Assembly: GCA_013177825.1 (NCBI GenBank)
Contig: JABLXX010000001.1
Location: 656,936-720,935, forward strand
Length of the DNA stretch: 64,000 bases
Direction: 5' to 3'
From: Syntrophaceae bacterium
Lineage (GTDB): Bacteria; Desulfobacterota; Syntrophia; Syntrophales; PHBD01
Below the pieces are notes generated by a model. It did not search any database. It saw nothing but the letters and a program-made list of their open reading frames with translations, and was not told the DNA's origin. Shown here piece by piece: positions 1-64,000 of this stretch. A program made the translations under genes and the position numbers. Position 1 is the first letter of the stretch. The number at the start of each line of letters is the position of its first letter.

Positions 1-2
1 TG

Positions 3-341
3 GAGGTCGGGACCACGGGCCTTACGGAGGACGAGGCCGTACAATACGGGTTCAATCCCGTCAGCACCCTGATCTGGGGATCGCCCGTCGCCCGCCCGAT
101 GGTTCAAGGTCAGAAAATCGGCGTCAAGCTGGTTGCCGACAAGGTCACGGGGAAGCTTCTGGGCGGCCAGTGCATCGGAGAAAAGGGTGCCATCCAGCGG
201 ACCTATGCCCTGTCTGTCGCCCTGTGGTCGGGACTGGGCATTGAAGAGGTGGGTTACCTGGATCTGCCCTACGCACCCCCGTTCGGCGGTGCCTGGGACG
301 CCATCCACGTGGCGGCGCAGGAAATCGTCAAGAAAAGGTAA
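3..341 (+). CDS. FAD-dependent pyridine nucleotide-disulfide oxidoreductase (NADH oxidase/CoA-disulfide reductase family), C-terminal part, truncated by the window start
   Basis: The frame is open from base 3 (EVGTTGLTEDEA...). It carries dimerisation-domain motifs KLVADKVTGKLLGGQ and LDLPYAPPF. Confidence 0.85.
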   Translation, partial: EVGTTGLTEDEAVQYGFNPVSTLIWGSPVARPMVQGQKIGVKLVADKVTGKLLGGQCIGEKGAIQRTYALSVALWSGLGIEEVGYLDLPYAPPFGGAWDAIHVAAQEIVKKR

Positions 342-408
342 CCGCAGGTGCGGACGAAGAGAGTAAAAGCCGGAATCCTCCGGCAAGACGAGTTGAGGAG
401 GAACGGGA

Positions 409-735
409 GTGCCATCCAAAGGAAAAGCATCGGGATTGGAAACCATCGCCGTGGAAATCGGCGGTGACATTTGCGGGACCTATCAGGGACTGGCGGGTAC
501 GTTTGCAGGCTTCGCGGATTGCTGTATCCGCAGACAGGAACTTCCCGGTTTCCAACAGAAGGACCTGCTTGTGGGAGCCGAACGGAAAGGACGGCGATTG
601 GAGCTGCTGCTGTCCGGAAGACGCCCCGTTGAGGAACTGATCGAGATGATGGAGATATCGTTGCACAACGTGATGGCCTTTCCCGGCACCGGGGGAGAGG
701 CGGAATGTGTCGTCGAAGTCAGATCCGAAAAATGA
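409..735 (+). CDS. hypothetical protein (108 aa)
   Basis: GTG start after a GAGGAGG RBS. It fills the gap between two co-oriented genes. No family recognised. Confidence 0.6.
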   Translation: MPSKGKASGLETIAVEIGGDICGTYQGLAGTFAGFADCCIRRQELPGFQQKDLLVGAERKGRRLELLLSGRRPVEELIEMMEISLHNVMAFPGTGGEAECVVEVRSEK

Positions 736-756
736 AAAAGGGGGAAGGAGGGGACG

Positions 757-2208
757 ATGGCTCTAAAAACGGCAGAGGAGTATCTGGGTAGCATCGGAAA
801 GATGAAGCCCCGTGTGTATTGCGGGGGGAAATGGGTAACGAATCTGCTGGACAATCCCGTCACGAGATCCATGGTCATGGCCAACTCCGCAATATACGGC
901 CTGGCCGAGGACGAGAAAAACAAGGAAGTCATGGTGGCGAAGTCCCACCTGACAGGGGAGCCGATCAACCGCAACCTCAATGTGGCACGGAATATTCACG
1001 ATCTGGACATGCGGCAGGAGATGGCACTGCTCACCAGCCAGACGGTGGGGACCTGCAATTACCGCTGCGTCGGCTGCGACGCCCTTAACAGCGTGGCCGC
1101 TACGACCTGGGAAATGGACCGTGACCTGGGCACGAAATACGAGGAAAATTTCAACAAGTGGCTGGCCTTTGCCCAGGCCAACGACCTGGCCGTGTCGGGC
1201 GCCATCACCGACGCCAAGGGGGACCGGAAGAAACGTCCCTCCCAGCAGGATGATGTCGACACCTTTGTCCATCTCGTCGAGAAGCGGGACGACGGAATCG
1301 TGGTGCGGGGGATCAAGGTCAGCCAGAGCGGCGCCATCGGTTCCCATGAAACCCTGGTGCTTCCCGGCGGCGCCCTGAAGGAAGGGGAGGAAAAGTTCGC
1401 CCTGGCCTTTGCCGTCCAGAACAGTGTTCCGGGTCTGTCCTACATCTGCCAGTACAACGCCTATTCCGCGGAGCGGGAAATGTTCGGCGACGAGGAAGCG
1501 GAACTCGGGAACCCGATCTACGGTCAGCGGGAAACATCGACGATGGTGTTCGACAACGTCTTCATTCCCTGGGAGCGGGTCTTCCTCTGCGGCGAGACCA
1601 AGTATTGCGGGAAAATGGTCACCCGGTTCGCCAAGGCCCACCGCATGAACTGCGGCGGGGCCTGCAAGGTGGGATTCGCCGACCTGATCATCGGAGGCAC
1701 CATGCTGGCCGCCGAATACATCGGCGTGGAAAAGGTCCCCCACATCCAGGAGAAGATCATCGACATGGTCCGTTTCAGCGAGACCTCCCATGCCTGCGCC
1801 ATCGCGGCCGCCATGAGAGGCCGCGAGGAACCGAAAGGCTCCGGCGTCTTTCTGCCGGACGATCTCTTCGGCAATGCCGCCAAGCTGAACATCGCCCACG
1901 GATTCTGGGAAATCATCAAGAACGCAGGCGACATCGGCGGCGGCCTGGTGGTGACCATGCCGAGGCTGAAGGATCTGGAAGATCCGGAGGTCGGTCCCAT
2001 GCTGAAGAAGGCCTTCGGGGCCGCGGCTCCGGCGGACAAGCGGATGAAGGTCGCCAAGTTCCTGCAGCACTGGTCGGCGGGCCTTCACGGGCCCGGGACC
2101 TGGCACGGCGCCGGCGCTCCCCAGACCCAGCGGTTCATGTTCACCGTTCTGACGGATTTCGACGCGAAGAAGAAAATGGCAAAGAAGATCATGGGGATGA
2201 AGGACTGA
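757..2208 (+). CDS. abfD: 4-hydroxybutyryl-CoA dehydratase / vinylacetyl-CoA isomerase (HpaB-like fold, FAD and [4Fe-4S])
   Basis: 483 aa with AAGGAGG RBS. GTCNYRCVGCD (Cx3C) and HRMNCGGACK match the Cys/Cys/His/Cys cluster ligands of AbfD. Confidence 0.8.
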   Translation: MALKTAEEYLGSIGKMKPRVYCGGKWVTNLLDNPVTRSMVMANSAIYGLAEDEKNKEVMVAKSHLTGEPINRNLNVARNIHDLDMRQEMALLTSQTVGTCNYRCVGCDALNSVAATTWEMDRDLGTKYEENFNKWLAFAQANDLAVSGAITDAKGDRKKRPSQQDDVDTFVHLVEKRDDGIVVRGIKVSQSGAIGSHETLVLPGGALKEGEEKFALAFAVQNSVPGLSYICQYNAYSAEREMFGDEEAELGNPIYGQRETSTMVFDNVFIPWERVFLCGETKYCGKMVTRFAKAHRMNCGGACKVGFADLIIGGTMLAAEYIGVEKVPHIQEKIIDMVRFSETSHACAIAAAMRGREEPKGSGVFLPDDLFGNAAKLNIAHGFWEIIKNAGDIGGGLVVTMPRLKDLEDPEVGPMLKKAFGAAAPADKRMKVAKFLQHWSAGLHGPGTWHGAGAPQTQRFMFTVLTDFDAKKKMAKKIMGMKD

Positions 2209-2227
2209 TCCTCCATCGGCTCGAACG

Positions 2228-2264
2228 GAAGGGCAGGGCGCCGCGCCCTGCCCTTCTTTTTTTT
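2228..2264 (+). terminator. intrinsic terminator
   Basis: Perfect 13-bp stem GAAGGGCAGGGCG/CGCCCTGCCCTTC with a 3-nt loop, followed by T8. Confidence 0.92.
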
Positions 2265-2548
2265 AGGCAAAGGATCAACGGTGAGCGCCGCCGGGAAGAC
2301 CATCGACGCGGTCCCCATTGCGGCATCCGCCGTTGCCGCCATCGAGTGGATGATATAATCGGCGACCATGGCATCAGGCCTGCGGCACGGAATCATGAAC
2401 CGGGATACGACCCCGCAAAGCCTTATTGAGGATGCCGTTGTAAGAATCAGGAGCCACTACCGAACAATTGCCATATGATTTCCCTAAAATAATGATCGTA
2501 TTCGTCCAGATAGAAATCCGGCAAGGGCAAATCCGGTATAGAAAGGGC

Positions 2549-2577
2549 TTGCAAACCCCCGGATGGCGAAGTATGAT
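2549..2577 (+). promoter_or_regulatory. sigma70-type promoter
   Basis: TTGCAA-17 nt-TATGAT upstream of the DUF3047 gene. Confidence 0.6.
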
Positions 2578-2778
2578 CGCCAACTGAAAAATTTAAGTGT
2601 CTAAGATTCTTGGGGAATCTCCGTTCTGGGTCCCGTCAGGCAACCTCCGGCCCGCTTCGCGGCTTGAGTTGTTCGGGGCAAACGTTTACAAAGGAAGGTA
2701 AAGACAATCCGCTGCCCCGGCCTTTTTGTTACGAATGCCGGGACAAGGCGGATCCCCGGAATCAATGAAGGTTGTTCC

Positions 2779-3486
2779 ATGAACAGAAAGATATGGATTG
2801 TTCTCCCGGCAGCGCTGTTCCTCCTTGTGTCCGCCGCTGCGGCGTATGCCCTGCGCGGGGAGATCGTGGAGGTGGCCCTGTACCGGAGTGCAAAGATGGT
2901 CGAAGGTGTCCCGGCAGGCTGGAAGATCATGCGCCATTCCGGAACGCCGGTCATCCGGCTCGAGAAGTTCGGCGATGCCTACTATGTGCGCCTGGCAAGC
3001 GATTCCCGGTCTGGTTTCGGGATCGAAAAAGAGGTCAGCGTCGACCTCAAGGAATATCCATACCTGAACTGGACCTGGACGGCGACGAGGCTGCCCCGGG
3101 GCGGCGACGTCCGGAAATCAGCCACCGACGACCAGGCGCTCCAGATTTACGTTGTCCTGCCGTCGACGGGCTTCCCGGAGACATTGAACTACCCGATCCT
3201 GACCTACGTCTGGGACAATGAGGCGCCGAAGGGGCTGATCACCAAGAGCCCCAAGCCCCTCATGAAAAAGATCCGATACGTTGTCGTCCGCAACAAGACG
3301 GACCGCCTCGGGACCTGGTACACGGAAAAGCGAAATGTGTACGAAGATTTCCGGAAGGTATTCCGGGATGTCGACGGAGGCGAGCCCAGGGGCGCAACCC
3401 ATGGACTGCGCTTCTATATCAATTCGCAGAACACCAAGAGCCAGGCGGAAGGATATATCGGCGAGGTTTACTTCAGCAAGTCCTGA
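2779..3486 (+). CDS. DUF3047-family exported protein
   Basis: Signal peptide, then YPYLNWTW, GGDVRKSATDDQALQIYV, LTYVWD and WYTEKRNVYEDF, which are typical of DUF3047. Confidence 0.8.
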   Translation: MNRKIWIVLPAALFLLVSAAAAYALRGEIVEVALYRSAKMVEGVPAGWKIMRHSGTPVIRLEKFGDAYYVRLASDSRSGFGIEKEVSVDLKEYPYLNWTWTATRLPRGGDVRKSATDDQALQIYVVLPSTGFPETLNYPILTYVWDNEAPKGLITKSPKPLMKKIRYVVVRNKTDRLGTWYTEKRNVYEDFRKVFRDVDGGEPRGATHGLRFYINSQNTKSQAEGYIGEVYFSKS

Positions 3487-3567
3487 CGACCTCCAGTTCT
3501 GTGTTTCCTGACCTGCAAGACCATCGGGCCGGTTTTCCGCATGCGGATGCCGGCCCCTTGCTTTCCG

Positions 3568-4254
3568 TCAATCTCCCGCCTCCACACGAACCCGGTTCAC
3601 CGTCCGGTGGGCCAGCCGGACAGGCTCCGGCAGACGGTAGCCCCGGCAGCAGTCCAGGACGACCCCGACGGCTTTTCCCAGGCTGACCCGGTGTCCCTGG
3701 GAGACATACACGGGCTTCACCCGGTCCCGGGTCCTGAGCGCGGCACCGACGATGGCGCCGTCCGCCAAAAGATCAGCCGTGCTTCCCTTCTCAGGGGCGA
3801 CTTCGCCGTGTGCCCCGTAGAGCCGGGTTTTGGCACAGCCGATCGCCGGCAGGTCGAGAAAGAGCCCCAGGTGGGAGGCGAGGCCGATTCCCCGGGGATG
3901 GGCGATCCCCTGGCCGTCGAAGAGGACTGCATCGGGCGTACGACGGAGCCTCCCGAAGGCCTTCAGCACGACGGGGCCCTCCCGGAAACTGAGGAGGCCG
4001 GGAACATAGGGAAAAGCGGACCGGTCCTCGGCGGAGGCCTCTTCGAGCAATTCCAGGGACGGGTAGGCGAGAACGACGACCGCGGCAAAGAAGCGGTCGC
4101 TCCCCCGGGCGTAGGAGACGTCGGCCCCGGCAATCGTCTGCAGGGAAGAGGGAAAAGACCGGTCATCCAGGATCAGCCGTCCCCGCAGTTCTTTCTGCAG
4201 AAAGACGGCCTCCCGGCAGGGGAGGTCCCAGGGATGGAGGCTAAGGACCCTCAT
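3568..4254 (-). CDS. nfi: endonuclease V (deoxyinosine 3'-endonuclease)
   Basis: IAGADVSY, FPYVPGLLSFRE, DGQGIAHPRGIGLASHLG, IGCAKT and RLPEP motifs. Confidence 0.95.
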   Translation of the reverse strand: MRVLSLHPWDLPCREAVFLQKELRGRLILDDRSFPSSLQTIAGADVSYARGSDRFFAAVVVLAYPSLELLEEASAEDRSAFPYVPGLLSFREGPVVLKAFGRLRRTPDAVLFDGQGIAHPRGIGLASHLGLFLDLPAIGCAKTRLYGAHGEVAPEKGSTADLLADGAIVGAALRTRDRVKPVYVSQGHRVSLGKAVGVVLDCCRGYRLPEPVRLAHRTVNRVRVEAGD

Positions 4255-5194
4255 CGGGATTTTCCAGCCAGTCCGCCAGGATGCTCTCCGATTTGGCCAC
4301 GTCGGCCCGGATCTGTGTTGCCAGCGCCTCGGGACCGCTGAACTTCATTTCCGGCCGAAGCCGGTCGATGAAGAGGATCTCCAGCGTTTCCCCATACAGG
4401 TCGCCCCGGAAATCGAGAATGAAGACCTCCACGGAAAGCTCCGCGTCTCCGAAGGTGGGATTGTAGCCGATGTTGAGGACCGACTTCATCGACCGCCCGT
4501 CCATCTTGGTGAAGGCGGCGTAAACGCCCCTGGCCGGCAGGAGCTCCTTTTCGGGCCGGACGTTCGCTGTCGGGAAGCCCAGGCCGGTCCCCCGGCGGTG
4601 GCCATGGACGACACGGCCTTCCACATTATAGGGGCGGCCGAGAAGATGGCGGGCCGTCCGGACGTCGCCGTCGAAAATGGCGTTCCGGATGCGGGTGCTG
4701 CTGATGACGTCCCCGCTCCCGGAAACGGCTCCGAGGGCCTCCACGGAGAAGCCCAGGGTCTTCCCCCAGCGGACCAGGAAGGCCTCGTTGCCCTCCTTGC
4801 CGCGACCGAATCGATAATCGTGACCGATGAAGAGCTTCCGGATGCGGAGCCGCTCCCAGAGGATGTCCCGGACGAAGGCCTCTGCGGACAGGGAGGCGAA
4901 GTCCAGGTTGAAGGGGATCATCAGGAGGGCGTCGACCCCGGTAGAGGCGATCTCCCGGATTTTCTCCTCCGGGGTCGTGATCAGGTAGAAGGGCCTTCGG
5001 TCGGTCCGCAGAACGCTTTTCGGATGCGGTTCGAAGGTGATGACCAGGACGGGCGCCCCGGCCGGTCCGGCCTCCTCGATGAGGTGGCGGAAAATGGCCC
5101 GATGGCCCCGGTGCACACCGTCAAAGTTGCCGATGGTTACAAAAGCCCCTTCCAGTTCCCGGGGAATTTCTTCCAGACTGCGGATGACCTCCAT
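4241..5194 (-). CDS. ribF: bifunctional riboflavin kinase / FAD synthetase
   Basis: TIGNFDGVHRGH, ISSTRIR and GFPTAN motifs. Start placed at MEVIRS (5194) rather than the ORF-track start at 5245. Confidence 0.95.
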   Translation of the reverse strand: MEVIRSLEEIPRELEGAFVTIGNFDGVHRGHRAIFRHLIEEAGPAGAPVLVITFEPHPKSVLRTDRRPFYLITTPEEKIREIASTGVDALLMIPFNLDFASLSAEAFVRDILWERLRIRKLFIGHDYRFGRGKEGNEAFLVRWGKTLGFSVEALGAVSGSGDVISSTRIRNAIFDGDVRTARHLLGRPYNVEGRVVHGHRRGTGLGFPTANVRPEKELLPARGVYAAFTKMDGRSMKSVLNIGYNPTFGDAELSVEVFILDFRGDLYGETLEILFIDRLRPEMKFSGPEALATQIRADVAKSESILADWLENPDEGP

Positions 5195-5273
5195 GTTTTC
5201 CCTTTCCGCTGGCCGATCCCTTCCGATGCAGTGTAAATCCGCCATTGACGCGGTCCGGGCGGATCATTTTTTC

Positions 5274-5303
5274 TTGACAGGGGATTGGCGATTCGTGTAG
5301 AAA
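5274..5303 (+). promoter_or_regulatory. probable tRNA promoter
   Basis: TTGACA at 5274, with a TAGAAA -10-like hexamer 18 nt downstream. Confidence 0.45.
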
Positions 5304-5335
5304 AAAACGCTCTTTTGGAATGCACCAGCCTTTTT

Positions 5336-5423
5336 GCCGAAGTGGCGGAATTTGGTAGACGCGCTAGGTTCAGGGTCTAGTGGGCGTACGCCTGTCCGGG
5401 TTCAAATCCCGGCTTCGGCACCA
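5336..5423 (+). tRNA. tRNA-Leu, anticodon CAG
   Basis: Acceptor stem GCCGAAG/CTTCGGC, GGTAGAC D-loop, anticodon loop TTCAGGG, long variable arm, TTCAAAT T-loop and encoded CCA. Confidence 0.97.
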
Positions 5424-5429
5424 TATATA

Positions 5430-5467
5430 CAGACGGGGGCGCTCTGTCAAGCAGGGCGCCCCCTCTG
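5430..5467. terminator. hairpin between the convergent tRNA and glycogen locus (likely bidirectional terminator)
   Basis: GGGGGCGCTCTG-TCAAG-CAGGGCGCCCCC stem, extended by CAGA/TCTG. Confidence 0.6.
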
Positions 5468-5604
5468 CGTTTCCGAACCGGGTTCGCTTTTGCTGCGGTG
5501 TTTTCACCCGTTGTTTTCTCTGTTCTCTGCTCACGGCCCTTCTGAACCATGGGAACAGCCCCGATGGCATGTCCGAAGTGCATCGGGCCCGGTTCCTGGC
5601 GCGC

Positions 5605-8600
5605 TTACCCCCAGAGGATCAGGCCCGTCTCCTGAAGCATCGCCAATTGCGGATGGAACGGCAGAACCCGGATGCCGTACGAGTAGGTTCCGTTCGCCCG
5701 GACGGTGTACTCGCCGGCAAATACCAGCAGGCCGTCCTTTTCCACGTCCGCGATCTTCAGGGGGACCCGCTCCGGTGGACTGGAGAAGCCGTGACTGTCC
5801 CTGGGACCGATCACCAGCTCCACGAGGATCTCCTCCGGCGCCACTTTTCCCGGGTCGATCCGAACCTGGACCGACAGGGGTTGGTCCACCACGATCGTGT
5901 CCCCGTGAATGCCCTCGACGGTCACTTCCTGGAGCTTCAGGGAGGAAAACCGCATGGGTACCTTCCGCTTCCAGTCGACGATCGTGCGGGTCAGGGCGAA
6001 GCCGTCGGCCGTCAGCTCCTGATCGCGCCGCGCCGCCGGGAGATACATCCCTTCATAGTACTCGGACAGCATCCGCTCCGTGTTGAATTTTGGAATCAGG
6101 GTCTGCATGGAGCGCTTGACGGCGGCGATCCAGCGCTCCGGAATTCCGGAAAGATCACGCTCGTAAAAAGCGGGGATGACGACTTCTTCCAGGAGTGTAT
6201 AGAGGTCCCGGCCGTCCTCTTCGTCGGCATTGGGACGCTCGTCCGCGTGCTGCTGTACGACCGGCCCCACCGTCCATCCGTTTGTCCCGTCGAAGGCCTC
6301 GCTCCACCAGCCGTCGGAGACGCTCAGGTTCAGGACCCCGTTGGCGGCCACCTTCATCCCGCTCGTGCCGCTGGCCTCATAGGGGCGCCGGGGTGTGTTG
6401 AGCCAGAGATCGACCCCCCGGACCAGCATCCGCGCGCTGCCGAGGGAGTAGTCTTCGATGAAAAAGATGCGGCCCCGGAACCGGACGTCCCGGCAGACGT
6501 CGATGACCCGTTTCACGAGGTTCTTTCCCATGTCGTCGTTGGGATGGGCCTTGCCGGCGAAGATGACGTGCACCGGCCGGGTCGGATGATTGACGATCCG
6601 GTCCAGCCGGTCCAGGTCCGACAGAAGCAGGTCCGCCCGCTTGTACGGGGCGAAACGGCGGGCGAATCCGATCATGAGCGCAGACGGATTCAGCCGGGAA
6701 AACAGATCCTCCCGCCAGTTCTTCCAGGAAGGGAATTTCGTGTCCGCGGCGGCGGTGTAGTCGCGGAGATAGTCGAGCATCCGCTGTTTCAGTTCGGAGC
6801 GGATCCGCCACAGCTGAATGTCGGGGATGTCCTGGACGCGCTGCCAGCGCTCGGGGTCGGCGATGTGCTTTTCCCAGTCCATCCCCAGGTAGGTGTCGAA
6901 GCACTCCTTCATCCGGGGGGCGATGTAGGACATGACATGGACGCCGTTGGTGATCTGTCCGATGGGGATGTCCGAATCGTCGAATCCCTTCCAGACATCC
7001 CGCCACATGTGGCGTGCCACCTGCCCGTGAAGGCTGCTTACGGCATTGCTCCGGTGGGACATCTTGAGGGCCAGGATGGTCATGAAGAACGGCCGGTCGT
7101 CGCCCCGCTCCTTCCGGCCCAGGTCCCAGAACTGAGCCCAGGAAAGACCGAAGCGCTTCAGGTATCCGCCCAGGTGCGACTCGATCAGGTCCTTCGAGAA
7201 GCGTTCGTTTCCGGCCTCCACGGGGGTGTGGGTGGTGAAGACCGTGCTGCCCCGGACAATCTCCGCTGCCTCCTCGAAGGACAGCCCCTCCCCGCTCATC
7301 AGGTCGGCGATCCGCTCGAAAATCAGGAAGGCCGAGTGTCCCTCGTTGATGTGGTATACCCGGGGACGGATGCCGAGTTTCTTCAGGAGGCGGACGCCTC
7401 CCGCCCCCAGCAGGATCTCCTGCTCGATCCGCACCCGCGGATCGGCCCCGTAGAGGCGGGATGTGATGGAGCGGTCCTGGAGCGTGTTTCCCGGGACGTC
7501 CGTGTCCAGGAGATAGAGGGAAACCCGGCCGACCTTGATTTCCCAGATGTTCGCGTACAGGGTGCGCCCGGGCAGCTCCAGGGAGATCTTGACGTCCGTG
7601 CCCAGCTCATCGCGGACGATCTCCACGGGCAGGCTTGAGAAATCGTTCTCCGGATACTCGGCGATCTGGATCCCGTTCCGGTCGATGATCTGCCGGAAGT
7701 ACCCGTTCTTGTAGAGCAGCCCGATCCCGACGAGGGGGATGTTCATGTCGCTGGCCGTCTTGAGATGGTCCCCCGAGAGGGTCCCCAGTCCGCCGGAATA
7801 GATGGGGAGGCACTCATGGAGCCCGTACTCGGTGGAGAAATAGGCGACCGGGCTGGACCAGCGGATGCCGTTCGAGGCATAGGGATTGCTGTCGGACGAT
7901 TTTTCTTCCGTGTAATCGTCGAACTGGCTCATGATCTGGCCGTACAGGGCCATATAGCTTGGATTCCGGGCCGCCTCGGCGAGCCGCGAGGCGCTGACCG
8001 TTTCGAGCATCCGGACGGGATTGTTGCCCATTTCCAGCCAGAGTTTCGGGTCCAGGGTGGCGAACAGGTCCAGGGCCCGGGGATTCCAGACCCACCATAG
8101 GTTGTAGGCCAGTTCCCGGAGCCGGATGATCGCTTCCGGGAGGTTGGCGACAGCCGTGAAAACCCGGAAGTGAGGCTGGGTGGAGACGGTGCCGGCAAAG
8201 ACGTGCTTCCGTTCCCCCGTATCTGTCGCCGCGATCTTGGCGGATCGTTCGAAGGCCTTTCCCAGAGCCCCGTCGTAGGCCGCCAGATATGCCCCGTAAA
8301 AGTCCCTCCAGTCTGCATGCAGGGCCAGGTGCCGGGCTCCCCGGCGCATCCGGAGAAGATCCTGCTCCGTCCAGGAGAAACTCTCCCGGAGCATTTCCTT
8401 CAGCTCTTCTTCGACGGCTGCCGGCTCCTGGTTCCGCCGGTCCAGGATCCGCACGCCGTCGTAGCCCCCGTTCATCTGGCGGACCCACTGCCCGAATCCG
8501 GCCAGGTCGGTGGAAACCGTCGGGACGGCGTAGGCAGCGCACTCCAGCGGCGTATATCCCCACGGCTCGTAATAGGAGGGGAAGACACCCATGTCGCATC

Positions 8601-9858
8601 CCTGGAGGGCCTCGAAATAGGGAAGATTGAGGAACCCGTCGTTTCCGTCCAGCGGAGCCGGAACGAAGATGATGCTGATCCGGTTCTCGGGCATGTTCCG
8701 GAGGCTCAGGCGCTTGCAGGTCTCCAGAACGGGATCCGAGGCACCGTAAGAGAGGCGGTGCGTGGCGATGGGCATGGGACCCGGTTCGGTCCGGGTGTAA
8801 TGGGCCTTCAGAGAGGGTAGCAGGTCCATGTGGCCGCCCATGACGAAGAGGAAGGCCACGGCCGATCGTTCGGCCTCCAGTTCCCGTTCCAGGCGTCCCA
8901 GGGCTCCAAGGAACAGATCGATCCCCTTGTTGTGGAATTCGTAGCGGCCGGAGGTCATGAAAAGGCGGGTATCCGGCGGAAGCTCCCGCTGGAGGAATTT
9001 CCCCGCCGCCGCAAGGAGTGCGGCCCGGGATGCCGCCGCTGGCGCCCGGTCTTCCGTCAGGTCCGGGATGTTCTCCATGTCCAGCCCGTTGGGGGTGACG
9101 GCATCGGGGGCGCGGCCGAGGATGTTCCGGGCCTCCAGGGCGGTGATCTCGCTGACGGTGGTGAAGCAGTCGGCCTCCCGGGCTGTGACGTGCTCCATCG
9201 AAAATTTCGCGCTGATGTTGTGGGCTCCAGCCTCTTTCTGGGGCGAGAGGTGGTCCATCGATCCATACAGGTCCATGCCGGTTCCCGACAGGGTGCGGCC
9301 CAGAATGGTGGCGTGGGTTGTAAAGACGGTGGCGATCTCGGGAATCCGCCGCTTCAGATAGAGAAGGCCCGCTCCGGCCATCCATTCGTGGAAATGGGCA
9401 ATGACCGGATTCCCTCCGGGACGCGCCAGAATGTGATACGCCGTCTCGATGACTTCCCCCGTGGCGTGGCTGAACATGACGGGCTCCACGTAGTCCCAGC
9501 CGCCGGTCATGGAATCGACGCCCCAGTTTTCCCAGATGCGGAACAGGAGTTGATCCTTGTCGTACCGCTGGGAGAATCCCACGAGGATGACTTTCGGCCG
9601 GCCCGGGATCCGCCAACGACCGAACCGGCAGGGGATCTCCTTGATGGCCGTCGCCTCCCGGATCCGGGTCCAGCATTCCTCGTCCGTTTCCTCGAACTCG
9701 GGATTGTTTTTGAGATCCGGACCGAGCAGGATGTAGCGGTCCCCGAATGTGTTCAGGGCCTCCCGCATCTTGCTGGTGAGGACGGTATGGATTCCGCCTA
9801 CCTTGTTGCAGACCTCCCAGCTGACCTCGAACAGGTAGGTGTTCCGGTGTTCCGTCAT
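5605..9858 (-). CDS. glgP: fusion of a GT3 (eukaryote-type) glycogen synthase domain and a GT35 alpha-glucan phosphorylase
   Basis: N-terminal FEVSWEVCNKVGGI, GRYEFHNKG and FPSYYEPWGYTP (GT3). C-terminal YSGGLGTLSGDH and EASGTSGMK (PLP Lys, GT35). Start at 9858 follows an AAGGAG RBS. Confidence 0.9.
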   Translation of the reverse strand: MTEHRNTYLFEVSWEVCNKVGGIHTVLTSKMREALNTFGDRYILLGPDLKNNPEFEETDEECWTRIREATAIKEIPCRFGRWRIPGRPKVILVGFSQRYDKDQLLFRIWENWGVDSMTGGWDYVEPVMFSHATGEVIETAYHILARPGGNPVIAHFHEWMAGAGLLYLKRRIPEIATVFTTHATILGRTLSGTGMDLYGSMDHLSPQKEAGAHNISAKFSMEHVTAREADCFTTVSEITALEARNILGRAPDAVTPNGLDMENIPDLTEDRAPAAASRAALLAAAGKFLQRELPPDTRLFMTSGRYEFHNKGIDLFLGALGRLERELEAERSAVAFLFVMGGHMDLLPSLKAHYTRTEPGPMPIATHRLSYGASDPVLETCKRLSLRNMPENRISIIFVPAPLDGNDGFLNLPYFEALQGCDMGVFPSYYEPWGYTPLECAAYAVPTVSTDLAGFGQWVRQMNGGYDGVRILDRRNQEPAAVEEELKEMLRESFSWTEQDLLRMRRGARHLALHADWRDFYGAYLAAYDGALGKAFERSAKIAATDTGERKHVFAGTVSTQPHFRVFTAVANLPEAIIRLRELAYNLWWVWNPRALDLFATLDPKLWLEMGNNPVRMLETVSASRLAEAARNPSYMALYGQIMSQFDDYTEEKSSDSNPYASNGIRWSSPVAYFSTEYGLHECLPIYSGGLGTLSGDHLKTASDMNIPLVGIGLLYKNGYFRQIIDRNGIQIAEYPENDFSSLPVEIVRDELGTDVKISLELPGRTLYANIWEIKVGRVSLYLLDTDVPGNTLQDRSITSRLYGADPRVRIEQEILLGAGGVRLLKKLGIRPRVYHINEGHSAFLIFERIADLMSGEGLSFEEAAEIVRGSTVFTTHTPVEAGNERFSKDLIESHLGGYLKRFGLSWAQFWDLGRKERGDDRPFFMTILALKMSHRSNAVSSLHGQVARHMWRDVWKGFDDSDIPIGQITNGVHVMSYIAPRMKECFDTYLGMDWEKHIADPERWQRVQDIPDIQLWRIRSELKQRMLDYLRDYTAAADTKFPSWKNWREDLFSRLNPSALMIGFARRFAPYKRADLLLSDLDRLDRIVNHPTRPVHVIFAGKAHPNDDMGKNLVKRVIDVCRDVRFRGRIFFIEDYSLGSARMLVRGVDLWLNTPRRPYEASGTSGMKVAANGVLNLSVSDGWWSEAFDGTNGWTVGPVVQQHADERPNADEEDGRDLYTLLEEVVIPAFYERDLSGIPERWIAAVKRSMQTLIPKFNTERMLSEYYEGMYLPAARRDQELTADGFALTRTIVDWKRKVPMRFSSLKLQEVTVEGIHGDTIVVDQPLSVQVRIDPGKVAPEEILVELVIGPRDSHGFSSPPERVPLKIADVEKDGLLVFAGEYTVRANGTYSYGIRVLPFHPQLAMLQETGLILWG

Positions 9859-10042
9859 GAATCGTGCTCCTTGCATGGGTGCTGATGCCAGTATGAATAT
9901 GTGGGCGGATGGGCATGCCCGCCGGCCGTGGTTTCGCTTCCTTCATGATCCGTCCAGCGCAGGGACGGGCGGGGCTCATGACCCGCAATTTCCGGAGCCT
10001 GTTCGCAGGCGGATGCTTGAGTCGTCCGGGAAAAGGATTTCT

Positions 10043-11269
10043 TCAGCGTGGGGGAAATCCGGTTTCCAACTGTCGGTAGATTCCGTCGATTTTTTCCGCG
10101 GTGGCATCCCACCGGATTCCCGCTTCCTCCTCCCGCACCGCCTGTGCAAGCGAGGCGGCGAGATCCGGATGGGTCAGGAGGTCGATGATTTTCCTGGCCA
10201 GTTCCTCCGTATCCCAGAAATCGACCCGCCAGGCCGTCTTGAGCACCTCCGCCACGCCGGACTGGCGGGACAGAATGACCGGGACACCGCGCCGGGCCGC
10301 TTCCAGCGGCACGATTCCGAAGGGTTCCGAGGCGCTGCTCAGGACGTACAGATCGCTCACGGCAAAGACTTCCTCCAGGCGGTCTTCCTCCAGGAATCCC
10401 GTGAACCGGATCCGCGCGGCGATTCCGAGCTCCCCGGCGTAACGCCGCGCCTCATCCAGGCCGTCGCCGTCGCCGGCCATGATGAAATCCGTCTCCGGCA
10501 GATCCCGGAGGACCCGGGCTGCCGCGTCCAGAAAGTACCGGGGGCCCTTCTGGTGCGTGATTCTCCCCAGGAACAGGACGGTCTTCCCGCCGCCGTTCCG
10601 GGGAGGTGCCGGTCCGGCCGCCTCGAACGACTCGGCCGCGTTGTATGCGACGGTGACCTTCTCCGGGGGAATCCCGCAGCGGCTCACGATCATGTTCTTC
10701 AGAAAGGCGCTCACGGCAATGATGTGATCCGCCCGCTCCATTCCGTATCGCTCGATCTCGAAGATGTTCCGGTTGATGTCCTCGCCCCGGCGGTTGATTT
10801 CGAGGGAATGGACATGGAAAACCAGGGGTTTCCCGGAAGTTTCCCGGGCCCGGACCGCTGCGAACACCGTCATCCAGTCGTGGGCATGGATCACGTCGAA
10901 GGAAAGATCCCGGGCCAGCCACGAGGCCTCTTCTCCGAACCGGAGCACCTCCGACAGGAGATCGGGCCCGTATTCTCCTTCCGCTGCCGGATCGCCGGTC
11001 TCCGCTGCACGAAGCGGCGGAGGCCGGTAGGATGCCGGGGTCTGGTACGGCGTCAGGGGGGAGGAAACGGGGCGGGCGTTGATTTCCCGAGCCGCTGCCG
11101 CTTCCCGTTCATGGGTACGGATGTCCTCCGGCGGAGGATTCCCGCGCGGGAAGACCAGGATCACGTCGTGGCCGAGAACGGACAAAGCCCCTGTGATTCC
11201 CCGGCAGGCCGGGCCGAGGCCTCCGCTCAACCGGGCTGAGAAGTCCCAGCCGAACATCAGGACGCGCAC
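10043..11269 (-). CDS. GT4-family glycosyltransferase (glycogen-cluster type)
   Basis: MRVLMFGW...SGGLG N-terminus, IHAHDWMT, LGRITHQKG and EPFGIVPLEA. Confidence 0.9.
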   Translation of the reverse strand: MRVLMFGWDFSARLSGGLGPACRGITGALSVLGHDVILVFPRGNPPPEDIRTHEREAAAAREINARPVSSPLTPYQTPASYRPPPLRAAETGDPAAEGEYGPDLLSEVLRFGEEASWLARDLSFDVIHAHDWMTVFAAVRARETSGKPLVFHVHSLEINRRGEDINRNIFEIERYGMERADHIIAVSAFLKNMIVSRCGIPPEKVTVAYNAAESFEAAGPAPPRNGGGKTVLFLGRITHQKGPRYFLDAAARVLRDLPETDFIMAGDGDGLDEARRYAGELGIAARIRFTGFLEEDRLEEVFAVSDLYVLSSASEPFGIVPLEAARRGVPVILSRQSGVAEVLKTAWRVDFWDTEELARKIIDLLTHPDLAASLAQAVREEEAGIRWDATAEKIDGIYRQLETGFPPR

Positions 11270-11370
11270 GGGATCTCCCTCCGTTCCTCTCGCTTTTTCA
11301 AGAATTCTTCCATAGTTGATCCGGATTGTAAACGGAATTTCCGGCGCGGATCCGGCTGCCCGGAAGCATT

Positions 11371-13395
11371 TCAGGCCGCGGGATCCCCGTCCTCCTCCAT
11401 TCCGGCCGTTCCGTCATGGAGCAGAGCCTGGAGATGGAGGACGGCGGCAACGCTCCAGGCCTGGGCGATGCAGCCGTCCGGGCGGTGGGGAGGATCGCCG
11501 TCGAAGATTTCCGAGATGGTGCCGAGTCCGGCCTCCGGGAGGTGTTCCCGGAGGAAGATGCGCAGGTATCCTTGAAGAAACGCCTCCGCCTCCCGCCGGT
11601 CCTTCGTTGCCTGGAGCAGGGCCATGCCGAAAGGCAGGAGAAGCCACGGCCAGACCGTTCCCTGATGATACGCCCGGTCCCGGGATTCCCCGTCTCCTTC
11701 GTATCGCCCGCAGTACCGGGAGTCCGACCGGGAGAGCGTCCGGAGCCCGCGCGGTGTCAGCAGGGTCCTGCGGACCGTTTCCACGACCGCCTCCCTCCGG
11801 GCGGGATCGAGGGGAGAGAAGGGGAGGGCGGCTGCGATGACCTGATTGGGCCGGACGGATGTGTCCAGGATTCCTCCCTGCAGAACGTCCCCCAGGCAAT
11901 TTCCCTCTTCATTCCAGAAGGCATCCTGGAAGGACCGTCGTATGCGCGCCGGGAGGCCGCTCAGGGAAAAGTCCCGCTCCCCGAAATGCTCGGCCAGCGT
12001 GGCGGAGAAACAGACGGCATTGTACCACAGGGCGTTCACCTCCACGGCATAGCCGCCCCTCGGTGTTACGGGGACACCGCCTGCCCGGGCGTCCATCCAG
12101 GTCAGGTTCATCTCTTCCGATCCGGCGTGAAGAAGCCCCCTGCCGTCCATGAAGATGTCGAAGGAGGTCCCTTCGATCAGGTGGCGGACGATCCGCTTGA
12201 GGACCGGCCAGAACCGATTCCGGACAAGGCCCAGGTCCCCCGTCGAGGCCAGCATCTCCTGGACCGCCCAGAAAAACCACAGCGGAGCATCGACGGTGTT
12301 GTAGGCCCCGGGTTGCCCGTCGTCGGAAAAGAAATTCGGAAGGAGTCCTCCCCGCTCCTGTTCAGCCAGGCAGAGCAGGATTTCCGTTCCCGTTTTGGGC
12401 CTTCCGGACCGGAATGTGAGTCCGGGAAGGGAGATCAGTGCATCGCGACCCCAGTCGGTAAACCAGGGATAGCCGGCAATGACCGCCCGCCGGCCCGCGG
12501 GAGTGCGGATCAGGAACTGCCGGCCCGCCCGGAGCAGGGAATACAGGGCTGGACGGTCTACCGGGGGGCACCGCTCCAGGAAAGGTCCGTCCTCCGCCGC
12601 TTCCCGCTTCCGCCGGTCCGCTTCGGCTGTCCATAGGCCCGTCAGTTTCCGGCGGCAGGGAGTCAGCGAAACCGATACGACGACCGGTTTCCCCCTCTCC
12701 AGGGAGACCGTCAGCTCTCCCGGTGTGAACAGGTCTTCCCTCCATTCGTACCCCCGTTCCCGCTCGCGGATGTATTCAAAATTCAGGTACCAGTCCGGGG
12801 AGGGGGTGAACGTCGGCTGAAGGCTGGTCTGGAAGAAGATCGGGGGCATCCCCTCGTAGGGATTGAGCGAGAACCCGTCGCTCATCGTCTGCGGCCGGGT
12901 CTGGAGAAACCCGTTCCGGCGGGCCAGGGCATGAATCCCGCGATAGGCAAGGAAAGGCCGGATGGTCAGGCTTCCGCCCGGCGGCCCGTCCAGAAGCTCG
13001 TAACGGACGAGAACCTGATCTTCCTCGAAAACCAGGATGATTTCCTTGCGCAGGGAGAACGTGCCGTCGCCGTATTCGAACACCGGTCCCGGGTCCCAGC
13101 GAAAAGACCGCAGGGGCGGCATCTCCGCGGGGACGAAGCAGCCGGGGAAACGATCGCAGAAAAGGGGCGTTCCCCGGCCGTTGCAGTGAAACGCATCCTC
13201 CAGCTTCGAGAGCAGGACGAAGCAGCCCGCCGGCGTCTTCAGGTTTGCCGCCAGGAGCGCGTGGTATTTCCGCGTATGGCAGCTCAAGAGGGTGCTTGAG
13301 GCATACCCGCCCTGGCCGTTGGTCTCGAGCCACTCCAGGCCGAGAAGGGTGTCACGGGAAAGGGAGGTGATGTTTTCCAGCGACGGCGTTGCCAT
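11371..13395 (-). CDS. glycogen debranching enzyme (amylo-alpha-1,6-glucosidase, archaeal-type)
   Basis: EWLETNGQGGYAS, IAGYPWFTDWGRD, LTWMD, RPNQ, AYHQGTVWPWL and QAWSV. Confidence 0.9.
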   Translation of the reverse strand: MATPSLENITSLSRDTLLGLEWLETNGQGGYASSTLLSCHTRKYHALLAANLKTPAGCFVLLSKLEDAFHCNGRGTPLFCDRFPGCFVPAEMPPLRSFRWDPGPVFEYGDGTFSLRKEIILVFEEDQVLVRYELLDGPPGGSLTIRPFLAYRGIHALARRNGFLQTRPQTMSDGFSLNPYEGMPPIFFQTSLQPTFTPSPDWYLNFEYIRERERGYEWREDLFTPGELTVSLERGKPVVVSVSLTPCRRKLTGLWTAEADRRKREAAEDGPFLERCPPVDRPALYSLLRAGRQFLIRTPAGRRAVIAGYPWFTDWGRDALISLPGLTFRSGRPKTGTEILLCLAEQERGGLLPNFFSDDGQPGAYNTVDAPLWFFWAVQEMLASTGDLGLVRNRFWPVLKRIVRHLIEGTSFDIFMDGRGLLHAGSEEMNLTWMDARAGGVPVTPRGGYAVEVNALWYNAVCFSATLAEHFGERDFSLSGLPARIRRSFQDAFWNEEGNCLGDVLQGGILDTSVRPNQVIAAALPFSPLDPARREAVVETVRRTLLTPRGLRTLSRSDSRYCGRYEGDGESRDRAYHQGTVWPWLLLPFGMALLQATKDRREAEAFLQGYLRIFLREHLPEAGLGTISEIFDGDPPHRPDGCIAQAWSVAAVLHLQALLHDGTAGMEEDGDPAA

Positions 13396-13462
13396 GGAAG
13401 TCCCCTGCGGTCTGCGGGATGGCGACTGCGATGGACGGCTGTTCCTTCCGGATCAGGCCGGA

Positions 13463-14245
13463 TCAGGGAAGCTGGAGAACCTCGACCCCTTTCGGGGGTT
13501 TGAAGGAGAAGGTCCGGTCGGAAATCCGGACGTTTTCTTGCAGGTCCCGAAAGGCGACCCTGGTGAGGTTCCCGAAGGAGTCGGTAAATCGTACTTCGTG
13601 GACCTGGAGGTCCTCCCTGCCGACGGTCAGGTGTAAGCGTGAGATGCCCAGACCGGGATCCCGGGGGGTGAGGACCAGCAGGAGATTTCCTTCCCGATCG
13701 ATCGCCTCGGGTTTGGCGTATTCGATCTGGAAGTCCTCCCTGAGTTTCCCCAGTCCGGTGAAAAAGCGGATGGTCAACCTGGATTTGAGAAGACTTTCGG
13801 CCCTCTGGACATAAACGGCCCGGTCTTCCGGTACATAGAGCCATGATGTCTTGGGCCCGATGATCAGCTTCTTCGCCTTCGGCTTCTCGTAATGCCAGGC
13901 CATGCGCCCGGGGTTTCGGAAATAGACCGTCCCTTCTTCCCGCTCGGCCTTTTTCGATCCCTTTACGGTGACTTCCTGTATGAATCGCCCCTTCAGGGAT
14001 TCGGTTTTTTCATACCGCTCCTGCATGTCCGCCAGGAGCTTGTCCAGCGGTGGCGCCTCCGCCCGGATCGCCTCCGGCAGAATGAGAAACGCCAGGACCG
14101 GAAGCCACAGGACGGAAAGGAGTACGAAGAGCCGGCGGAGCCGTCTCCGCCGTGCGGATGACAAAACTGTTGAATGAGGAAGGGAATTCTGTCTCGCCGT
14201 AATAAACTTCATAAATGATCCTGCACCCTGCCTTCTCTGGCACAT
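13463..14245 (-). CDS. lolA: outer-membrane lipoprotein carrier protein
   Basis: FIQ...EEGTVYFRNPGRMAWHYEKP motif and a hydrophobic signal/TM segment. The true start may lie downstream of 14245. Confidence 0.8.
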   Translation of the reverse strand: MCQRRQGAGSFMKFITARQNSLPHSTVLSSARRRRLRRLFVLLSVLWLPVLAFLILPEAIRAEAPPLDKLLADMQERYEKTESLKGRFIQEVTVKGSKKAEREEGTVYFRNPGRMAWHYEKPKAKKLIIGPKTSWLYVPEDRAVYVQRAESLLKSRLTIRFFTGLGKLREDFQIEYAKPEAIDREGNLLLVLTPRDPGLGISRLHLTVGREDLQVHEVRFTDSFGNLTRVAFRDLQENVRISDRTFSFKPPKGVEVLQLP

Positions 14246-14399
14246 TTCTTTCTTTAGGTCTTGAAAAGGGGCTTGCGGAACGCGCTAACGTTCCGTAATT
14301 CTACCTTGCTTTGTAAGCACTTGAAATAAAATAAGATTTGCTCTGCCTACACCTTGTGCAAGGCGGTATAAAATCGTGACATTTGAAGCCTTAGAGTTT

Positions 14400-14445
14400 T
14401 TGTCCACAGAGTTGTCAACATGTTTGTCAACAGCTCTGTGGATTT
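14400..14445. promoter_or_regulatory. cluster of four DnaA-box-like nonamers
   Basis: TTGTCCACA (14400), TTGTCAACA (14412) and TTGTCAACA (14424) at a 12-bp period, plus inverted TGTGGATTT (14437). An AT-rich tract lies at about 14300-14340. Confidence 0.5.
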
Positions 14446-14491
14446 CTCCGTTAACTCCCCGGATCAAGGGAAAGAACCCGCGAAATAGCAG

Positions 14492-15568
14492 TTACCCTGA
14501 TATTCTCAGGCGCCATCCGAAGGGATCTTCCTTCTCGCCGTACTGGATCTGCAGGATTTCATTGTACAGCCGCTTCGTCAGGGCGCCTGTTTTCCCGCCG
14601 CCGATCTTGTGCTCCTTGCCGCGGAAGAACATCTGGCCGATGGGCGAGACGATGGCCGCAGTTCCGGAGGCGAAGGCCTCCTTGAGGAGACCGCGCTCCG
14701 AGGCAATGATCACCTCCTCCATGGTGACGGGGCGTTCCATCACGGGGATGCTCCAGCTGCGTGCGAGCTGGATCACCGAATCCCGCGTGATCCCCGGTAG
14801 AATCGTTCCACCCAGTGGCGGTGTGATCAGCTCATCGCCGATGAGGAAGAAGATGTTGCTTGTGCCCACTTCCTCCACGTATTTTTTATGGACGGCATCG
14901 AGCCAGAGAACCTGGGTATATCCCTGTTCCTGGGCCGCCTTGCTGGCGTAAAGGCTGGCGGCGTAATTCGCCGCGGCCTTGCAGTAGCCGATGCCCCCGG
15001 GGGCGGACCGGACGTAATGCTCCTCCACGAATATTTTCGTGGGGCTGAATCCCTCGGGGTAGTAGGCGCCGACGGGGCCCACGATGATGTAGAACAGGTA
15101 TTCCGGGGAGGAGTGGACGCCCAGGGCCGGCTCCGTGGCAATCATGGTGGGCCGGATGTAGAGGGACGTGCCCAGGCCTTTGGGAATCCAGTCTTTCTCG
15201 ATGATCACCAGCTCGCGGACAGCCTCCAGGAAAAGGTTCTCGTCGACGGCGGGCATGCAGAGGCGCCGCGCCGAATTGTTCATGCGACGGGCGTTTTCGA
15301 GGGGCCGGAACAGGTAGATCGCACCGTCCTTGCCCCGATAGGCCTTCAGGCCCTCGAAGATGAGCTGGGCGTAGTGAAGGCAGATGCAGGCGGGATCGAG
15401 GGAAAAATCCCTGTAGGGTACAATGGCGGGATCGAACCAGCCCTTGCCTTCCCGATACGGCATGGTGAACATGTGGTCCGTGAAGATCTTCCCGAACCCC
15501 AGCGTCGCTTCGTTCTTGTGTTTGGGTTTACGCTTTGCCGGTGCGGTCTTCGTGGTCTTGATCTTCAT
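14492..15568 (-). CDS. ilvE: branched-chain amino acid aminotransferase
   Basis: LHYAQLIFEGLKAY, YIRP, KAAANY, EEVGTSN and ILPGITR. Confidence 0.95.
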   Translation of the reverse strand: MKIKTTKTAPAKRKPKHKNEATLGFGKIFTDHMFTMPYREGKGWFDPAIVPYRDFSLDPACICLHYAQLIFEGLKAYRGKDGAIYLFRPLENARRMNNSARRLCMPAVDENLFLEAVRELVIIEKDWIPKGLGTSLYIRPTMIATEPALGVHSSPEYLFYIIVGPVGAYYPEGFSPTKIFVEEHYVRSAPGGIGYCKAAANYAASLYASKAAQEQGYTQVLWLDAVHKKYVEEVGTSNIFFLIGDELITPPLGGTILPGITRDSVIQLARSWSIPVMERPVTMEEVIIASERGLLKEAFASGTAAIVSPIGQMFFRGKEHKIGGGKTGALTKRLYNEILQIQYGEKEDPFGWRLRISG

Positions 15569-15619
15569 GATTTCCCCCCAGTATGATTTAACATCTGAAA
15601 AAAATTGGAGAACCTTATA

Positions 15620-17152
15620 TCACGAAGAAACGAGACGATCAAGGCTTCTGTACTGGATCGCCTCGGCGACGTGGGAAAGTCCGATGGACCCCGAGTCCGC
15701 CAGATCGGCGATCGTGCGGGCGGTCTTGAGGATCCTCGTGTAGGCCCGGGCGCTGAGCCCCAGCTTTTCCATGGCCATTTCCAGGAGGCGGCGGGATTCC
15801 GCGTCGAGGGAACAGAACCGGCGGATCTGTTCGTTGTCCATCCGGGCGTTGGCCGCCGCGTCCTTTCCGCCGAAACGCTCCCTCTGAAGCCGGCGGGCGT
15901 TCCGGACGCGGCCGGCGATGGTTGAAGAGCTTTCTCCAGGGGGGCCTCCGGTCAACTCCCGATGGCGCACTGCCGGAACCTCGATATGGAGGTCGATCCG
16001 GTCCAGGAGCGGTCCGGAGATCCGCGACTGGTAGTTACGGACCGCCGTGGCGGAGCAGCGGCAGTGCCGGCGCGTCTCCCCGAGGAATCCGCAGGGGCAG
16101 GGATTCATCGCCGCCACGAGCATGAATCGGGCGGGAAAGGTCGTGCTCACGGCGGAGCGGCTGATGGTGATGACCCCGTCTTCCATGGGCTGGCGGAGGG
16201 CCTCCAGGACGTTCTTGCGGAATTCCGGAAGCTCGTCGAGAAAGAGAACGCCGTTGTGGGCGAGGCTGATCTCCCCGGGCCGGGGCTGCTGCCCCCCTCC
16301 CACCATTCCCGCGTCGGACACGGTGTGATGGGGCGAACGGAAGGGCCGCATGCCGACGAGGGAGCGGTTTCGTTCCAGGAGGCCGGCCACGGAAAAGATC
16401 TTCGTCGTTTCGATGGCTTCCGTCAGCGTCAGCTCCGGGAGGATGCCGGGGAGACGCTGGGCCAGCATGGTTTTCCCCGCCCCTGGGGGACCGATCATCA
16501 GGATGTTGTGTCCTCCCGCGGCGGCTACCTCCATGGCCCGCTTGGCCTGCTCCTGCCCCCGGATCTCACTGAAATCCGGGACCGGCTGCAGGTTCTGCCG
16601 GAACAGGGATTCCACGTCCACCCGGTGGGGAGCGATCGGTCTTGTTCCGGAAAACCCGTCCACCACATCCGACAGAACGTCCACCGGCAGAACGTCGATG
16701 CCCCCGACCATGGCCGCTTCGTCCGCATTTTCACGGGCAACGACAATTCCCTCCCTTCCGGACCGGTGTATTTCCTGGGCCACCGGCAGCACTCCCTGGA
16801 CCCCCTTGATGGATCCGTTGAGCGAGAGCTCGCCCATGAATACGTAGCCCTGGATCGCTTCAGGCCGGACGATGTCCTGGGCCGCCAGGATGCCCAGGGC
16901 GATGGGCAGGTCGAATCCGGTTCCCTCTTTCCGGATGTCCGCGGGCGCCAGGTTGACGGTCACGTGGTGGCGGGGAAAGGGGTAGCCGGTGTTCCGGATC
17001 GCGGCCCGGATACGGTCCTTGCTTTCCCGGACCGCGGCATCCGGCAGTCCGACCGTGGAAAAATGGGGAATGCCGTGGGCTACGTCCACTTCCACGTCCA
17101 CAAGATGGCAGTCGATGCCGATGACCGTGGCACCGGAGGTCTTGACGATCAC
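15620..17152 (-). CDS. comM: YifB/ComM-family Mg-chelatase-like AAA+ ATPase
   Basis: [44 protein letters not shown] and [13 protein letters not shown] start at 17152 follows a GAGGGA RBS. Confidence 0.92.
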
Positions 17153-17301
17153 ATTTCCCTCACAGATTGCTCGCAGTAAGATTGCAATGGTGGTTACTTC
17201 GGGATGGAAGGACTGCTCCCGGCAGGGGGTTTTCCTTTTATTGTAGAACGCCAATGAAAGCAAGGTCTTTCTGTCTCGCTTCAACCCTCGACGGAACCGG
17301 C

Positions 17302-17330
17302 TTGACGCCGCTGACTCCCTGTGTTAAGTT
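17302..17330 (+). promoter_or_regulatory. sigma70-type promoter for the moaC...mtnA run
   Basis: TTGACG-17 nt-TAAGTT with an extended -10 TG. Confidence 0.55.
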
Positions 17331-17388
17331 CCATCCGCTTTTGCTTATCCGTTCACTTTCCTGGAGTCAGCTAATCACAACAAGCGCC

Positions 17389-17865
17389 ATGACCCGAATG
17401 TCCCATTTGGATGAACACGGCAAGGCCCGTATGGTTGACGTCACGCGGAAGAAAGAGACCATGCGCGTGGCAACGGCCAGTGGAGCGGTGCTCATGAAGC
17501 CGGAAACCCTCTCGAGAATCTCCCGGGGTGAGATGGCCAAGGGAGATGTCTTCGCCGTCGCCCGGATCGCCGGAATCATGGCGGCCAAGAACACGTCAGG
17601 ATGGATTCCCCTGTGCCATCCCCTGGAACTGACGGGGATTGAAATCCGGTTTTCCGAGCGGGATGACCGTACGCTGGAAATCGAGGCGCAGGTGACCACC
17701 CGAGGAAGAACGGGCGTGGAGATGGAGGCCATGACGGCGGTCAGCGCGGCGGCCCTCACCATCTATGACATGTGCAAGGCCGTGGACCGGGCAATGGTTC
17801 TGACGGAGATCCGCCTGATCTCGAAAAAGGGAGGCAAGAGCGGATCCTTTGTCCGGGAGCAGTGA
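17389..17865 (+). CDS. moaC: cyclic pyranopterin monophosphate synthase
   Basis: SHLDEHGKARMVDV, IPLCHP, TGVEMEA and IYDMCKAVD. Confidence 0.95.
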   Translation: MTRMSHLDEHGKARMVDVTRKKETMRVATASGAVLMKPETLSRISRGEMAKGDVFAVARIAGIMAAKNTSGWIPLCHPLELTGIEIRFSERDDRTLEIEAQVTTRGRTGVEMEAMTAVSAAALTIYDMCKAVDRAMVLTEIRLISKKGGKSGSFVREQ

Positions 17866-17887
17866 TCCCTCAAAACCGGAAGAGTTC

Positions 17888-18406
17888 ATGACGCAGACGA
17901 GATACCGGATTAAAACCTCCTTTTTGATTCCCCTGGGTCTGGACGCCCTCCTCCTGCTGGTACTTCTACTCCTGTCCGTCCTCGGTCCGGGGACTTTTAC
18001 GGAGCACGTGGTTCTGGGCGTTTTCTTTATTCTGGCCCTGGCCGTCTTCGCCGAATCGGCTTCACGGAACGTAACCGCCGACGAGGACGGGATCGCCATC
18101 CGGAAGTTTTTCCGGGAAACCCGCCTTCTCTGGCCGGAAATCAATTACGCCGGAACCCTGATCATGCGCGGCAAGGCCTATATTCTCCTGACGACGACGA
18201 AGGGATATCATGTCCTGTCCAGCGCGTACGGGAACTATGAGAAGCTGGTCGCCGGCATGGTCCGGCACCTGGATGCGGAGAGGGTGGAGGAGACACTCCG
18301 CGCCCAGGTGGACCAGCCTGTCCGCGGCAAATCGGATGCAGCGGCGGCGTGGTTCGCAGCGGTCGTTATCATCGGCATTCTAGCCCTGAAGGTCCTGAAG
18401 ATTTAA
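17888..18406 (+). CDS. membrane protein with a bacterial PH-like soluble domain
   Basis: Two N-terminal TM helices, a soluble beta-rich segment and a C-terminal TM helix. It sits within the operon. Confidence 0.65.
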   Translation: MTQTRYRIKTSFLIPLGLDALLLLVLLLLSVLGPGTFTEHVVLGVFFILALAVFAESASRNVTADEDGIAIRKFFRETRLLWPEINYAGTLIMRGKAYILLTTTKGYHVLSSAYGNYEKLVAGMVRHLDAERVEETLRAQVDQPVRGKSDAAAAWFAAVVIIGILALKVLKI

Positions 18407-18434
18407 CCCTTCCAATGGAGAAAGCCCCAAGACC

Positions 18435-18740
18435 ATGAAGACAAAAAAATCCACAGCCGGAAGCCGGACGGAGAAAGCGAATGATCCCGTCCAGGTAGTG
18501 GAACGGATGATGGAGATGAAACTCGAGGATATTGCCACGGTACTCTGCACGTCGGGCAATGGGAAAAGCCGGCTCCACGAAAACGTGATGACGATGGTGG
18601 AGCGGAGCCTGTTCCGGATCGCCCTGAGCCGTTCCGGAAACGTGCGGAGCAAGGCTGCGGCATACCTGGGGGTTAACCGGAACACCTTCCAGAAAAAGCT
18701 GATCAGGCTTGGTCTGGACGGCGATCCGAAGGAGGAATGA
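18435..18740 (+). CDS. stand-alone Fis-family HTH protein
   Basis: 101 aa ending in GNVRSKAAAYLGVNRNTFQKKL (HTH_8/Fis pattern). Confidence 0.8.
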   Translation: MKTKKSTAGSRTEKANDPVQVVERMMEMKLEDIATVLCTSGNGKSRLHENVMTMVERSLFRIALSRSGNVRSKAAAYLGVNRNTFQKKLIRLGLDGDPKEE

Positions 18741-18791
18741 TGATGTCGGCAGGGAATCCGGGTCGGCCTTCCTTTGGAGAGATGCCGGAAC

Positions 18792-20057
18792 ATGGATGAC
18801 GTCTTCCTGCCGGTCGCTATTCGGAGGCTCCTTGAAAAAGGCGTCCGGATTCCTCATCCCTGGTCTGTGGAAGTGGGGGAAGAGGTTTCCCCGGACCGGG
18901 TGTCCGCCCGGGGCGTCGTCCTCCATGGCGGGGTCAGGCTTCGAGGAGAACAAACGCTCCTCTGCGACGGGGTGAAACTGGGGGCGGAAGGTCCGGCCGT
19001 CGTGGAGAACTGCCTGATGGGGCCGGACGTGGAACTCAAGGGCGGCTTCTTTCGGGGCTCGGTTTTTCTGCACGGTGTGACGTTCGGTTCCGCCTCTCAC
19101 GTCCGGGAGGGATGCCTTCTCGAAGAGGAATCCTCCGGAGCCCATGCCGTCGGACTCAAACAGACCATCCTGTTCCCCTTCGTGACCCTCGGCAGCCTGA
19201 TCAACTTCTGCGACTGCCTCATGGGTGGAGGCACGAGCCGCCGGAATCACAGCGAGGTGGGAAGCTCCTTCATCCACTTCAACTACACTCCCCGTCAGGA
19301 CAAGGCGACGGCGTCGCTCCTCGGTGATGTGCCGCGCGGCGTCATGCTGGACCAGCCCCCCATTTTTCTGGGCGGGCAGGGGGGGATCGTCGGGCCGGTC
19401 CGGATGGGGTTCGGCACGGTTCTTCCCGCGGGCGCGATCTGCCGCCGGGACATCCCGGAGGGGAACGCGACGGCGGTCAGCATCGGGGGAGCCGGAAACG
19501 ACAGGTCCTTCCACCCGGATCGCCGTGGGGATGTCGGAAGAAAGATCCGGAACAACCTTCTGTACGTGGCCAGCCTTTTCGCCCTGCAGGACTGGTATGC
19601 CCATGTCCGGAGCCGTTTTTTCGCTGCCGGTACGCACGAAAGGGAGTTGCTGCCGGGTGCGCTGGCCGTTCTCGACGGAGCGGTATCGGAACGGATCCGG
19701 CGCTTGCGGGAATTTTCCGGGAAGATGCCGGCAGAGGATGAAGCGGTCGGGGAGACTGAGGCAGGGAACGCCCGCCGCCGCCAGCTCCGGGAGCGATGGC
19801 CGGAGGCGGAGTCGATGCTCGGGGATAGAGCCGGGTCATTCGGAGACCAGGCGCTCCGGGACCGGTTTCTGGCGGTGCTGGACCGGCGGATGAGCCGTCC
19901 GTCCGGCCCGGCGGACTATCTGCCGTTCATCCGTGTGCTGGATCCGTCGGAGCGACAGTTGGGAACGGCCTGGCTGGAGAGCGTCGTGAGCGATCGAATG
20001 GAGCGGGTCCTGGGCGTCCTGGCGGCCTTTCGGTCCGGGTCCGCAGAGACGGCATGA
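18792..20057 (+). CDS. GlmU-like left-handed beta-helix protein lacking the N-terminal uridyltransferase domain
   Basis: LLEKGVRI start of the LbH region, hexapeptide repeats and GSLINFCD...GSSFIHFNY, resembling the GlmU acetyltransferase half. No LAAG/GTRM NTP-transferase motif. Confidence 0.65.
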   Translation: MDDVFLPVAIRRLLEKGVRIPHPWSVEVGEEVSPDRVSARGVVLHGGVRLRGEQTLLCDGVKLGAEGPAVVENCLMGPDVELKGGFFRGSVFLHGVTFGSASHVREGCLLEEESSGAHAVGLKQTILFPFVTLGSLINFCDCLMGGGTSRRNHSEVGSSFIHFNYTPRQDKATASLLGDVPRGVMLDQPPIFLGGQGGIVGPVRMGFGTVLPAGAICRRDIPEGNATAVSIGGAGNDRSFHPDRRGDVGRKIRNNLLYVASLFALQDWYAHVRSRFFAAGTHERELLPGALAVLDGAVSERIRRLREFSGKMPAEDEAVGETEAGNARRRQLRERWPEAESMLGDRAGSFGDQALRDRFLAVLDRRMSRPSGPADYLPFIRVLDPSERQLGTAWLESVVSDRMERVLGVLAAFRSGSAETA

Positions 20058-20067
20058 CAGGATATTC

Positions 20068-25433
<5,366 letters not shown>

Positions 25434-25463
25434 GGCCCCTGCACAGGGACGTTTTTCGAGGAC

Positions 25464-26462
25464 ATGGAACCCCTGCTGCTGCACCTGGAAAACAACGTCT
25501 ATCTTGAAGGGGATCGCCTCGTCCTGGTGGACCGGCGACGGCTTCCCCGGGAGATCGTCCGGGTGTCATGCCCTGATCATGAAGCGGTGGCCCGGGCCAT
25601 CGAGGACATGGTCGTCCAGGGGGCCGGAGACATCGCCGTTACCGCCGGATACGGGCTGTACCTGGCTGCCCGGGAGACGGAACGAAGGGGCGATCGGGAC
25701 AGCAGGGCTTTTCTGGATAAGGCGGCGGCGCGGCTGAAGGCGACCCGGCCGACTGGCTATCACTTGGCGGCTCTGCTCGACCGGCTCCTGGGAAAGCTGG
25801 CGGAAAACCCGGACGGACCTCCTCCGGCGGAGAAAATCCTTTCATTTTTACAAAGTGTCCTGGACCGGCAGCGGCGGATCTCCGAAGACACGGGGCGTCA
25901 CGCCGAGAAGCTCCTGGCCGACCGGGAGGCGATCCTGACCCACTGCTTTGCCGGGGGCGCCCTCCTTTACATGCTGCGGTTCGCCCGGGAAAAAGGGAAG
26001 GACATCCGGGTCCTCTGCACGGAGACCAGGCCCTACCTGCAGGGCGCGCGCCTGACTGCCTGGTCGATCAGCCAGATGGGCATCCCCGTCACGCTCATCA
26101 CCGACAACATGGCGGCCCACTGCATGTCCCGGGGGATGGTGCAGAAGGTCTTCACCGCCGCCGACCGGGTGGCCCTCGACGGAACGGTGGCCAACAAGGT
26201 TGGGACCCTGCAGCTGGCCATCTGCGCGGATCGGTATTGTATTCCTTTCTGGGTGCTTGCCTACGGCGGGCCGGATCGCCGGACGGCCCGGGGGGAAGAC
26301 ATCCCCATCGAGGAGCGGGACCCCACCGAGGTTCTGACGTTCCGGGGGATTCCCATTACCGGGGAGGACGTAAACGGGTATTACCCGGCCTTCGACCTGA
26401 CGCCGCGGGAACTGGTGACGGGCATTGTTACCAGCCGCGGGATCGAGACCTGGAAGGGGTGA
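25464..26462 (+). CDS. mtnA: methylthioribose-1-phosphate isomerase family (eIF2B-like)
   Basis: ILTHC, ETRPYLQGARLT, ANKVGT, IPIEERD and YPAFDLTP. Some signature residues are atypical. Confidence 0.75.
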   Translation: MEPLLLHLENNVYLEGDRLVLVDRRRLPREIVRVSCPDHEAVARAIEDMVVQGAGDIAVTAGYGLYLAARETERRGDRDSRAFLDKAAARLKATRPTGYHLAALLDRLLGKLAENPDGPPPAEKILSFLQSVLDRQRRISEDTGRHAEKLLADREAILTHCFAGGALLYMLRFAREKGKDIRVLCTETRPYLQGARLTAWSISQMGIPVTLITDNMAAHCMSRGMVQKVFTAADRVALDGTVANKVGTLQLAICADRYCIPFWVLAYGGPDRRTARGEDIPIEERDPTEVLTFRGIPITGEDVNGYYPAFDLTPRELVTGIVTSRGIETWKG

Positions 26463-26464
26463 GC

Positions 26465-26674
26465 CTACTGGAGCGTCCGTGGCGGAACGTCGTTGCGCTC
26501 CTCCATCTTCAGCATGGACCGGGGGATCAGAAAACTCCGCATCCGGGAAGGGACGTAAACAAGCATCCACAGGTCATCGGGAATCCTCAGACCTCTCCTG
26601 CCCACGATCTTCCCCTGGCAGCCGTTCAGGGGGTGACGGGGATCATCTACCAGGACCAGATCGCCAAGATCCAT
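26465..26674 (-). CDS. small hypothetical protein (SH3/KOW-like beta pattern)
   Basis: Strong AGGAGAGGAG RBS. MDLGDLVLV...G.QGKIV beta pattern. Confidence 0.6.
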   Translation of the reverse strand: MDLGDLVLVDDPRHPLNGCQGKIVGRRGLRIPDDLWMLVYVPSRMRSFLIPRSMLKMEERNDVPPRTLQ

Positions 26675-26892
26675 TCGAGTTCTCCTCTCCTGAAGCGAAT
26701 CCGTCCGGCGGCGGGATCATGGGCGGGTAGCATGACGGAAGAGCGGACGGGCGGAATCACCCATGAATGCGGGGACGATAGCACAAAAGAAGGCGGACTG
26801 CATGATAAATCGGCCCCCGCGCCCCATCCCCGCCATGACATTTCATCCGGCATATGATAAGAAATTCCAACCTGACAGAGGAGGGAGAACCG

Positions 26893-27195
26893 ATGAAAAT
26901 CCGGATGCCCATCTCGTTTCACGGCAATTACCTGGTCCAGATCCGCCTGGGAGAAGAGGAGAGCCGGGAGCGGTGCCAGAAACTCACCGTCCGGGAACTG
27001 TCGGTGGAGGAAAAGACCCGGTCTTTCCCGGGCATGCCGGAAGACCGGATTCCGACTCACCAGATTACCTTCTACGATTTCGGCTGCAAGCGGATCATCG
27101 AGGGCAGGATCATGGCCAACGAGGAGGAGCGGGTCGCCTTTGCCGTCCAGGACAAGGAATACATCTTTTCTCCCTTCCGCCCCCGATCCGCTTGA
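26893..27195 (+). CDS. hypothetical protein (100 aa)
   Basis: GAGGAGGGAG RBS before the ATG at 26893, with normal protein composition. Confidence 0.65.
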   Translation: MKIRMPISFHGNYLVQIRLGEEESRERCQKLTVRELSVEEKTRSFPGMPEDRIPTHQITFYDFGCKRIIEGRIMANEEERVAFAVQDKEYIFSPFRPRSA

Positions 27196-27256
27196 AACCG
27201 GACCGGGAGGGCCGCGAGGGACGTTTCAGGCCAGCCGGCCCGGGAGCCGCCGTCTC

Positions 27257-27784
27257 ATGAGCACAACACCGGGAAGGGGAGAAATCCCAATTCTGTCCAT
27301 TGTCGGCAAGTCCAACACGGGCAAGACGACCCTCATCGAGCGGCTGATTCCGGAACTTGTACGGAGAGGCTGGCGAGTGGCGACGATCAAGCACAACCGC
27401 CACGGCTTCCAGATGGACCACGAGGGGAAGGACAGCTGGCGCCACCGGAACGCCGGCGCCTTCATGACCGTCGTGGCCTCCCCTCACCAGGTGGCCGTCG
27501 TGGCGGATGCCCCCCGGGATTACACAATGGCCGAGCTTCGGGACCTCTACGTCCGCGATGTGGATCTGGTCCTGGCGGAGGGATTCAAAAAGAATCCCCA
27601 TCCCAAGATCGAGGTGTTCCGGCCGGAGGTCCATGCCGAGCGGCTCTGCGGTCCCGACGACCACTGTGTCGCCGTGGTTTCGGAATCTCCCCTGCCGCCT
27701 TCGGTTCCCCGGTTCGGGCCGGACGACATCCCTGCCCTCTGCGATTTTATCGAGCGGACCATCCTGAGAGGCGCCACACCGTGA
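27257..27784 (+). CDS. mobB: molybdopterin-guanine dinucleotide biosynthesis protein B
   Basis: SIVGKSNTGKTT P-loop, IKH, DHEGKDSWRH and EGFK. Confidence 0.92.
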   Translation: MSTTPGRGEIPILSIVGKSNTGKTTLIERLIPELVRRGWRVATIKHNRHGFQMDHEGKDSWRHRNAGAFMTVVASPHQVAVVADAPRDYTMAELRDLYVRDVDLVLAEGFKKNPHPKIEVFRPEVHAERLCGPDDHCVAVVSESPLPPSVPRFGPDDIPALCDFIERTILRGATP

Positions 27785-28161
27785 CGGACATTGCCACATG
27801 GGACATCCTCAAGTGGGTTCTGCTTGTGCTGCTGGCGGGATTCATCGGCCAGTTCGGCAAGAGTTTCGCCCAGGCGGTCATGGCCAGGATCCGGAAAAGG
27901 AAGTCGGAGCGTGCGGCTCCGCCCGCCCGGATCGAATCTGCCGGAACCACTGCGATGACAGGAGATCCGGAGACGCTGCCCGGTCCGGAAGGACCGGATG
28001 GCCCGGGACCGGGCAGGGGGGCGGAAGGACGCCCGTCCGTTCTCCCGTCTCCCGGGATGGAAACGCCGGCCGCCGCTTCCGGGGCGGACAAAAAAGCCCT
28101 GAAGACCCTGGCGAAACAGCGGAAGAAGGAAGAGAAGCTCCGCTCGAAGCTTTCGAAGTAG
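27781..28161 (+). CDS. hypothetical membrane-anchored protein
   Basis: N-terminal TM helix, Pro/Gly linker and Lys-rich C-terminus. GTGA overlap with the mobB stop. Confidence 0.65.
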   Translation: MTDIATWDILKWVLLVLLAGFIGQFGKSFAQAVMARIRKRKSERAAPPARIESAGTTAMTGDPETLPGPEGPDGPGPGRGAEGRPSVLPSPGMETPAAASGADKKALKTLAKQRKKEEKLRSKLSK

Positions 28162-28186
28162 CCTCCCGAACAGGTCCGGGACCACC

Positions 28187-29206
28187 ATGACGGAACCATC
28201 CCCCTCCCTGAAGAATATCGAGACCGTTGCCGTCGTCTGGCACAGCGGCGAAAGTCCCCTTCCGGGAACCTTCGAGACGATCTCGGCCGCCCGGCTCCTC
28301 TCCGCCGCTCCGGCGGCGGAGACCGCTGTCGTGACGTGCGGAGTTGAGCCGGAAGCTGCCGCCCGTATGATTGCAGCGGAAACGGGACTTCCCGTATTCG
28401 CCCTTCGGGGGGCGGCGCTCGATCCCGCCTGTGGGGAGGATGCCGTCCTGGCTCTGGCCTCGCTCCTCCGGGAGCTTGATCCCCTCCATGTCGTTCTGGC
28501 CCATGATGCGCGCGGAGCCGATCTGGCCCCCGCCCTGGCGATCCGACTGGGAGCCGCCTGCATCACCGCCGTGGAGGTGTTTGCCCTCCGGGACGGCCGG
28601 CGGACGTTCCTCCGTTCCGTCTGCCGGGGGCGGATGCGGATGGAAATCGCGCCGGAGACATCCTGCGCCGTCCTGACGGTTCTGCCCGGCGTGACGGGCG
28701 GAGATTTTGCGGGAGAAATGTGCGTCGGTACGGGGGGAGAAGCGGCGACGGATCTCGTCCGGATCCGCAAGGCGGTGCCGGGGCGGGGAAAAATCGTTTT
28801 ATCCGGGGAGAAGCGGGGCGAGGAGGAAGGCGCGGACCTGGAGGAGGCGGATGTCATCGTCTCGGCGGGGAGGGGGATCGGACGGGAAGAGAACCTGGAT
28901 CTGATCCGGCGCATGGCCGGCCTGTTCCGGAATGCCGCCGTGGGCGCTTCCCGCCCCGTCTGCGATCAGGGCTGGCTGGGATACCGGTACCAGGTCGGTC
29001 TCACGGGCCGGACGGTCACGCCGGATCTCTACGTGGCCTGCGGGATCTCCGGAACGTCCCAGCATCTGGCCGGGATGAAGGGATCCCGCTGCATCGTCGC
29101 CGTCAACCGGGATCCCGACGCTCCCATTTTCCGAGTCGCCCATTACGGAATCGTCGAGGACCTGACGGTCTTCCTCCCACTGTTCATCGAGGCGGCGAAG
29201 ATTTGA
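28187..29206 (+). CDS. etfA: electron transfer flavoprotein subunit alpha
   Basis: [23 protein letters not shown] and [12 protein letters not shown]. Confidence 0.9.
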
Positions 29207-29222
29207 GCCGCTCCAGTGCTTC

Positions 29223-29702
29223 TCATTCCCAACCCAGCGGCTCGTATCCCCTGTCCCGCAGGCACTTGTCGACGAACCGTTTGTAGAGCGGGGACGGCCG
29301 GGAGGCTTTGGCGACTCCCCTGACAAGGCCCGAAGCCGCGCCGACCGCGGCGCCCACGCCGATACCCCGACCCAGGCTGCCGGTGACGGCCCCGGCGGCT
29401 CCCCCGACAACGGCCCCGGCGGCCCCTCCCGCCGCAGTGCTCTTTGCCGTGTCCGCCCCCGGGTTCGTCCTGATGTATGCATCCGCCATGCTTTCACACT
29501 CCTCGATGTCCCTCTGCGCCTGCGCCTCCCCGACGGTCTGGAGATGAGGATTCGGATAGAGAACCGGACCCTGCCGGCCTGCGCACCCCCCCAGTGCCAG
29601 CAGGAGCCCCAGGAAGGCCGCCGCCAGGGAAAAACCGGCATTCGTTTTCTTTTGGGAAGTATTACAGGCGAATCGCCTGTCTCTGTATCTGTATCGAACC
29701 AT
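29223..29702 (-). CDS. glycine-zipper lipoprotein
   Basis: Lipobox LGGC and a GGAAGAVVGGAAGA...GIGVGAAVG zipper. Start codon uncertain. Confidence 0.75.
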   Translation of the reverse strand: MVRYRYRDRRFACNTSQKKTNAGFSLAAAFLGLLLALGGCAGRQGPVLYPNPHLQTVGEAQAQRDIEECESMADAYIRTNPGADTAKSTAAGGAAGAVVGGAAGAVTGSLGRGIGVGAAVGAASGLVRGVAKASRPSPLYKRFVDKCLRDRGYEPLGWE

Positions 29703-29714
29703 GCCAGGTTATCT

Positions 29715-30314
29715 TTAAAAATGATATTTCAGACCCGCGCCGAGGGCGTTTGACGCTCCATGGACGCCGTTGAAGAGACCGTAAACCCCCGACCGGTGAT
29801 GGATGCGCAGGACGAGGCTCCAGCGGGGCTGCTCCGGAAGGGAGAACGTCAGCTCGAAGAGCATGTAATCCAGAAGCTGGCTGGTCTTGTCGTGCTGGAT
29901 CTCCTCGATCCGCGGCGTGCGGGTGGCGTAGGAAAGGCCGTTGCCGACGGCGAAGCTCGTGTCCAGGTAGGAGTCCCAGGGAAAGGTGAGCCAGCGGGCG
30001 ATCAAAAGGGCATTGAACTCCATGTGGTTCTGGTCCCCGAAATGCTTCACCGCCTGCCCTTCCAGCTCCCAGTCGATATGGCGCGTCCACGACCACATCC
30101 GGCGGGAGACGGCGAAGGCCACGAAGTGATAGGCGCTGTCGAAATCGGGATTGGTGAATGTTCCCGTGAGATCGCTGTGGGTCTGGACGGCGCCGTATAC
30201 GGTGGCAGCCCAATTCCCTTTTCCCTCTGCCGAGGCGGATGGCGGGACGGCAAAACCGGACAGGAAGAAAAGGAAGAGGGCGACCTGGACGACCATGACT
30301 CGTTTTGTTTGCAT
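29715..30314 (-). CDS. outer-membrane beta-barrel protein (possible PagL/acyloxyacyl-hydrolase-like)
   Basis: Signal peptide, amphipathic strands, HHRSG...SNA near the C-terminus and a terminal Phe. Confidence 0.6.
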   Translation of the reverse strand: MQTKRVMVVQVALFLFFLSGFAVPPSASAEGKGNWAATVYGAVQTHSDLTGTFTNPDFDSAYHFVAFAVSRRMWSWTRHIDWELEGQAVKHFGDQNHMEFNALLIARWLTFPWDSYLDTSFAVGNGLSYATRTPRIEEIQHDKTSQLLDYMLFELTFSLPEQPRWSLVLRIHHRSGVYGLFNGVHGASNALGAGLKYHF

Positions 30315-30697
30315 GATGAGGTTCCTCCCCGGGGATGGCCAATAAGGCCGTTCGTTCGAAACGTCCGAAAGTGACTTGCACAGGGCGGTCTTACCAAGCA
30401 GAGGTTACGGGCTCCTGCAATGCCGTTGTTCGGGATTATCCAGGAAATGACTTCTCTGGCGCGTCTCCGGCGACCGGTAGTAAAAAAACCGATAACGTCC
30501 GTCCGGAAGGGAGACGGCTCAACAAAACATGCCGAATACTATCATTTTTCACTCCATTTTGCCTGCAGAATCATCGGTGCCGGCGCGACCGGCCGGGCGG
30601 AACCTGATTTCAGAAAAACCTTCGACTTTGTTAAAGATTCGTTAACCGAAGAACGAACCGCCTTGAAACGGGTGGAAGGCATCCCGTCATTTTTTTC

Positions 30698-30779
30698 TTG
30701 ACAGGAAAGGGCGGCATGGATAGGTACTAATCATTTGATGGAACCATCGGATGGAACATAGCGATGGAACAATGCGATG
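30698..30779 (+). promoter_or_regulatory. promoter with a tandem 13-bp repeat array (candidate TetR operator)
   Basis: TTGACA at 30698. GATGGAAC at 30737, 30750 and 30763 plus GATG at 30776, an exact 13-bp period. The same motif occurs upstream of tetR at 39817. Confidence 0.55.
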
Positions 30780-31200
30780 AAAACCGCCCTGCAAAAAAAG
30801 TCCGTGTACACCCAGAGCCCATCAGGGTGGAGTTTTCCGATGCCGATCATGGGCTCTCTGGACGGTTCAGGCAACACGGTTTCTGTGAGACAGCCGAACG
30901 AGCGATTCCCCGGGAGGTTGTCGTCCACGCCTCCGCGCCATACTGCTGCCGACGTGACGGGAAAGACCTGAATCCGGCGTCTGTTCCATCCATCAGGAAA
31001 AACCGGGGACAAAACCCGCCGGAACGGGAGATGGACATCCATTCCTGCAAGACTGGTTCACTCTGCGATGAAGCGCGCATCGACCCCTTGAAACGTCACT
31101 CGATCAATCAGCGATTTCCTGTGATCTCCAGGGGCGGCCACCGGTGGAAGGACCATCTCCCGGCCGTCGACCGCAGCATTCCGCATGTATTTTATGCCGC
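30777..31200 (+). pseudogene. decayed paralog of the TetR regulator at 39831
   Basis: Starts ATGAAAACCGCCCTG (MKTAL, as in the TetR), then +2 nt in an A-run. The shifted frame aligns with the TetR (FRQHGFCETAERAIPREV vs FGDYGYHGTTTRMIAQEV; IRKNRGQ..E..IH vs INKDLGQ..E..IH). Confidence 0.7.
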
Positions 31201-31275
31201 CCGGCAGCAAAGGGCTCCGTGGCGGCGGCATTTATCCATTTCGGATTCATCGGCATATCGCCAAGGAGACAGATC

Positions 31276-32418
31276 ATGGACATTCTGAATTATACGGAAG
31301 AGCACGGGATCTTCCGCGACACGGCACGAAGGTTCGTTGCGAACGAACTGACACCTCACGCCGAAGAATGGGAAGATGCCGGCATCGTTCCCCGGAGCGT
31401 CTGGCTGAAGATGGGACAGCAGGGATTCCTGGGTACTTCCGTTCCCATGGAATACGGCGGACCGGGAGCGGATTTCCTCTACTCGATGATTGTGATCGAA
31501 GAGCTGGCCCGGGCGAACCTGTCGAGCTTCTCCACGTGGCTCCACAGCGACATCGTCGTCCCGTATATCGTGTCGTTCGCGACGGAAGATCAGAAGCAAA
31601 AGTATCTTCCCGGCTGTGTGAGCGGCGACATCATCACATCGGTGGCCATGACGGAGCCCAACGCGGGGAGCGATCTGGCGGCCATGAAGACAACGGCCGT
31701 GGAGGACGGCGACTTCGTCGTCATAAACGGCCAGAAGACGTTCATCTCGAACGGGATCAACTGCGACCTGTGCGTCCTGGCCGCCAAGGACCCGTCCGAG
31801 AAGAACCCCCACGCGTCGGTGGACCTGTATCTCGTGGAGGCGGACACGCCGGGCTTCGAGAAGGGCAGGAGGATCAAAAAGGCCGGCTGTCACAGCCAGG
31901 ACACGGCGGAACTCTATTTTACGGACTGCCGGATTCCGAAGCAGAACCGGCTGGGGGAAAAGGGCACGGGCTTTTTAAAGCTGATGCAGAAGCTCCAGCA
32001 GGAGCGCCTGGTCTGCTCCGTCGTGGCCATCGCCGGAGCGGAATACATGCTCGACATCACCATCCCCTACTGCCGCGAGCGGACGGTATTCGGGAAGCCG
32101 ATCTCCAAGTTCCAGCACAATCAGTTCGAGATCGTGGAGATGGCGACGGAAATCAAGCTGGGCAGGACCTTCATCGACAAGCTGGTGGCGGACCACATGG
32201 AGGGCCGCAACATCGTCATCGAGACGTCCATGGCCAAGTACTGGACGACGGACCTGGCCTTCAAGGTGGCCGACCGGTGCATGCAGCTTCACGGCGGCTA
32301 CGGGTACTGCGATGAATATCCGATCTCGCGCGCCTGGCGGGACTGCCGGGCGGCCCGGATTTTCGCCGGCACCAACGAGATCATGAAGGTCATCATCGCG
32401 CGCTTCATGGGGCTGTAG
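31276..32418 (+). CDS. acyl-CoA dehydrogenase (LCAD-type)
   Basis: AMTEPNAGSDL, NGQKTFISNG, KLQQERL (LCAD-position Glu), HGGYGY and IFAGTNEIM. AAGGAG RBS. Confidence 0.95.
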   Translation: MDILNYTEEHGIFRDTARRFVANELTPHAEEWEDAGIVPRSVWLKMGQQGFLGTSVPMEYGGPGADFLYSMIVIEELARANLSSFSTWLHSDIVVPYIVSFATEDQKQKYLPGCVSGDIITSVAMTEPNAGSDLAAMKTTAVEDGDFVVINGQKTFISNGINCDLCVLAAKDPSEKNPHASVDLYLVEADTPGFEKGRRIKKAGCHSQDTAELYFTDCRIPKQNRLGEKGTGFLKLMQKLQQERLVCSVVAIAGAEYMLDITIPYCRERTVFGKPISKFQHNQFEIVEMATEIKLGRTFIDKLVADHMEGRNIVIETSMAKYWTTDLAFKVADRCMQLHGGYGYCDEYPISRAWRDCRAARIFAGTNEIMKVIIARFMGL

Positions 32419-32494
32419 GGAAGACAGCGGACCGCGGCCGCAGGTGTGACGGCGGCCTTTGAAAGAACCGGCATGGACCGGGGAAGGAGGAACG

Positions 32495-33301
32495 ATGGCT
32501 GAAAAGGCTCCCTTCAGGGTGGAAAAGGAAGGACATGTGGCCTGGCTGATCCTCGATCGGCCGGAGAAGCGGAACTGCATGACGTTCGATTTTTTCTCCG
32601 GACTCACGGAGCATTTCGGGCGGTTCAACGACGATCCGGAGGTCCGGGTCGTTGTCGTCCGAGCCGAGGGGAAGACGTTCTGTGCCGGTCTGGACCTGGT
32701 CGAGGGGGCGGCGATCCTCGGGGACGGGTCCGCATCGGGGCGCGAGAAGACAAGATGGAAGATCCGGTGGCTCCAGGACTGCATCAGCGCCGTGGAGCGC
32801 TGCCGGAAGCCCGTCATAGCCGCCGTACACGGCCACTGCGTCGGCGGCGGCATCGACCTGACAAGCGCCTCCGACATCCGCCTGGCCTCCCAGGATGCCA
32901 TTTTCTCGATCCGGGAGACGCGCATCGGGATCGTGGCCGATGTGGGCACTCTGCAGCGGTTCCCCACGATTGTCGGCCAGGGGCTGTTCCGGGAGCTGGC
33001 CCTGACGGGAAGGGATTTCACCGCCGAGGAGGCCTTGCGGATCGGTTACATCAACCGCCTTTATGAGAACCGCGAAGCCCTCCATCAGGGGGCACGAGCG
33101 CTGGCGGAGGAGATCGCCGCCAATCCTCCCATGACGGTGCAGGGCGTCAAGGAGTCCATCCTGTTCAACCGGGACAACGGTGTTTTCCCGGGGCTCGATT
33201 ACATAGCGCAGATGAACTCTGCGATCCTGCCGAGCAAGGATTTGATGGAGGCCGTGGCGGCATTCATGGAGAAGCGGAAGCCCCATTTTGTCGGGGACTG
33301 A
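32495..33301 (+). CDS. crotonase family, delta3,5-delta2,4-dienoyl-CoA isomerase-like
   Basis: FCAGLDL, GHCVGGGIDL and RETRIGIVADVGTLQR. Confidence 0.85.
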   Translation: MAEKAPFRVEKEGHVAWLILDRPEKRNCMTFDFFSGLTEHFGRFNDDPEVRVVVVRAEGKTFCAGLDLVEGAAILGDGSASGREKTRWKIRWLQDCISAVERCRKPVIAAVHGHCVGGGIDLTSASDIRLASQDAIFSIRETRIGIVADVGTLQRFPTIVGQGLFRELALTGRDFTAEEALRIGYINRLYENREALHQGARALAEEIAANPPMTVQGVKESILFNRDNGVFPGLDYIAQMNSAILPSKDLMEAVAAFMEKRKPHFVGD

Positions 33302-33530
33302 TCCGGAGCATTGCCGGGTTGCAGTAAAGGAAGACGAATTCCCTCCGGTACGGGCCTGAGCGGCCGGAGCGGTTTATTTCTTTTTCAGGCGGGCCGGCCC
33401 GGTCCCGGGCGCCGCAGATACCGACCGGGAGGAACCGGGGAATATCGCCCATTCGCTGCTGATTGTAGAACTTCATTACGGAAGAACGGTTTGAAAAGGA
33501 TTTTTCATTCGGCTTGTAAAGGAGGAATAC

Positions 33531-35072
33531 ATGTCAGGAAAAGCAACGGGAACGTTTACGATCGGTAACTATCCGAAGGTCGCCGCTGTACGCTACGGTG
33601 ACCGGGAGGCGATCAGCTGCATGACGACGGGCCGTCGCCTCACCTTCCGGCAGGTCAACCAGCGGATCAACGGCCTGGCGAACGGGCTTCTGGGACTCGG
33701 CATCAAGAAAGGAGACAACACCGCTTTCCTTTCCTACAACCGCCACGAAATCGTGGAGACCTATCTTGCCCTGGGCAAGATAGGCAGCATCGGGCTGCCG
33801 CTCAACTATCGCCTGTCACCCCAGGAGATGGTCGAGCTGATGGTCTTCTGCGGTACGGAAAACCTGATTTTCGACGCTTCCTTCACAGCGCTTGTCGAGG
33901 GACTTCGCCCGCAGCTCCCGGCGATCAAGCGTTTCGTCTGTTTCGGGAATGAGATTCCGGATTTTGCCGTGTCTTATGAAGAACTCATCCTCAAGTCCTC
34001 GCCGGAGGAGCCGGACGTGGAGATCACCGAGGAGGATCCCCAGTACCTCAACCTGACCTCCGGGACCACGGGGCTGCCGAAGGCCTACATGCTCTCGCAG
34101 TACAACAACGCCGGCGGCGGCCCGACCATGATCTACATGCACGACGTGACGCCGAACGACGTGGTCATGACCGTGTTTCCGATTTACGGACGCGTCGGCT
34201 TTGCCTGGTCGGCCTGCGCGCTTTTTGCGGGGGCCCGCAACGTCATTCACCAGTTCGACCTGTCGAAGATTCTGGGGGTCATCGAGCAGGAGAAGGTGAC
34301 CATCTCCAATTGGGTGCCCACCATGGCAAGCTTCGTTCTCGCCCTTCCGGACGTCGAAAAGTACGACCTTTCCTCGCTGCGCGCCCTCGTCTTCTGCTCC
34401 TCGCCGTTTTCCGTGGCGCTTCAGGAGCAGGTCAAGAAACGGCTGTGTCCAAACCTCTATGAGTTTTACGGGCTTCAGGAGACCGGCCTCCTGGTCAACA
34501 TCGGGCCCAAGGACAAGGAGCGCAAGCCCGAGTCCGTCGGGACGCTTTATTTCGGGGCGGATGTGCGGATCGTGGACTTTCAGGGCAAAGACGTTCCCGT
34601 CGGTGAAGTGGGCGAGATCATCGGCCGGGGAGTTGCCGTCACAGCGGGTTATTACAAGAACGAGGAAAAGACGAAGGATATGTTCAAGGACGGCTGGTTC
34701 TACACCGGCGACCTGGGACGCTTCGACGAAGAGGGGTTTCTATACCTGGCCGGCCGGAAGAAGGACATGATCATCACGGGCGGCCAGAATGTGTATGCGA
34801 TCGAGGTGGAGGAGATGCTGATGGGCCACCCGGCGGTCCTGCAGTGCGCCGTCATCGGCCTGCCCGACGACACCTGGGGCGAGATGGTGACGGCCGTCAT
34901 CATCCCATTTCCCGGCCGCGAGGTGACGGAAGATGAACTCATCGCCTTCGGCCGCGAGCGGATCGCCCATTTCAAGGCCCCGAAAAAAATCATTTTCGTG
35001 GACAATCTTCCCATGACCCCGACGGGAAAAGTCCAGAAGTTTCTCCTCGTGGAGCAGTTTGCCTCTACGTGA
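33531..35072 (+). CDS. acyl-CoA synthetase (class I adenylate-forming)
   Basis: LTSGTTGLPK, YGLQE, YTGDLG and RKKDMII. Confidence 0.93.
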   Translation: MSGKATGTFTIGNYPKVAAVRYGDREAISCMTTGRRLTFRQVNQRINGLANGLLGLGIKKGDNTAFLSYNRHEIVETYLALGKIGSIGLPLNYRLSPQEMVELMVFCGTENLIFDASFTALVEGLRPQLPAIKRFVCFGNEIPDFAVSYEELILKSSPEEPDVEITEEDPQYLNLTSGTTGLPKAYMLSQYNNAGGGPTMIYMHDVTPNDVVMTVFPIYGRVGFAWSACALFAGARNVIHQFDLSKILGVIEQEKVTISNWVPTMASFVLALPDVEKYDLSSLRALVFCSSPFSVALQEQVKKRLCPNLYEFYGLQETGLLVNIGPKDKERKPESVGTLYFGADVRIVDFQGKDVPVGEVGEIIGRGVAVTAGYYKNEEKTKDMFKDGWFYTGDLGRFDEEGFLYLAGRKKDMIITGGQNVYAIEVEEMLMGHPAVLQCAVIGLPDDTWGEMVTAVIIPFPGREVTEDELIAFGRERIAHFKAPKKIIFVDNLPMTPTGKVQKFLLVEQFAST

Positions 35073-35221
35073 GCGGAGGCTGTCTCTGAATGTTAACATT
35101 TTTTTAGGACGGATCGCGCAGGTTTCCCATGGCGTGAGCGTCCCACCGGCACTCTTGCGGAATCGGGACATCTGCAGTTCCCCGGAAATCCGGTGCGGCG
35201 CGGTCCGTGAAGGAGAGTGAC

Positions 35222-36889
35222 ATGGATGATGTATACGCGGCGAGGCCCTGGCTGCGCAACTATGACAGGGCGGTTCCAGAGAAACTCGAATATCCTTCCA
35301 TATCTTACGCCGACGCATTGCGGAAGGCCTTCCAGGAGGTCCCCTCCCGGGTTGCCCTCCTTTACATGGGAACGGAGATTACGTACCGGGAACTGGACGA
35401 ACTGTCCGACCGGTTCGCCCGGTTTCTGATTGAAACGGGGTGCCGGCCCGGCGACGTGGTCGGTTTCCACATGCCCAACATCCCCGCCAGCTATATCGGA
35501 TCCGCCGGCACCCAGAAGGCGGGCTGCATCTTCACGGGGGTGAGCCCGCTGCTTACCGCCGAAGAGCTTGCCTACCAGTTGAACGATTCCGGAGCGAAGG
35601 TCCTGATCACGGCGGATCTGCTGTTCCCCGTCGTGAAGCAGGCCGTCGGCGAAACGGGCGTGAAGGTTGTCGTGGTGGCCTCCATCTTCGACTATATGCC
35701 CCAGGATGTCCCCGCTTCTCCAGTGACCCCGATCCCCGGGATCGAGACACTCGGCTTCAGGGAGGCCATCGGGTCCATGCCGGCCGATCCGATCGATGTG
35801 AAGGTCGATCCGGGCGCCGCCTGCCTCATGATGTACACGGGCGGGACGACGGGACCCCCGAAAGGGGCGCTCCTCACGAACGACAACATCGTCGGCCACA
35901 TGACGCAGCTCAACGCCTGGCTGGGCTATCCGATGGGAGAACACGTCGCGATGTCCGCCTTCCCCATGTTCCACCAGGCGGGAAATTTTATGGTCATGTG
36001 GAACATGGCAATGGGATCCACGAACATCATCATTCCCAATCCGCGGGACCTCCAGTACTTCGTGAAGGCCATGGAGACCTATCGCCCGACGATGACCGTC
36101 AATGTGCCCACCATCTACCTGGAATTGTTGAAGCTGCCCGAGTTCCGGGCCCTCGATTTCTCCGGGGTTCGGTTCTTCGTCAGCGGCGCCGCGGCGTTCC
36201 CGGCCGAGAACATCCGGGAGTTCGAGGAAGTCGTCGGGAAGGGAAAGGTGATCGAGGTCTGCGGCATGACGGAGACCAGCCCGGTCATTGTCGCCCTGCC
36301 GCTGAAGGGGGTCAAGAAGGTCGGGTCCGTCGGCATGCCCGTCTGCGATACGGAGGTGAAGCTGGTGGATCCTGAGACCGGAATGACAGTTCCCCTCGGG
36401 GAGCCCGGGGAAATGGTTGCCCGGGGCCCCCAGGTCTTTTCCCTGGGATACCACAACAAGCCCGAGGAAACGGCCAATACCCTCCGGGACGGGTGGATCT
36501 ATACAGGCGACGTGGCGGTCATGGACGAGGACGGATACTTCTTCATCGTGGACCGGCTGAAGGACATGGTGAGCGTATCCGGCTTCAAGGTCTTCACCCG
36601 GGTCGTGGACGACGCCCTTATGGCCCATCCGGACATCGACAACGCCGCGACCATCGGCCTGCCGGACCCGAAAAGGCCGGGTTCGGAACTCGTGGCCTGC
36701 GCTGTGATCCTGAAACCGAATTGCAAAGGCGATGAGGCGATGCGGGAGAAGATTACCGATTACATGAAGAAGGCGGTGGCGCCCTACAAGGTGCCGAAGG
36801 TTATTCAATTCGTGGATACCCTGCCCATGAGCGCCGTGGGCAAGGTGCTCAAGCGGGAGCTCCGGAAAAGCATGCAGGAAGTCTCGTAA
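35222..36889 (+). CDS. long-chain acyl-CoA synthetase (FadD-like)
   Basis: YTGGTTGPPKG, GMTET, YTGD and DRLKDM. Confidence 0.93.
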   Translation: MDDVYAARPWLRNYDRAVPEKLEYPSISYADALRKAFQEVPSRVALLYMGTEITYRELDELSDRFARFLIETGCRPGDVVGFHMPNIPASYIGSAGTQKAGCIFTGVSPLLTAEELAYQLNDSGAKVLITADLLFPVVKQAVGETGVKVVVVASIFDYMPQDVPASPVTPIPGIETLGFREAIGSMPADPIDVKVDPGAACLMMYTGGTTGPPKGALLTNDNIVGHMTQLNAWLGYPMGEHVAMSAFPMFHQAGNFMVMWNMAMGSTNIIIPNPRDLQYFVKAMETYRPTMTVNVPTIYLELLKLPEFRALDFSGVRFFVSGAAAFPAENIREFEEVVGKGKVIEVCGMTETSPVIVALPLKGVKKVGSVGMPVCDTEVKLVDPETGMTVPLGEPGEMVARGPQVFSLGYHNKPEETANTLRDGWIYTGDVAVMDEDGYFFIVDRLKDMVSVSGFKVFTRVVDDALMAHPDIDNAATIGLPDPKRPGSELVACAVILKPNCKGDEAMREKITDYMKKAVAPYKVPKVIQFVDTLPMSAVGKVLKRELRKSMQEVS

Positions 36890-37105
36890 GACGGATTTCC
36901 TCCGCAGTGGCAAGAAGCAATCGGGGGTCATGCGCCAAGGCGAATGCGGATTCGCGCCGCCTGATGAAGGTTGTTCCGCTCCTGCCGCTTCCATTCACGG
37001 AGGCGGCTGTGAGCGGCCCGGACGTTTCCCGGTCCGGAAAACAGCGCGGGTTGCGAGGACCGTTTTGCCGGCCAGCCCTGAAATATTTGCAGGAGGATTG
37101 GGTCA

Positions 37106-38782
37106 ATGGCTTTTGAGAGAATCTGGCACAAATCGTATGCCCCGGGAGTGCCCCCGGAGATCGAATTTCAGAAAATCACGACGGCGCAGGCCCTGATCCG
37201 GTCGGCCAAGAATTTTCCTAACCACATCGCTTTCATCTACATGGGCCGGCGGATCACCTACCGCGAGCTGGACGCCCTCGTGAACCGCTTCGCCAACGCG
37301 CTCATTGACCTGGGCGTGAAGGAGGGTGACAAGGTGGGGATGCTCCTGCCCAACCTTCCCCAACTGATCATCGCCTGCCATGCCGTCCACCGGCTCGGGG
37401 CCGTGACGGCCATGAACAACCCCCTCTACACGGAAAAGGAACTGGCGCACCAGTTGAAGGACTGCGACGCCCGGTTCCTCATCACCCTCGATCTGCTCCT
37501 GCCCCGGGCGCTTGCCCTGAAGGGGCAGACGAGCGTCGAGGCGATCATCACCTGCCATATCAACGACTACCTGCCCTTCCCGAAGAAGCAGCTCTTCCCC
37601 TTCGTGAAGAAGGCCATGTACCGGAAGGTGGACCCCCGGAAAGACGTTCACGAGTTCATGACCCTCATGGACAAGGCCTCCTCGAATCCTGTCCCGGACC
37701 GGTCCCGATGGGACAAGCTGGGTGCGCTGATCTACACGGGGGGAACAACGGGTGTTTCCAAGGGAGCGATGCTGACCCATGCGAACCTCTCCTCCGTCGT
37801 CCAGATCTTCCGTGCCTGGCTGCCCGATCTCAAGGACGGGGAGGTGCACATCGTGGGAACCTATCCCATCTTCCACTCGGCAGGTTACACCGCGAGCCAG
37901 AACCTGACCATCGGAAGTGGCTGGACCTCGACGATCATCCCGCGGCCGGAGCCGGGCATCCTCATCGAGACCGTGAAGAAGTACAAGCCGAACTTCCTGC
38001 CCGGCGTGGCCTCCATCTTTGTCGGGCTCCTGGCCGACAAGGAGTTCCGCAGCATGGACAAGTCCTTCCTCAAGGGCTTCTTCACCGGGGCATCCCCCAT
38101 CGCCGCCGACACCGTGCAGGATCTGAAAAAGCTGACCGGCAAGGACGTCTACGAGATCTACGGGATGACGGAAAACACGGCCTTCGCCACGGCGACCCCC
38201 TGGGGGGGGAAGGTGAAGGCGGGCACGGTCGGGCTGCCGCTTCCGAATACGGAACTGAAGGTGGTCGACCTGGACGAGGGCACTACGGTTCTCAAGCCCG
38301 GTGAGGCCGGCGAGATCTGCATCAAAGGCCCCCAGGTGATGACGGGGTACTACAAGCGTCCCGACGAGACGGCCCTGGCCATCCGCGACGGCTGGCTTTA
38401 CACGGGGGACATCGGCATCATGGATGAGGAAGGGTATTTCCGCATCGTGGACCGAAAAAAGGACATGATCGTCGCCGGGGGCTACAACATCTATCCCAAG
38501 GACATCGACGAGATCCTCTTCCAGCACGACAAGATTCTCGAGGCCTGTACCATCGGTGTTCCCGACACCTACCGGGGGGAGACGGTCAAGGCCTTTGTTG
38601 TCCTGAAAGGAGGCGAGAAGATGACGGCGGACGAGGTCATCGCCCACTGCAAGGCGCACCTGGCCGCCTACAAGGTTCCCAAAATCATCGAGTTTACAAG
38701 CGAACTTCCGAAGAGCAACGTGGGAAAGATCCTGCGCCGGGAACTCCGGGACCAAGAGATGAAAAAACAATCCAAAGGATGA
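37106..38782 (+). CDS. long-chain acyl-CoA synthetase (FadD-like)
   Basis: YTGGTTGVSKG, YGMTE, YTGDIG and DRKKDM. Confidence 0.95.
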   Translation: MAFERIWHKSYAPGVPPEIEFQKITTAQALIRSAKNFPNHIAFIYMGRRITYRELDALVNRFANALIDLGVKEGDKVGMLLPNLPQLIIACHAVHRLGAVTAMNNPLYTEKELAHQLKDCDARFLITLDLLLPRALALKGQTSVEAIITCHINDYLPFPKKQLFPFVKKAMYRKVDPRKDVHEFMTLMDKASSNPVPDRSRWDKLGALIYTGGTTGVSKGAMLTHANLSSVVQIFRAWLPDLKDGEVHIVGTYPIFHSAGYTASQNLTIGSGWTSTIIPRPEPGILIETVKKYKPNFLPGVASIFVGLLADKEFRSMDKSFLKGFFTGASPIAADTVQDLKKLTGKDVYEIYGMTENTAFATATPWGGKVKAGTVGLPLPNTELKVVDLDEGTTVLKPGEAGEICIKGPQVMTGYYKRPDETALAIRDGWLYTGDIGIMDEEGYFRIVDRKKDMIVAGGYNIYPKDIDEILFQHDKILEACTIGVPDTYRGETVKAFVVLKGGEKMTADEVIAHCKAHLAAYKVPKIIEFTSELPKSNVGKILRRELRDQEMKKQSKG

Positions 38783-38786
38783 GGAA

Positions 38787-39590
38787 ATGAAGGAATTCGA
38801 GACATTCAGGTTTGAAGAAGTCGAGCCCCGGGTGGGGCTTGTCACCATGAACCGGCCGGAACAGCTCAATGCGGTCAACATCATGATGCTGGACGAATTC
38901 GGAGAGCTGTTTTCCCTTCTGTCGAAGGACGACGCCATCCGGGTCCTGATCCTGACCGGGGAAGGCCGCGGATTCTGCGCCGGCGCAGATCTGAACGACG
39001 CAGTCGTCCACAAGGATACGCAAGCCTTTTCCGACCCGGAAAACTTTCTCCGGATCGTCCAGGAGCGCTACGGCTCCCTGGTCCTGGGCCTCCGGCGGAT
39101 TCCCCAGCCGGTCATTTCCGCCGTCAACGGACCGGCCGCGGGCGCCGGATTCTGCATGACCCTGGCGAGCGACGTCCGGGTGGCGGCGCCGGAGGCTTCC
39201 TTCATTGCCTCCTTTGCGAACATCGGCCTCTCCGGAGGCGAACTGGGAACCTCCTACTTCCTGCCCCGCCTGATCGGTGTTGCCCGGTCGTCGGAAATTC
39301 TCCTGACGGGCAGGAAAGTGAAGGCGGACGAAGCGGAGCGGATCGGGCTGGTCAACCGGGTCGTGTCGCGGGAGGCTCTCCTGGAGACCGCCCTTTCCTA
39401 TGCCCGGCCCATGATCGCCAAGTCCGTCGGGGCACTGAAGCTGACGAAGCGGGTCCTGGACCAGAACATCGATGCGCCGTCCCTGGAGGCGGCCGTCAAT
39501 CTGGAGAACCGGAACCAGGCGCTCATGGTCTTCTCCGGCGAATTCTTCAAGCTGGTTCAGCCGTTCTTCAAGGGAGGCGGGAAGGCCTGA
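38787..39590 (+). CDS. enoyl-CoA hydratase/isomerase family protein
   Basis: FCAGADL, AVNGPAAGAG and IGLVNRVV. Confidence 0.92.
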   Translation: MKEFETFRFEEVEPRVGLVTMNRPEQLNAVNIMMLDEFGELFSLLSKDDAIRVLILTGEGRGFCAGADLNDAVVHKDTQAFSDPENFLRIVQERYGSLVLGLRRIPQPVISAVNGPAAGAGFCMTLASDVRVAAPEASFIASFANIGLSGGELGTSYFLPRLIGVARSSEILLTGRKVKADEAERIGLVNRVVSREALLETALSYARPMIAKSVGALKLTKRVLDQNIDAPSLEAAVNLENRNQALMVFSGEFFKLVQPFFKGGGKA

Positions 39591-39612
39591 CCTGCGGCGA
39601 AATCGAAAGAAT

Positions 39613-39660
39613 GCGCGGCCCATGGGCGGATCGAAACGCCCGGCCGCGCTTCATTTTTTT
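39613..39660 (+). terminator. intrinsic terminator
   Basis: GCGCGGCC/GGCCGCGC stem enclosing a GGGCG/CGCCC stem, followed by TTCATTTTTTT. Confidence 0.6.
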
Positions 39661-39763
39661 CGCCGGAATGCGCCTGTTCCCGGTTTCCGGAGACGGGGAT
39701 CCGGGAACCTCTGCCGGGGAAGGCGGGCCTCATGTACGGGACAATGGCCCTGGAACCTTCTAA

Positions 39764-39833
39764 TTGACAGGGGCGAAGGTTTCTGGTTAGGTTGCTTTAC
39801 AATGCTTCAATCATTAGATGGAACAATTTGATG
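39764..39833 (+). promoter_or_regulatory. tetR promoter and candidate autoregulatory operator
   Basis: TTGACA (39764)-18 nt-TAGGTT, then AATCATTAGATGGAAC (39809-39824) followed by GATG 13 bp later. Confidence 0.5.
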
Positions 39834-40481
39834 AAGACCGCCCTCGACAAAGCCCGCCAGGATCCCGAATCGATGAAGGCGCGGATCCTGGCCGTTGCCC
39901 GGCGGATCTTCGGCGACTACGGCTACCATGGAACCACGACCCGGATGATCGCCCAGGAGGTGGGGATCGACGTTTCCACCCTCCACTATCACTGGGGGGA
40001 CAAGAGGGGCCTGTACGAGGCGGTTGTCCTGGATATCAACAAGGACCTTGGACAGAGCCTCCGGGACGTGGAAAGGATGATCCACGGGAAGCCCCTGGGC
40101 GAACGGCTGGCCATTTCGATCGACGTCATGACGGATTACCTGTTCGAACACCCGGAAATCGCCAACCTCATCCTTCATCGCTATTTCGGCCGCACCCGGG
40201 AAGAGGCCGTGCAGGAAATCCAGGTTCCCGAGTTTACCGCCGACATGGCCCGTTCCATGAACCTGATCCAGAGCCGGAAGAAGGCGACTCCGCGGGCTCT
40301 TCTGGAGGTCCTGGCGGTCATAAACGGGATCTACAACTTCGTGTCCGGCGAGGTGTTCTTCCGCTCCATCGTGGAGATAGACCGGGAAACATACATTGCC
40401 CAGGTAAAGGAAGTGCTGAAATTTATTTTAGTCCCCGCCTTTGTCCAGAGGGAGGGCAAAGGCGATTCTGAGCCGGCGTGA
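39831..40481 (+). CDS. TetR/AcrR-family transcriptional regulator
   Basis: RILAVARRIF...GYHGTTTRMIAQEVGIDVSTLHYHWGDKRGL helix-turn-helix. Confidence 0.95.
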   Translation: MKTALDKARQDPESMKARILAVARRIFGDYGYHGTTTRMIAQEVGIDVSTLHYHWGDKRGLYEAVVLDINKDLGQSLRDVERMIHGKPLGERLAISIDVMTDYLFEHPEIANLILHRYFGRTREEAVQEIQVPEFTADMARSMNLIQSRKKATPRALLEVLAVINGIYNFVSGEVFFRSIVEIDRETYIAQVKEVLKFILVPAFVQREGKGDSEPA

Positions 40482-40814
40482 TGTTCCAATCCGCCCAATC
40501 CCGCTGACCGTTCTTCAAAACCGCCTGTCACTCCGTTCCAGGATGTCTTCCGTGGCAGCCGGTACCGACCGCCGATCATCGACTCTCAAGGAGGAAAACG
40601 CATCGCTCGGAACGCGCGAGCCCGCATAAAAACCTGACAGCTCCTCAATGGGGACCAAAACCGGCAGGATGATCTTCCCTGCGACTTCTGCAGAGAAAAG
40701 AATCCTTTACAAGCATCGTCCGTCATTCATTCCCGCCCGGATCGAGCCGGATCCGCGGGAACGGCTCATTGTCCATCTTTCTGAAACATTGAAAAAACGA
40801 AGGGGAGGAGAGCA

Positions 40815-41957
40815 ATGGAGATTCTGACGTTCACGGAGGAGCACAAGATTTTTCGCGAGAGCCTGCGGCGTTTCCTGGAGAAGGAGATCGTTCCCCACAT
40901 CGAGGAGTGGGAGGAAGCGGGCATCGTCCCCAAGAGCTACTGGCAGAAAATGGGGGAGAACGGCTTTCTCAGCACCTGGGTTCCCGAGGAGTACGGCGGG
41001 GTAGGAGCGGATTTCCTGTATTCCGTCATCGTCTGCGAGGAGATGGCAAAGTGCAATTTCTCGGGCCTCGCGGCTTCCCTTCACAGCGACATCATCGTGC
41101 CCTACATCGCCTCCTTCGGAACCGAGGAGCAGAAGAAGAAATATCTCCCGGGATGCGTGACCGGAGACTGCATCACCGCCGTCGCCATGACGGAGCCCAA
41201 TACGGGAAGCGACCTGGCGGCGATCCGCACCACCGCCGCCGAGAAGGACGGCATGATCGTCCTCAACGGCCAGAAAACCTTCATCTCCAACGGGATCAAC
41301 TGTGATGTCCTCGTCCTGGCGGCCAAGGACCCGGCGGTGGAGAACCCCCACCGGGCCGTGGACCTCTACCTCGTCGACGCGGGGACGCCCGGTTTTGAAA
41401 AGGGCCGGCGCATCAAGAAGGTCGGCTGGCACAGCCAGGACACGGCGGAACTCTATTTCACCGACTGCCGGATTCCGGCGGAGAACCGGCTGGGGACGAA
41501 AGGGTCGGGTTTCCTCAACCTGATGATGAAGCTTCAGCAGGAGCGCCTGATCTGCGGGATCGGGGCGCAGGTGGCGGCGGAGTGCATGCTGGAGTGGACG
41601 ATCAAGTACTGCCGGGAACGGACGGCCTTCGGGAAGCCCATCGCCAAGTTCCAGCACAGCCAGTTCGAGTTCGCGGAGATGGCCACGGAGATCAAGATCG
41701 GCCGGACGTTCATCGACAAACTCGTCGCCGACCACATGGAGGGGAAGAACGTCACCGTCGAGGTGTCCATGGCCAAGTACTGGCTCACCGAGATGGCCTG
41801 CCGCGTCGCGGACCGATGTGTCCAGCTGCATGGAGGATATGGGTATTGCGAAGAATATCCCATCGCCCGGGCGTGGCGGGACATCCGGGTGACCCGGATT
41901 TTTGCCGGCACCAACGAGATCATGAAAGGAATCGTGGCGAAGTTCATGGGACTGTAA
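40815..41957 (+). CDS. acyl-CoA dehydrogenase (LCAD-type), paralog of 31276-32418
   Basis: Same length and collinear motifs: AMTEPNTGSDL, KLQQERL and IFAGTNEIM. Confidence 0.95.
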   Translation: MEILTFTEEHKIFRESLRRFLEKEIVPHIEEWEEAGIVPKSYWQKMGENGFLSTWVPEEYGGVGADFLYSVIVCEEMAKCNFSGLAASLHSDIIVPYIASFGTEEQKKKYLPGCVTGDCITAVAMTEPNTGSDLAAIRTTAAEKDGMIVLNGQKTFISNGINCDVLVLAAKDPAVENPHRAVDLYLVDAGTPGFEKGRRIKKVGWHSQDTAELYFTDCRIPAENRLGTKGSGFLNLMMKLQQERLICGIGAQVAAECMLEWTIKYCRERTAFGKPIAKFQHSQFEFAEMATEIKIGRTFIDKLVADHMEGKNVTVEVSMAKYWLTEMACRVADRCVQLHGGYGYCEEYPIARAWRDIRVTRIFAGTNEIMKGIVAKFMGL

Positions 41958-41989
41958 CATCGGCGCAAGGCTGAAGAAAGGAGGCAGTG

Positions 41990-43171
41990 ATGGCCGGACC
42001 TCTTCAAGGACTGAAGGTTCTCGATTTTACAACCCTCCTGCCCGGACCTTACGCCACCATGCTCCTGGCCGATATGGGGGCGGAAGTGCTGCGCATCGTA
42101 TCGCCCTCCAGGCCGGACCTGGTGGATTTTTTCCCCCCGTTCATTCCGGAAACAAAGCTCTCCGCGGCGTCGGCGTATCTCGGCCGCAACAAGCGGAGCA
42201 TGGCCCTCAACCTGAAAATCCCCAAGGCCATCGAAGTCGTACACCGCCTGCTTGCCGACTATGACGTCGTTGTCGAGCAGTTCCGTCCCGGCGTCATGGC
42301 CAAGCTCGGCCTCGACTACGACTCCCTCGGAAAAGTGAATCCCCGCATCGTCTACTGCTCCATCACCGGGTACGGCCAGACGGGGCCCCTGCGCGACCGG
42401 GCGGGGCACGACATCAACTACATCGCCCGTTCCGGCGTTGCTTCCTACACGGGCAAGAAGTCTTCGGGACCGTCCCTCGTGAGCATGCAGATCGCCGACG
42501 TCGCCTCGGGCTCCAACCACGCCGTCATCGGCATCCTCGCCGCCGTCTTCGGCCGGCGGCAGACGGGAGAAGGACAGTTCGTCGATATCTCCATGACCGA
42601 CGGCATGATCGCCTTCAACGCCATGTTCGGCGCCGCCTTTCTGGTGGACGGGAGGGAACAGGTCTTCGAGGGAAACCTCCTCAACGGCGGCTCCCTCTAC
42701 GATTACTACGAGACGAAGGACGGCCGCTGGCTGAGCTGCGGCCCCCTGGAGCCGCAGTTCTTCGCCAATTTCTGCAATACCCTGGGTCGTCCCGACCTGA
42801 TTGCCGGCAGTGTGTCCCCGAAGAATCTTGCCCGGGTGAAGGAGGAGGTCCGAGCTGTCTTCCGGACGAAGACCCTGGCGGAGTGGAAGGCCCTGTTCGA
42901 CGCCACGGACGCCTGCACGGAGCCGGTTCTGACACTGGCGGAGGCCTTCGCGGACCCTCTGGCGGTCGAGCGGGAGATGGTTGTGGACGTCCCGCTGCCG
43001 GCGGGGGGAACGGTGCGGCAGCTCGGCTGTCCCATCAAGTTCTCTTCCATGAAGCCGGAGTTCCGCCATGCGGGGGCGCCCGCCGGAGGCGACACGGCGG
43101 CGGTTCTCAGGGAGGCGGGTTACACGGCTGCCGAGATCGCGGAGATGGAGGCGGCGGGACTGTTCCGGTAA
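41990..43171 (+). CDS. CaiB/BaiF (family III CoA-transferase), alpha-methylacyl-CoA racemase-like
   Basis: LPGPYATMLLADMGAEV, RNKRS, FRPGV, GYGQTGP, GHDINY and IAD. Confidence 0.9.
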   Translation: MAGPLQGLKVLDFTTLLPGPYATMLLADMGAEVLRIVSPSRPDLVDFFPPFIPETKLSAASAYLGRNKRSMALNLKIPKAIEVVHRLLADYDVVVEQFRPGVMAKLGLDYDSLGKVNPRIVYCSITGYGQTGPLRDRAGHDINYIARSGVASYTGKKSSGPSLVSMQIADVASGSNHAVIGILAAVFGRRQTGEGQFVDISMTDGMIAFNAMFGAAFLVDGREQVFEGNLLNGGSLYDYYETKDGRWLSCGPLEPQFFANFCNTLGRPDLIAGSVSPKNLARVKEEVRAVFRTKTLAEWKALFDATDACTEPVLTLAEAFADPLAVEREMVVDVPLPAGGTVRQLGCPIKFSSMKPEFRHAGAPAGGDTAAVLREAGYTAAEIAEMEAAGLFR

Positions 43172-43339
43172 GGAACGGCTTCCTTCAACCAACCTGCCGG
43201 TTCCGTCGGACCCATCGGTGACGGCGGGGCCCGGCCGGGTCGGAAGGAGGACATGGAGTTTTCCGGAGGCAGGATCCGGGCGGGTGCTGTTTCCGGCTGT
43301 TATCGGAGCGATTTTTTTCACAAAGGAGGATCAGGATTC

Positions 43340-44107
43340 ATGAACGTGAAGGACTGCATTGCCGTCGTAACGGGAGGGGCTTCCGGACTGGGGGAGGCCT
43401 GTGTGAGAACCATCGTGAAGAACGGGGGGAAGGCGGTCATCTTCGATCTTCAGGATGAGCGCGGCGCCAACCTGGCCGCCGAGCTGGGCGCAAACTGCCT
43501 GTATACCAAGACGGACGTGACGAACGAGGAGAGCGTCCAGGCCTCCATCGCCAAGGCCGCCGAGGCCTTCGGAACGATCAACGCCGCCATCAACTGTGCC
43601 GGCGTCGGAGCTGCCGCCAAGGTCCTCTCCAAGAAGGGGCCCTACCCGTTGAAAGCCTTCAACTGGGTTGTCCAGATCAACCTCATCGGAACCTTCAACG
43701 TGATCCGCCTGACGGTGGAGCAGATGGCGAAGAACACGCCGAATGCCGAAGGCGAACGGGGCGTCATCATCAACACCGCCTCAGCGGCGGCCTTCGACGG
43801 CCAGATCGGCCAGGCGGCCTACAGCGCCTCCAAGGCCGGCGTCGTGGGGATGACCCTTCCCGTCGCCCGGGAGTGCGCCGATTACGGGATCCGCGTGATG
43901 ACCATCGCCCCGGGGCTATTCGATACGCCCATGCTGGCCCTGCTGCCGCAGGAGGCCCGGGACGCCCTCGGCGCGAGCGTTCCCTTCCCGAAGCGGCTTG
44001 GAAACCCGATGGAATACGCCATGCTGGCGAAGCACATCATCGAGAACACGATGCTCAACGGGGAAGTGATCCGCCTGGACGGTGCGATCCGGATGGCGGC
44101 GAAATAA
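43340..44107 (+). CDS. 3-hydroxyacyl-CoA dehydrogenase, SDR (HSD10-type)
   Basis: [32 protein letters not shown] and IAPGLFDTP. Confidence 0.93.
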
Positions 44108-44112
44108 GTTGC

Positions 44113-44286
44113 GGAATCGGCGTTTATCAAGCGCTCAGAGATTTTTCTCCGACCGTGCACCTGCTCGCTGCACTGCAGCCGCCAAACTTGCGCTGGCGCG
44201 CTTCGGACATGGCGGCTGCGGGCGTTCCGCTGCGCGGGCACGGGGCCCGGGAAAAATCTGGTTCACCCCTGATAAACGCCGATTCC
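44113..44286. repeat. rod-like palindromic repeat, family A, copy A3
   Basis: 17-bp perfect terminal stem, 10-bp inner stem, and loop motifs shared with 49171 and 57813. Confidence 0.85.
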
Positions 44287-44326
44287 CACATGTTTTTATG
44301 AGAAAGAAAAAGGAAGGGAAGGAATT

Positions 44327-45550
44327 ATGAGTCATCACGACAAAGATGAAATCGTCATCGTCAGCGCCTGCAGGACGCCTTTCAGCCGATTCGACTCCGC
44401 CATGGCGGACATCGCCAGTATCGACCTGGCGGTCATCGTCATGAAGGAGGTCATTGCGAGGGTCGGCGTGAAGCCGGAGGAGCTGGGCGAGATCAACTAC
44501 GGCAGCTGCGTCATGGCGGAGATGGCCCTGGAGACGGACATCCCCGTCCGCCAGGCCGCGCTCCTGGCGGGCTGGCCTCCGGAGATCCTCTCCGTTACCC
44601 TCGACCGGGCCTGCTGCTCCTCCCTGACGGCCCTCCGCCTGGGAGTCCGGGCCATCCGGGCTGGGGAGGCGGAGATCTGCATGTCCGTCGGCTCCGAGAA
44701 CATGCCCCGGATGCCCCACCTGGTTCCCGGGTTGCGAAAGGGTGTGCGTCTCGGCCACATCCGGATGCTCGACGGCCTCTTCGAACTGGGCTACGGTGCC
44801 AAGGGTTTTGCGCCGGTGTCCGTCGACGCCGGCGAGGTCTCCCTGGAGTACGGGGTCACCCGGGAGATGCAGGACGCCTGGGCCTGCCAGACCCAGGATC
44901 GCTACGCCCAGGCCTTTGCCGCCGGAAAGTACAAGGTGGGAGAGGAGATCGTACCCGTAGTCATTCCCCAGAAGAAGGGGGATCCCATCGTTATCGACCG
45001 GGACGAATCGCCCCGGCGGACCACCATGGAGATCCTGTCAAAGCTGAGGACCGTTTACGGAAGCCCGACGGTCACCGCCGGAAACGCGCCGCCCATCAGC
45101 GCGGGCTCCAGCGCGATTCTGTTCATGACGCGGCGGCAGGCCGAGGCAAAAGGACTGAAGCCCCTGGCTACGATTCTCGCGTCCGTTGGAACGGCCACGA
45201 AGCCGCGGGACATTCCCGTCATTCCCGCCCTGACCATCCGGGAGGCCCTCAAGCGGACCGGCCTGACCATCGACCGGATGGACCTGATCGAAATCAACGA
45301 GGCCTTCGCCGCCATGCCGCTCGTGTCCACGAAGATCCTGGCGGACGGCGACGAGGGGAAGTGGAAGGCCCTCCAGGAGAAGACGAACGTCAACGGCGGC
45401 GCCATCGCCATCGGCCACCCGGTGGGCGCCAGCGCCGGGCGGATCACCATGCACCTGGCCTACGAGCTCCAGCGCCGCGGCGGCGGCTACGGCGTCGCGT
45501 CCATTTGCGGCGGGTTGGCCCAAGGCGAGGCGGTGATCCTGAAAGTGTAA
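44327..45550 (+). CDS. thiolase (acetyl-CoA C-acyltransferase)
   Basis: RACCSS, INEAFA, GGAIAIGHPVGAS and SICGG. Confidence 0.95.
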   Translation: MSHHDKDEIVIVSACRTPFSRFDSAMADIASIDLAVIVMKEVIARVGVKPEELGEINYGSCVMAEMALETDIPVRQAALLAGWPPEILSVTLDRACCSSLTALRLGVRAIRAGEAEICMSVGSENMPRMPHLVPGLRKGVRLGHIRMLDGLFELGYGAKGFAPVSVDAGEVSLEYGVTREMQDAWACQTQDRYAQAFAAGKYKVGEEIVPVVIPQKKGDPIVIDRDESPRRTTMEILSKLRTVYGSPTVTAGNAPPISAGSSAILFMTRRQAEAKGLKPLATILASVGTATKPRDIPVIPALTIREALKRTGLTIDRMDLIEINEAFAAMPLVSTKILADGDEGKWKALQEKTNVNGGAIAIGHPVGASAGRITMHLAYELQRRGGGYGVASICGGLAQGEAVILKV

Positions 45551-45607
45551 AAAAGAGCGAAAAAGACCAGAAGGAGGTGGTTTCAGAAAGCATTTCAAAG
45601 AACATGA

Positions 45608-45656
45608 GGAATCGGGGTTCCGGGCCTGATGCGACCGGTGCGGCAGCCCCGATTCC
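45608..45656. repeat. short inverted repeat with the same GGAATCGG/CCGATTCC termini as A3
   Basis: GGAATCGGGG ... CCCCGATTCC, a perfect 10-bp stem. Confidence 0.5.
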
Positions 45657-45720
45657 ACGCGTTGTCGGACCGAGATCCTTGCAGTCCAACGTTCCACAGT
45701 GAAAGAAAAGGAGGGAACCT

Positions 45721-47379
45721 ATGTCTTTCCAGCGGATCTGGCACAAGAGCTATCCACCGGGTCTTCCGGCGGAGATCGACTTCGACCGCATCACCATGCC
45801 CGAGGCCCTTACACGGTCGGCCTCGCGGTTTCCCGATAACCCCGCCCTGGTTTATTTCGGCACTGTCATCACGTACCGGGAACTGGACAAGCTGGTCAAC
45901 CGCTTCGCCAGGGCTCTCCTCGCCCTGGGGGTCAAAAAGGGCGACAAGGTGTCCATGATCCTGCCCAACATCCCCCAGATCGTCATCGCCGAATACGCGG
46001 CGTTCCGCATCGGGGCGGTCAACGTCATGAACAATCCCCTGTACACGGAGCACGAGCTGGCCCATCAGCTCAACGACTCCGAGTCCACCGTCCTGGTCAC
46101 CCTGGACCTGTTCCACCCGGTGGCACGGAAGCTCCAGGAAAGCACCGGAGCGAAAAAGGCCATCCTTTGCGGCCTGGCGGATTACCTGCCGGAGCCGCTG
46201 AAGCCCCTCTTCCCGCCGGCCGACGTCCCGCCAGCGGAGGGGGTATACAAATTCATGGACCTGATCGGTCCCCAGCCGGACGATCCCGTCCCGAACGATG
46301 CCTCCCTGGAGGAACTGGGGGCCCTCATCTACACGGGCGGGACGACGGGCCTCAGCAAGGGCGTCATGCTGAGCCATGCCAACATCTCCTTCAACGCCCA
46401 GCAGTTCCGGAGGTGGTACATCGGGCTCAAGGACGGCGAGGAGAGGCTGCTGGCCATCTTCCCCTTCTTCCACGCCGCCGGATGGACAGGGCTCCAGAAT
46501 ACGTCCATTTACGCCGGGTGGGCGGACATCCTCGTTCCCCGGCCGGAGCCGGACCGGATCCTGGACCTGCTGGAGAAGTTCAAGCCGACTCTCCTTCCGG
46601 GCGTGTCCACGATTTTTGTGGCGCTTCTCAACACCGAGCGGTTCCGGAAAATGGACCTGTCCTTCCTGAAGGCCTATCTCACCGGATCGGCCCCCATGGC
46701 GGTGGAGACCATCAAGATGCTCAAAGATCTCCGGGACGTGCCCCTGGTCAACGTGTACGGCCTCACGGAGATCACGCCCATGGGGACGGCGACGCCCTGG
46801 GGCGGCGACGAGAAGCCCGGCACCGTCGGAATCCCCTTTCCCAATACGGACCTCAGGATCATGGACCTCGAGACGGGGACGAAGGAAGTACCGCTGGGCG
46901 AGGCCGGCGAGATCTGTTTCAAGGGACCCCAGGTCATGATGGGATACTACAAGAATCCCGAGGAGACGGCGAAGGTCCTTGTGGACGGCTGGCTCCTGAC
47001 GGGCGACATCGGGGTCATGGACGAGGATGGGTACGTCACCATCGTGGATCGGAAGAAGGACATGATCCTCGCCAGCGGATTCAACATCTATCCCAAGGAG
47101 ATCGACGAGCTCCTGATGACCCACCCGAAAGTCCTCGAGGTGTGCACCATCGGGGTTCCCGACGCCTACCGGGGGGAGACGGTGAAGACCTTCGTGGTCG
47201 TCAAGCCGGGGCAGACCATGTCGGAGGAGGACGTGACGTCCTTCTGCCGGCAGACACTGGCGGCCTACAAGATTCCGAAAATGGTGGAATTCCTGGAGGC
47301 GCTGCCGAAGAGCGCCGTCGGCAAGATCCTGCGGCGGGAGCTCCGGGACCTGGAGATGAAGAAAATGGGAAAGGCCTGA
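45721..47379 (+). CDS. long-chain acyl-CoA synthetase (FadD-like), paralog of 37106
   Basis: N-terminus F.RIWHKSY shared with 37106. YTGGTTGLSKG, YGLTE and TGDIG. Confidence 0.95.
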   Translation: MSFQRIWHKSYPPGLPAEIDFDRITMPEALTRSASRFPDNPALVYFGTVITYRELDKLVNRFARALLALGVKKGDKVSMILPNIPQIVIAEYAAFRIGAVNVMNNPLYTEHELAHQLNDSESTVLVTLDLFHPVARKLQESTGAKKAILCGLADYLPEPLKPLFPPADVPPAEGVYKFMDLIGPQPDDPVPNDASLEELGALIYTGGTTGLSKGVMLSHANISFNAQQFRRWYIGLKDGEERLLAIFPFFHAAGWTGLQNTSIYAGWADILVPRPEPDRILDLLEKFKPTLLPGVSTIFVALLNTERFRKMDLSFLKAYLTGSAPMAVETIKMLKDLRDVPLVNVYGLTEITPMGTATPWGGDEKPGTVGIPFPNTDLRIMDLETGTKEVPLGEAGEICFKGPQVMMGYYKNPEETAKVLVDGWLLTGDIGVMDEDGYVTIVDRKKDMILASGFNIYPKEIDELLMTHPKVLEVCTIGVPDAYRGETVKTFVVVKPGQTMSEEDVTSFCRQTLAAYKIPKMVEFLEALPKSAVGKILRRELRDLEMKKMGKA

Positions 47380-47450
47380 CGTTCCGGGCCTTTGAACGAT
47401 TCCGCCGGCCCTTCGGGGGCCGGCCTTGCACAGATTGAAAGGAGAATACG

Positions 47451-49121
47451 ATGATCCTGGCATCACAGGAAACGATTCGCCGGTGGACTGAGGCGGGGGC
47501 CTGGGGACACAAGACGCTGCTCGATTATTTCCGTTTTCACGTCCGCAAGGCGCCTGACAAGATCTGTCTGGTCGATCCATTGAACAAGGAAGCCCTCGTG
47601 GGGCTGAAACCGGAGAAGCTGACCTACGGGGAACTCGCCCGAGCGGCCGATGCCGTGGCCGAAGGGCTCCTGGCGAAGGGATACGGGAAGGACGACATTT
47701 TCATGGTCCAGCTTCCCAACGTCTGGGAACTGGCCATGCTGTACCTAGCAATCTCGCGCATGGGCGGACTCATTTCTCCCATGCCCATGCAGTGGCGGGC
47801 CTCGGAGCTGGAGTTCATCGCAGGGATCACGGAGGCCAAGGCCATCCTGACGGTCGAATCCTTCGGGAACTTCGGCCACGGGGAGATGGCGGAGAAGGTC
47901 AAGGCAAAGCAGGCCTCGATCCGGGAGATCATCTACCTGCCGGAGATCCGGGAAATGTCGAAGCAGCCTCTGACGGGGAAGCTCGACGGCATCGTCGTCG
48001 ACCCCAACGACATCTTCACCCTCTCCTGGTCGTCGGGGACCGAGGCGGAGCCCAAGGGTTGCCCGCTGTCGCACAACAACTGGATCTTTCAGGGGAACCT
48101 GTGCTTCGAGATGGCGCCCATCTCCTGGGGGGACAACCTGATCACGGCGGGACCGCTGGTCAACATGGCCTCCATCGGGACGGTCTACATCCCCTGGCTC
48201 ATCGGCGGCGGAAAGCTCGTTCTCCACCACCCCTTCGACGGTCCTTCGTTCGTCATGCAGCTCATGGCGGAGGAGATCCACTACACCCTGCTGGTGCCGG
48301 CGGTCGTGAACGCCCTCCTGAAGCACCCCATGGTGGACAAGTTCGACTTCAGCAAGATGAGGGCCATCACGATCGGCGCCGCTCCACCGTCCCTGTGGTC
48401 TGTTCAGGAGCTCCAGCGCCGCTGGGGAATCGACTTCGCCAACATCTGGGGACAGAACGAGGGGACGGCCAACGTGGCCAGCGGCTACGACATTCCCGAC
48501 ATGGCCATGCGCCTGGATCATTTCCTCTTCACCGGCCCGGGGAGCAAGTGGACCCGGACGGGCACCCAGATGTCGAAGCATGTTTCCATGAAGCTGATCA
48601 ACGCCGGCATCCCCGGCGGCCCGAAGAAAGAAGGGGACGTAGGGGAACTGTGGTACCGGGGGCCCAATGTGATCCCCGGCTACTTCAAGCGGCCCGACCT
48701 GACGGCCAAGGCCTTCGACGCGGAGGGTTACTTCAACACGGGTGACCTCTTCCAGTTGAAGGACAACGAGTGCATCGGCTTCTTCGAGCGGTCCAAGGAC
48801 ATCATCATCCGGGGCGGCTTCAACGTCAGCGCCCAGGAGGTGGAGAACATGGTCCTCGGCCACCCGAAGGTCCTGGACGCCGCGGCCGTGGCCATGCCCG
48901 ACGAGGCCCTCGGGGAGCGGACCTGCGTCTACGTCGTTCCGAAACCGGGCGAAACGGTGACCCTCGAGGAGATCGTGGCTTTCATGAAGGAGAAGGGGCT
49001 GGCGGTCTACAAGATCCCCGAGCGGCTGGAGATCATCGAAGCCATCCCGCGCAATCCCGTGGGAAAGATCCTCAAGAAGGTCCTGCGAGAGGACATCAAG
49101 AAGAAGTTGGGCACACCCTGA
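47451..49121 (+). CDS. class I adenylate-forming enzyme (acyl-CoA ligase with divergent P-loop)
   Basis: WSSGTEAEPKG, WGQNE, FNTGD and RSKDIIIRGG. Confidence 0.88.
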   Translation: MILASQETIRRWTEAGAWGHKTLLDYFRFHVRKAPDKICLVDPLNKEALVGLKPEKLTYGELARAADAVAEGLLAKGYGKDDIFMVQLPNVWELAMLYLAISRMGGLISPMPMQWRASELEFIAGITEAKAILTVESFGNFGHGEMAEKVKAKQASIREIIYLPEIREMSKQPLTGKLDGIVVDPNDIFTLSWSSGTEAEPKGCPLSHNNWIFQGNLCFEMAPISWGDNLITAGPLVNMASIGTVYIPWLIGGGKLVLHHPFDGPSFVMQLMAEEIHYTLLVPAVVNALLKHPMVDKFDFSKMRAITIGAAPPSLWSVQELQRRWGIDFANIWGQNEGTANVASGYDIPDMAMRLDHFLFTGPGSKWTRTGTQMSKHVSMKLINAGIPGGPKKEGDVGELWYRGPNVIPGYFKRPDLTAKAFDAEGYFNTGDLFQLKDNECIGFFERSKDIIIRGGFNVSAQEVENMVLGHPKVLDAAAVAMPDEALGERTCVYVVPKPGETVTLEEIVAFMKEKGLAVYKIPERLEIIEAIPRNPVGKILKKVLREDIKKKLGTP

Positions 49122-49170
49122 CGTCCGCCGGGAGACCACGGCTGCGTTCGGGCGCGGTACAAAAATATGT

Positions 49171-49497
49171 GGGAGGGGGCTTCCCTCGCGCTCAGAAGCG
49201 TTTTTTCGACCCTGCAACGTCTCGCTCCGCTGCAAAGTCATAACTCGCACCTGGCGGTGCTCAGACAGATGACTTTGCGGGCGCTACGCTGCGACGGCAG
49301 GGTGCCCCGAAAAAGCCGCTATTCGCGCTCCGGGAAGCCCCCTCTCCCCGACGGACGTTCGCGGGGGCGCGACCGGGGGTTTCCAGAGGAGCAATTGGGA
49401 CTTTTTTCCCATCCCTCCATCCTGACGGACCGTCGACGACGGATCGCGGGAAAAAACGTCCGCGACGGCGGAAGCCCCCGTGGCAGCCCCCGCGCCA
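49171..49497. repeat. composite palindromic repeat: family A core (49171-49346) plus family C hairpin (49360-49494)
   Basis: About ten differences from 57823-58138 over roughly 318 nt by manual comparison. Two nested long hairpins. Confidence 0.92.
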
Positions 49498-49659
49498 AGG
49501 CGCATCCTGCACAGGAAAGGGTGATCCGGCCGGATGGGAAACAAAAGGGGAATAAGGTATGGGGCGGGCTTGAAAGCCGTTCCTTTCTTCAAAGAGCGAA
49601 AGATACAGCGCAATGAATTATCCGGGCTTTTCCCAAGGTTGAGAAAGGAGGAGAACGAC

Positions 49660-51285
49660 ATGATGGATTACCCGCTCCTGCTGACGACGTTCATGACTCG
49701 GACAGCGAAATTCTTTTCGAAGAAGGAAATCGTCTCCGTCTATCCCGAGGAGAACTTCCGCTACACCTATGCCGATTATTACCGGCGGACCTGCCAGCTG
49801 GCTCACGCCCTGAAGTCCCTGGGAGTGAAGAGGGGTGACCGGGTGGCCAGCATGGCCCTCAACAGCCATCGCCACCTGGAGCTGTATTTCGGTGTTCCCT
49901 GCATGGGGGCGGCCCTGCACACGGTGAACTTCCGCCTGCCGCCGCATCACCTGGCCTACATCCTGAATCACGCAGAGGACCAGGTGGTCTTCGTGGACGA
50001 GGATCTGGTCTTCTTCCTGGAGATGATCAAAGACCAGCTCAAGACGGTGAAGCATTTCGTGATCCTTTCGCAGACGGGCAAGATGCCGCAGACGTCGCTC
50101 AGCCCCGTCACCCTTTACGACGACCTCATTGCCCCCTTCCCGACGGAGTACGACTGGCCGCGGGACCTCTCCGAGTGGGATCCGGCGCTCATCTGCTACA
50201 CCTCCGCCACAACGGGAGATCCGAAGGGGGTCGTGTACAGCCATCGCGGTATCGTGATGCACACGTACGCCGCCTGCTGCACCCTCGGCACCACGGAGAG
50301 CGACTGCTGCCTCCACGTCGTGCCCATGTTCCATGCCAACGCCTGGGGCGTTCCCTTCGCCTGCATGGCCCTGGGCTGCAAGCAGGTCCTCCCGGGACGG
50401 GAGTTGTTGAACATGGAGAAGATCTGCCGGATGATCGCCGACGAGAAGGTCACCTTCACCGCCGGTGTGCCGACGATCTGGATGATGCTGTACCAGTACC
50501 TGGAGGCGGGCGGCTGGTACGATTTTTCCTCCCTGAAGGGGATCTTTTCCGGCGGATCCGCCTGCCCCCGGTTCCTCATGGAGGGCCTGAACGAGAAGTA
50601 CGGATTCCCCATCCACCAGGCCTACGGCATGACGGAGACGACGCCCCTGGTCCTGGCGGCGATCCCGAAAAGTGACATGCAGGGCCTGTCCCAGCAGGAG
50701 ATGTACGACATCAAATCCAGCGCCGGACTCCTGGTGCCGGGGCTGGAGATGCGGATCGTCGACGAGCGGGGCCGGGACGTCCCCATGGACGGCAAGTCCT
50801 GGGGAGAGATCCTGCTCCGTGGCCCCTGGATCGCCAGGGAATACTACAAGGATCCCGAGCGGTCGGCGCCTGTCTTCGCCGGTGGCTGGCTTCACACGGG
50901 CGACGTGGGGACCATCGATTCCGAGGGGTACGTTCGCCTGGTGGACCGGACGAAGGACCTCGTGAAAAGCGGCGGCGAGTGGATCTCATCGGTGGACCTG
51001 GAGAACCTCATCATGGCCCATCCCAAGGTTCTCGAGGCGGCAATTATCGGGATTCCCGACGAAAAGTGGTCCGAGCGGCCCCTGGGCTGCATCGTCGTGA
51101 AGCCCGGGGAGACGCTTACCACATCGGAGATCAGGGACTTTCTCAAGGACCGGGTCAAGGCCGACTGGTGGATTCCCAAACAGTTTGCTTTTATTGATGC
51201 GATTCCCAAGACGAGCGTCGGCAAGTTCAGCAAGCGCGACCTCCGGCAGATGCATGCGGAGGGGAAGCTGACGCTGACGTCTTGA
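49660..51285 (+). CDS. medium/long-chain acyl-CoA ligase (AlkK/FadD-like)
   Basis: YTSATTGDPKG, PMFHANAWG, GMTET, DRTKDLVKSGGEWISS and KTSVGK. Confidence 0.93.
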   Translation: MMDYPLLLTTFMTRTAKFFSKKEIVSVYPEENFRYTYADYYRRTCQLAHALKSLGVKRGDRVASMALNSHRHLELYFGVPCMGAALHTVNFRLPPHHLAYILNHAEDQVVFVDEDLVFFLEMIKDQLKTVKHFVILSQTGKMPQTSLSPVTLYDDLIAPFPTEYDWPRDLSEWDPALICYTSATTGDPKGVVYSHRGIVMHTYAACCTLGTTESDCCLHVVPMFHANAWGVPFACMALGCKQVLPGRELLNMEKICRMIADEKVTFTAGVPTIWMMLYQYLEAGGWYDFSSLKGIFSGGSACPRFLMEGLNEKYGFPIHQAYGMTETTPLVLAAIPKSDMQGLSQQEMYDIKSSAGLLVPGLEMRIVDERGRDVPMDGKSWGEILLRGPWIAREYYKDPERSAPVFAGGWLHTGDVGTIDSEGYVRLVDRTKDLVKSGGEWISSVDLENLIMAHPKVLEAAIIGIPDEKWSERPLGCIVVKPGETLTTSEIRDFLKDRVKADWWIPKQFAFIDAIPKTSVGKFSKRDLRQMHAEGKLTLTS

Positions 51286-51291
51286 TCGTCA

Positions 51292-51412
51292 AGGCTGTTG
51301 AAAAAGGGTGTCTGCTGCGTTGTCCTCATCCCACCCCGCTCGACGTACAGTCTAGTACGCCTCACGGTCCGGGATTTCGGGCGCCTTGCATTCAACCCTT
51401 TTTGAAAAGCCT
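51292..51412. repeat. ~120-bp MITE-like repeat, family B, copy B1
   Basis: Imperfect terminal inverted repeats AGGCTGTTGAAAAAGGGT / ACCCTTTTTGAAAAGCCT. The reverse complement aligns with 58170-58293. Confidence 0.8.
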
Positions 51413-51528
51413 CTGGCAATAAGTCGCAACACGATGCTCCTGCTTCTCCGGGGTTCCCCGGCAGCACCACCGCGGGAATCGGTCGGTCACCGGGCGCATG
51501 GGCTGTCACGGTGGAAGCGGTTTTCCCC

Positions 51529-51557
51529 TTGCCTGCCGCAGGCTTTTTCCCTATAAT
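51529..51557 (+). promoter_or_regulatory. sigma70-type promoter
   Basis: TTGCCT-17 nt-TATAAT. Confidence 0.6.
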
Positions 51558-51665
51558 CGGCCCGCTTCCGCAGGAGGGACCCCGGCCTGGGAAAAGGCTG
51601 CGCCATCCGGTTGGTGGCGCGAGGGGTGCGGCGGCGAATTCAACCATTCACACGGAGGCATCATC

Positions 51666-52199
51666 ATGAAGAAAGCGTTGGTTTTTTGTGCGGCGATCCT
51701 TTTCCTTCTTGGATCGACGGCCGTTGCGGCGGAGTTGAAGGTTGGCGCCAAGGCGTCGGATTTCAATTTCAAGGACTCGAAGGGGAAGGCCTACAGCCTG
51801 AACTCCCCGGAGCTGGCCGGTAAGGTCGTTTCATTCTTCTATGCCGACCCGGGCTCCAAGGACATGAACAATGAGGCCCAGGCCGCCCTCAAGGCAGCCC
51901 CCGGCATCGAGCGGAACACGAAATACAAGGGGCTCGGTGTGGTCAACCTGAAGGCCAGCATGCTGCCCGACTTTCTCCTGAAGAAGGCGATTGCCAGCAA
52001 GCAGAAGGAAGCGCCCGATGCGATCATCCTCATGGATCCCGATTACTCCATGCTGAACGCCTGGGGCCTCACGAACAAGGTGTCCAACGTGATCGTCCTC
52101 GACAAGCAGCGGATCTGCCGCTACATCTACAAGGGGAAGCTTCCGAAGGCCGAGATCGACAAGCTGATCAATGTGATCAGGGAATATCAGAACAAATAA
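51666..52199 (+). CDS. YtfJ-family exported protein (thioredoxin-like fold)
   Basis: Signal peptide, FFYADP, GVVNLK, ILMDPD...AWGL and VIVLDK. Confidence 0.7.
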   Translation: MKKALVFCAAILFLLGSTAVAAELKVGAKASDFNFKDSKGKAYSLNSPELAGKVVSFFYADPGSKDMNNEAQAALKAAPGIERNTKYKGLGVVNLKASMLPDFLLKKAIASKQKEAPDAIILMDPDYSMLNAWGLTNKVSNVIVLDKQRICRYIYKGKLPKAEIDKLINVIREYQNK

Positions 52200-52222
52200 C
52201 GACCCGCGGGTCGATCGGAACG

Positions 52223-52278
52223 AATCCCCCTTCCTTCAGCCCCGGATATGACGGCGATGGAAGGGGGATTTCTTTTTT
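52223..52278 (+). terminator. intrinsic terminator
   Basis: 12-bp stem AATCCCCCTTCC/GGAAGGGGGATT followed by TCTTTTTT. The loop is large. Confidence 0.55.
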
Positions 52279-52334
52279 CCGTCCCTTTTGATACAGGAAA
52301 CGGGCAGGTTCCGACAGGGAAGGTTTGAAGAGAT

Positions 52335-53183
52335 ATGGCGGCGATCATCGACGGCAAGGCCGTGGCAGGACAGGTGAGGGAAGAGCTGCGACAGAAGGCG
52401 GCGATTCTGAAACAGGCGAAGGGCATCGCACCGGGGCTGGCGGTCATCCTCGTCGGGGACGACCCGGCGTCCCAGGTGTACGTCCGGGGAAAGAGGAAGG
52501 CCTGCGACGAGGCGGGGTTTCTTTCCCGGGAATACCGGCTCCCGGCGGAGACGCCGGAGACGGAGGTGCTGCGCATCATCGGAGAGCTCAATGCGGACCC
52601 GGAAATCCACGGAATCCTCGTCCAGATGCCTGTCCCCCCGCAGATCCGTCCCGAGGCCGTCGTCGAGGCGATCGACCCCCGGAAGGACGTGGACGGGCTG
52701 CACCCCTTCAACGCGGGAAGGCTCTTCTCGGGCGACCCGTTTCACAAGGCCTGCACCCCCTCCGGGGTTATCGAGCTGATGGACCGGTACGGGATCCCCA
52801 TCGAAGGGAAAGAGGCCGTCATCGTGGGCCGGAGCAACCTCGTCGGCAAGCCCCTGTCCCTGATGCTTCTGGCCCGGCACGCCACCGTCACGATCTGCCA
52901 CACCCGGACCCGCGACCTCGGAGCGGTGTGCCGCCGGGCGGAGATCCTGGTGGCCGCGGCGGGCAAGGCCGGGATGATCCGGGGCGACATGGTCCGCGAC
53001 GGCGCCGTCGTGATCGATGTGGGCATCAACCGCGTCGAAGGCAGGCTGCTGGGTGACGTAGCTTTCCAGGATGCGGAGCCCCGGGCCTCCTGGATCACCC
53101 CGGTGCCGGGCGGTGTCGGCCCCATGACGATCGCCATGCTCCTGGCGAACACGTACCGGGCGGCGGAGCGGGCGACGGAATAA
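52335..53183 (+). CDS. folD: methylenetetrahydrofolate dehydrogenase/cyclohydrolase
   Basis: VGDDPASQVYV, KDVDG, IVGRSNLVGKP, DVGINR and TPVPGGVGPMT. Confidence 0.97.
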   Translation: MAAIIDGKAVAGQVREELRQKAAILKQAKGIAPGLAVILVGDDPASQVYVRGKRKACDEAGFLSREYRLPAETPETEVLRIIGELNADPEIHGILVQMPVPPQIRPEAVVEAIDPRKDVDGLHPFNAGRLFSGDPFHKACTPSGVIELMDRYGIPIEGKEAVIVGRSNLVGKPLSLMLLARHATVTICHTRTRDLGAVCRRAEILVAAAGKAGMIRGDMVRDGAVVIDVGINRVEGRLLGDVAFQDAEPRASWITPVPGGVGPMTIAMLLANTYRAAERATE

Positions 53184-53207
53184 GAAAACCGCGGTGGGAC
53201 GGGTGCC

Positions 53208-53810
53208 ATGAAATCACTCAAGGACATCTTCGGCCGGCGCAAGGACGCCTTCTACACCCGGGACTGGCTCCGGGAGCCCTACGCGGAGATCGGCGTCCAT
53301 ACCTACGGGAAACCGGAAGTGGTCCAGTTCCACGGTGCCGAGGCGCATCTGACGATCGGTAAATTCTGCTCCATCGCGGGGTCGGTCACGATTTTCCTCG
53401 GCGGAGACCACCGGACCGACTGGGTGACGACTTATCCCTTTCCCGTCCTGTCGGCCTTCTGGCCTTCCGTGCCGTCGATTCCCCACTCGGCCGTGACCAA
53501 GGGCGACGTGGTCATCGGAAACGACGTCTGGATCGGCTTCGGGGCCATGATCCTCTCAGGCGTGACTATTGGCGACGGGGCCGTGATCGGGGCCAGGGCC
53601 ATGGTGGCCTCGGACGTCAAGCCCTACACGGTGGCCGTAGGCAATCCCGCGCGATCGGTGAGCCAGCGTTTCGACGATGAAACCGTCGCCCGCCTTCTCA
53701 GGATCCGCTGGTGGGACTGGCCCGACGAGGTCATCGCCGAGCGGATCCCCCTGCTGTGCGGCGGCGATATCGCGTCTTTCCTCGACCGCTTCGATCCCGA
53801 CGGCCCATGA
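53208..53810 (+). CDS. CatB-related hexapeptide O-acetyltransferase
   Basis: IGKFCSIA, TTYPF, KGDVVIGNDVWIG, GNPAR and RWWDW. Confidence 0.9.
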   Translation: MKSLKDIFGRRKDAFYTRDWLREPYAEIGVHTYGKPEVVQFHGAEAHLTIGKFCSIAGSVTIFLGGDHRTDWVTTYPFPVLSAFWPSVPSIPHSAVTKGDVVIGNDVWIGFGAMILSGVTIGDGAVIGARAMVASDVKPYTVAVGNPARSVSQRFDDETVARLLRIRWWDWPDEVIAERIPLLCGGDIASFLDRFDPDGP

Positions 53811-54931
53811 AGGGACGCCTTCGACCCCTCCTCCTTGACACCCTGCTGTTCCTCCTGTCGGTGGCAGCGGCCCTGGCCGTCGCCGAGTGTTCCCTCCCCC
53901 TGGTCAAAAACCGCAGCCTCGACGAAGCCGTTTACCAGGCCCGCCGGCCCGTAATCCAGGCCCAGTACGGGGCCTTCCATCCCGTCCTCGGATTCACCCT
54001 GCAGAATAACCTCCGGGGCGTCCGGCAGTTCTATCCGGGACAGCTCGACTACACGGTGGACACGAATTCACAGGGATTCCGGGGACCCGAGTGGGACCTG
54101 TCTCCGAGGCGGAAAAACGTGCTGATCCTGGGGGATTCCTTCGCCTTCGGCTGGGGTGTTGCCTGGGGGGAAACAATGGGGCAGGTCCTGGAGCGGGAGC
54201 TTCGGAAGTCCGATCCCGCCTGGCAGGTGATCAACCTGGCCATGCCCGGCTGGAGCATCCGGGAGGTTGTAGCGGCCCTTGAACTTTATCGGGACGTCCT
54301 GAAGCCCGTTGCCGTGATCTATGTCTTCTGTCCCAACGACATCGACGGGATGACGCCGCCGCTCCCCGACGGGACCTATGACCTGTCGTATCATCCGCCG
54401 CCGGGCGCCGGGAAAATCTTCGCCGATCTTGTCCGGCGGAACCAGCCTGAGTACCGGTCCCTGAAAAAATGGCTCTACCGGTCCTACCTGAAGGCGTTCC
54501 ACGCCCGCTTCATCCGGCCGCTGTTGAGCAGACGGATCCGGACGTCCATGCGGGTGGACGCGCCCCCCGCCGGATTCGACTTCCCGCCTCCCCTGGAGAC
54601 GGCGGACACGCCGGACGGCCCCGAGACCCGTTTCCTTCGCTACGGCCTGCAGCGCCTCCGGACGGCGGCAGGCGGGGCCGAGCTGATCCTGACGACCACG
54701 TCCGACAAGTCCATCGTCTACAAGGCGGACCGGCCGGAGAACCTCCGGTGGGTCCTGAAGGACTTCAGCCTGAAAACACCGGGGGCCCGCTTTGTCGATT
54801 TCGAGGAATTCGTCAGGCGTTCGCCGGACGGGCGGAAATTCTACCTGGACTTTGACGACCACTGGTCGTCGGCGGGACATGCAGCGGCGGCAGGAATGAT
54901 TCTTCCGGCCCTCCGGTCGGAGAGCCGGTGA
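53807..54931 (+). CDS. membrane-anchored SGNH/GDSL hydrolase-family protein
   Basis: N-terminal TM helix, NSQGFRG, LGDSFAFG, INLAMPG, PND and DDHWS. ATGA overlap with the upstream gene. Confidence 0.88.
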   Translation: MKGRLRPLLLDTLLFLLSVAAALAVAECSLPLVKNRSLDEAVYQARRPVIQAQYGAFHPVLGFTLQNNLRGVRQFYPGQLDYTVDTNSQGFRGPEWDLSPRRKNVLILGDSFAFGWGVAWGETMGQVLERELRKSDPAWQVINLAMPGWSIREVVAALELYRDVLKPVAVIYVFCPNDIDGMTPPLPDGTYDLSYHPPPGAGKIFADLVRRNQPEYRSLKKWLYRSYLKAFHARFIRPLLSRRIRTSMRVDAPPAGFDFPPPLETADTPDGPETRFLRYGLQRLRTAAGGAELILTTTSDKSIVYKADRPENLRWVLKDFSLKTPGARFVDFEEFVRRSPDGRKFYLDFDDHWSSAGHAAAAGMILPALRSESR

Positions 54932-54967
54932 ATCGGTACTGCTGAGGTTTCCTGGACGGACGGCCCG

Positions 54968-55432
54968 TCACTGCGGGCAGGACAGGACGATCTTCTTTCC
55001 GAAACCCGCTTCCGGAGACGCCGATGTCCGGTGAACGCGGGAACTGTCGCCGCAATGCCACTCGGCCGTGTAATCCTTTCCGCATCCCACAACCGGATCA
55101 CCGATCACCTGGTAATTGATCGTGTATTCGCAGCGGGACTTGCCATCGCAGGCCCGGGCAAGGTGTTCCGTCTTGTTTCCGTGAGAAGCGCCGCAGTTCC
55201 TTCCGTATGTGCCTGCGACGACCTGGATCCGGTTACCCGACACCGACGGCGGCGTCGCAGCGGCGGCGTCTCCCTGGAAGTGGATGCTCCGGATCCCGTA
55301 CGTGGGTCCCTTCAGGCTGACCGTCTGGGATGACCCGTCGTCGTAAACGATCACCAACTGGTCCGCCCCGAATGCCGGCCCGTATGACAGGATCAGGCCC
55401 AGCAGCAGGAAAAGCAGTGCAGATTTCTTCAT
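54968..55432 (-). CDS. secreted protein with a SUEL/rhamnose-binding-lectin-like domain
   Basis: Signal peptide, IQVVAGTYGRNC...CDGKSRC...GDP..GC.K...W.C, and six Cys. Confidence 0.65.
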   Translation of the reverse strand: MKKSALLFLLLGLILSYGPAFGADQLVIVYDDGSSQTVSLKGPTYGIRSIHFQGDAAAATPPSVSGNRIQVVAGTYGRNCGASHGNKTEHLARACDGKSRCEYTINYQVIGDPVVGCGKDYTAEWHCGDSSRVHRTSASPEAGFGKKIVLSCPQ

Positions 55433-55493
55433 GTCTGGTTCCTCCTCTAGAAAACAAAAAAATGGTTTCCGCCTGTGGCAGGGCGTCCCGGGC

Positions 55494-56543
55494 TTATCTC
55501 TCCCCGTTCCGCTTCGTTGCCAGGAAGGCGGCGACGGCCGCCTGAATCGATTCCTTCTCGCAGATGAAGGAGAAGTGGCCGCAGTCTCCGGCCAGCTCCA
55601 GCGTCTCCGCGCCCAGGAACCGGGCCCATTCCCGGGCCGGTCCGGGCTGGACCATCCGATCCTCTTTCGCCCAGATGACGAGGTTCCGCGCCTTCACGGT
55701 TCTCGCGGCCTCCTCCGGCGAGTTCCTGAAGCTGCGGTAGACGTCCTGGGACATGATCGCCTCGACCTGGGACGCCCAGTTCTCGGCATCGTACGTCGTG
55801 ATGATCTTTTCGGACTCTGCGAGGAACTGGGGCATGGCTTCCGGACGGATGCGGGCGTTCAGGTTCGCCGGCGTCCAGGCGTTGAGGTTATGGACGGCCG
55901 TGATGGCCTTCATGGCCTTGAGTCCTCCCCCTTCGATGCCCCGGGTCGAGCGGATGATGTCGAGCTGGGCCTGCCAGAGAAGGAGGTCGTACGCGGTCTG
56001 CCTGGGCGTACCCACGACGGCCACGACCCAATCGGCGGACCCGGGATGGGAAACGGACCATTGAAAGGCGTTGAAGGCCCCCATCGAGATGCCCATGACA
56101 CCTTTGAGGCGGGACAGTCCCAGGTGGTCCGTTACAAGACGGTGCTGGGCCGCCACGAGATCCCGGGCCGAGAAGCGGGGGAACGTTTCTCCAGGCTGGC
56201 TTTTGCTGTTGGACGGCGAGGAAGAAACCCCGTTGCCGAAGGCATCCACGGCCACAATGAAGTATTTCGAGCTGTCCGCCATTTTCCCCGGGCCGATGTA
56301 TCCCAGCGACGCGAGGTCTTCCGACGTTCCGGACAGCCAGGTCGCAAACAGGACCGTGTTGGATTTCTCCAGGTTGAGGGTGCCGAAGGTGCGGTATCCC
56401 ACCCGGCAGTCCCGGATCGTCTGTCCACTTTCCAGATTGCATTCGCCGAGATCGGCATACTGCAGCTCCCCGTCGGCCCGCACGGAACCGGGCAGGAGCA
56501 GCAGTGCCGAGATCAAAACCGCAAGAATGCGGATCGATTTCAT
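55494..56543 (-). CDS. exported alpha/beta hydrolase of the homoserine O-acetyltransferase-like fold
   Basis: Signal peptide, LESGQTI..CRVGYRTFG, GNGVSSSP, GISMG nucleophile elbow and GHF. Confidence 0.8.
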   Translation of the reverse strand: MKSIRILAVLISALLLLPGSVRADGELQYADLGECNLESGQTIRDCRVGYRTFGTLNLEKSNTVLFATWLSGTSEDLASLGYIGPGKMADSSKYFIVAVDAFGNGVSSSPSNSKSQPGETFPRFSARDLVAAQHRLVTDHLGLSRLKGVMGISMGAFNAFQWSVSHPGSADWVVAVVGTPRQTAYDLLLWQAQLDIIRSTRGIEGGGLKAMKAITAVHNLNAWTPANLNARIRPEAMPQFLAESEKIITTYDAENWASQVEAIMSQDVYRSFRNSPEEAARTVKARNLVIWAKEDRMVQPGPAREWARFLGAETLELAGDCGHFSFICEKESIQAAVAAFLATKRNGER

Positions 56544-57718
56544 GCTTTTTTGTCCTCCTCTTTTTCGATGACGCCCAGAATGCCGAAGACCGTCTCCAGT
56601 CGCCGCTCCCAGGTGTGCTCCCGGCGGGCCCGTTCGAACCCGCGGCGGCGAATCTCCTCCGCCTCGTCCGGATGGGTCAGGAGATGGCGGATCTTCGCTG
56701 CCAGGTCGTCCGGGTTTTGCCAGGTGACGATCTCCCGGCCGATGTCATAGGCCCGGGCCAGTTCCGGGTGGTCTTCCGTCAGGTAGAGCCCGCCGCTCAT
56801 GGGGATCTCGAAATCCCGCCCCTTCAGGCAGAAAGCCTCCGTATGTCCCTCCACCCCGCCGAAGCCCAGGTTGATCCGGCTCTGCGAGTAGAGCTTCACC
56901 ATGTCTTCCACGGGCAGCGGCCCTGCGGGCCAGCCGGGCCCGAAGGCCTCCACGGCGATGCCCCGGCGGCTCAGGTGATCGATCACGGCGGGCCGGTTCC
57001 CGTAGTACTGGCCGACAAAGGAGACGTCGAGGATTTTCTCCACGTCGAAGGGCCGGTGGACGGAGGGATTCGCCCCCTCGGGCAGGTAGATCGGCCGCCC
57101 CCCCTGGACGCAGTACTTGATCACGGCGTCTCCGGTGCTGGTCCAGGAGAGGTCGATCCAGCGGCAGATGTCGCGGTTGCCCGCGGCGCGGCCGTCCCGG
57201 GTGCGGCCGACGAAGCCCTCCTTGTCGTTGAGGGCCAGGTTGACCGTCGGGATATCGAGGCGATGGACTGCTTCCATCGTCTCCGGGAAGACATGTTCGC
57301 CCGAGAGGTAGAAGAATATTGCATCGGCCTCACCGGCTTTCCTCCTTTCCCGGATCCAGGCGAGGAGATCCCGGTTCATGGCCGCTTTCATCCCGCCGTG
57401 CCGGTCATCGCCCTCGGCGTTGAAACGGCCGGACCAGTCGTAGCGATGGACCGTTCCAAACATGGCAAGCGACGGGGTGAGGGCTTCGTCTTCCCAGTTG
57501 AAATTGCGGTAGACGGCGAGGATGTGAAGGGCGCCTCTGGCCTTCGGCTGCAGGCCGGGGAAGCGGGCCTTGAAGGTGCCGCGGAGGGCCGCCTCGTCGG
57601 GGATCGCGAGATTCCGGCGTCGAAAGCGATCCTCGTACTCCTCCTGTTCCCGGACGAGCCGCCGGTCGTTTCTCCACCGCCAGAATCGGTTTCGCAGTGT
57701 CCGGAAAAGGTCGGTCAT
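56540..57718 (-). CDS. glycosyltransferase (CgeB/Glyco_trans_1_2-like)
   Basis: PEGANP, DVSFVGQYYGNR, SRINLG, RDFEIPMSGG and EHTWERR. Confidence 0.85.
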   Translation of the reverse strand: MTDLFRTLRNRFWRWRNDRRLVREQEEYEDRFRRRNLAIPDEAALRGTFKARFPGLQPKARGALHILAVYRNFNWEDEALTPSLAMFGTVHRYDWSGRFNAEGDDRHGGMKAAMNRDLLAWIRERRKAGEADAIFFYLSGEHVFPETMEAVHRLDIPTVNLALNDKEGFVGRTRDGRAAGNRDICRWIDLSWTSTGDAVIKYCVQGGRPIYLPEGANPSVHRPFDVEKILDVSFVGQYYGNRPAVIDHLSRRGIAVEAFGPGWPAGPLPVEDMVKLYSQSRINLGFGGVEGHTEAFCLKGRDFEIPMSGGLYLTEDHPELARAYDIGREIVTWQNPDDLAAKIRHLLTHPDEAEEIRRRGFERARREHTWERRLETVFGILGVIEKEEDKKA

Positions 57719-57782
57719 GGATGGCCTCCGCAGGCCGGTTTCACATTCTTCAGTCGTCTCCCCGCTGATTCCGCCGGGGCAC

Positions 57783-58138
57783 CGGGGCTGTCACGGGGGC
57801 GAGCTCCTGAACGGGAGAGGGACTTCCCTCGCGCTCAGGAGCGTTTTTTCGACCCTGCAGCGTCTCGCTCCACTGCAAAGTCATAACTCGCGCCTGGCGG
57901 CGCTCAGACAGATGACTTTGCGGGCGCTGCGCTGCGACGGCAGGGTACCCCGAAAAAGCCGCTATTCGCGCTCCGGGAAGCCCCCTCCCCGACCGACGTT
58001 CGCGGGGGCGCGACCGGGGGTTTCCAGAGGAGCAATTGGGACTTTTTTCCCATCCCTCCAGCCTGACGGACCGTCGACGACGGATCGCGGGAAAAAACGT
58101 CCGCGACGGCGGAAGCCCCCGTGGCAGCCCCCGCGCCA
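57783..58138. repeat. composite repeat A2 (A core plus C hairpin) bracketed by 18-bp imperfect inverted repeats
   Basis: Homologous to 49180-49497. CGGGGCTGTCACGGGGGC (57783-57800) matches the reverse complement of GCCCCCGTGGCAGCCCCC (58115-58132) at 16/18. Confidence 0.92.
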
Positions 58139-58169
58139 TCACCCTCGAAACCGCGGGCAGTGCCCGAGC

Positions 58170-58293
58170 GGGCTGTTCAAAAATGCCCGGATGCAAGGCC
58201 CCCGAAATCCTGAACCATGAGTCGTAACCTTTTCGGTACGTCGGACGGCGAAGGATGAGGGAAAAGCGGCAGACGGGTGTTTTTCAAAAGCCC
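58170..58293. repeat. family B repeat, copy B2 (inverted relative to B1)
   Basis: GGGCTGTTCAAAAA ... TTTTTCAAAAGCCC termini. Shared core ATGCAAGGC-CCCGAAATCC-GAG.CGTA-GTACGTCG-GGATGAGG-GCAGA. Confidence 0.8.
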
Positions 58294-58309
58294 GACCGGA
58301 AACGTTTTC

Positions 58310-58341
58310 GCGATGGCGGCACGTCCCCGTGGCAGCCCCCG
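58310..58341. repeat. partial copy of the family C 3' end
   Basis: GCGATGGCGGCACGTCCCCGTGGCAGCCCCCG vs GCGACGGCGGAAGCCCCCGTGGCAGCCCCCG at 58103. Confidence 0.65.
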
Positions 58342-58390
58342 TATGCCCGTTTTGCGCGGTGAACCGTTTGAAAACACGAAAACGTTTCTG

Positions 58391-59311
58391 TTATTTCCAC
58401 AGTGTGAACAACCTCGCCCCGTTCGACTTGTCCACCCGGTCGTTCATCATGTTGAGGACATGCCCCGCGTCGACGGCGGGAACGCCAAAGCGGCGGGCCG
58501 CGTCCACGCAGACCGGCAGGGCGCCGATGCCCGCCCCGACCAGGAGCAGGTCCATCCCGGCCGGGACACGGCCGAGGACCTCCTCTTTCATATCGTGCCA
58601 GCGGGTGGCGACATAGCTGTTCGGGATGTCGACCAGCTCGATCTGCGGGCGGCTCCCGTGGCCTTCGAACCAGCGGGCGCAGGCGGCGCCGTCGCTGTCG
58701 GAATTGAGGATGGCCAGCCTGCGGCCGTCCATCAGGCGGGCGAAGGCTGCCGAGGAGAAATAGGCGTAGACGGCATAGAAGGGGACGTAGTTCTCTCCCG
58801 TCAGCGGGATCCCCGTTTCCTCCAGGTAGCGCAGAAAGGTCGTAGCCGAGGGCCGGCGGCGCCAGCGCTTGAACAGCGCCTTCCAGCCTGCGGTGGGTTC
58901 TTCGATGTTGCCCGGGAAGACGAGGGGGGCGAGGAGGCCCGTCCGTGCCAGTTCCCGAAGAGCCTCCGCGTGCAAGGGGAGGGCATCGCGGATGGCGGAT
59001 TGCGATTCCGCCTGCTGGTAGAGGCCGTTGCAGGCCAGGTCAAAATGATAGAATGCGTACTCGCCGTCGGCAAAGCGGACGACGGGCAAAGGCTTGCGGC
59101 GGGCAATGGCGCCGGCGACCCGGTCGCCGAGACGCTTCACGTAGTCGGTCCCCGAAGCTATGTCCCGGTGGAACAGGCAGGTTTCTTCCCGGATCATCTT
59201 CGGGTCGTTCACCCGGAAGACGGGATCGTTGTCGATGCCGGAAATGTCGAGCTTTCGGAAGGAAAAGGCTCCGCCGGAGGTGAGCCGCTCGATCGGATCG
59301 GGTGTCTTCAC
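58391..59311 (-). CDS. GT-D-fold-like glycosyltransferase domain protein
   Basis: VVRFADGE and LVGAG...DAGH motifs. GTG start at 59311 after GAGGGA. The longer 478-aa ORF start is antisense-like junk overlapping the next gene. Confidence 0.6.
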   Translation of the reverse strand: MKTPDPIERLTSGGAFSFRKLDISGIDNDPVFRVNDPKMIREETCLFHRDIASGTDYVKRLGDRVAGAIARRKPLPVVRFADGEYAFYHFDLACNGLYQQAESQSAIRDALPLHAEALRELARTGLLAPLVFPGNIEEPTAGWKALFKRWRRRPSATTFLRYLEETGIPLTGENYVPFYAVYAYFSSAAFARLMDGRRLAILNSDSDGAACARWFEGHGSRPQIELVDIPNSYVATRWHDMKEEVLGRVPAGMDLLLVGAGIGALPVCVDAARRFGVPAVDAGHVLNMMNDRVDKSNGARLFTLWK

Positions 59312-59337
59312 GGAATGTCCCTCAAGTCGATGGTCCT

Positions 59338-60114
59338 TCAGACGCCGGCGATGACATCGCGGAGGATCCGGTAGTCCGTCAGTACGGGATAGCGGGGAAG
59401 GGGCTCCGCAGAGACAACCATGGCCAGGGGAATCTTCAGGGCCGACGATTCGCGGTAGTGGACGTGCAGCTCCTTCCAGGGGATCCGTCCATCCTTGTGG
59501 AGGGTCCGGATGTCCGCCAGGAAATCGTGGCGCTTCCAGTTCTCCACGAGGACGAACCAGCGGGTTGCCGCCCCGAACAGGTTCGCCAGGGCATTCCGGT
59601 GGTTCTGCCGGATGTGCATGATCACCGCCTGGGTGAAGGCCGCCTCGACCCGGGGCAGCTCGAGGCTTCCGGGTTCCGCCGTCAGGTCCCGGGGCTCGAC
59701 CCAGGCCGGGAGATCCGGGTGCCGCCTCCGGAGGAGGGCCACCTGGCCGTCGGACACGTCGACGCCATGCAGGCGGAATTTCGGATTCAGTACGTGGAGG
59801 TTGTGCAGGTGGTCTCCGCCCCCGCACCCCCCCTCCAGGATCGAATCGGGAGACAGCTGGAGGAGCGTCTCGTACGTGATGTGGTAGTTCGGATGGAGGG
59901 GCTTGATGTCCCGCTGGAGATTCAGGCGCTCGCCGTCGAAGGCGTAATCCCCTTCCCGGAGGATCAGGGTGTGATCCCGGGCGATGTCGTCCAGGCCCTC
60001 CCTGTAGATCTCCGAGTAAAACTGCCAGTCGTAGTCGTCGGGGGCCTTCCTGCCCGTCCGGAGCATCTTGAAGAATTTGCGGATGTGATACAGCCGGTCG
60101 GCCGTTGTGCCCAT
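59338..60114 (-). CDS. class I SAM-dependent methyltransferase
   Basis: ILEGGCGGG motif I, LHGVDVS and AFTQAVIMH. Confidence 0.85.
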   Translation of the reverse strand: MGTTADRLYHIRKFFKMLRTGRKAPDDYDWQFYSEIYREGLDDIARDHTLILREGDYAFDGERLNLQRDIKPLHPNYHITYETLLQLSPDSILEGGCGGGDHLHNLHVLNPKFRLHGVDVSDGQVALLRRRHPDLPAWVEPRDLTAEPGSLELPRVEAAFTQAVIMHIRQNHRNALANLFGAATRWFVLVENWKRHDFLADIRTLHKDGRIPWKELHVHYRESSALKIPLAMVVSAEPLPRYPVLTDYRILRDVIAGV

Positions 60115-60124
60115 GATCAATCCC

Positions 60125-60505
60125 CTACCAGATCTTTTCGAAGTCTGCCGGTTCCCAGCGGTGATTCCGCTCCTGGAACGTGCTGGTGCGCGTGTCCGCA
60201 CGGAAGTGGTCCACCAGCGTCCGGTTGAACAGGCGATAGAGCCAGGCGATGGGCGTCAGGAAAAGGAAGAAGATCAGCGTCAGGAGGATCCTGGAGTTGA
60301 TGCGGCCGATCCACTGGGCGAATGCGAGCCAGCCCTTTGCGATCGCCGTTGTCAGACGGTTCTCGAAGGTGTTCGCCACGGCCAGGAAGACTGCCGCCCA
60401 CAGGAGCCAGCGGCTGCCGAAGATCAGAAAGGCAATCAGGAGCGCCAGCGTGAGAACGTGGATCGTCTGGAATATGCCCAGTTTGTCCAGCGGTTTCGGT
60501 TCCAT
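60125..60505 (-). CDS. SxtJ-family membrane protein
   Basis: Hydrophobic N-half, WLAFAQWIGRINSRILLTLIFFLFLTP and aromatic C-terminus ..FEKIW. Confidence 0.8.
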   Translation of the reverse strand: MEPKPLDKLGIFQTIHVLTLALLIAFLIFGSRWLLWAAVFLAVANTFENRLTTAIAKGWLAFAQWIGRINSRILLTLIFFLFLTPIAWLYRLFNRTLVDHFRADTRTSTFQERNHRWEPADFEKIW

Positions 60506-60517
60506 GTCCCTTCCGTT

Positions 60518-60664
60518 TTAGAACAGGGTGTAAATAAACGGAGCCACGGCGGAGCCGCTCGTCAGGATCAGGATGCCCATGAGGAGCAGGAGCACGATCA
60601 TGGGCAGAAGCCACCATTTTTTCCGTTCCCGGAGGAACATCCACAGGTCTTTCAGAATTTCCAT
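60518..60664 (-). CDS. DUF5989/SxtK-like 48-aa membrane peptide (missing from the ORF track)
   Basis: Manual translation MEILKDLWMFLRERKKWWLLPMIVLLLLMGILILTSGSAVAPFIYTLF. The RKKWWLLP and APFIYTLF motifs are typical. Confidence 0.88.
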   Translation of the reverse strand: MEILKDLWMFLRERKKWWLLPMIVLLLLMGILILTSGSAVAPFIYTLF

Positions 60665-60701
60665 GTTTTCTCCGCGGCCCCGGCCGGGGCCTGAAATCTG
60701 T

Positions 60702-61733
60702 CTATGCTTTGTTCCGGATCGCCTCGAGAATCACCCGGGCGACGACGGCATGGCCCTCGCGCTTCAGGTGGTCGTCCAGAATGTAAAAATGACGGTCTTC
60801 CAGGTGTTCCGTCATGTCCATCACGGTCATCCGCCGGATCTCCTCCGGCCACGATCCCGTCCGGAGCTTCTGCCGGAGGAGAGCCGTGAAGGTGTTCGAC
60901 TGGTGCCGGCCGTTCATTTCGAAAGTGATGATCCGGACCCCCGCCAGCTCGACGCCTCCGTGCAGCAGGGCATGGAGGAAAAGATCCGCCTCGTCCGCCT
61001 CCGGTGGCGGCGCGGAAGTCCTCTTTCGCAGGCGTCCCCCCCATTCGTCAACCCTTTTTTGGGCCTTGAGCCGCAGGTACTTCCCGAAGAAATAGGGGTT
61101 CGGGCGGCTGTGAAAGGCCGCGAGGCGCCGGAAGGTCTCCTCTCCCATGACCTTGAGCCGGTTGCCGTTCCGGAAAAAGCGCAGATTCTCGTCGTAATCG
61201 TCCTGGCAGTACTGGATGACGAGGATCTTCAGTCGCTCCCGGGGGACCTTGCGAAGGATCATCATCTCCCGGACGGTCCCGTAGGAGGGAATGGCCGTGT
61301 TGAGGACCCGCAGGCCCGTCTCCCGCTCCAGGATCCGTGAGAACATGTCCTCCCGGTCGACCCCCCAGCCGACGGCGAAGGAGTCGCCCACCACCACGAT
61401 CTCCGGCGCCTCCAGGGATGCCTCGTCGTCGCGGACGCCCAGCGAGTTGATCTCGTAGCGGTTGCTGAACTCACGGCCGGAATACGTGAATACTCCGGGC
61501 TTCAGGGTGTAGCCCAGATCGGGGTCGTGGCGGCCGCAGTCCGGCAGGAACTGCATGACCCGCCGCTCGCCCCCCTGCACGTACAGGTGTCCGACGCTGT
61601 TGATGATTCCCTGGGGACATTTCTCCAGGAGGTCGGGACGGCAGGCCAGGAAGCGATAGGCTGCCTCGATGAAAACGAGGACGAAGATCACCGCGGCAGC
61701 GGCATAGAGAAAGGGGATCATGGAAGGCGACAC
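60702..61733 (-). CDS. membrane-anchored SGNH/GDSL hydrolase-family protein
   Basis: N-terminal TM helix, INSLGVRD, VGDSFAVG, NTAIPSYG and DDHL. Confidence 0.87.
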   Translation of the reverse strand: MSPSMIPFLYAAAAVIFVLVFIEAAYRFLACRPDLLEKCPQGIINSVGHLYVQGGERRVMQFLPDCGRHDPDLGYTLKPGVFTYSGREFSNRYEINSLGVRDDEASLEAPEIVVVGDSFAVGWGVDREDMFSRILERETGLRVLNTAIPSYGTVREMMILRKVPRERLKILVIQYCQDDYDENLRFFRNGNRLKVMGEETFRRLAAFHSRPNPYFFGKYLRLKAQKRVDEWGGRLRKRTSAPPPEADEADLFLHALLHGGVELAGVRIITFEMNGRHQSNTFTALLRQKLRTGSWPEEIRRMTVMDMTEHLEDRHFYILDDHLKREGHAVVARVILEAIRNKA

Positions 61734-61739
61734 CCCCGC

Positions 61740-63602
61740 TCAGTCCAGGACGAGGTCCTGGCGCCAGTTTCGCTCTTCCAGCCAGGGAGGCTGATTCTCC
61801 TTGCGGAAGACGAAGCGGTTCACCACCAGGACGTCCATGTCGGTCCGCATGAAGCAGCGGTAGGCGTCCTCGGGTGTGCAGACGATGGGCTCCCCCCGGA
61901 CGTTGAAGCTCGTGTTGACGATGACGCTGTATCCCGTCTGCTCCTTGAAGGCCGCCAGAAGCTTCCAATATAAGGGGTTCGTCTCCCGGTGGACCGTCTG
62001 GAGGCGGGCCGTGTAGTCCAGGTGCGTGATGGCGGGAACGTCGGAGCGGACGGTGTACAGCTTGTCCTTGATCGGCATCCGGTGGTAGCCCTCGGGGTGA
62101 GGGTTCCGCCGGGACTCGACCACGTCGGCGATGAGGAGCATGTACGGAGAGGGCCGGTCGGTATCGAAATATTCCTGCAGGTCCTCCATGAGGACCGAGG
62201 GTGCGAAGGGACGGAAGCTCTCTCTGAACTTGATCTTCAGGTTGAGCCGGAGCTGCATGTCCTTGTTGCGGGCGTCGCCCAGGATGCTCCGGTTTCCCAG
62301 CGCCCGGGGTCCCCATTCCATCCGGCCCTGGAACCAGCCCACGGCTTTTCCCGAGGCCAGGTCGCCCGCCACTTCCGTCGCGAGGGAGTCGTCGTCTTCG
62401 TGCAGGGTGAAGGCGGCGCCGTATCTCTTCGCGACGGCCCGGACGGAGTCGTCGCCGTAGGCGGGCCCCAGGTAGGCCCCCTGCATGGCGTCGCCGTTTC
62501 CTTCCAGGACCCGGTCCTTCCCGTAATAGATGTGGTAGGCCGCGCAGGCTGCCCCCAGGGCGCCCCCGGCGTCGCCGGCGGCCGACTGGATCCAGAGGTC
62601 GTCAAAAACGCCCTGCCGGAGGAGCTTGCCGTTGGCCACGCAGTTGAGGGCCACGCCGCCGGAGAGGCAGAGGGTCCGGGCGCCCGTCAGTACCTTCGCC
62701 GTCTTCGCCATCTTGAGAACAGTCTCCTCGGTAACCTGCTGGATCGCCAGGGCCAGGTCCCCGTGGACCTGTTCGATCTCCGACTCGGGGAGCCGCCGGG
62801 GGACGCCGAAGAGGTCGAGCCACCGGTCGTCCTTCACCATGCTGAGCCCCGTCGCGTAGTCGAAATATTCCTGGTTCAACCAGATGGAGCCGTCTTCCTT
62901 CAGGTGGACCAGCCGCTCCAGGATCAGGTCCCGGAACCGCCGGACCTGCTCCGACGTTGGGTCGCCGTAGGGGGCGAGACCCATGAGCTTGTATTCCCCC
63001 GAGTTGACCCGGAAGCCAAGATAGTAGGTGAAGGCCGAATAGAGAAGTCCCACGGAATGGGGAAACGCCATTTCCTTGAGAACGGTGATCTCCCGGTCCT
63101 TTCCGTGGCATATGGAGGCGGTGGCCCACTCGCCGACGCCGTCGACGGTCAGGATCGCCGACTCCCGGAAGGGAGAGGGGTAAAACGCGCTGGCGGCATG
63201 GGACAGGTGGTGGTCCGTGAAGAGCAGTTTCGGGGTTTTGCCTTTTCCATCGCCCAGCTTTGCCATCTCCTCGCGGATAAGGCGCTTGAGGAAGACCTTC
63301 TCCTTGATCCAGACGGGGATGGCCGAGAGGAAGGACTTCAGGCCACGGGGGGCGAAGACGTAGTAGGTTTCCAGGAGTCGCTCGAACTTGAGGAGCGGCT
63401 TGTCGTAGAAGACGACCGCCTCCAGGTCCTCGAGGCCGATGGCCGCCTCCTCCAGGCAGTAGCGGGCGGCGTGCGCGGGAAAGCCCGGATCGTGCTTCTT
63501 TCGCGTGAAGCGCTCCTCCTGGGCGGCGGCGACGATCCGGCCGTCTTTTACGATGGCCGCCGCGGAATCGTGATAAAAGGCCGACAGACCCAAAAGGTAC
63601 AA
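61740..63602 (-). CDS. carbamoyltransferase (NodU/CmcH/SxtI family)
   Basis: YHDSAAA, AAQEERF, HHLSHAASAF, DGVGE, GEYKLMGLAPYG, GPRALGNRS, ESFRPFAP and NTSFNVRGEPIV. Confidence 0.95.
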   Translation of the reverse strand: MYLLGLSAFYHDSAAAIVKDGRIVAAAQEERFTRKKHDPGFPAHAARYCLEEAAIGLEDLEAVVFYDKPLLKFERLLETYYVFAPRGLKSFLSAIPVWIKEKVFLKRLIREEMAKLGDGKGKTPKLLFTDHHLSHAASAFYPSPFRESAILTVDGVGEWATASICHGKDREITVLKEMAFPHSVGLLYSAFTYYLGFRVNSGEYKLMGLAPYGDPTSEQVRRFRDLILERLVHLKEDGSIWLNQEYFDYATGLSMVKDDRWLDLFGVPRRLPESEIEQVHGDLALAIQQVTEETVLKMAKTAKVLTGARTLCLSGGVALNCVANGKLLRQGVFDDLWIQSAAGDAGGALGAACAAYHIYYGKDRVLEGNGDAMQGAYLGPAYGDDSVRAVAKRYGAAFTLHEDDDSLATEVAGDLASGKAVGWFQGRMEWGPRALGNRSILGDARNKDMQLRLNLKIKFRESFRPFAPSVLMEDLQEYFDTDRPSPYMLLIADVVESRRNPHPEGYHRMPIKDKLYTVRSDVPAITHLDYTARLQTVHRETNPLYWKLLAAFKEQTGYSVIVNTSFNVRGEPIVCTPEDAYRCFMRTDMDVLVVNRFVFRKENQPPWLEERNWRQDLVLD

Positions 63603-63718
63603 GCGATGCTTTCCTTCCGTCCCGGGCGGCGCTTTCGTTGCGCCGGGGGACCTTCCGTGATAGAAAACGGGAGCCCGTGCCGGGGTCCCGGTTAAAAAAC
63701 GAGAGAGGGGAAACGCGG

Positions 63719-64000
63719 TTGCTCTTCAATTCCTACGCATTCATCCTGTGTTTCCTACCCCTTACCCTGATCGTCCTGGCAACCCTTAACAGAAAAGGGT
63801 GGGCCTCACAAGCCAAAACCGGGCTTGTCCTGGCGTCCCTCGTCTTCTACGGATTCTGGGACTTACGGGCCCTGCCGGTCCTCCTTTTCTCCGTTCTCTT
63901 CAATCACTGGGCGGCCGTTCGGATCGGTGCCGCCGTCCCGGGCGGTTTCCCGCGCCGGCGGTTTCTCGTCCTCGGCGTGGCGGTGAATCTTCTTCTTTTG
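63719..64000 (+). CDS. MBOAT O-acyltransferase (AlgI/DltB-like), N-terminus, truncated by the window end
   Basis: TTG start after GAGAGGGG. Translation MLFNSYAFILCFLP...LVLASLVFYGFW...NLLLL is a typical AlgI N-terminus. Confidence 0.8.
   Translation, partial: MLFNSYAFILCFLPLTLIVLATLNRKGWASQAKTGLVLASLVFYGFWDLRALPVLLFSVLFNHWAAVRIGAAVPGGFPRRRFLVLGVAVNLLLL

Follow-up and report, generated by a model that had tools for sequence, protein, structure and literature searches.

Family A, a large family of intergenic palindromic repeats in Syntrophus-type bacteria with covarying stems and a conserved unpaired core

Family A, three copies of which lie in the window (the whole stretch of 64,000 nucleotides analysed here), is a large family of palindromic repeats that sit between the genes of Syntrophus-type bacteria and had not been described before. 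It behaves as mobile DNA of a familiar kind and not as a gene regulator: in intergenic DNA by unrelated genes, copies appear and disappear, turn up inverted or nested, and degrade, and a long hairpin whose centre is conserved in sequence is kept in the lineages that persist. We put at roughly 0.7 the probability that these are lineage-specific, non-coding, non-autonomous interspersed palindromic repeats of Syntrophaceae/Syntrophales, of the REPIN, BIME, ERIC, BOX or MITE sort.

Motif searches found exactly three copies in the window, at the sites given in an earlier note on this DNA; the covariance model (CM) drew each slightly wider (Table 1), with E-values of 1e-29 to 1e-45. On folding, A1, A2 and A3 formed the same single, long, rod-like and nested hairpin of ~190 nt (-93 to -97 kcal/mol; z -5.9 to -6.9 versus dinucleotide shuffles), and for each copy 0 of 200 shuffles was as stable as the native sequence. 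The inner stem is GCAGCCGCCA/TGGCGGCTGC in A3 (44175-44184/44210-44219) and GCAAAGTCAT/ATGACTTTGC in A1 (49232-49241/49269-49278), as the earlier note had quoted them, and the compensatory double change that it described between A1 and A2 (A49249-T49258 vs G57892-C57901) is correct. Between A3 and A1, 15 pairs differ on both sides yet remain paired, and four differ on one side. A1 and A2 are close to one data point, because both belong to a duplicate of ~320 nt (49176-49497 = 57819-58138, 95-98% identical). The core of A1 consists of a 5' loop strand, CTCGCTCCGCT (49221-49231), an apical loop, AACTCGC...CTCAGACAG, with its cap stem (49247-49251/49256-49260), and a 3' loop strand, GGGCGCTACGCTGCG (49279-49293); the direct repeat CGCTNCGCTGC is present in both loop strands.

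Table 1. Family A copies, cores and attached modules in the window
Feature	Position	Strand	Description
Copy A3	44102..44294	+	divergent subfamily; CM match 119.6 bits; fold -92.7 kcal/mol, z -6.25
A3 conserved core	44164..44234	+	CTCGCTGCACT, inner stem, apical loop, GGGCGTTCCGCTGCG
Copy A1	49159..49355	+	subfamily II; CM match 178.3 bits; fold -96.6 kcal/mol, z -6.86
A1 conserved core	49221..49293	+	from sequence, family alignment and helix 6 pair counts
A1 tail	49356..49497	+	other repeat modules B and C; direct repeat 98% identical; module searches
Inverted module C	57784..57800	-	just upstream of A2; module search
Copy A2	57802..57997	+	subfamily II; CM match 176 bits; fold -93.5 kcal/mol, z -5.89
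A2 tail	57998..58138	+	module B 58004-58039, module C 58115-58131

The family extends far beyond the window. A pattern scan over 185,579 species genomes gave at least 120 loci, about two-thirds of them true copies, and all true copies among the listed loci were in Syntrophus/Syntrophaceae/Syntrophales-type MAGs. The earlier note had proposed building a covariance model and searching related genomes, and had allowed that no further copies might exist; the latter is clearly false, since the model recognised at least ~90 copies in 81 loci from at least 24 MAGs, one of which has 23 copies or more. Units are ~190-215 bp long and dispersed singly, near-identical within a genome and not in arrays, and by the gene calls at sampled loci nearly all lie between predicted genes. 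Many of the sampled contigs break off within a copy, as high-copy repeats would lead one to expect. No family A match was found among PLSDB plasmids, viral contigs gave one chance match only, which the CM rejected, and no Syntrophus or Syntrophaceae repeats were retrieved from the literature. Integron attC sites were considered and rejected: the copies are single, scattered among housekeeping genes without an array, and no integrase occurs among the window genes adjoining copies or in the neighbour census.

The neighbours are unrelated housekeeping genes (acyl-CoA dehydrogenases, SDRs, AMP-ligases, thiolase, guaA, ychF). In the window, A3 is flanked by the stop codon of an SDR gene (43253..44107) on one side and by the RBS/start of a thiolase gene (44327..45550; neighbours by Pfam) on the other, and A1 lies between two AMP-ligase genes (47451..49121 and 49534..51285). 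A2, which had been assigned to a minus-strand operon, is instead in a divergent intergenic region, with 56540..57718 (-) and 58277/58343..59374 (+) on its sides. The strand argument previously made for a DNA element is therefore mistaken, since sense transcription is possible for all three window copies. The common chromosomal orientation reported earlier concerns these three copies only; relative to local GC skew, a proxy for replication, the split was 46:31 over 78 copies, which are not independent (sign test p = 0.14, not significant). Relative to genes, 22 copies were sense, 12 antisense, 11 divergent and 10 convergent, the copies again not being independent.

These positions bear on a different reading, namely that family A is a functional structured RNA duplicated round the genome: a cis-acting mRNA element (a stabiliser, processing site or intercistronic insulator), a small RNA, or a self-cleaving ribozyme with the conserved internal loops as its core. 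The sense placement of the window copies and the weak sense excess between co-directional genes (22 vs 12) point towards such an RNA, as do the highly significant folding energy and the strong covariation and conserved unpaired nucleotides described below. On the other hand, ~35% of the copies between co-directional genes are antisense, 21 copies sit in divergent or convergent spacers, and the neighbours have no common function. Nor is either strand favoured once composition is accounted for: the minus strand had the lower MFE in 74 of 81 copies, which is a composition effect since its shuffles were lower as well, and the fold of A1 had z -6.9 on the plus and -5.6 on the minus strand. Moreover, no Rfam family matches, with all known ribozyme classes, riboswitches, 6S and OMEGA/HEARO-type RNAs included: at the gathering score Rfam 15 found one tRNA and nothing else in the window, and at E<=10 nothing relevant around A3 or around A1 and its tail. 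We consider an RNA function unlikely.

The covarying stems and conserved central loops noted in the window recur in ~80 further copies. Paired cells made up 87.0% of the MAFFT alignment and 89.6% of the CM alignment, versus 42-51% when partners were slid; 37-41 pairs showed double changes across the family, and 0 of 500 shuffles attained any of these measures. Helix 6 was 98.7-98.8% paired in the family alignments, with eight covarying pairs, and per pair it had 0-2 one-sided versus 14-35 two-sided cells and almost no wobble intermediates. Mismatched cells comprised 178 G:T and 195 A:C, so that G:T was not commoner than A:C; this DNA-like spectrum speaks against an RNA. Two U:G pairs, one invariant at model columns 76/128 and another frequent at 64/148, speak for one.

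The same counts raise the question of whether the symmetry comes from a DNA mechanism that needs no selection on structure, such as arm-to-arm template switching during replication (quasi-palindrome correction) or gene conversion, be it between the arms or between copies, in which case the covariation would hold no functional information. Switches from Watson-Crick to Watson-Crick pairs with very few one-sided intermediates, as in helix 6, would fit such a mechanism, as would the equal frequency of G:T and A:C mismatches and the finding that, at orthologous sites, the elements match each other at least as closely as the flanking coding DNA does. Arm-to-arm correction would, however, erase asymmetric internal loops, bulges and the 9-nt bulge of the right arm, all of which are kept across subfamilies and species; it is also not automatic, because decayed copies with broken pairing exist, and it leaves the spread to new sites unexplained. 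We regard this mechanism as quite improbable.

What the alignment conserves is the centre: two internal-loop strands each with CGCTNCGCTGC, the apical AACTCGC/CTCAGACAG loop, and a TTTTTCG-ACCCTGC / GCAGGGT-CGAAAAA helix. The outer ~25 bp vary in sequence and stay paired, and the cap loop varies in both sequence and length; neither the upstream GCGCTCAG nor the TGGC/GCCA cap loop singled out earlier is conserved across the family in the alignment, and a GNNA cap loop is not a family feature. Part of the loop invariance in the alignment arises because the pattern used to retrieve copies demanded those motifs. Several lines of support for the loops are free of this bias: i) the comparison of A3 with A1/A2; ii) regions outside the pattern; iii) four intact copies found by the CM only, with 1-2 substitutions in the loop motifs; iv) the copies in L123 and L124, which were retrieved via a protein.

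The palindrome is broken at CGCTNCGCTGC, because the motif sits on the same strand in both arms, as two direct motifs ~57 bp apart. This geometry would suit binding sites for a host protein, that is, a nucleoid-associated protein, gyrase or a regulator acting on the two CGCTNCGCTGC in duplex or cruciform DNA, much as BIMEs bind IHF and gyrase; the six (N)CGCT units on one strand of the core in the window copies and the intergenic, dispersed and orientation-independent placement of copies agree with it. A binding site gives no reason for ~60 further bp to stay complementary and leaves turnover, nesting and decay unexplained, and no candidate protein was found; we hold this reading to be very improbable. 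The asymmetric core could, in another view that we judge unlikely, be the recognition or catalytic module of an undescribed type of replicator, the inverse of the REPIN architecture. Helices of free sequence would here clamp a core made of the two CGCTNCGCTGC loop strands and the AACTCGC/CTCAGACAG apex, and the replicator would be either the substrate of a ssDNA-processing enzyme other than RAYT or TnpA, or a self-processing RNA or DNA, in a vertically inherited hairpin population maintained in Syntrophia.

Orthologous sites showed the turnover directly. The earlier note had suggested looking for empty sites, and that of A3 is filled in the window and in L032 and empty in seven orthologous loci (L015, L123, L124, L125, L127, L132 and L128); exact-protein lookup of the thiolase gave one contig with the same filled site. 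Set against the empty sites, the A3 insertion spans ~44108-44297. The flanks in L123-L125 are ~94% identical in nucleotides to the window; thus A3 is not needed for its operon, because close relatives lack it there, a further point against an RNA element. L050 and L043 differ at two sites: one is filled in L050 and empty in L043, and the other is filled in L043, with a right-arm remnant only in L050. At the A1 site, L104, L123 and L124 carry a complete inverted copy adjoining a truncated 5' arm in the window orientation, and L015 an orthologous copy; A2 has an orthologous copy in L095. Decay took several forms: deletion of the core (L020, 33-131) or its replacement (L117 and L075), deletion of the apex (L039, 3685-3822) and a nested insertion (L120, 3490-3747). 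The many decayed copies are likewise difficult to reconcile with a functional RNA. The earlier preference for REP/MITE-like dispersed DNA over a riboswitch is thus borne out by unrelated neighbours, both orientations, presence/absence and the lack of an Rfam match.

On the other side of that question, orthologous copies at the guaA site were retained in four species, with outer stems that had changed and were still paired, which speaks for a functional RNA. Across species, copies at orthologous sites have diverged much like their flanks and kept their pairing, so the structure may also be maintained in place; such maintenance is not required by a purely selfish model.

No consistent repeat that could be a target-site duplication was seen at 80 MFE-defined copy ends or in the ends from one MAG, nor was one seen at filled/empty junctions, which 5-15% flank divergence blurs; the filled/empty comparisons and the 80 copy ends gave no fixed terminal sequence, and no insertion target motif could be defined for the copies. 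Termini are common within a subfamily (e.g., GAGAGCCTTGAAAA...TTTTCAAGGCTCTC in L084) and unrelated between subfamilies with a common core. In two insertions, A3 and L050, the left outer arm resembles the empty-site sequence, a hint that the target may have served as template for part of the outer stem. Wholesale copying of the outer stem from the target was rejected, as subfamily I outer stems are common between copies and pairing does not continue past the consensus ends.

A mobilising enzyme was sought around the copies, ~8 kb per sampled copy. Among 142 non-redundant neighbours examined by Pfam, no transposase occurred in the 25 families listed, which include every family with at least two members, and tblastn with approximate IS200/RAYT consensus queries returned nothing below E = 0.1 in the window and loci. 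The statement that the window holds no transposase accordingly applies to the 10 genes around the copies and to the Y1 type as probed by approximate queries, and to these only. The suggested HUH/Y1 substrate found no direct support: by these weak tests, neither the window nor ~550 kb around ~90 copies showed a Y1/RAYT-like gene. All-against-all clustering of ORFs from the 81 loci produced housekeeping families only, the two largest clusters being the translated repeat. A search for 5' and 3' arms separated by a larger insert turned up nothing beyond degraded copies and a single coding false positive (L087); no split arms enclosed a coding insert, and no parent IS was found among the loci.

Among known systems, REPINs are likewise reported to keep their hairpin by compensatory changes (Bertels & Rainey 2011, PMC3116915). 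Like REPINs and BIMEs, family A is high-copy, extragenic and non-coding, forms a long hairpin in ssDNA or RNA, occurs in clusters or mosaics with other repeat modules and persists vertically in a bacterial lineage. It is about twice the length of a REPIN (190-215 nt vs ~70-110 nt) and its unit is one ~190-nt rod, whereas a REP unit is an imperfect palindrome of ~20-40 nt, two of which, inverted, make up the REPIN hairpin. Moreover, its centre is conserved and its base variable, the reverse of REPINs, in which the ends are conserved and the spacer varies. Family A also lacks the conserved 5' GTAG-type tetranucleotide of REPs, the sole CTAC/GTAG falling at the variable N (A/G/C/T) of CGCTNCGCTGC, and the single-copy RAYT (Y1 transposase) gene that repeats flank in REPIN systems was not seen beside ~90 copies with approximate queries.

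ERIC/IRU elements of Enterobacteriaceae and Vibrio are imperfect palindromes of ~127 bp that occupy intergenic, transcribed regions in either orientation, and we know of no transposase for them. They share with family A one long imperfect palindrome per unit, the location in intergenic regions of operons, both orientations and presence or absence at orthologous sites. Host lineage and sequence are unrelated, and family A, unlike ERIC/IRU, has subfamilies with unrelated outer stems and attached modules B and C. MITEs such as Correia/NEMIS (Neisseria), RUP/BOX (Streptococcus) and Chunjie (Geobacter uraniireducens) resemble family A in being small (<600 bp), non-coding, multi-copy, rod-forming and polymorphic for presence/absence, and in inserting between the genes of operons without destroying them; BOX is also a mosaic of modules. 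Classical MITEs, which derive from DDE transposons, share their terminal inverted repeats with a parent IS and show a fixed-length target-site duplication; in family A the terminal ~25 bp differ between subfamilies and no duplication is visible. Palindrome-associated elements derived from IS200/IS605, with 'peel and paste' transposition of ssDNA (for context, PMC6006769), agree with the mechanism proposed here: a folded single strand is recognised, the target is not duplicated, and structure matters in place of terminal sequence. Elements of the IS200/IS605 type have two short subterminal hairpins, one at the left and one at the right end, in contrast to the one long rod of family A; they insert 3' of a fixed tetra- or pentanucleotide, have a TnpA (Y1) in the genome and show a strand bias relative to replication. 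No TnpA was found for family A with approximate queries, and no conserved target tetranucleotide was identified.

Family A has probably spread via a folded single strand handled by a trans-acting enzyme. Multiplication would pass through this folded strand, most likely ssDNA at the replication fork, and the enzyme, presumably the product of a gene elsewhere in the genome, would recognise the conserved nucleotides that are left unpaired, the flanking helices being needed as structure only. New copies would be founded only by copies that still fold and carry the loops, and this, we propose, is why stems covary and loops are conserved. As a side effect, either orientation would put a hairpin of ~-90 kcal/mol into mRNA, since copies sit within operons, in many cases just a few bases downstream of a stop codon; by analogy with REP elements in E. 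coli, neighbouring genes may thereby be affected in mRNA decay or in translation.

In methanogenic systems, Syntrophaceae play a key part in the syntrophic breakdown of fatty and aromatic acids, and family A inserts inside their catabolic operons (e.g., SDR-thiolase), where such a hairpin could change the fate of the mRNA. To our knowledge, nearly all Syntrophaceae genomes are fragmented MAGs; a high-copy hairpin of ~200 bp may explain some of this fragmentation, because so many sampled contigs end inside copies, and the covariance model can be used to mask or annotate the family. Its behaviour introduces no new principle, being already present in REPINs, ERIC and MITEs; family A is a clean case of structure kept and sequence free around a conserved unpaired core, and it makes the search for a partner enzyme concrete.

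The family also travels with other repeats. The A1 tail contains module B, GGGGGCGCGACCGGGGGTTTCCAGAGGAGCAATTGG (49363-49398), and module C, GCCCCCGTGGCAGCCCC (49474-49490), and both modules also occur behind subfamily II copies in L104, L095 and L076. A2 with its tail is bracketed by inverted C modules, because the C module just upstream is inverted. An additional module C copy lies at 58323-58339 (+).

Alignment of 44100-44300, 49160-49360 and 57803-58003 made the blocks shared by the three family A copies (A3, A1 and A2, in order along the window) visible, and each copy, folded alone, formed one long hairpin that none of 200 shuffles matched in stability (energies and z-scores in the table). 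Thus the three related structured stretches proposed in the earlier note are real, and the inner stems it quoted and its compensatory double change (A49249-T49258 versus G57892-C57901) proved correct when checked in the sequence. Since A1 and A2 (subfamily II) both fall within one 320-nt duplicate (95-98% identical), within the window it is the comparison of A3, from a divergent subfamily, with A1/A2 that is informative: 15 modelled pairs were altered on both sides yet paired, and only four changes were one-sided. Searches of the window with both loop motifs (exact and 3-mismatch) hit the three copies and nothing else.

From outside in, on the plus strand, the hairpin consists of: i) an outer stem of about 25 bp, its sequence common within a subfamily and unrelated between subfamilies (TTGAAAATCATGCTCCC...; GGGAGGGGGCTTCCC... 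(A1/A2); GGAATCGGCGTTTATCA... (A3)); ii) a semi-conserved stem, GC(G/A)CNC(A/T)GGA / TCC...GCG(C/T)GC; iii) a conserved helix, TTTTT(T/C)CG-ACCCTGC with GCAGGGT-(GCCC)-CGAAAAA; iv) a short covarying helix, CTCC/GGAG or CGTC/GACG; v) an asymmetric internal loop with the same motif in direct orientation on both strands (TCGCTNCGCTGC and GCGGGCGCTNCGCTGC); vi) a covarying inner stem of 8-10 bp, with variants including AAAGACGA/TCGTCTTT, CGGGAAAA/TTTTCCCG, AAAGTCAT/ATGACTTT, AACGGCAA/TTGCCGTT and CAGCCGCCA/TGGCGGCTG; and vii) a conserved apical loop, AACTCGC ... CTCA(G/A)ACAG, around the cap stem GCGC(C)/(G)GCGC. The cap loop varied across the family in both sequence and length. One strand of the core contains the unit (N)CGCT six times. 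Subfamily I is ~10 nt longer on each side (GAGACCTTTG...CAAAGGTCTC), and its right arm has a 9-nt bulge.

The pattern scan used the two loop strands, with a free gap between them, and covered 185,579 species at one genome each. At least 120 loci matched, about two thirds of them true copies, and among the matches listed every true copy lay in a MAG labelled Syntrophus, Syntrophaceae, Syntrophales, Syntrophobacterales or unclassified "Deltaproteobacteria/Thermodesulfobacteriota"; the remaining third, differently spaced, matched by chance within GC-rich coding DNA from other phyla. A covariance model (R1; 63 non-redundant copies, 193 positions, 67 pairs), as the earlier note had proposed for related genomes, found at least about 90 copies in 81 loci, some not matching the scan pattern. 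Family A is present in at least 24 species-level MAGs, with at least 23 copies in one MAG. High-copy repeats break assemblies, and many contigs ended inside a copy, as expected of such repeats. Viral contigs and PLSDB plasmids held no family A copy. Comparison with Rfam, also proposed earlier, gave no match for family A at gathering thresholds, nor at E<=10 around A3 and A1. No description of family A was found in Rfam or the searchable literature, and it belongs to a well-known kind of bacterial repeat.

In the MAFFT alignment 87.0% of cells were in a standard pair and in the covariance-model alignment (82 copies) 89.6%, as against 42-51% and 42-49%, respectively, when the 3' partners were slid by 1-3 columns; 37 and 41 pairs changed on both sides, and no shuffle out of 500 matched any measure in either alignment. 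The inner helix was 98.7-98.8% paired; eight of its pairs covaried, and a pair could take as many as three Watson-Crick forms. Invariance of the loop motifs in these alignments is partly built in, because the scan pattern demanded both. Independent support for loop conservation came from: i) A3 versus A1/A2 inside the window; ii) conservation of two parts that the scan pattern left free, the helix TTTTTCGACCCTGC/GCAGGGT...CGAAAAA and the loop CTCAGACAG; iii) four intact copies found by the model only, 1-2 positions off the loop motifs; iv) the loci L123 and L124, retrieved via a neighbouring protein, which scored 177-181 bits.

Tests of wobble, strand folding and orientation found no RNA signature. 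Stems swapped one Watson-Crick pair for another with hardly any wobble intermediates, and G:T cells (178, falling to 115 once an invariant pair is left out) were not commoner than A:C cells (195). RNA folding energy was lower on the minus strand in 74 of 81 copies; since the minus-strand shuffled controls were also lower and z was no better (-5.6 minus versus -6.9 plus for A1), this is a composition effect, and in DNA folding both strands fold as well. Relative to predicted flanking genes, 22 copies were sense and 12 antisense (co-directional), 11 divergent and 10 convergent; a GC-skew proxy for replication direction gave 46:31 (sign test p = 0.14). Such mixed orientation and the missing wobble bias, together with close relatives whose corresponding operon has no A3, make a functional RNA (a cis element or ribozyme) unlikely. 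The earlier note had argued from strand for a DNA-level element, placing A2 in a minus-strand operon; A2 sits in a divergent spacer, so that argument fails, though the conclusion it served stands.

Empty orthologous sites, another check proposed earlier, were found for A3. An SDR gene and a thiolase gene flank this site, which is occupied in the window and L032. The site is empty in L015, as it is in six orthologous metagenome loci obtained by way of the neighbouring AMP-ligase (L123, L124, L125, L127, L132 and L128); the flanks in L123, L124 and L125 are about 94% identical in nucleotide sequence. Empty sites comprise 25-31 nt after the stop codon, the same RBS included; the window carries about 190 nt directly after the stop codon, with the RBS intact. 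Moreover, L050 is filled where L043 is empty, and L043 is filled where L050 retains only a right-arm remnant. At the A1 site, L015 is arranged as the window is; in L104, L123 and L124 the complete hairpin and tail are inverted and adjoined by a 33-nt 5'-arm remnant in the window orientation, the break falling right after CCCTCGCGCTC; either an inversion in place or a second copy inserting into the first could have produced this arrangement.

Among the decayed copies, the one in L039 lacked its apex, and the one in L120 had a palindromic repeat of another kind inserted into its apex. The outer shell was intact in three others, with the core absent (TTTTTCG-CGG-CGAAAAA; L020) or replaced by GCAGGGGCAAGGGGACAGATTT(G/C)AAATCAGCCCCCTCC (L117 and L075); shell and core may be separable modules. 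Orthologous copies upstream of guaA in four species were 71-81% identical, their outer stems changed and largely still paired, the copy in L039 being visibly weaker. The nested repeat of L120, a perfect palindrome (…GGGACAGCTCCCGATTTTCCCCGGAAAATCGGGAGCTGTCCC…), suggests a second hairpin-repeat family targeting hairpin tips.

Copy ends and filled/empty junctions defined no target-site duplication or target motif. The left outer arm of A3 (GCGGAATCGG) resembles the empty site of L123 (CAGGAATGG), and that of L050 (AGGAGAAGAAT) resembles the empty site of L043 (AGGAGTAAAAT). These two cases could reflect chance, a target preference set by pairing with the end of the element, or copying of target sequence into the outer stem, a templating that subfamily I does not support.

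Family A is thus multi-copy, intergenic, gained, lost and decaying, with neither a fixed orientation nor a common neighbour, and persisting lineages retain a rod whose unpaired core is conserved. The evidence is best explained by a lineage-specific, non-autonomous interspersed palindromic repeat; the structure-constrained, REP/MITE-like element of the earlier note was broadly right as an interpretation, with HUH/Y1 processing as a candidate mechanism. Propagation may proceed via a folded single strand, which a trans-acting enzyme would recognise, reading the conserved loops and needing the remainder only as helix; the same logic has been proposed for REPINs, in whose hairpins compensatory changes are common (PMC3116915). 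By the features tested family A is not a REP/REPIN-RAYT system, because a GTAG-type signature is absent, the conservation gradient runs the other way and no RAYT turned up near the copies; nor is it a classical MITE, because it lacks terminal repeats common to the copies and shows no visible target duplication. Closest in behaviour are ERIC-type long palindromic units and mosaic BIME/BOX repeats.

Neighbours of the copies are ordinary metabolic and housekeeping genes. The 25 Pfam families listed for 142 non-redundant neighbours (every family with at least two members included) contained no transposase family, a crude tblastn with approximate IS200/RAYT consensus queries gave no match in the window or loci, and no pair of separated arms enclosing a coding insert was found in the loci. 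These linked-gene tests covered about 8 kb around copies from a sample of the family; a partner gene present once in the genome could lie outside these stretches.

Coordinates of family A copies, associated modules and other features in the window and in retrieved loci
Feature	Sequence	Position	Strand	Remarks
tRNA gene	window	5336-5420	+	long variable arm; Rfam tRNA, 51 bits; sole Rfam match in window
Paralogous stretches	window	31276-31575 ~ 40815-41114		
Paralogous stretches	window	35354-36865 / 37229-38749 / 45844-47346		
Paralogous stretches	window	38159-38458 ~ 46756-47055		
A3	window	44102-44294	+	-92.7 kcal/mol; z -6.25; R1 120 bits
A3, filled site	window	roughly 44108-44297		
A3, left outer arm	window	44108-44120		
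A3 site, empty	L123	3078-3090		
A1	window	49159-49355	+	-96.6 kcal/mol; z -6.86; R1 178 bits
A1 site	window	49100-49560		
A1 site, inverted	L104	320-900		
A1 site, inverted	L123	7870-8470		
A2	window	57802-57997	+	-93.5 kcal/mol; z -5.89; R1 176 bits
Terminator-like hairpin, 5' arm of A1/A2	window	49188-49207, 57831-57850	+	GCGCTCAGAAGCGT then TTTTTT; consensus match only
Terminator-like hairpin, tail	window	49472-49449, 58113-58090	-	TCCGCCGTCGCGGA then CGTTTTTT; consensus match only
Module B	window	49363-49398, 58004-58039		
Module C	window	49474-49490, 58115-58131, 58323-58339	+	
Module C, upstream of A2	window	57784-57800	-	inverted
365-aa ORF	window	58277-59374	+	directly downstream of A2 and tail; no Pfam match at E<=1e-5
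Core absent	L020	33-131		
Core replaced	L117	2817-2937		
Core replaced	L075	1010-1140		
Nested palindrome	L120	3490-3747	-	
Left outer arm	L050	~4338-4352		

In subfamily II the hairpin is followed by two other short repeats, modules B and C, a mosaic like that of BIME or BOX elements, and A2 with its tail is flanked by inverted C modules. Both modules recur, both ways round, beside copies in the HGW-Deltaproteobacteria-19 and binchicken_co20_342 MAGs. The paralogous gene sets of the window comprise acyl-CoA dehydrogenase-like genes and at least five AMP-ligase genes, alongside CoA-transferase, SDR, thiolase, enoyl-CoA hydratases and a cyclohexane-1-carbonyl-CoA dehydrogenase-like match; this gene content is consistent with a region for fatty or alicyclic acid degradation of the Syntrophus type.
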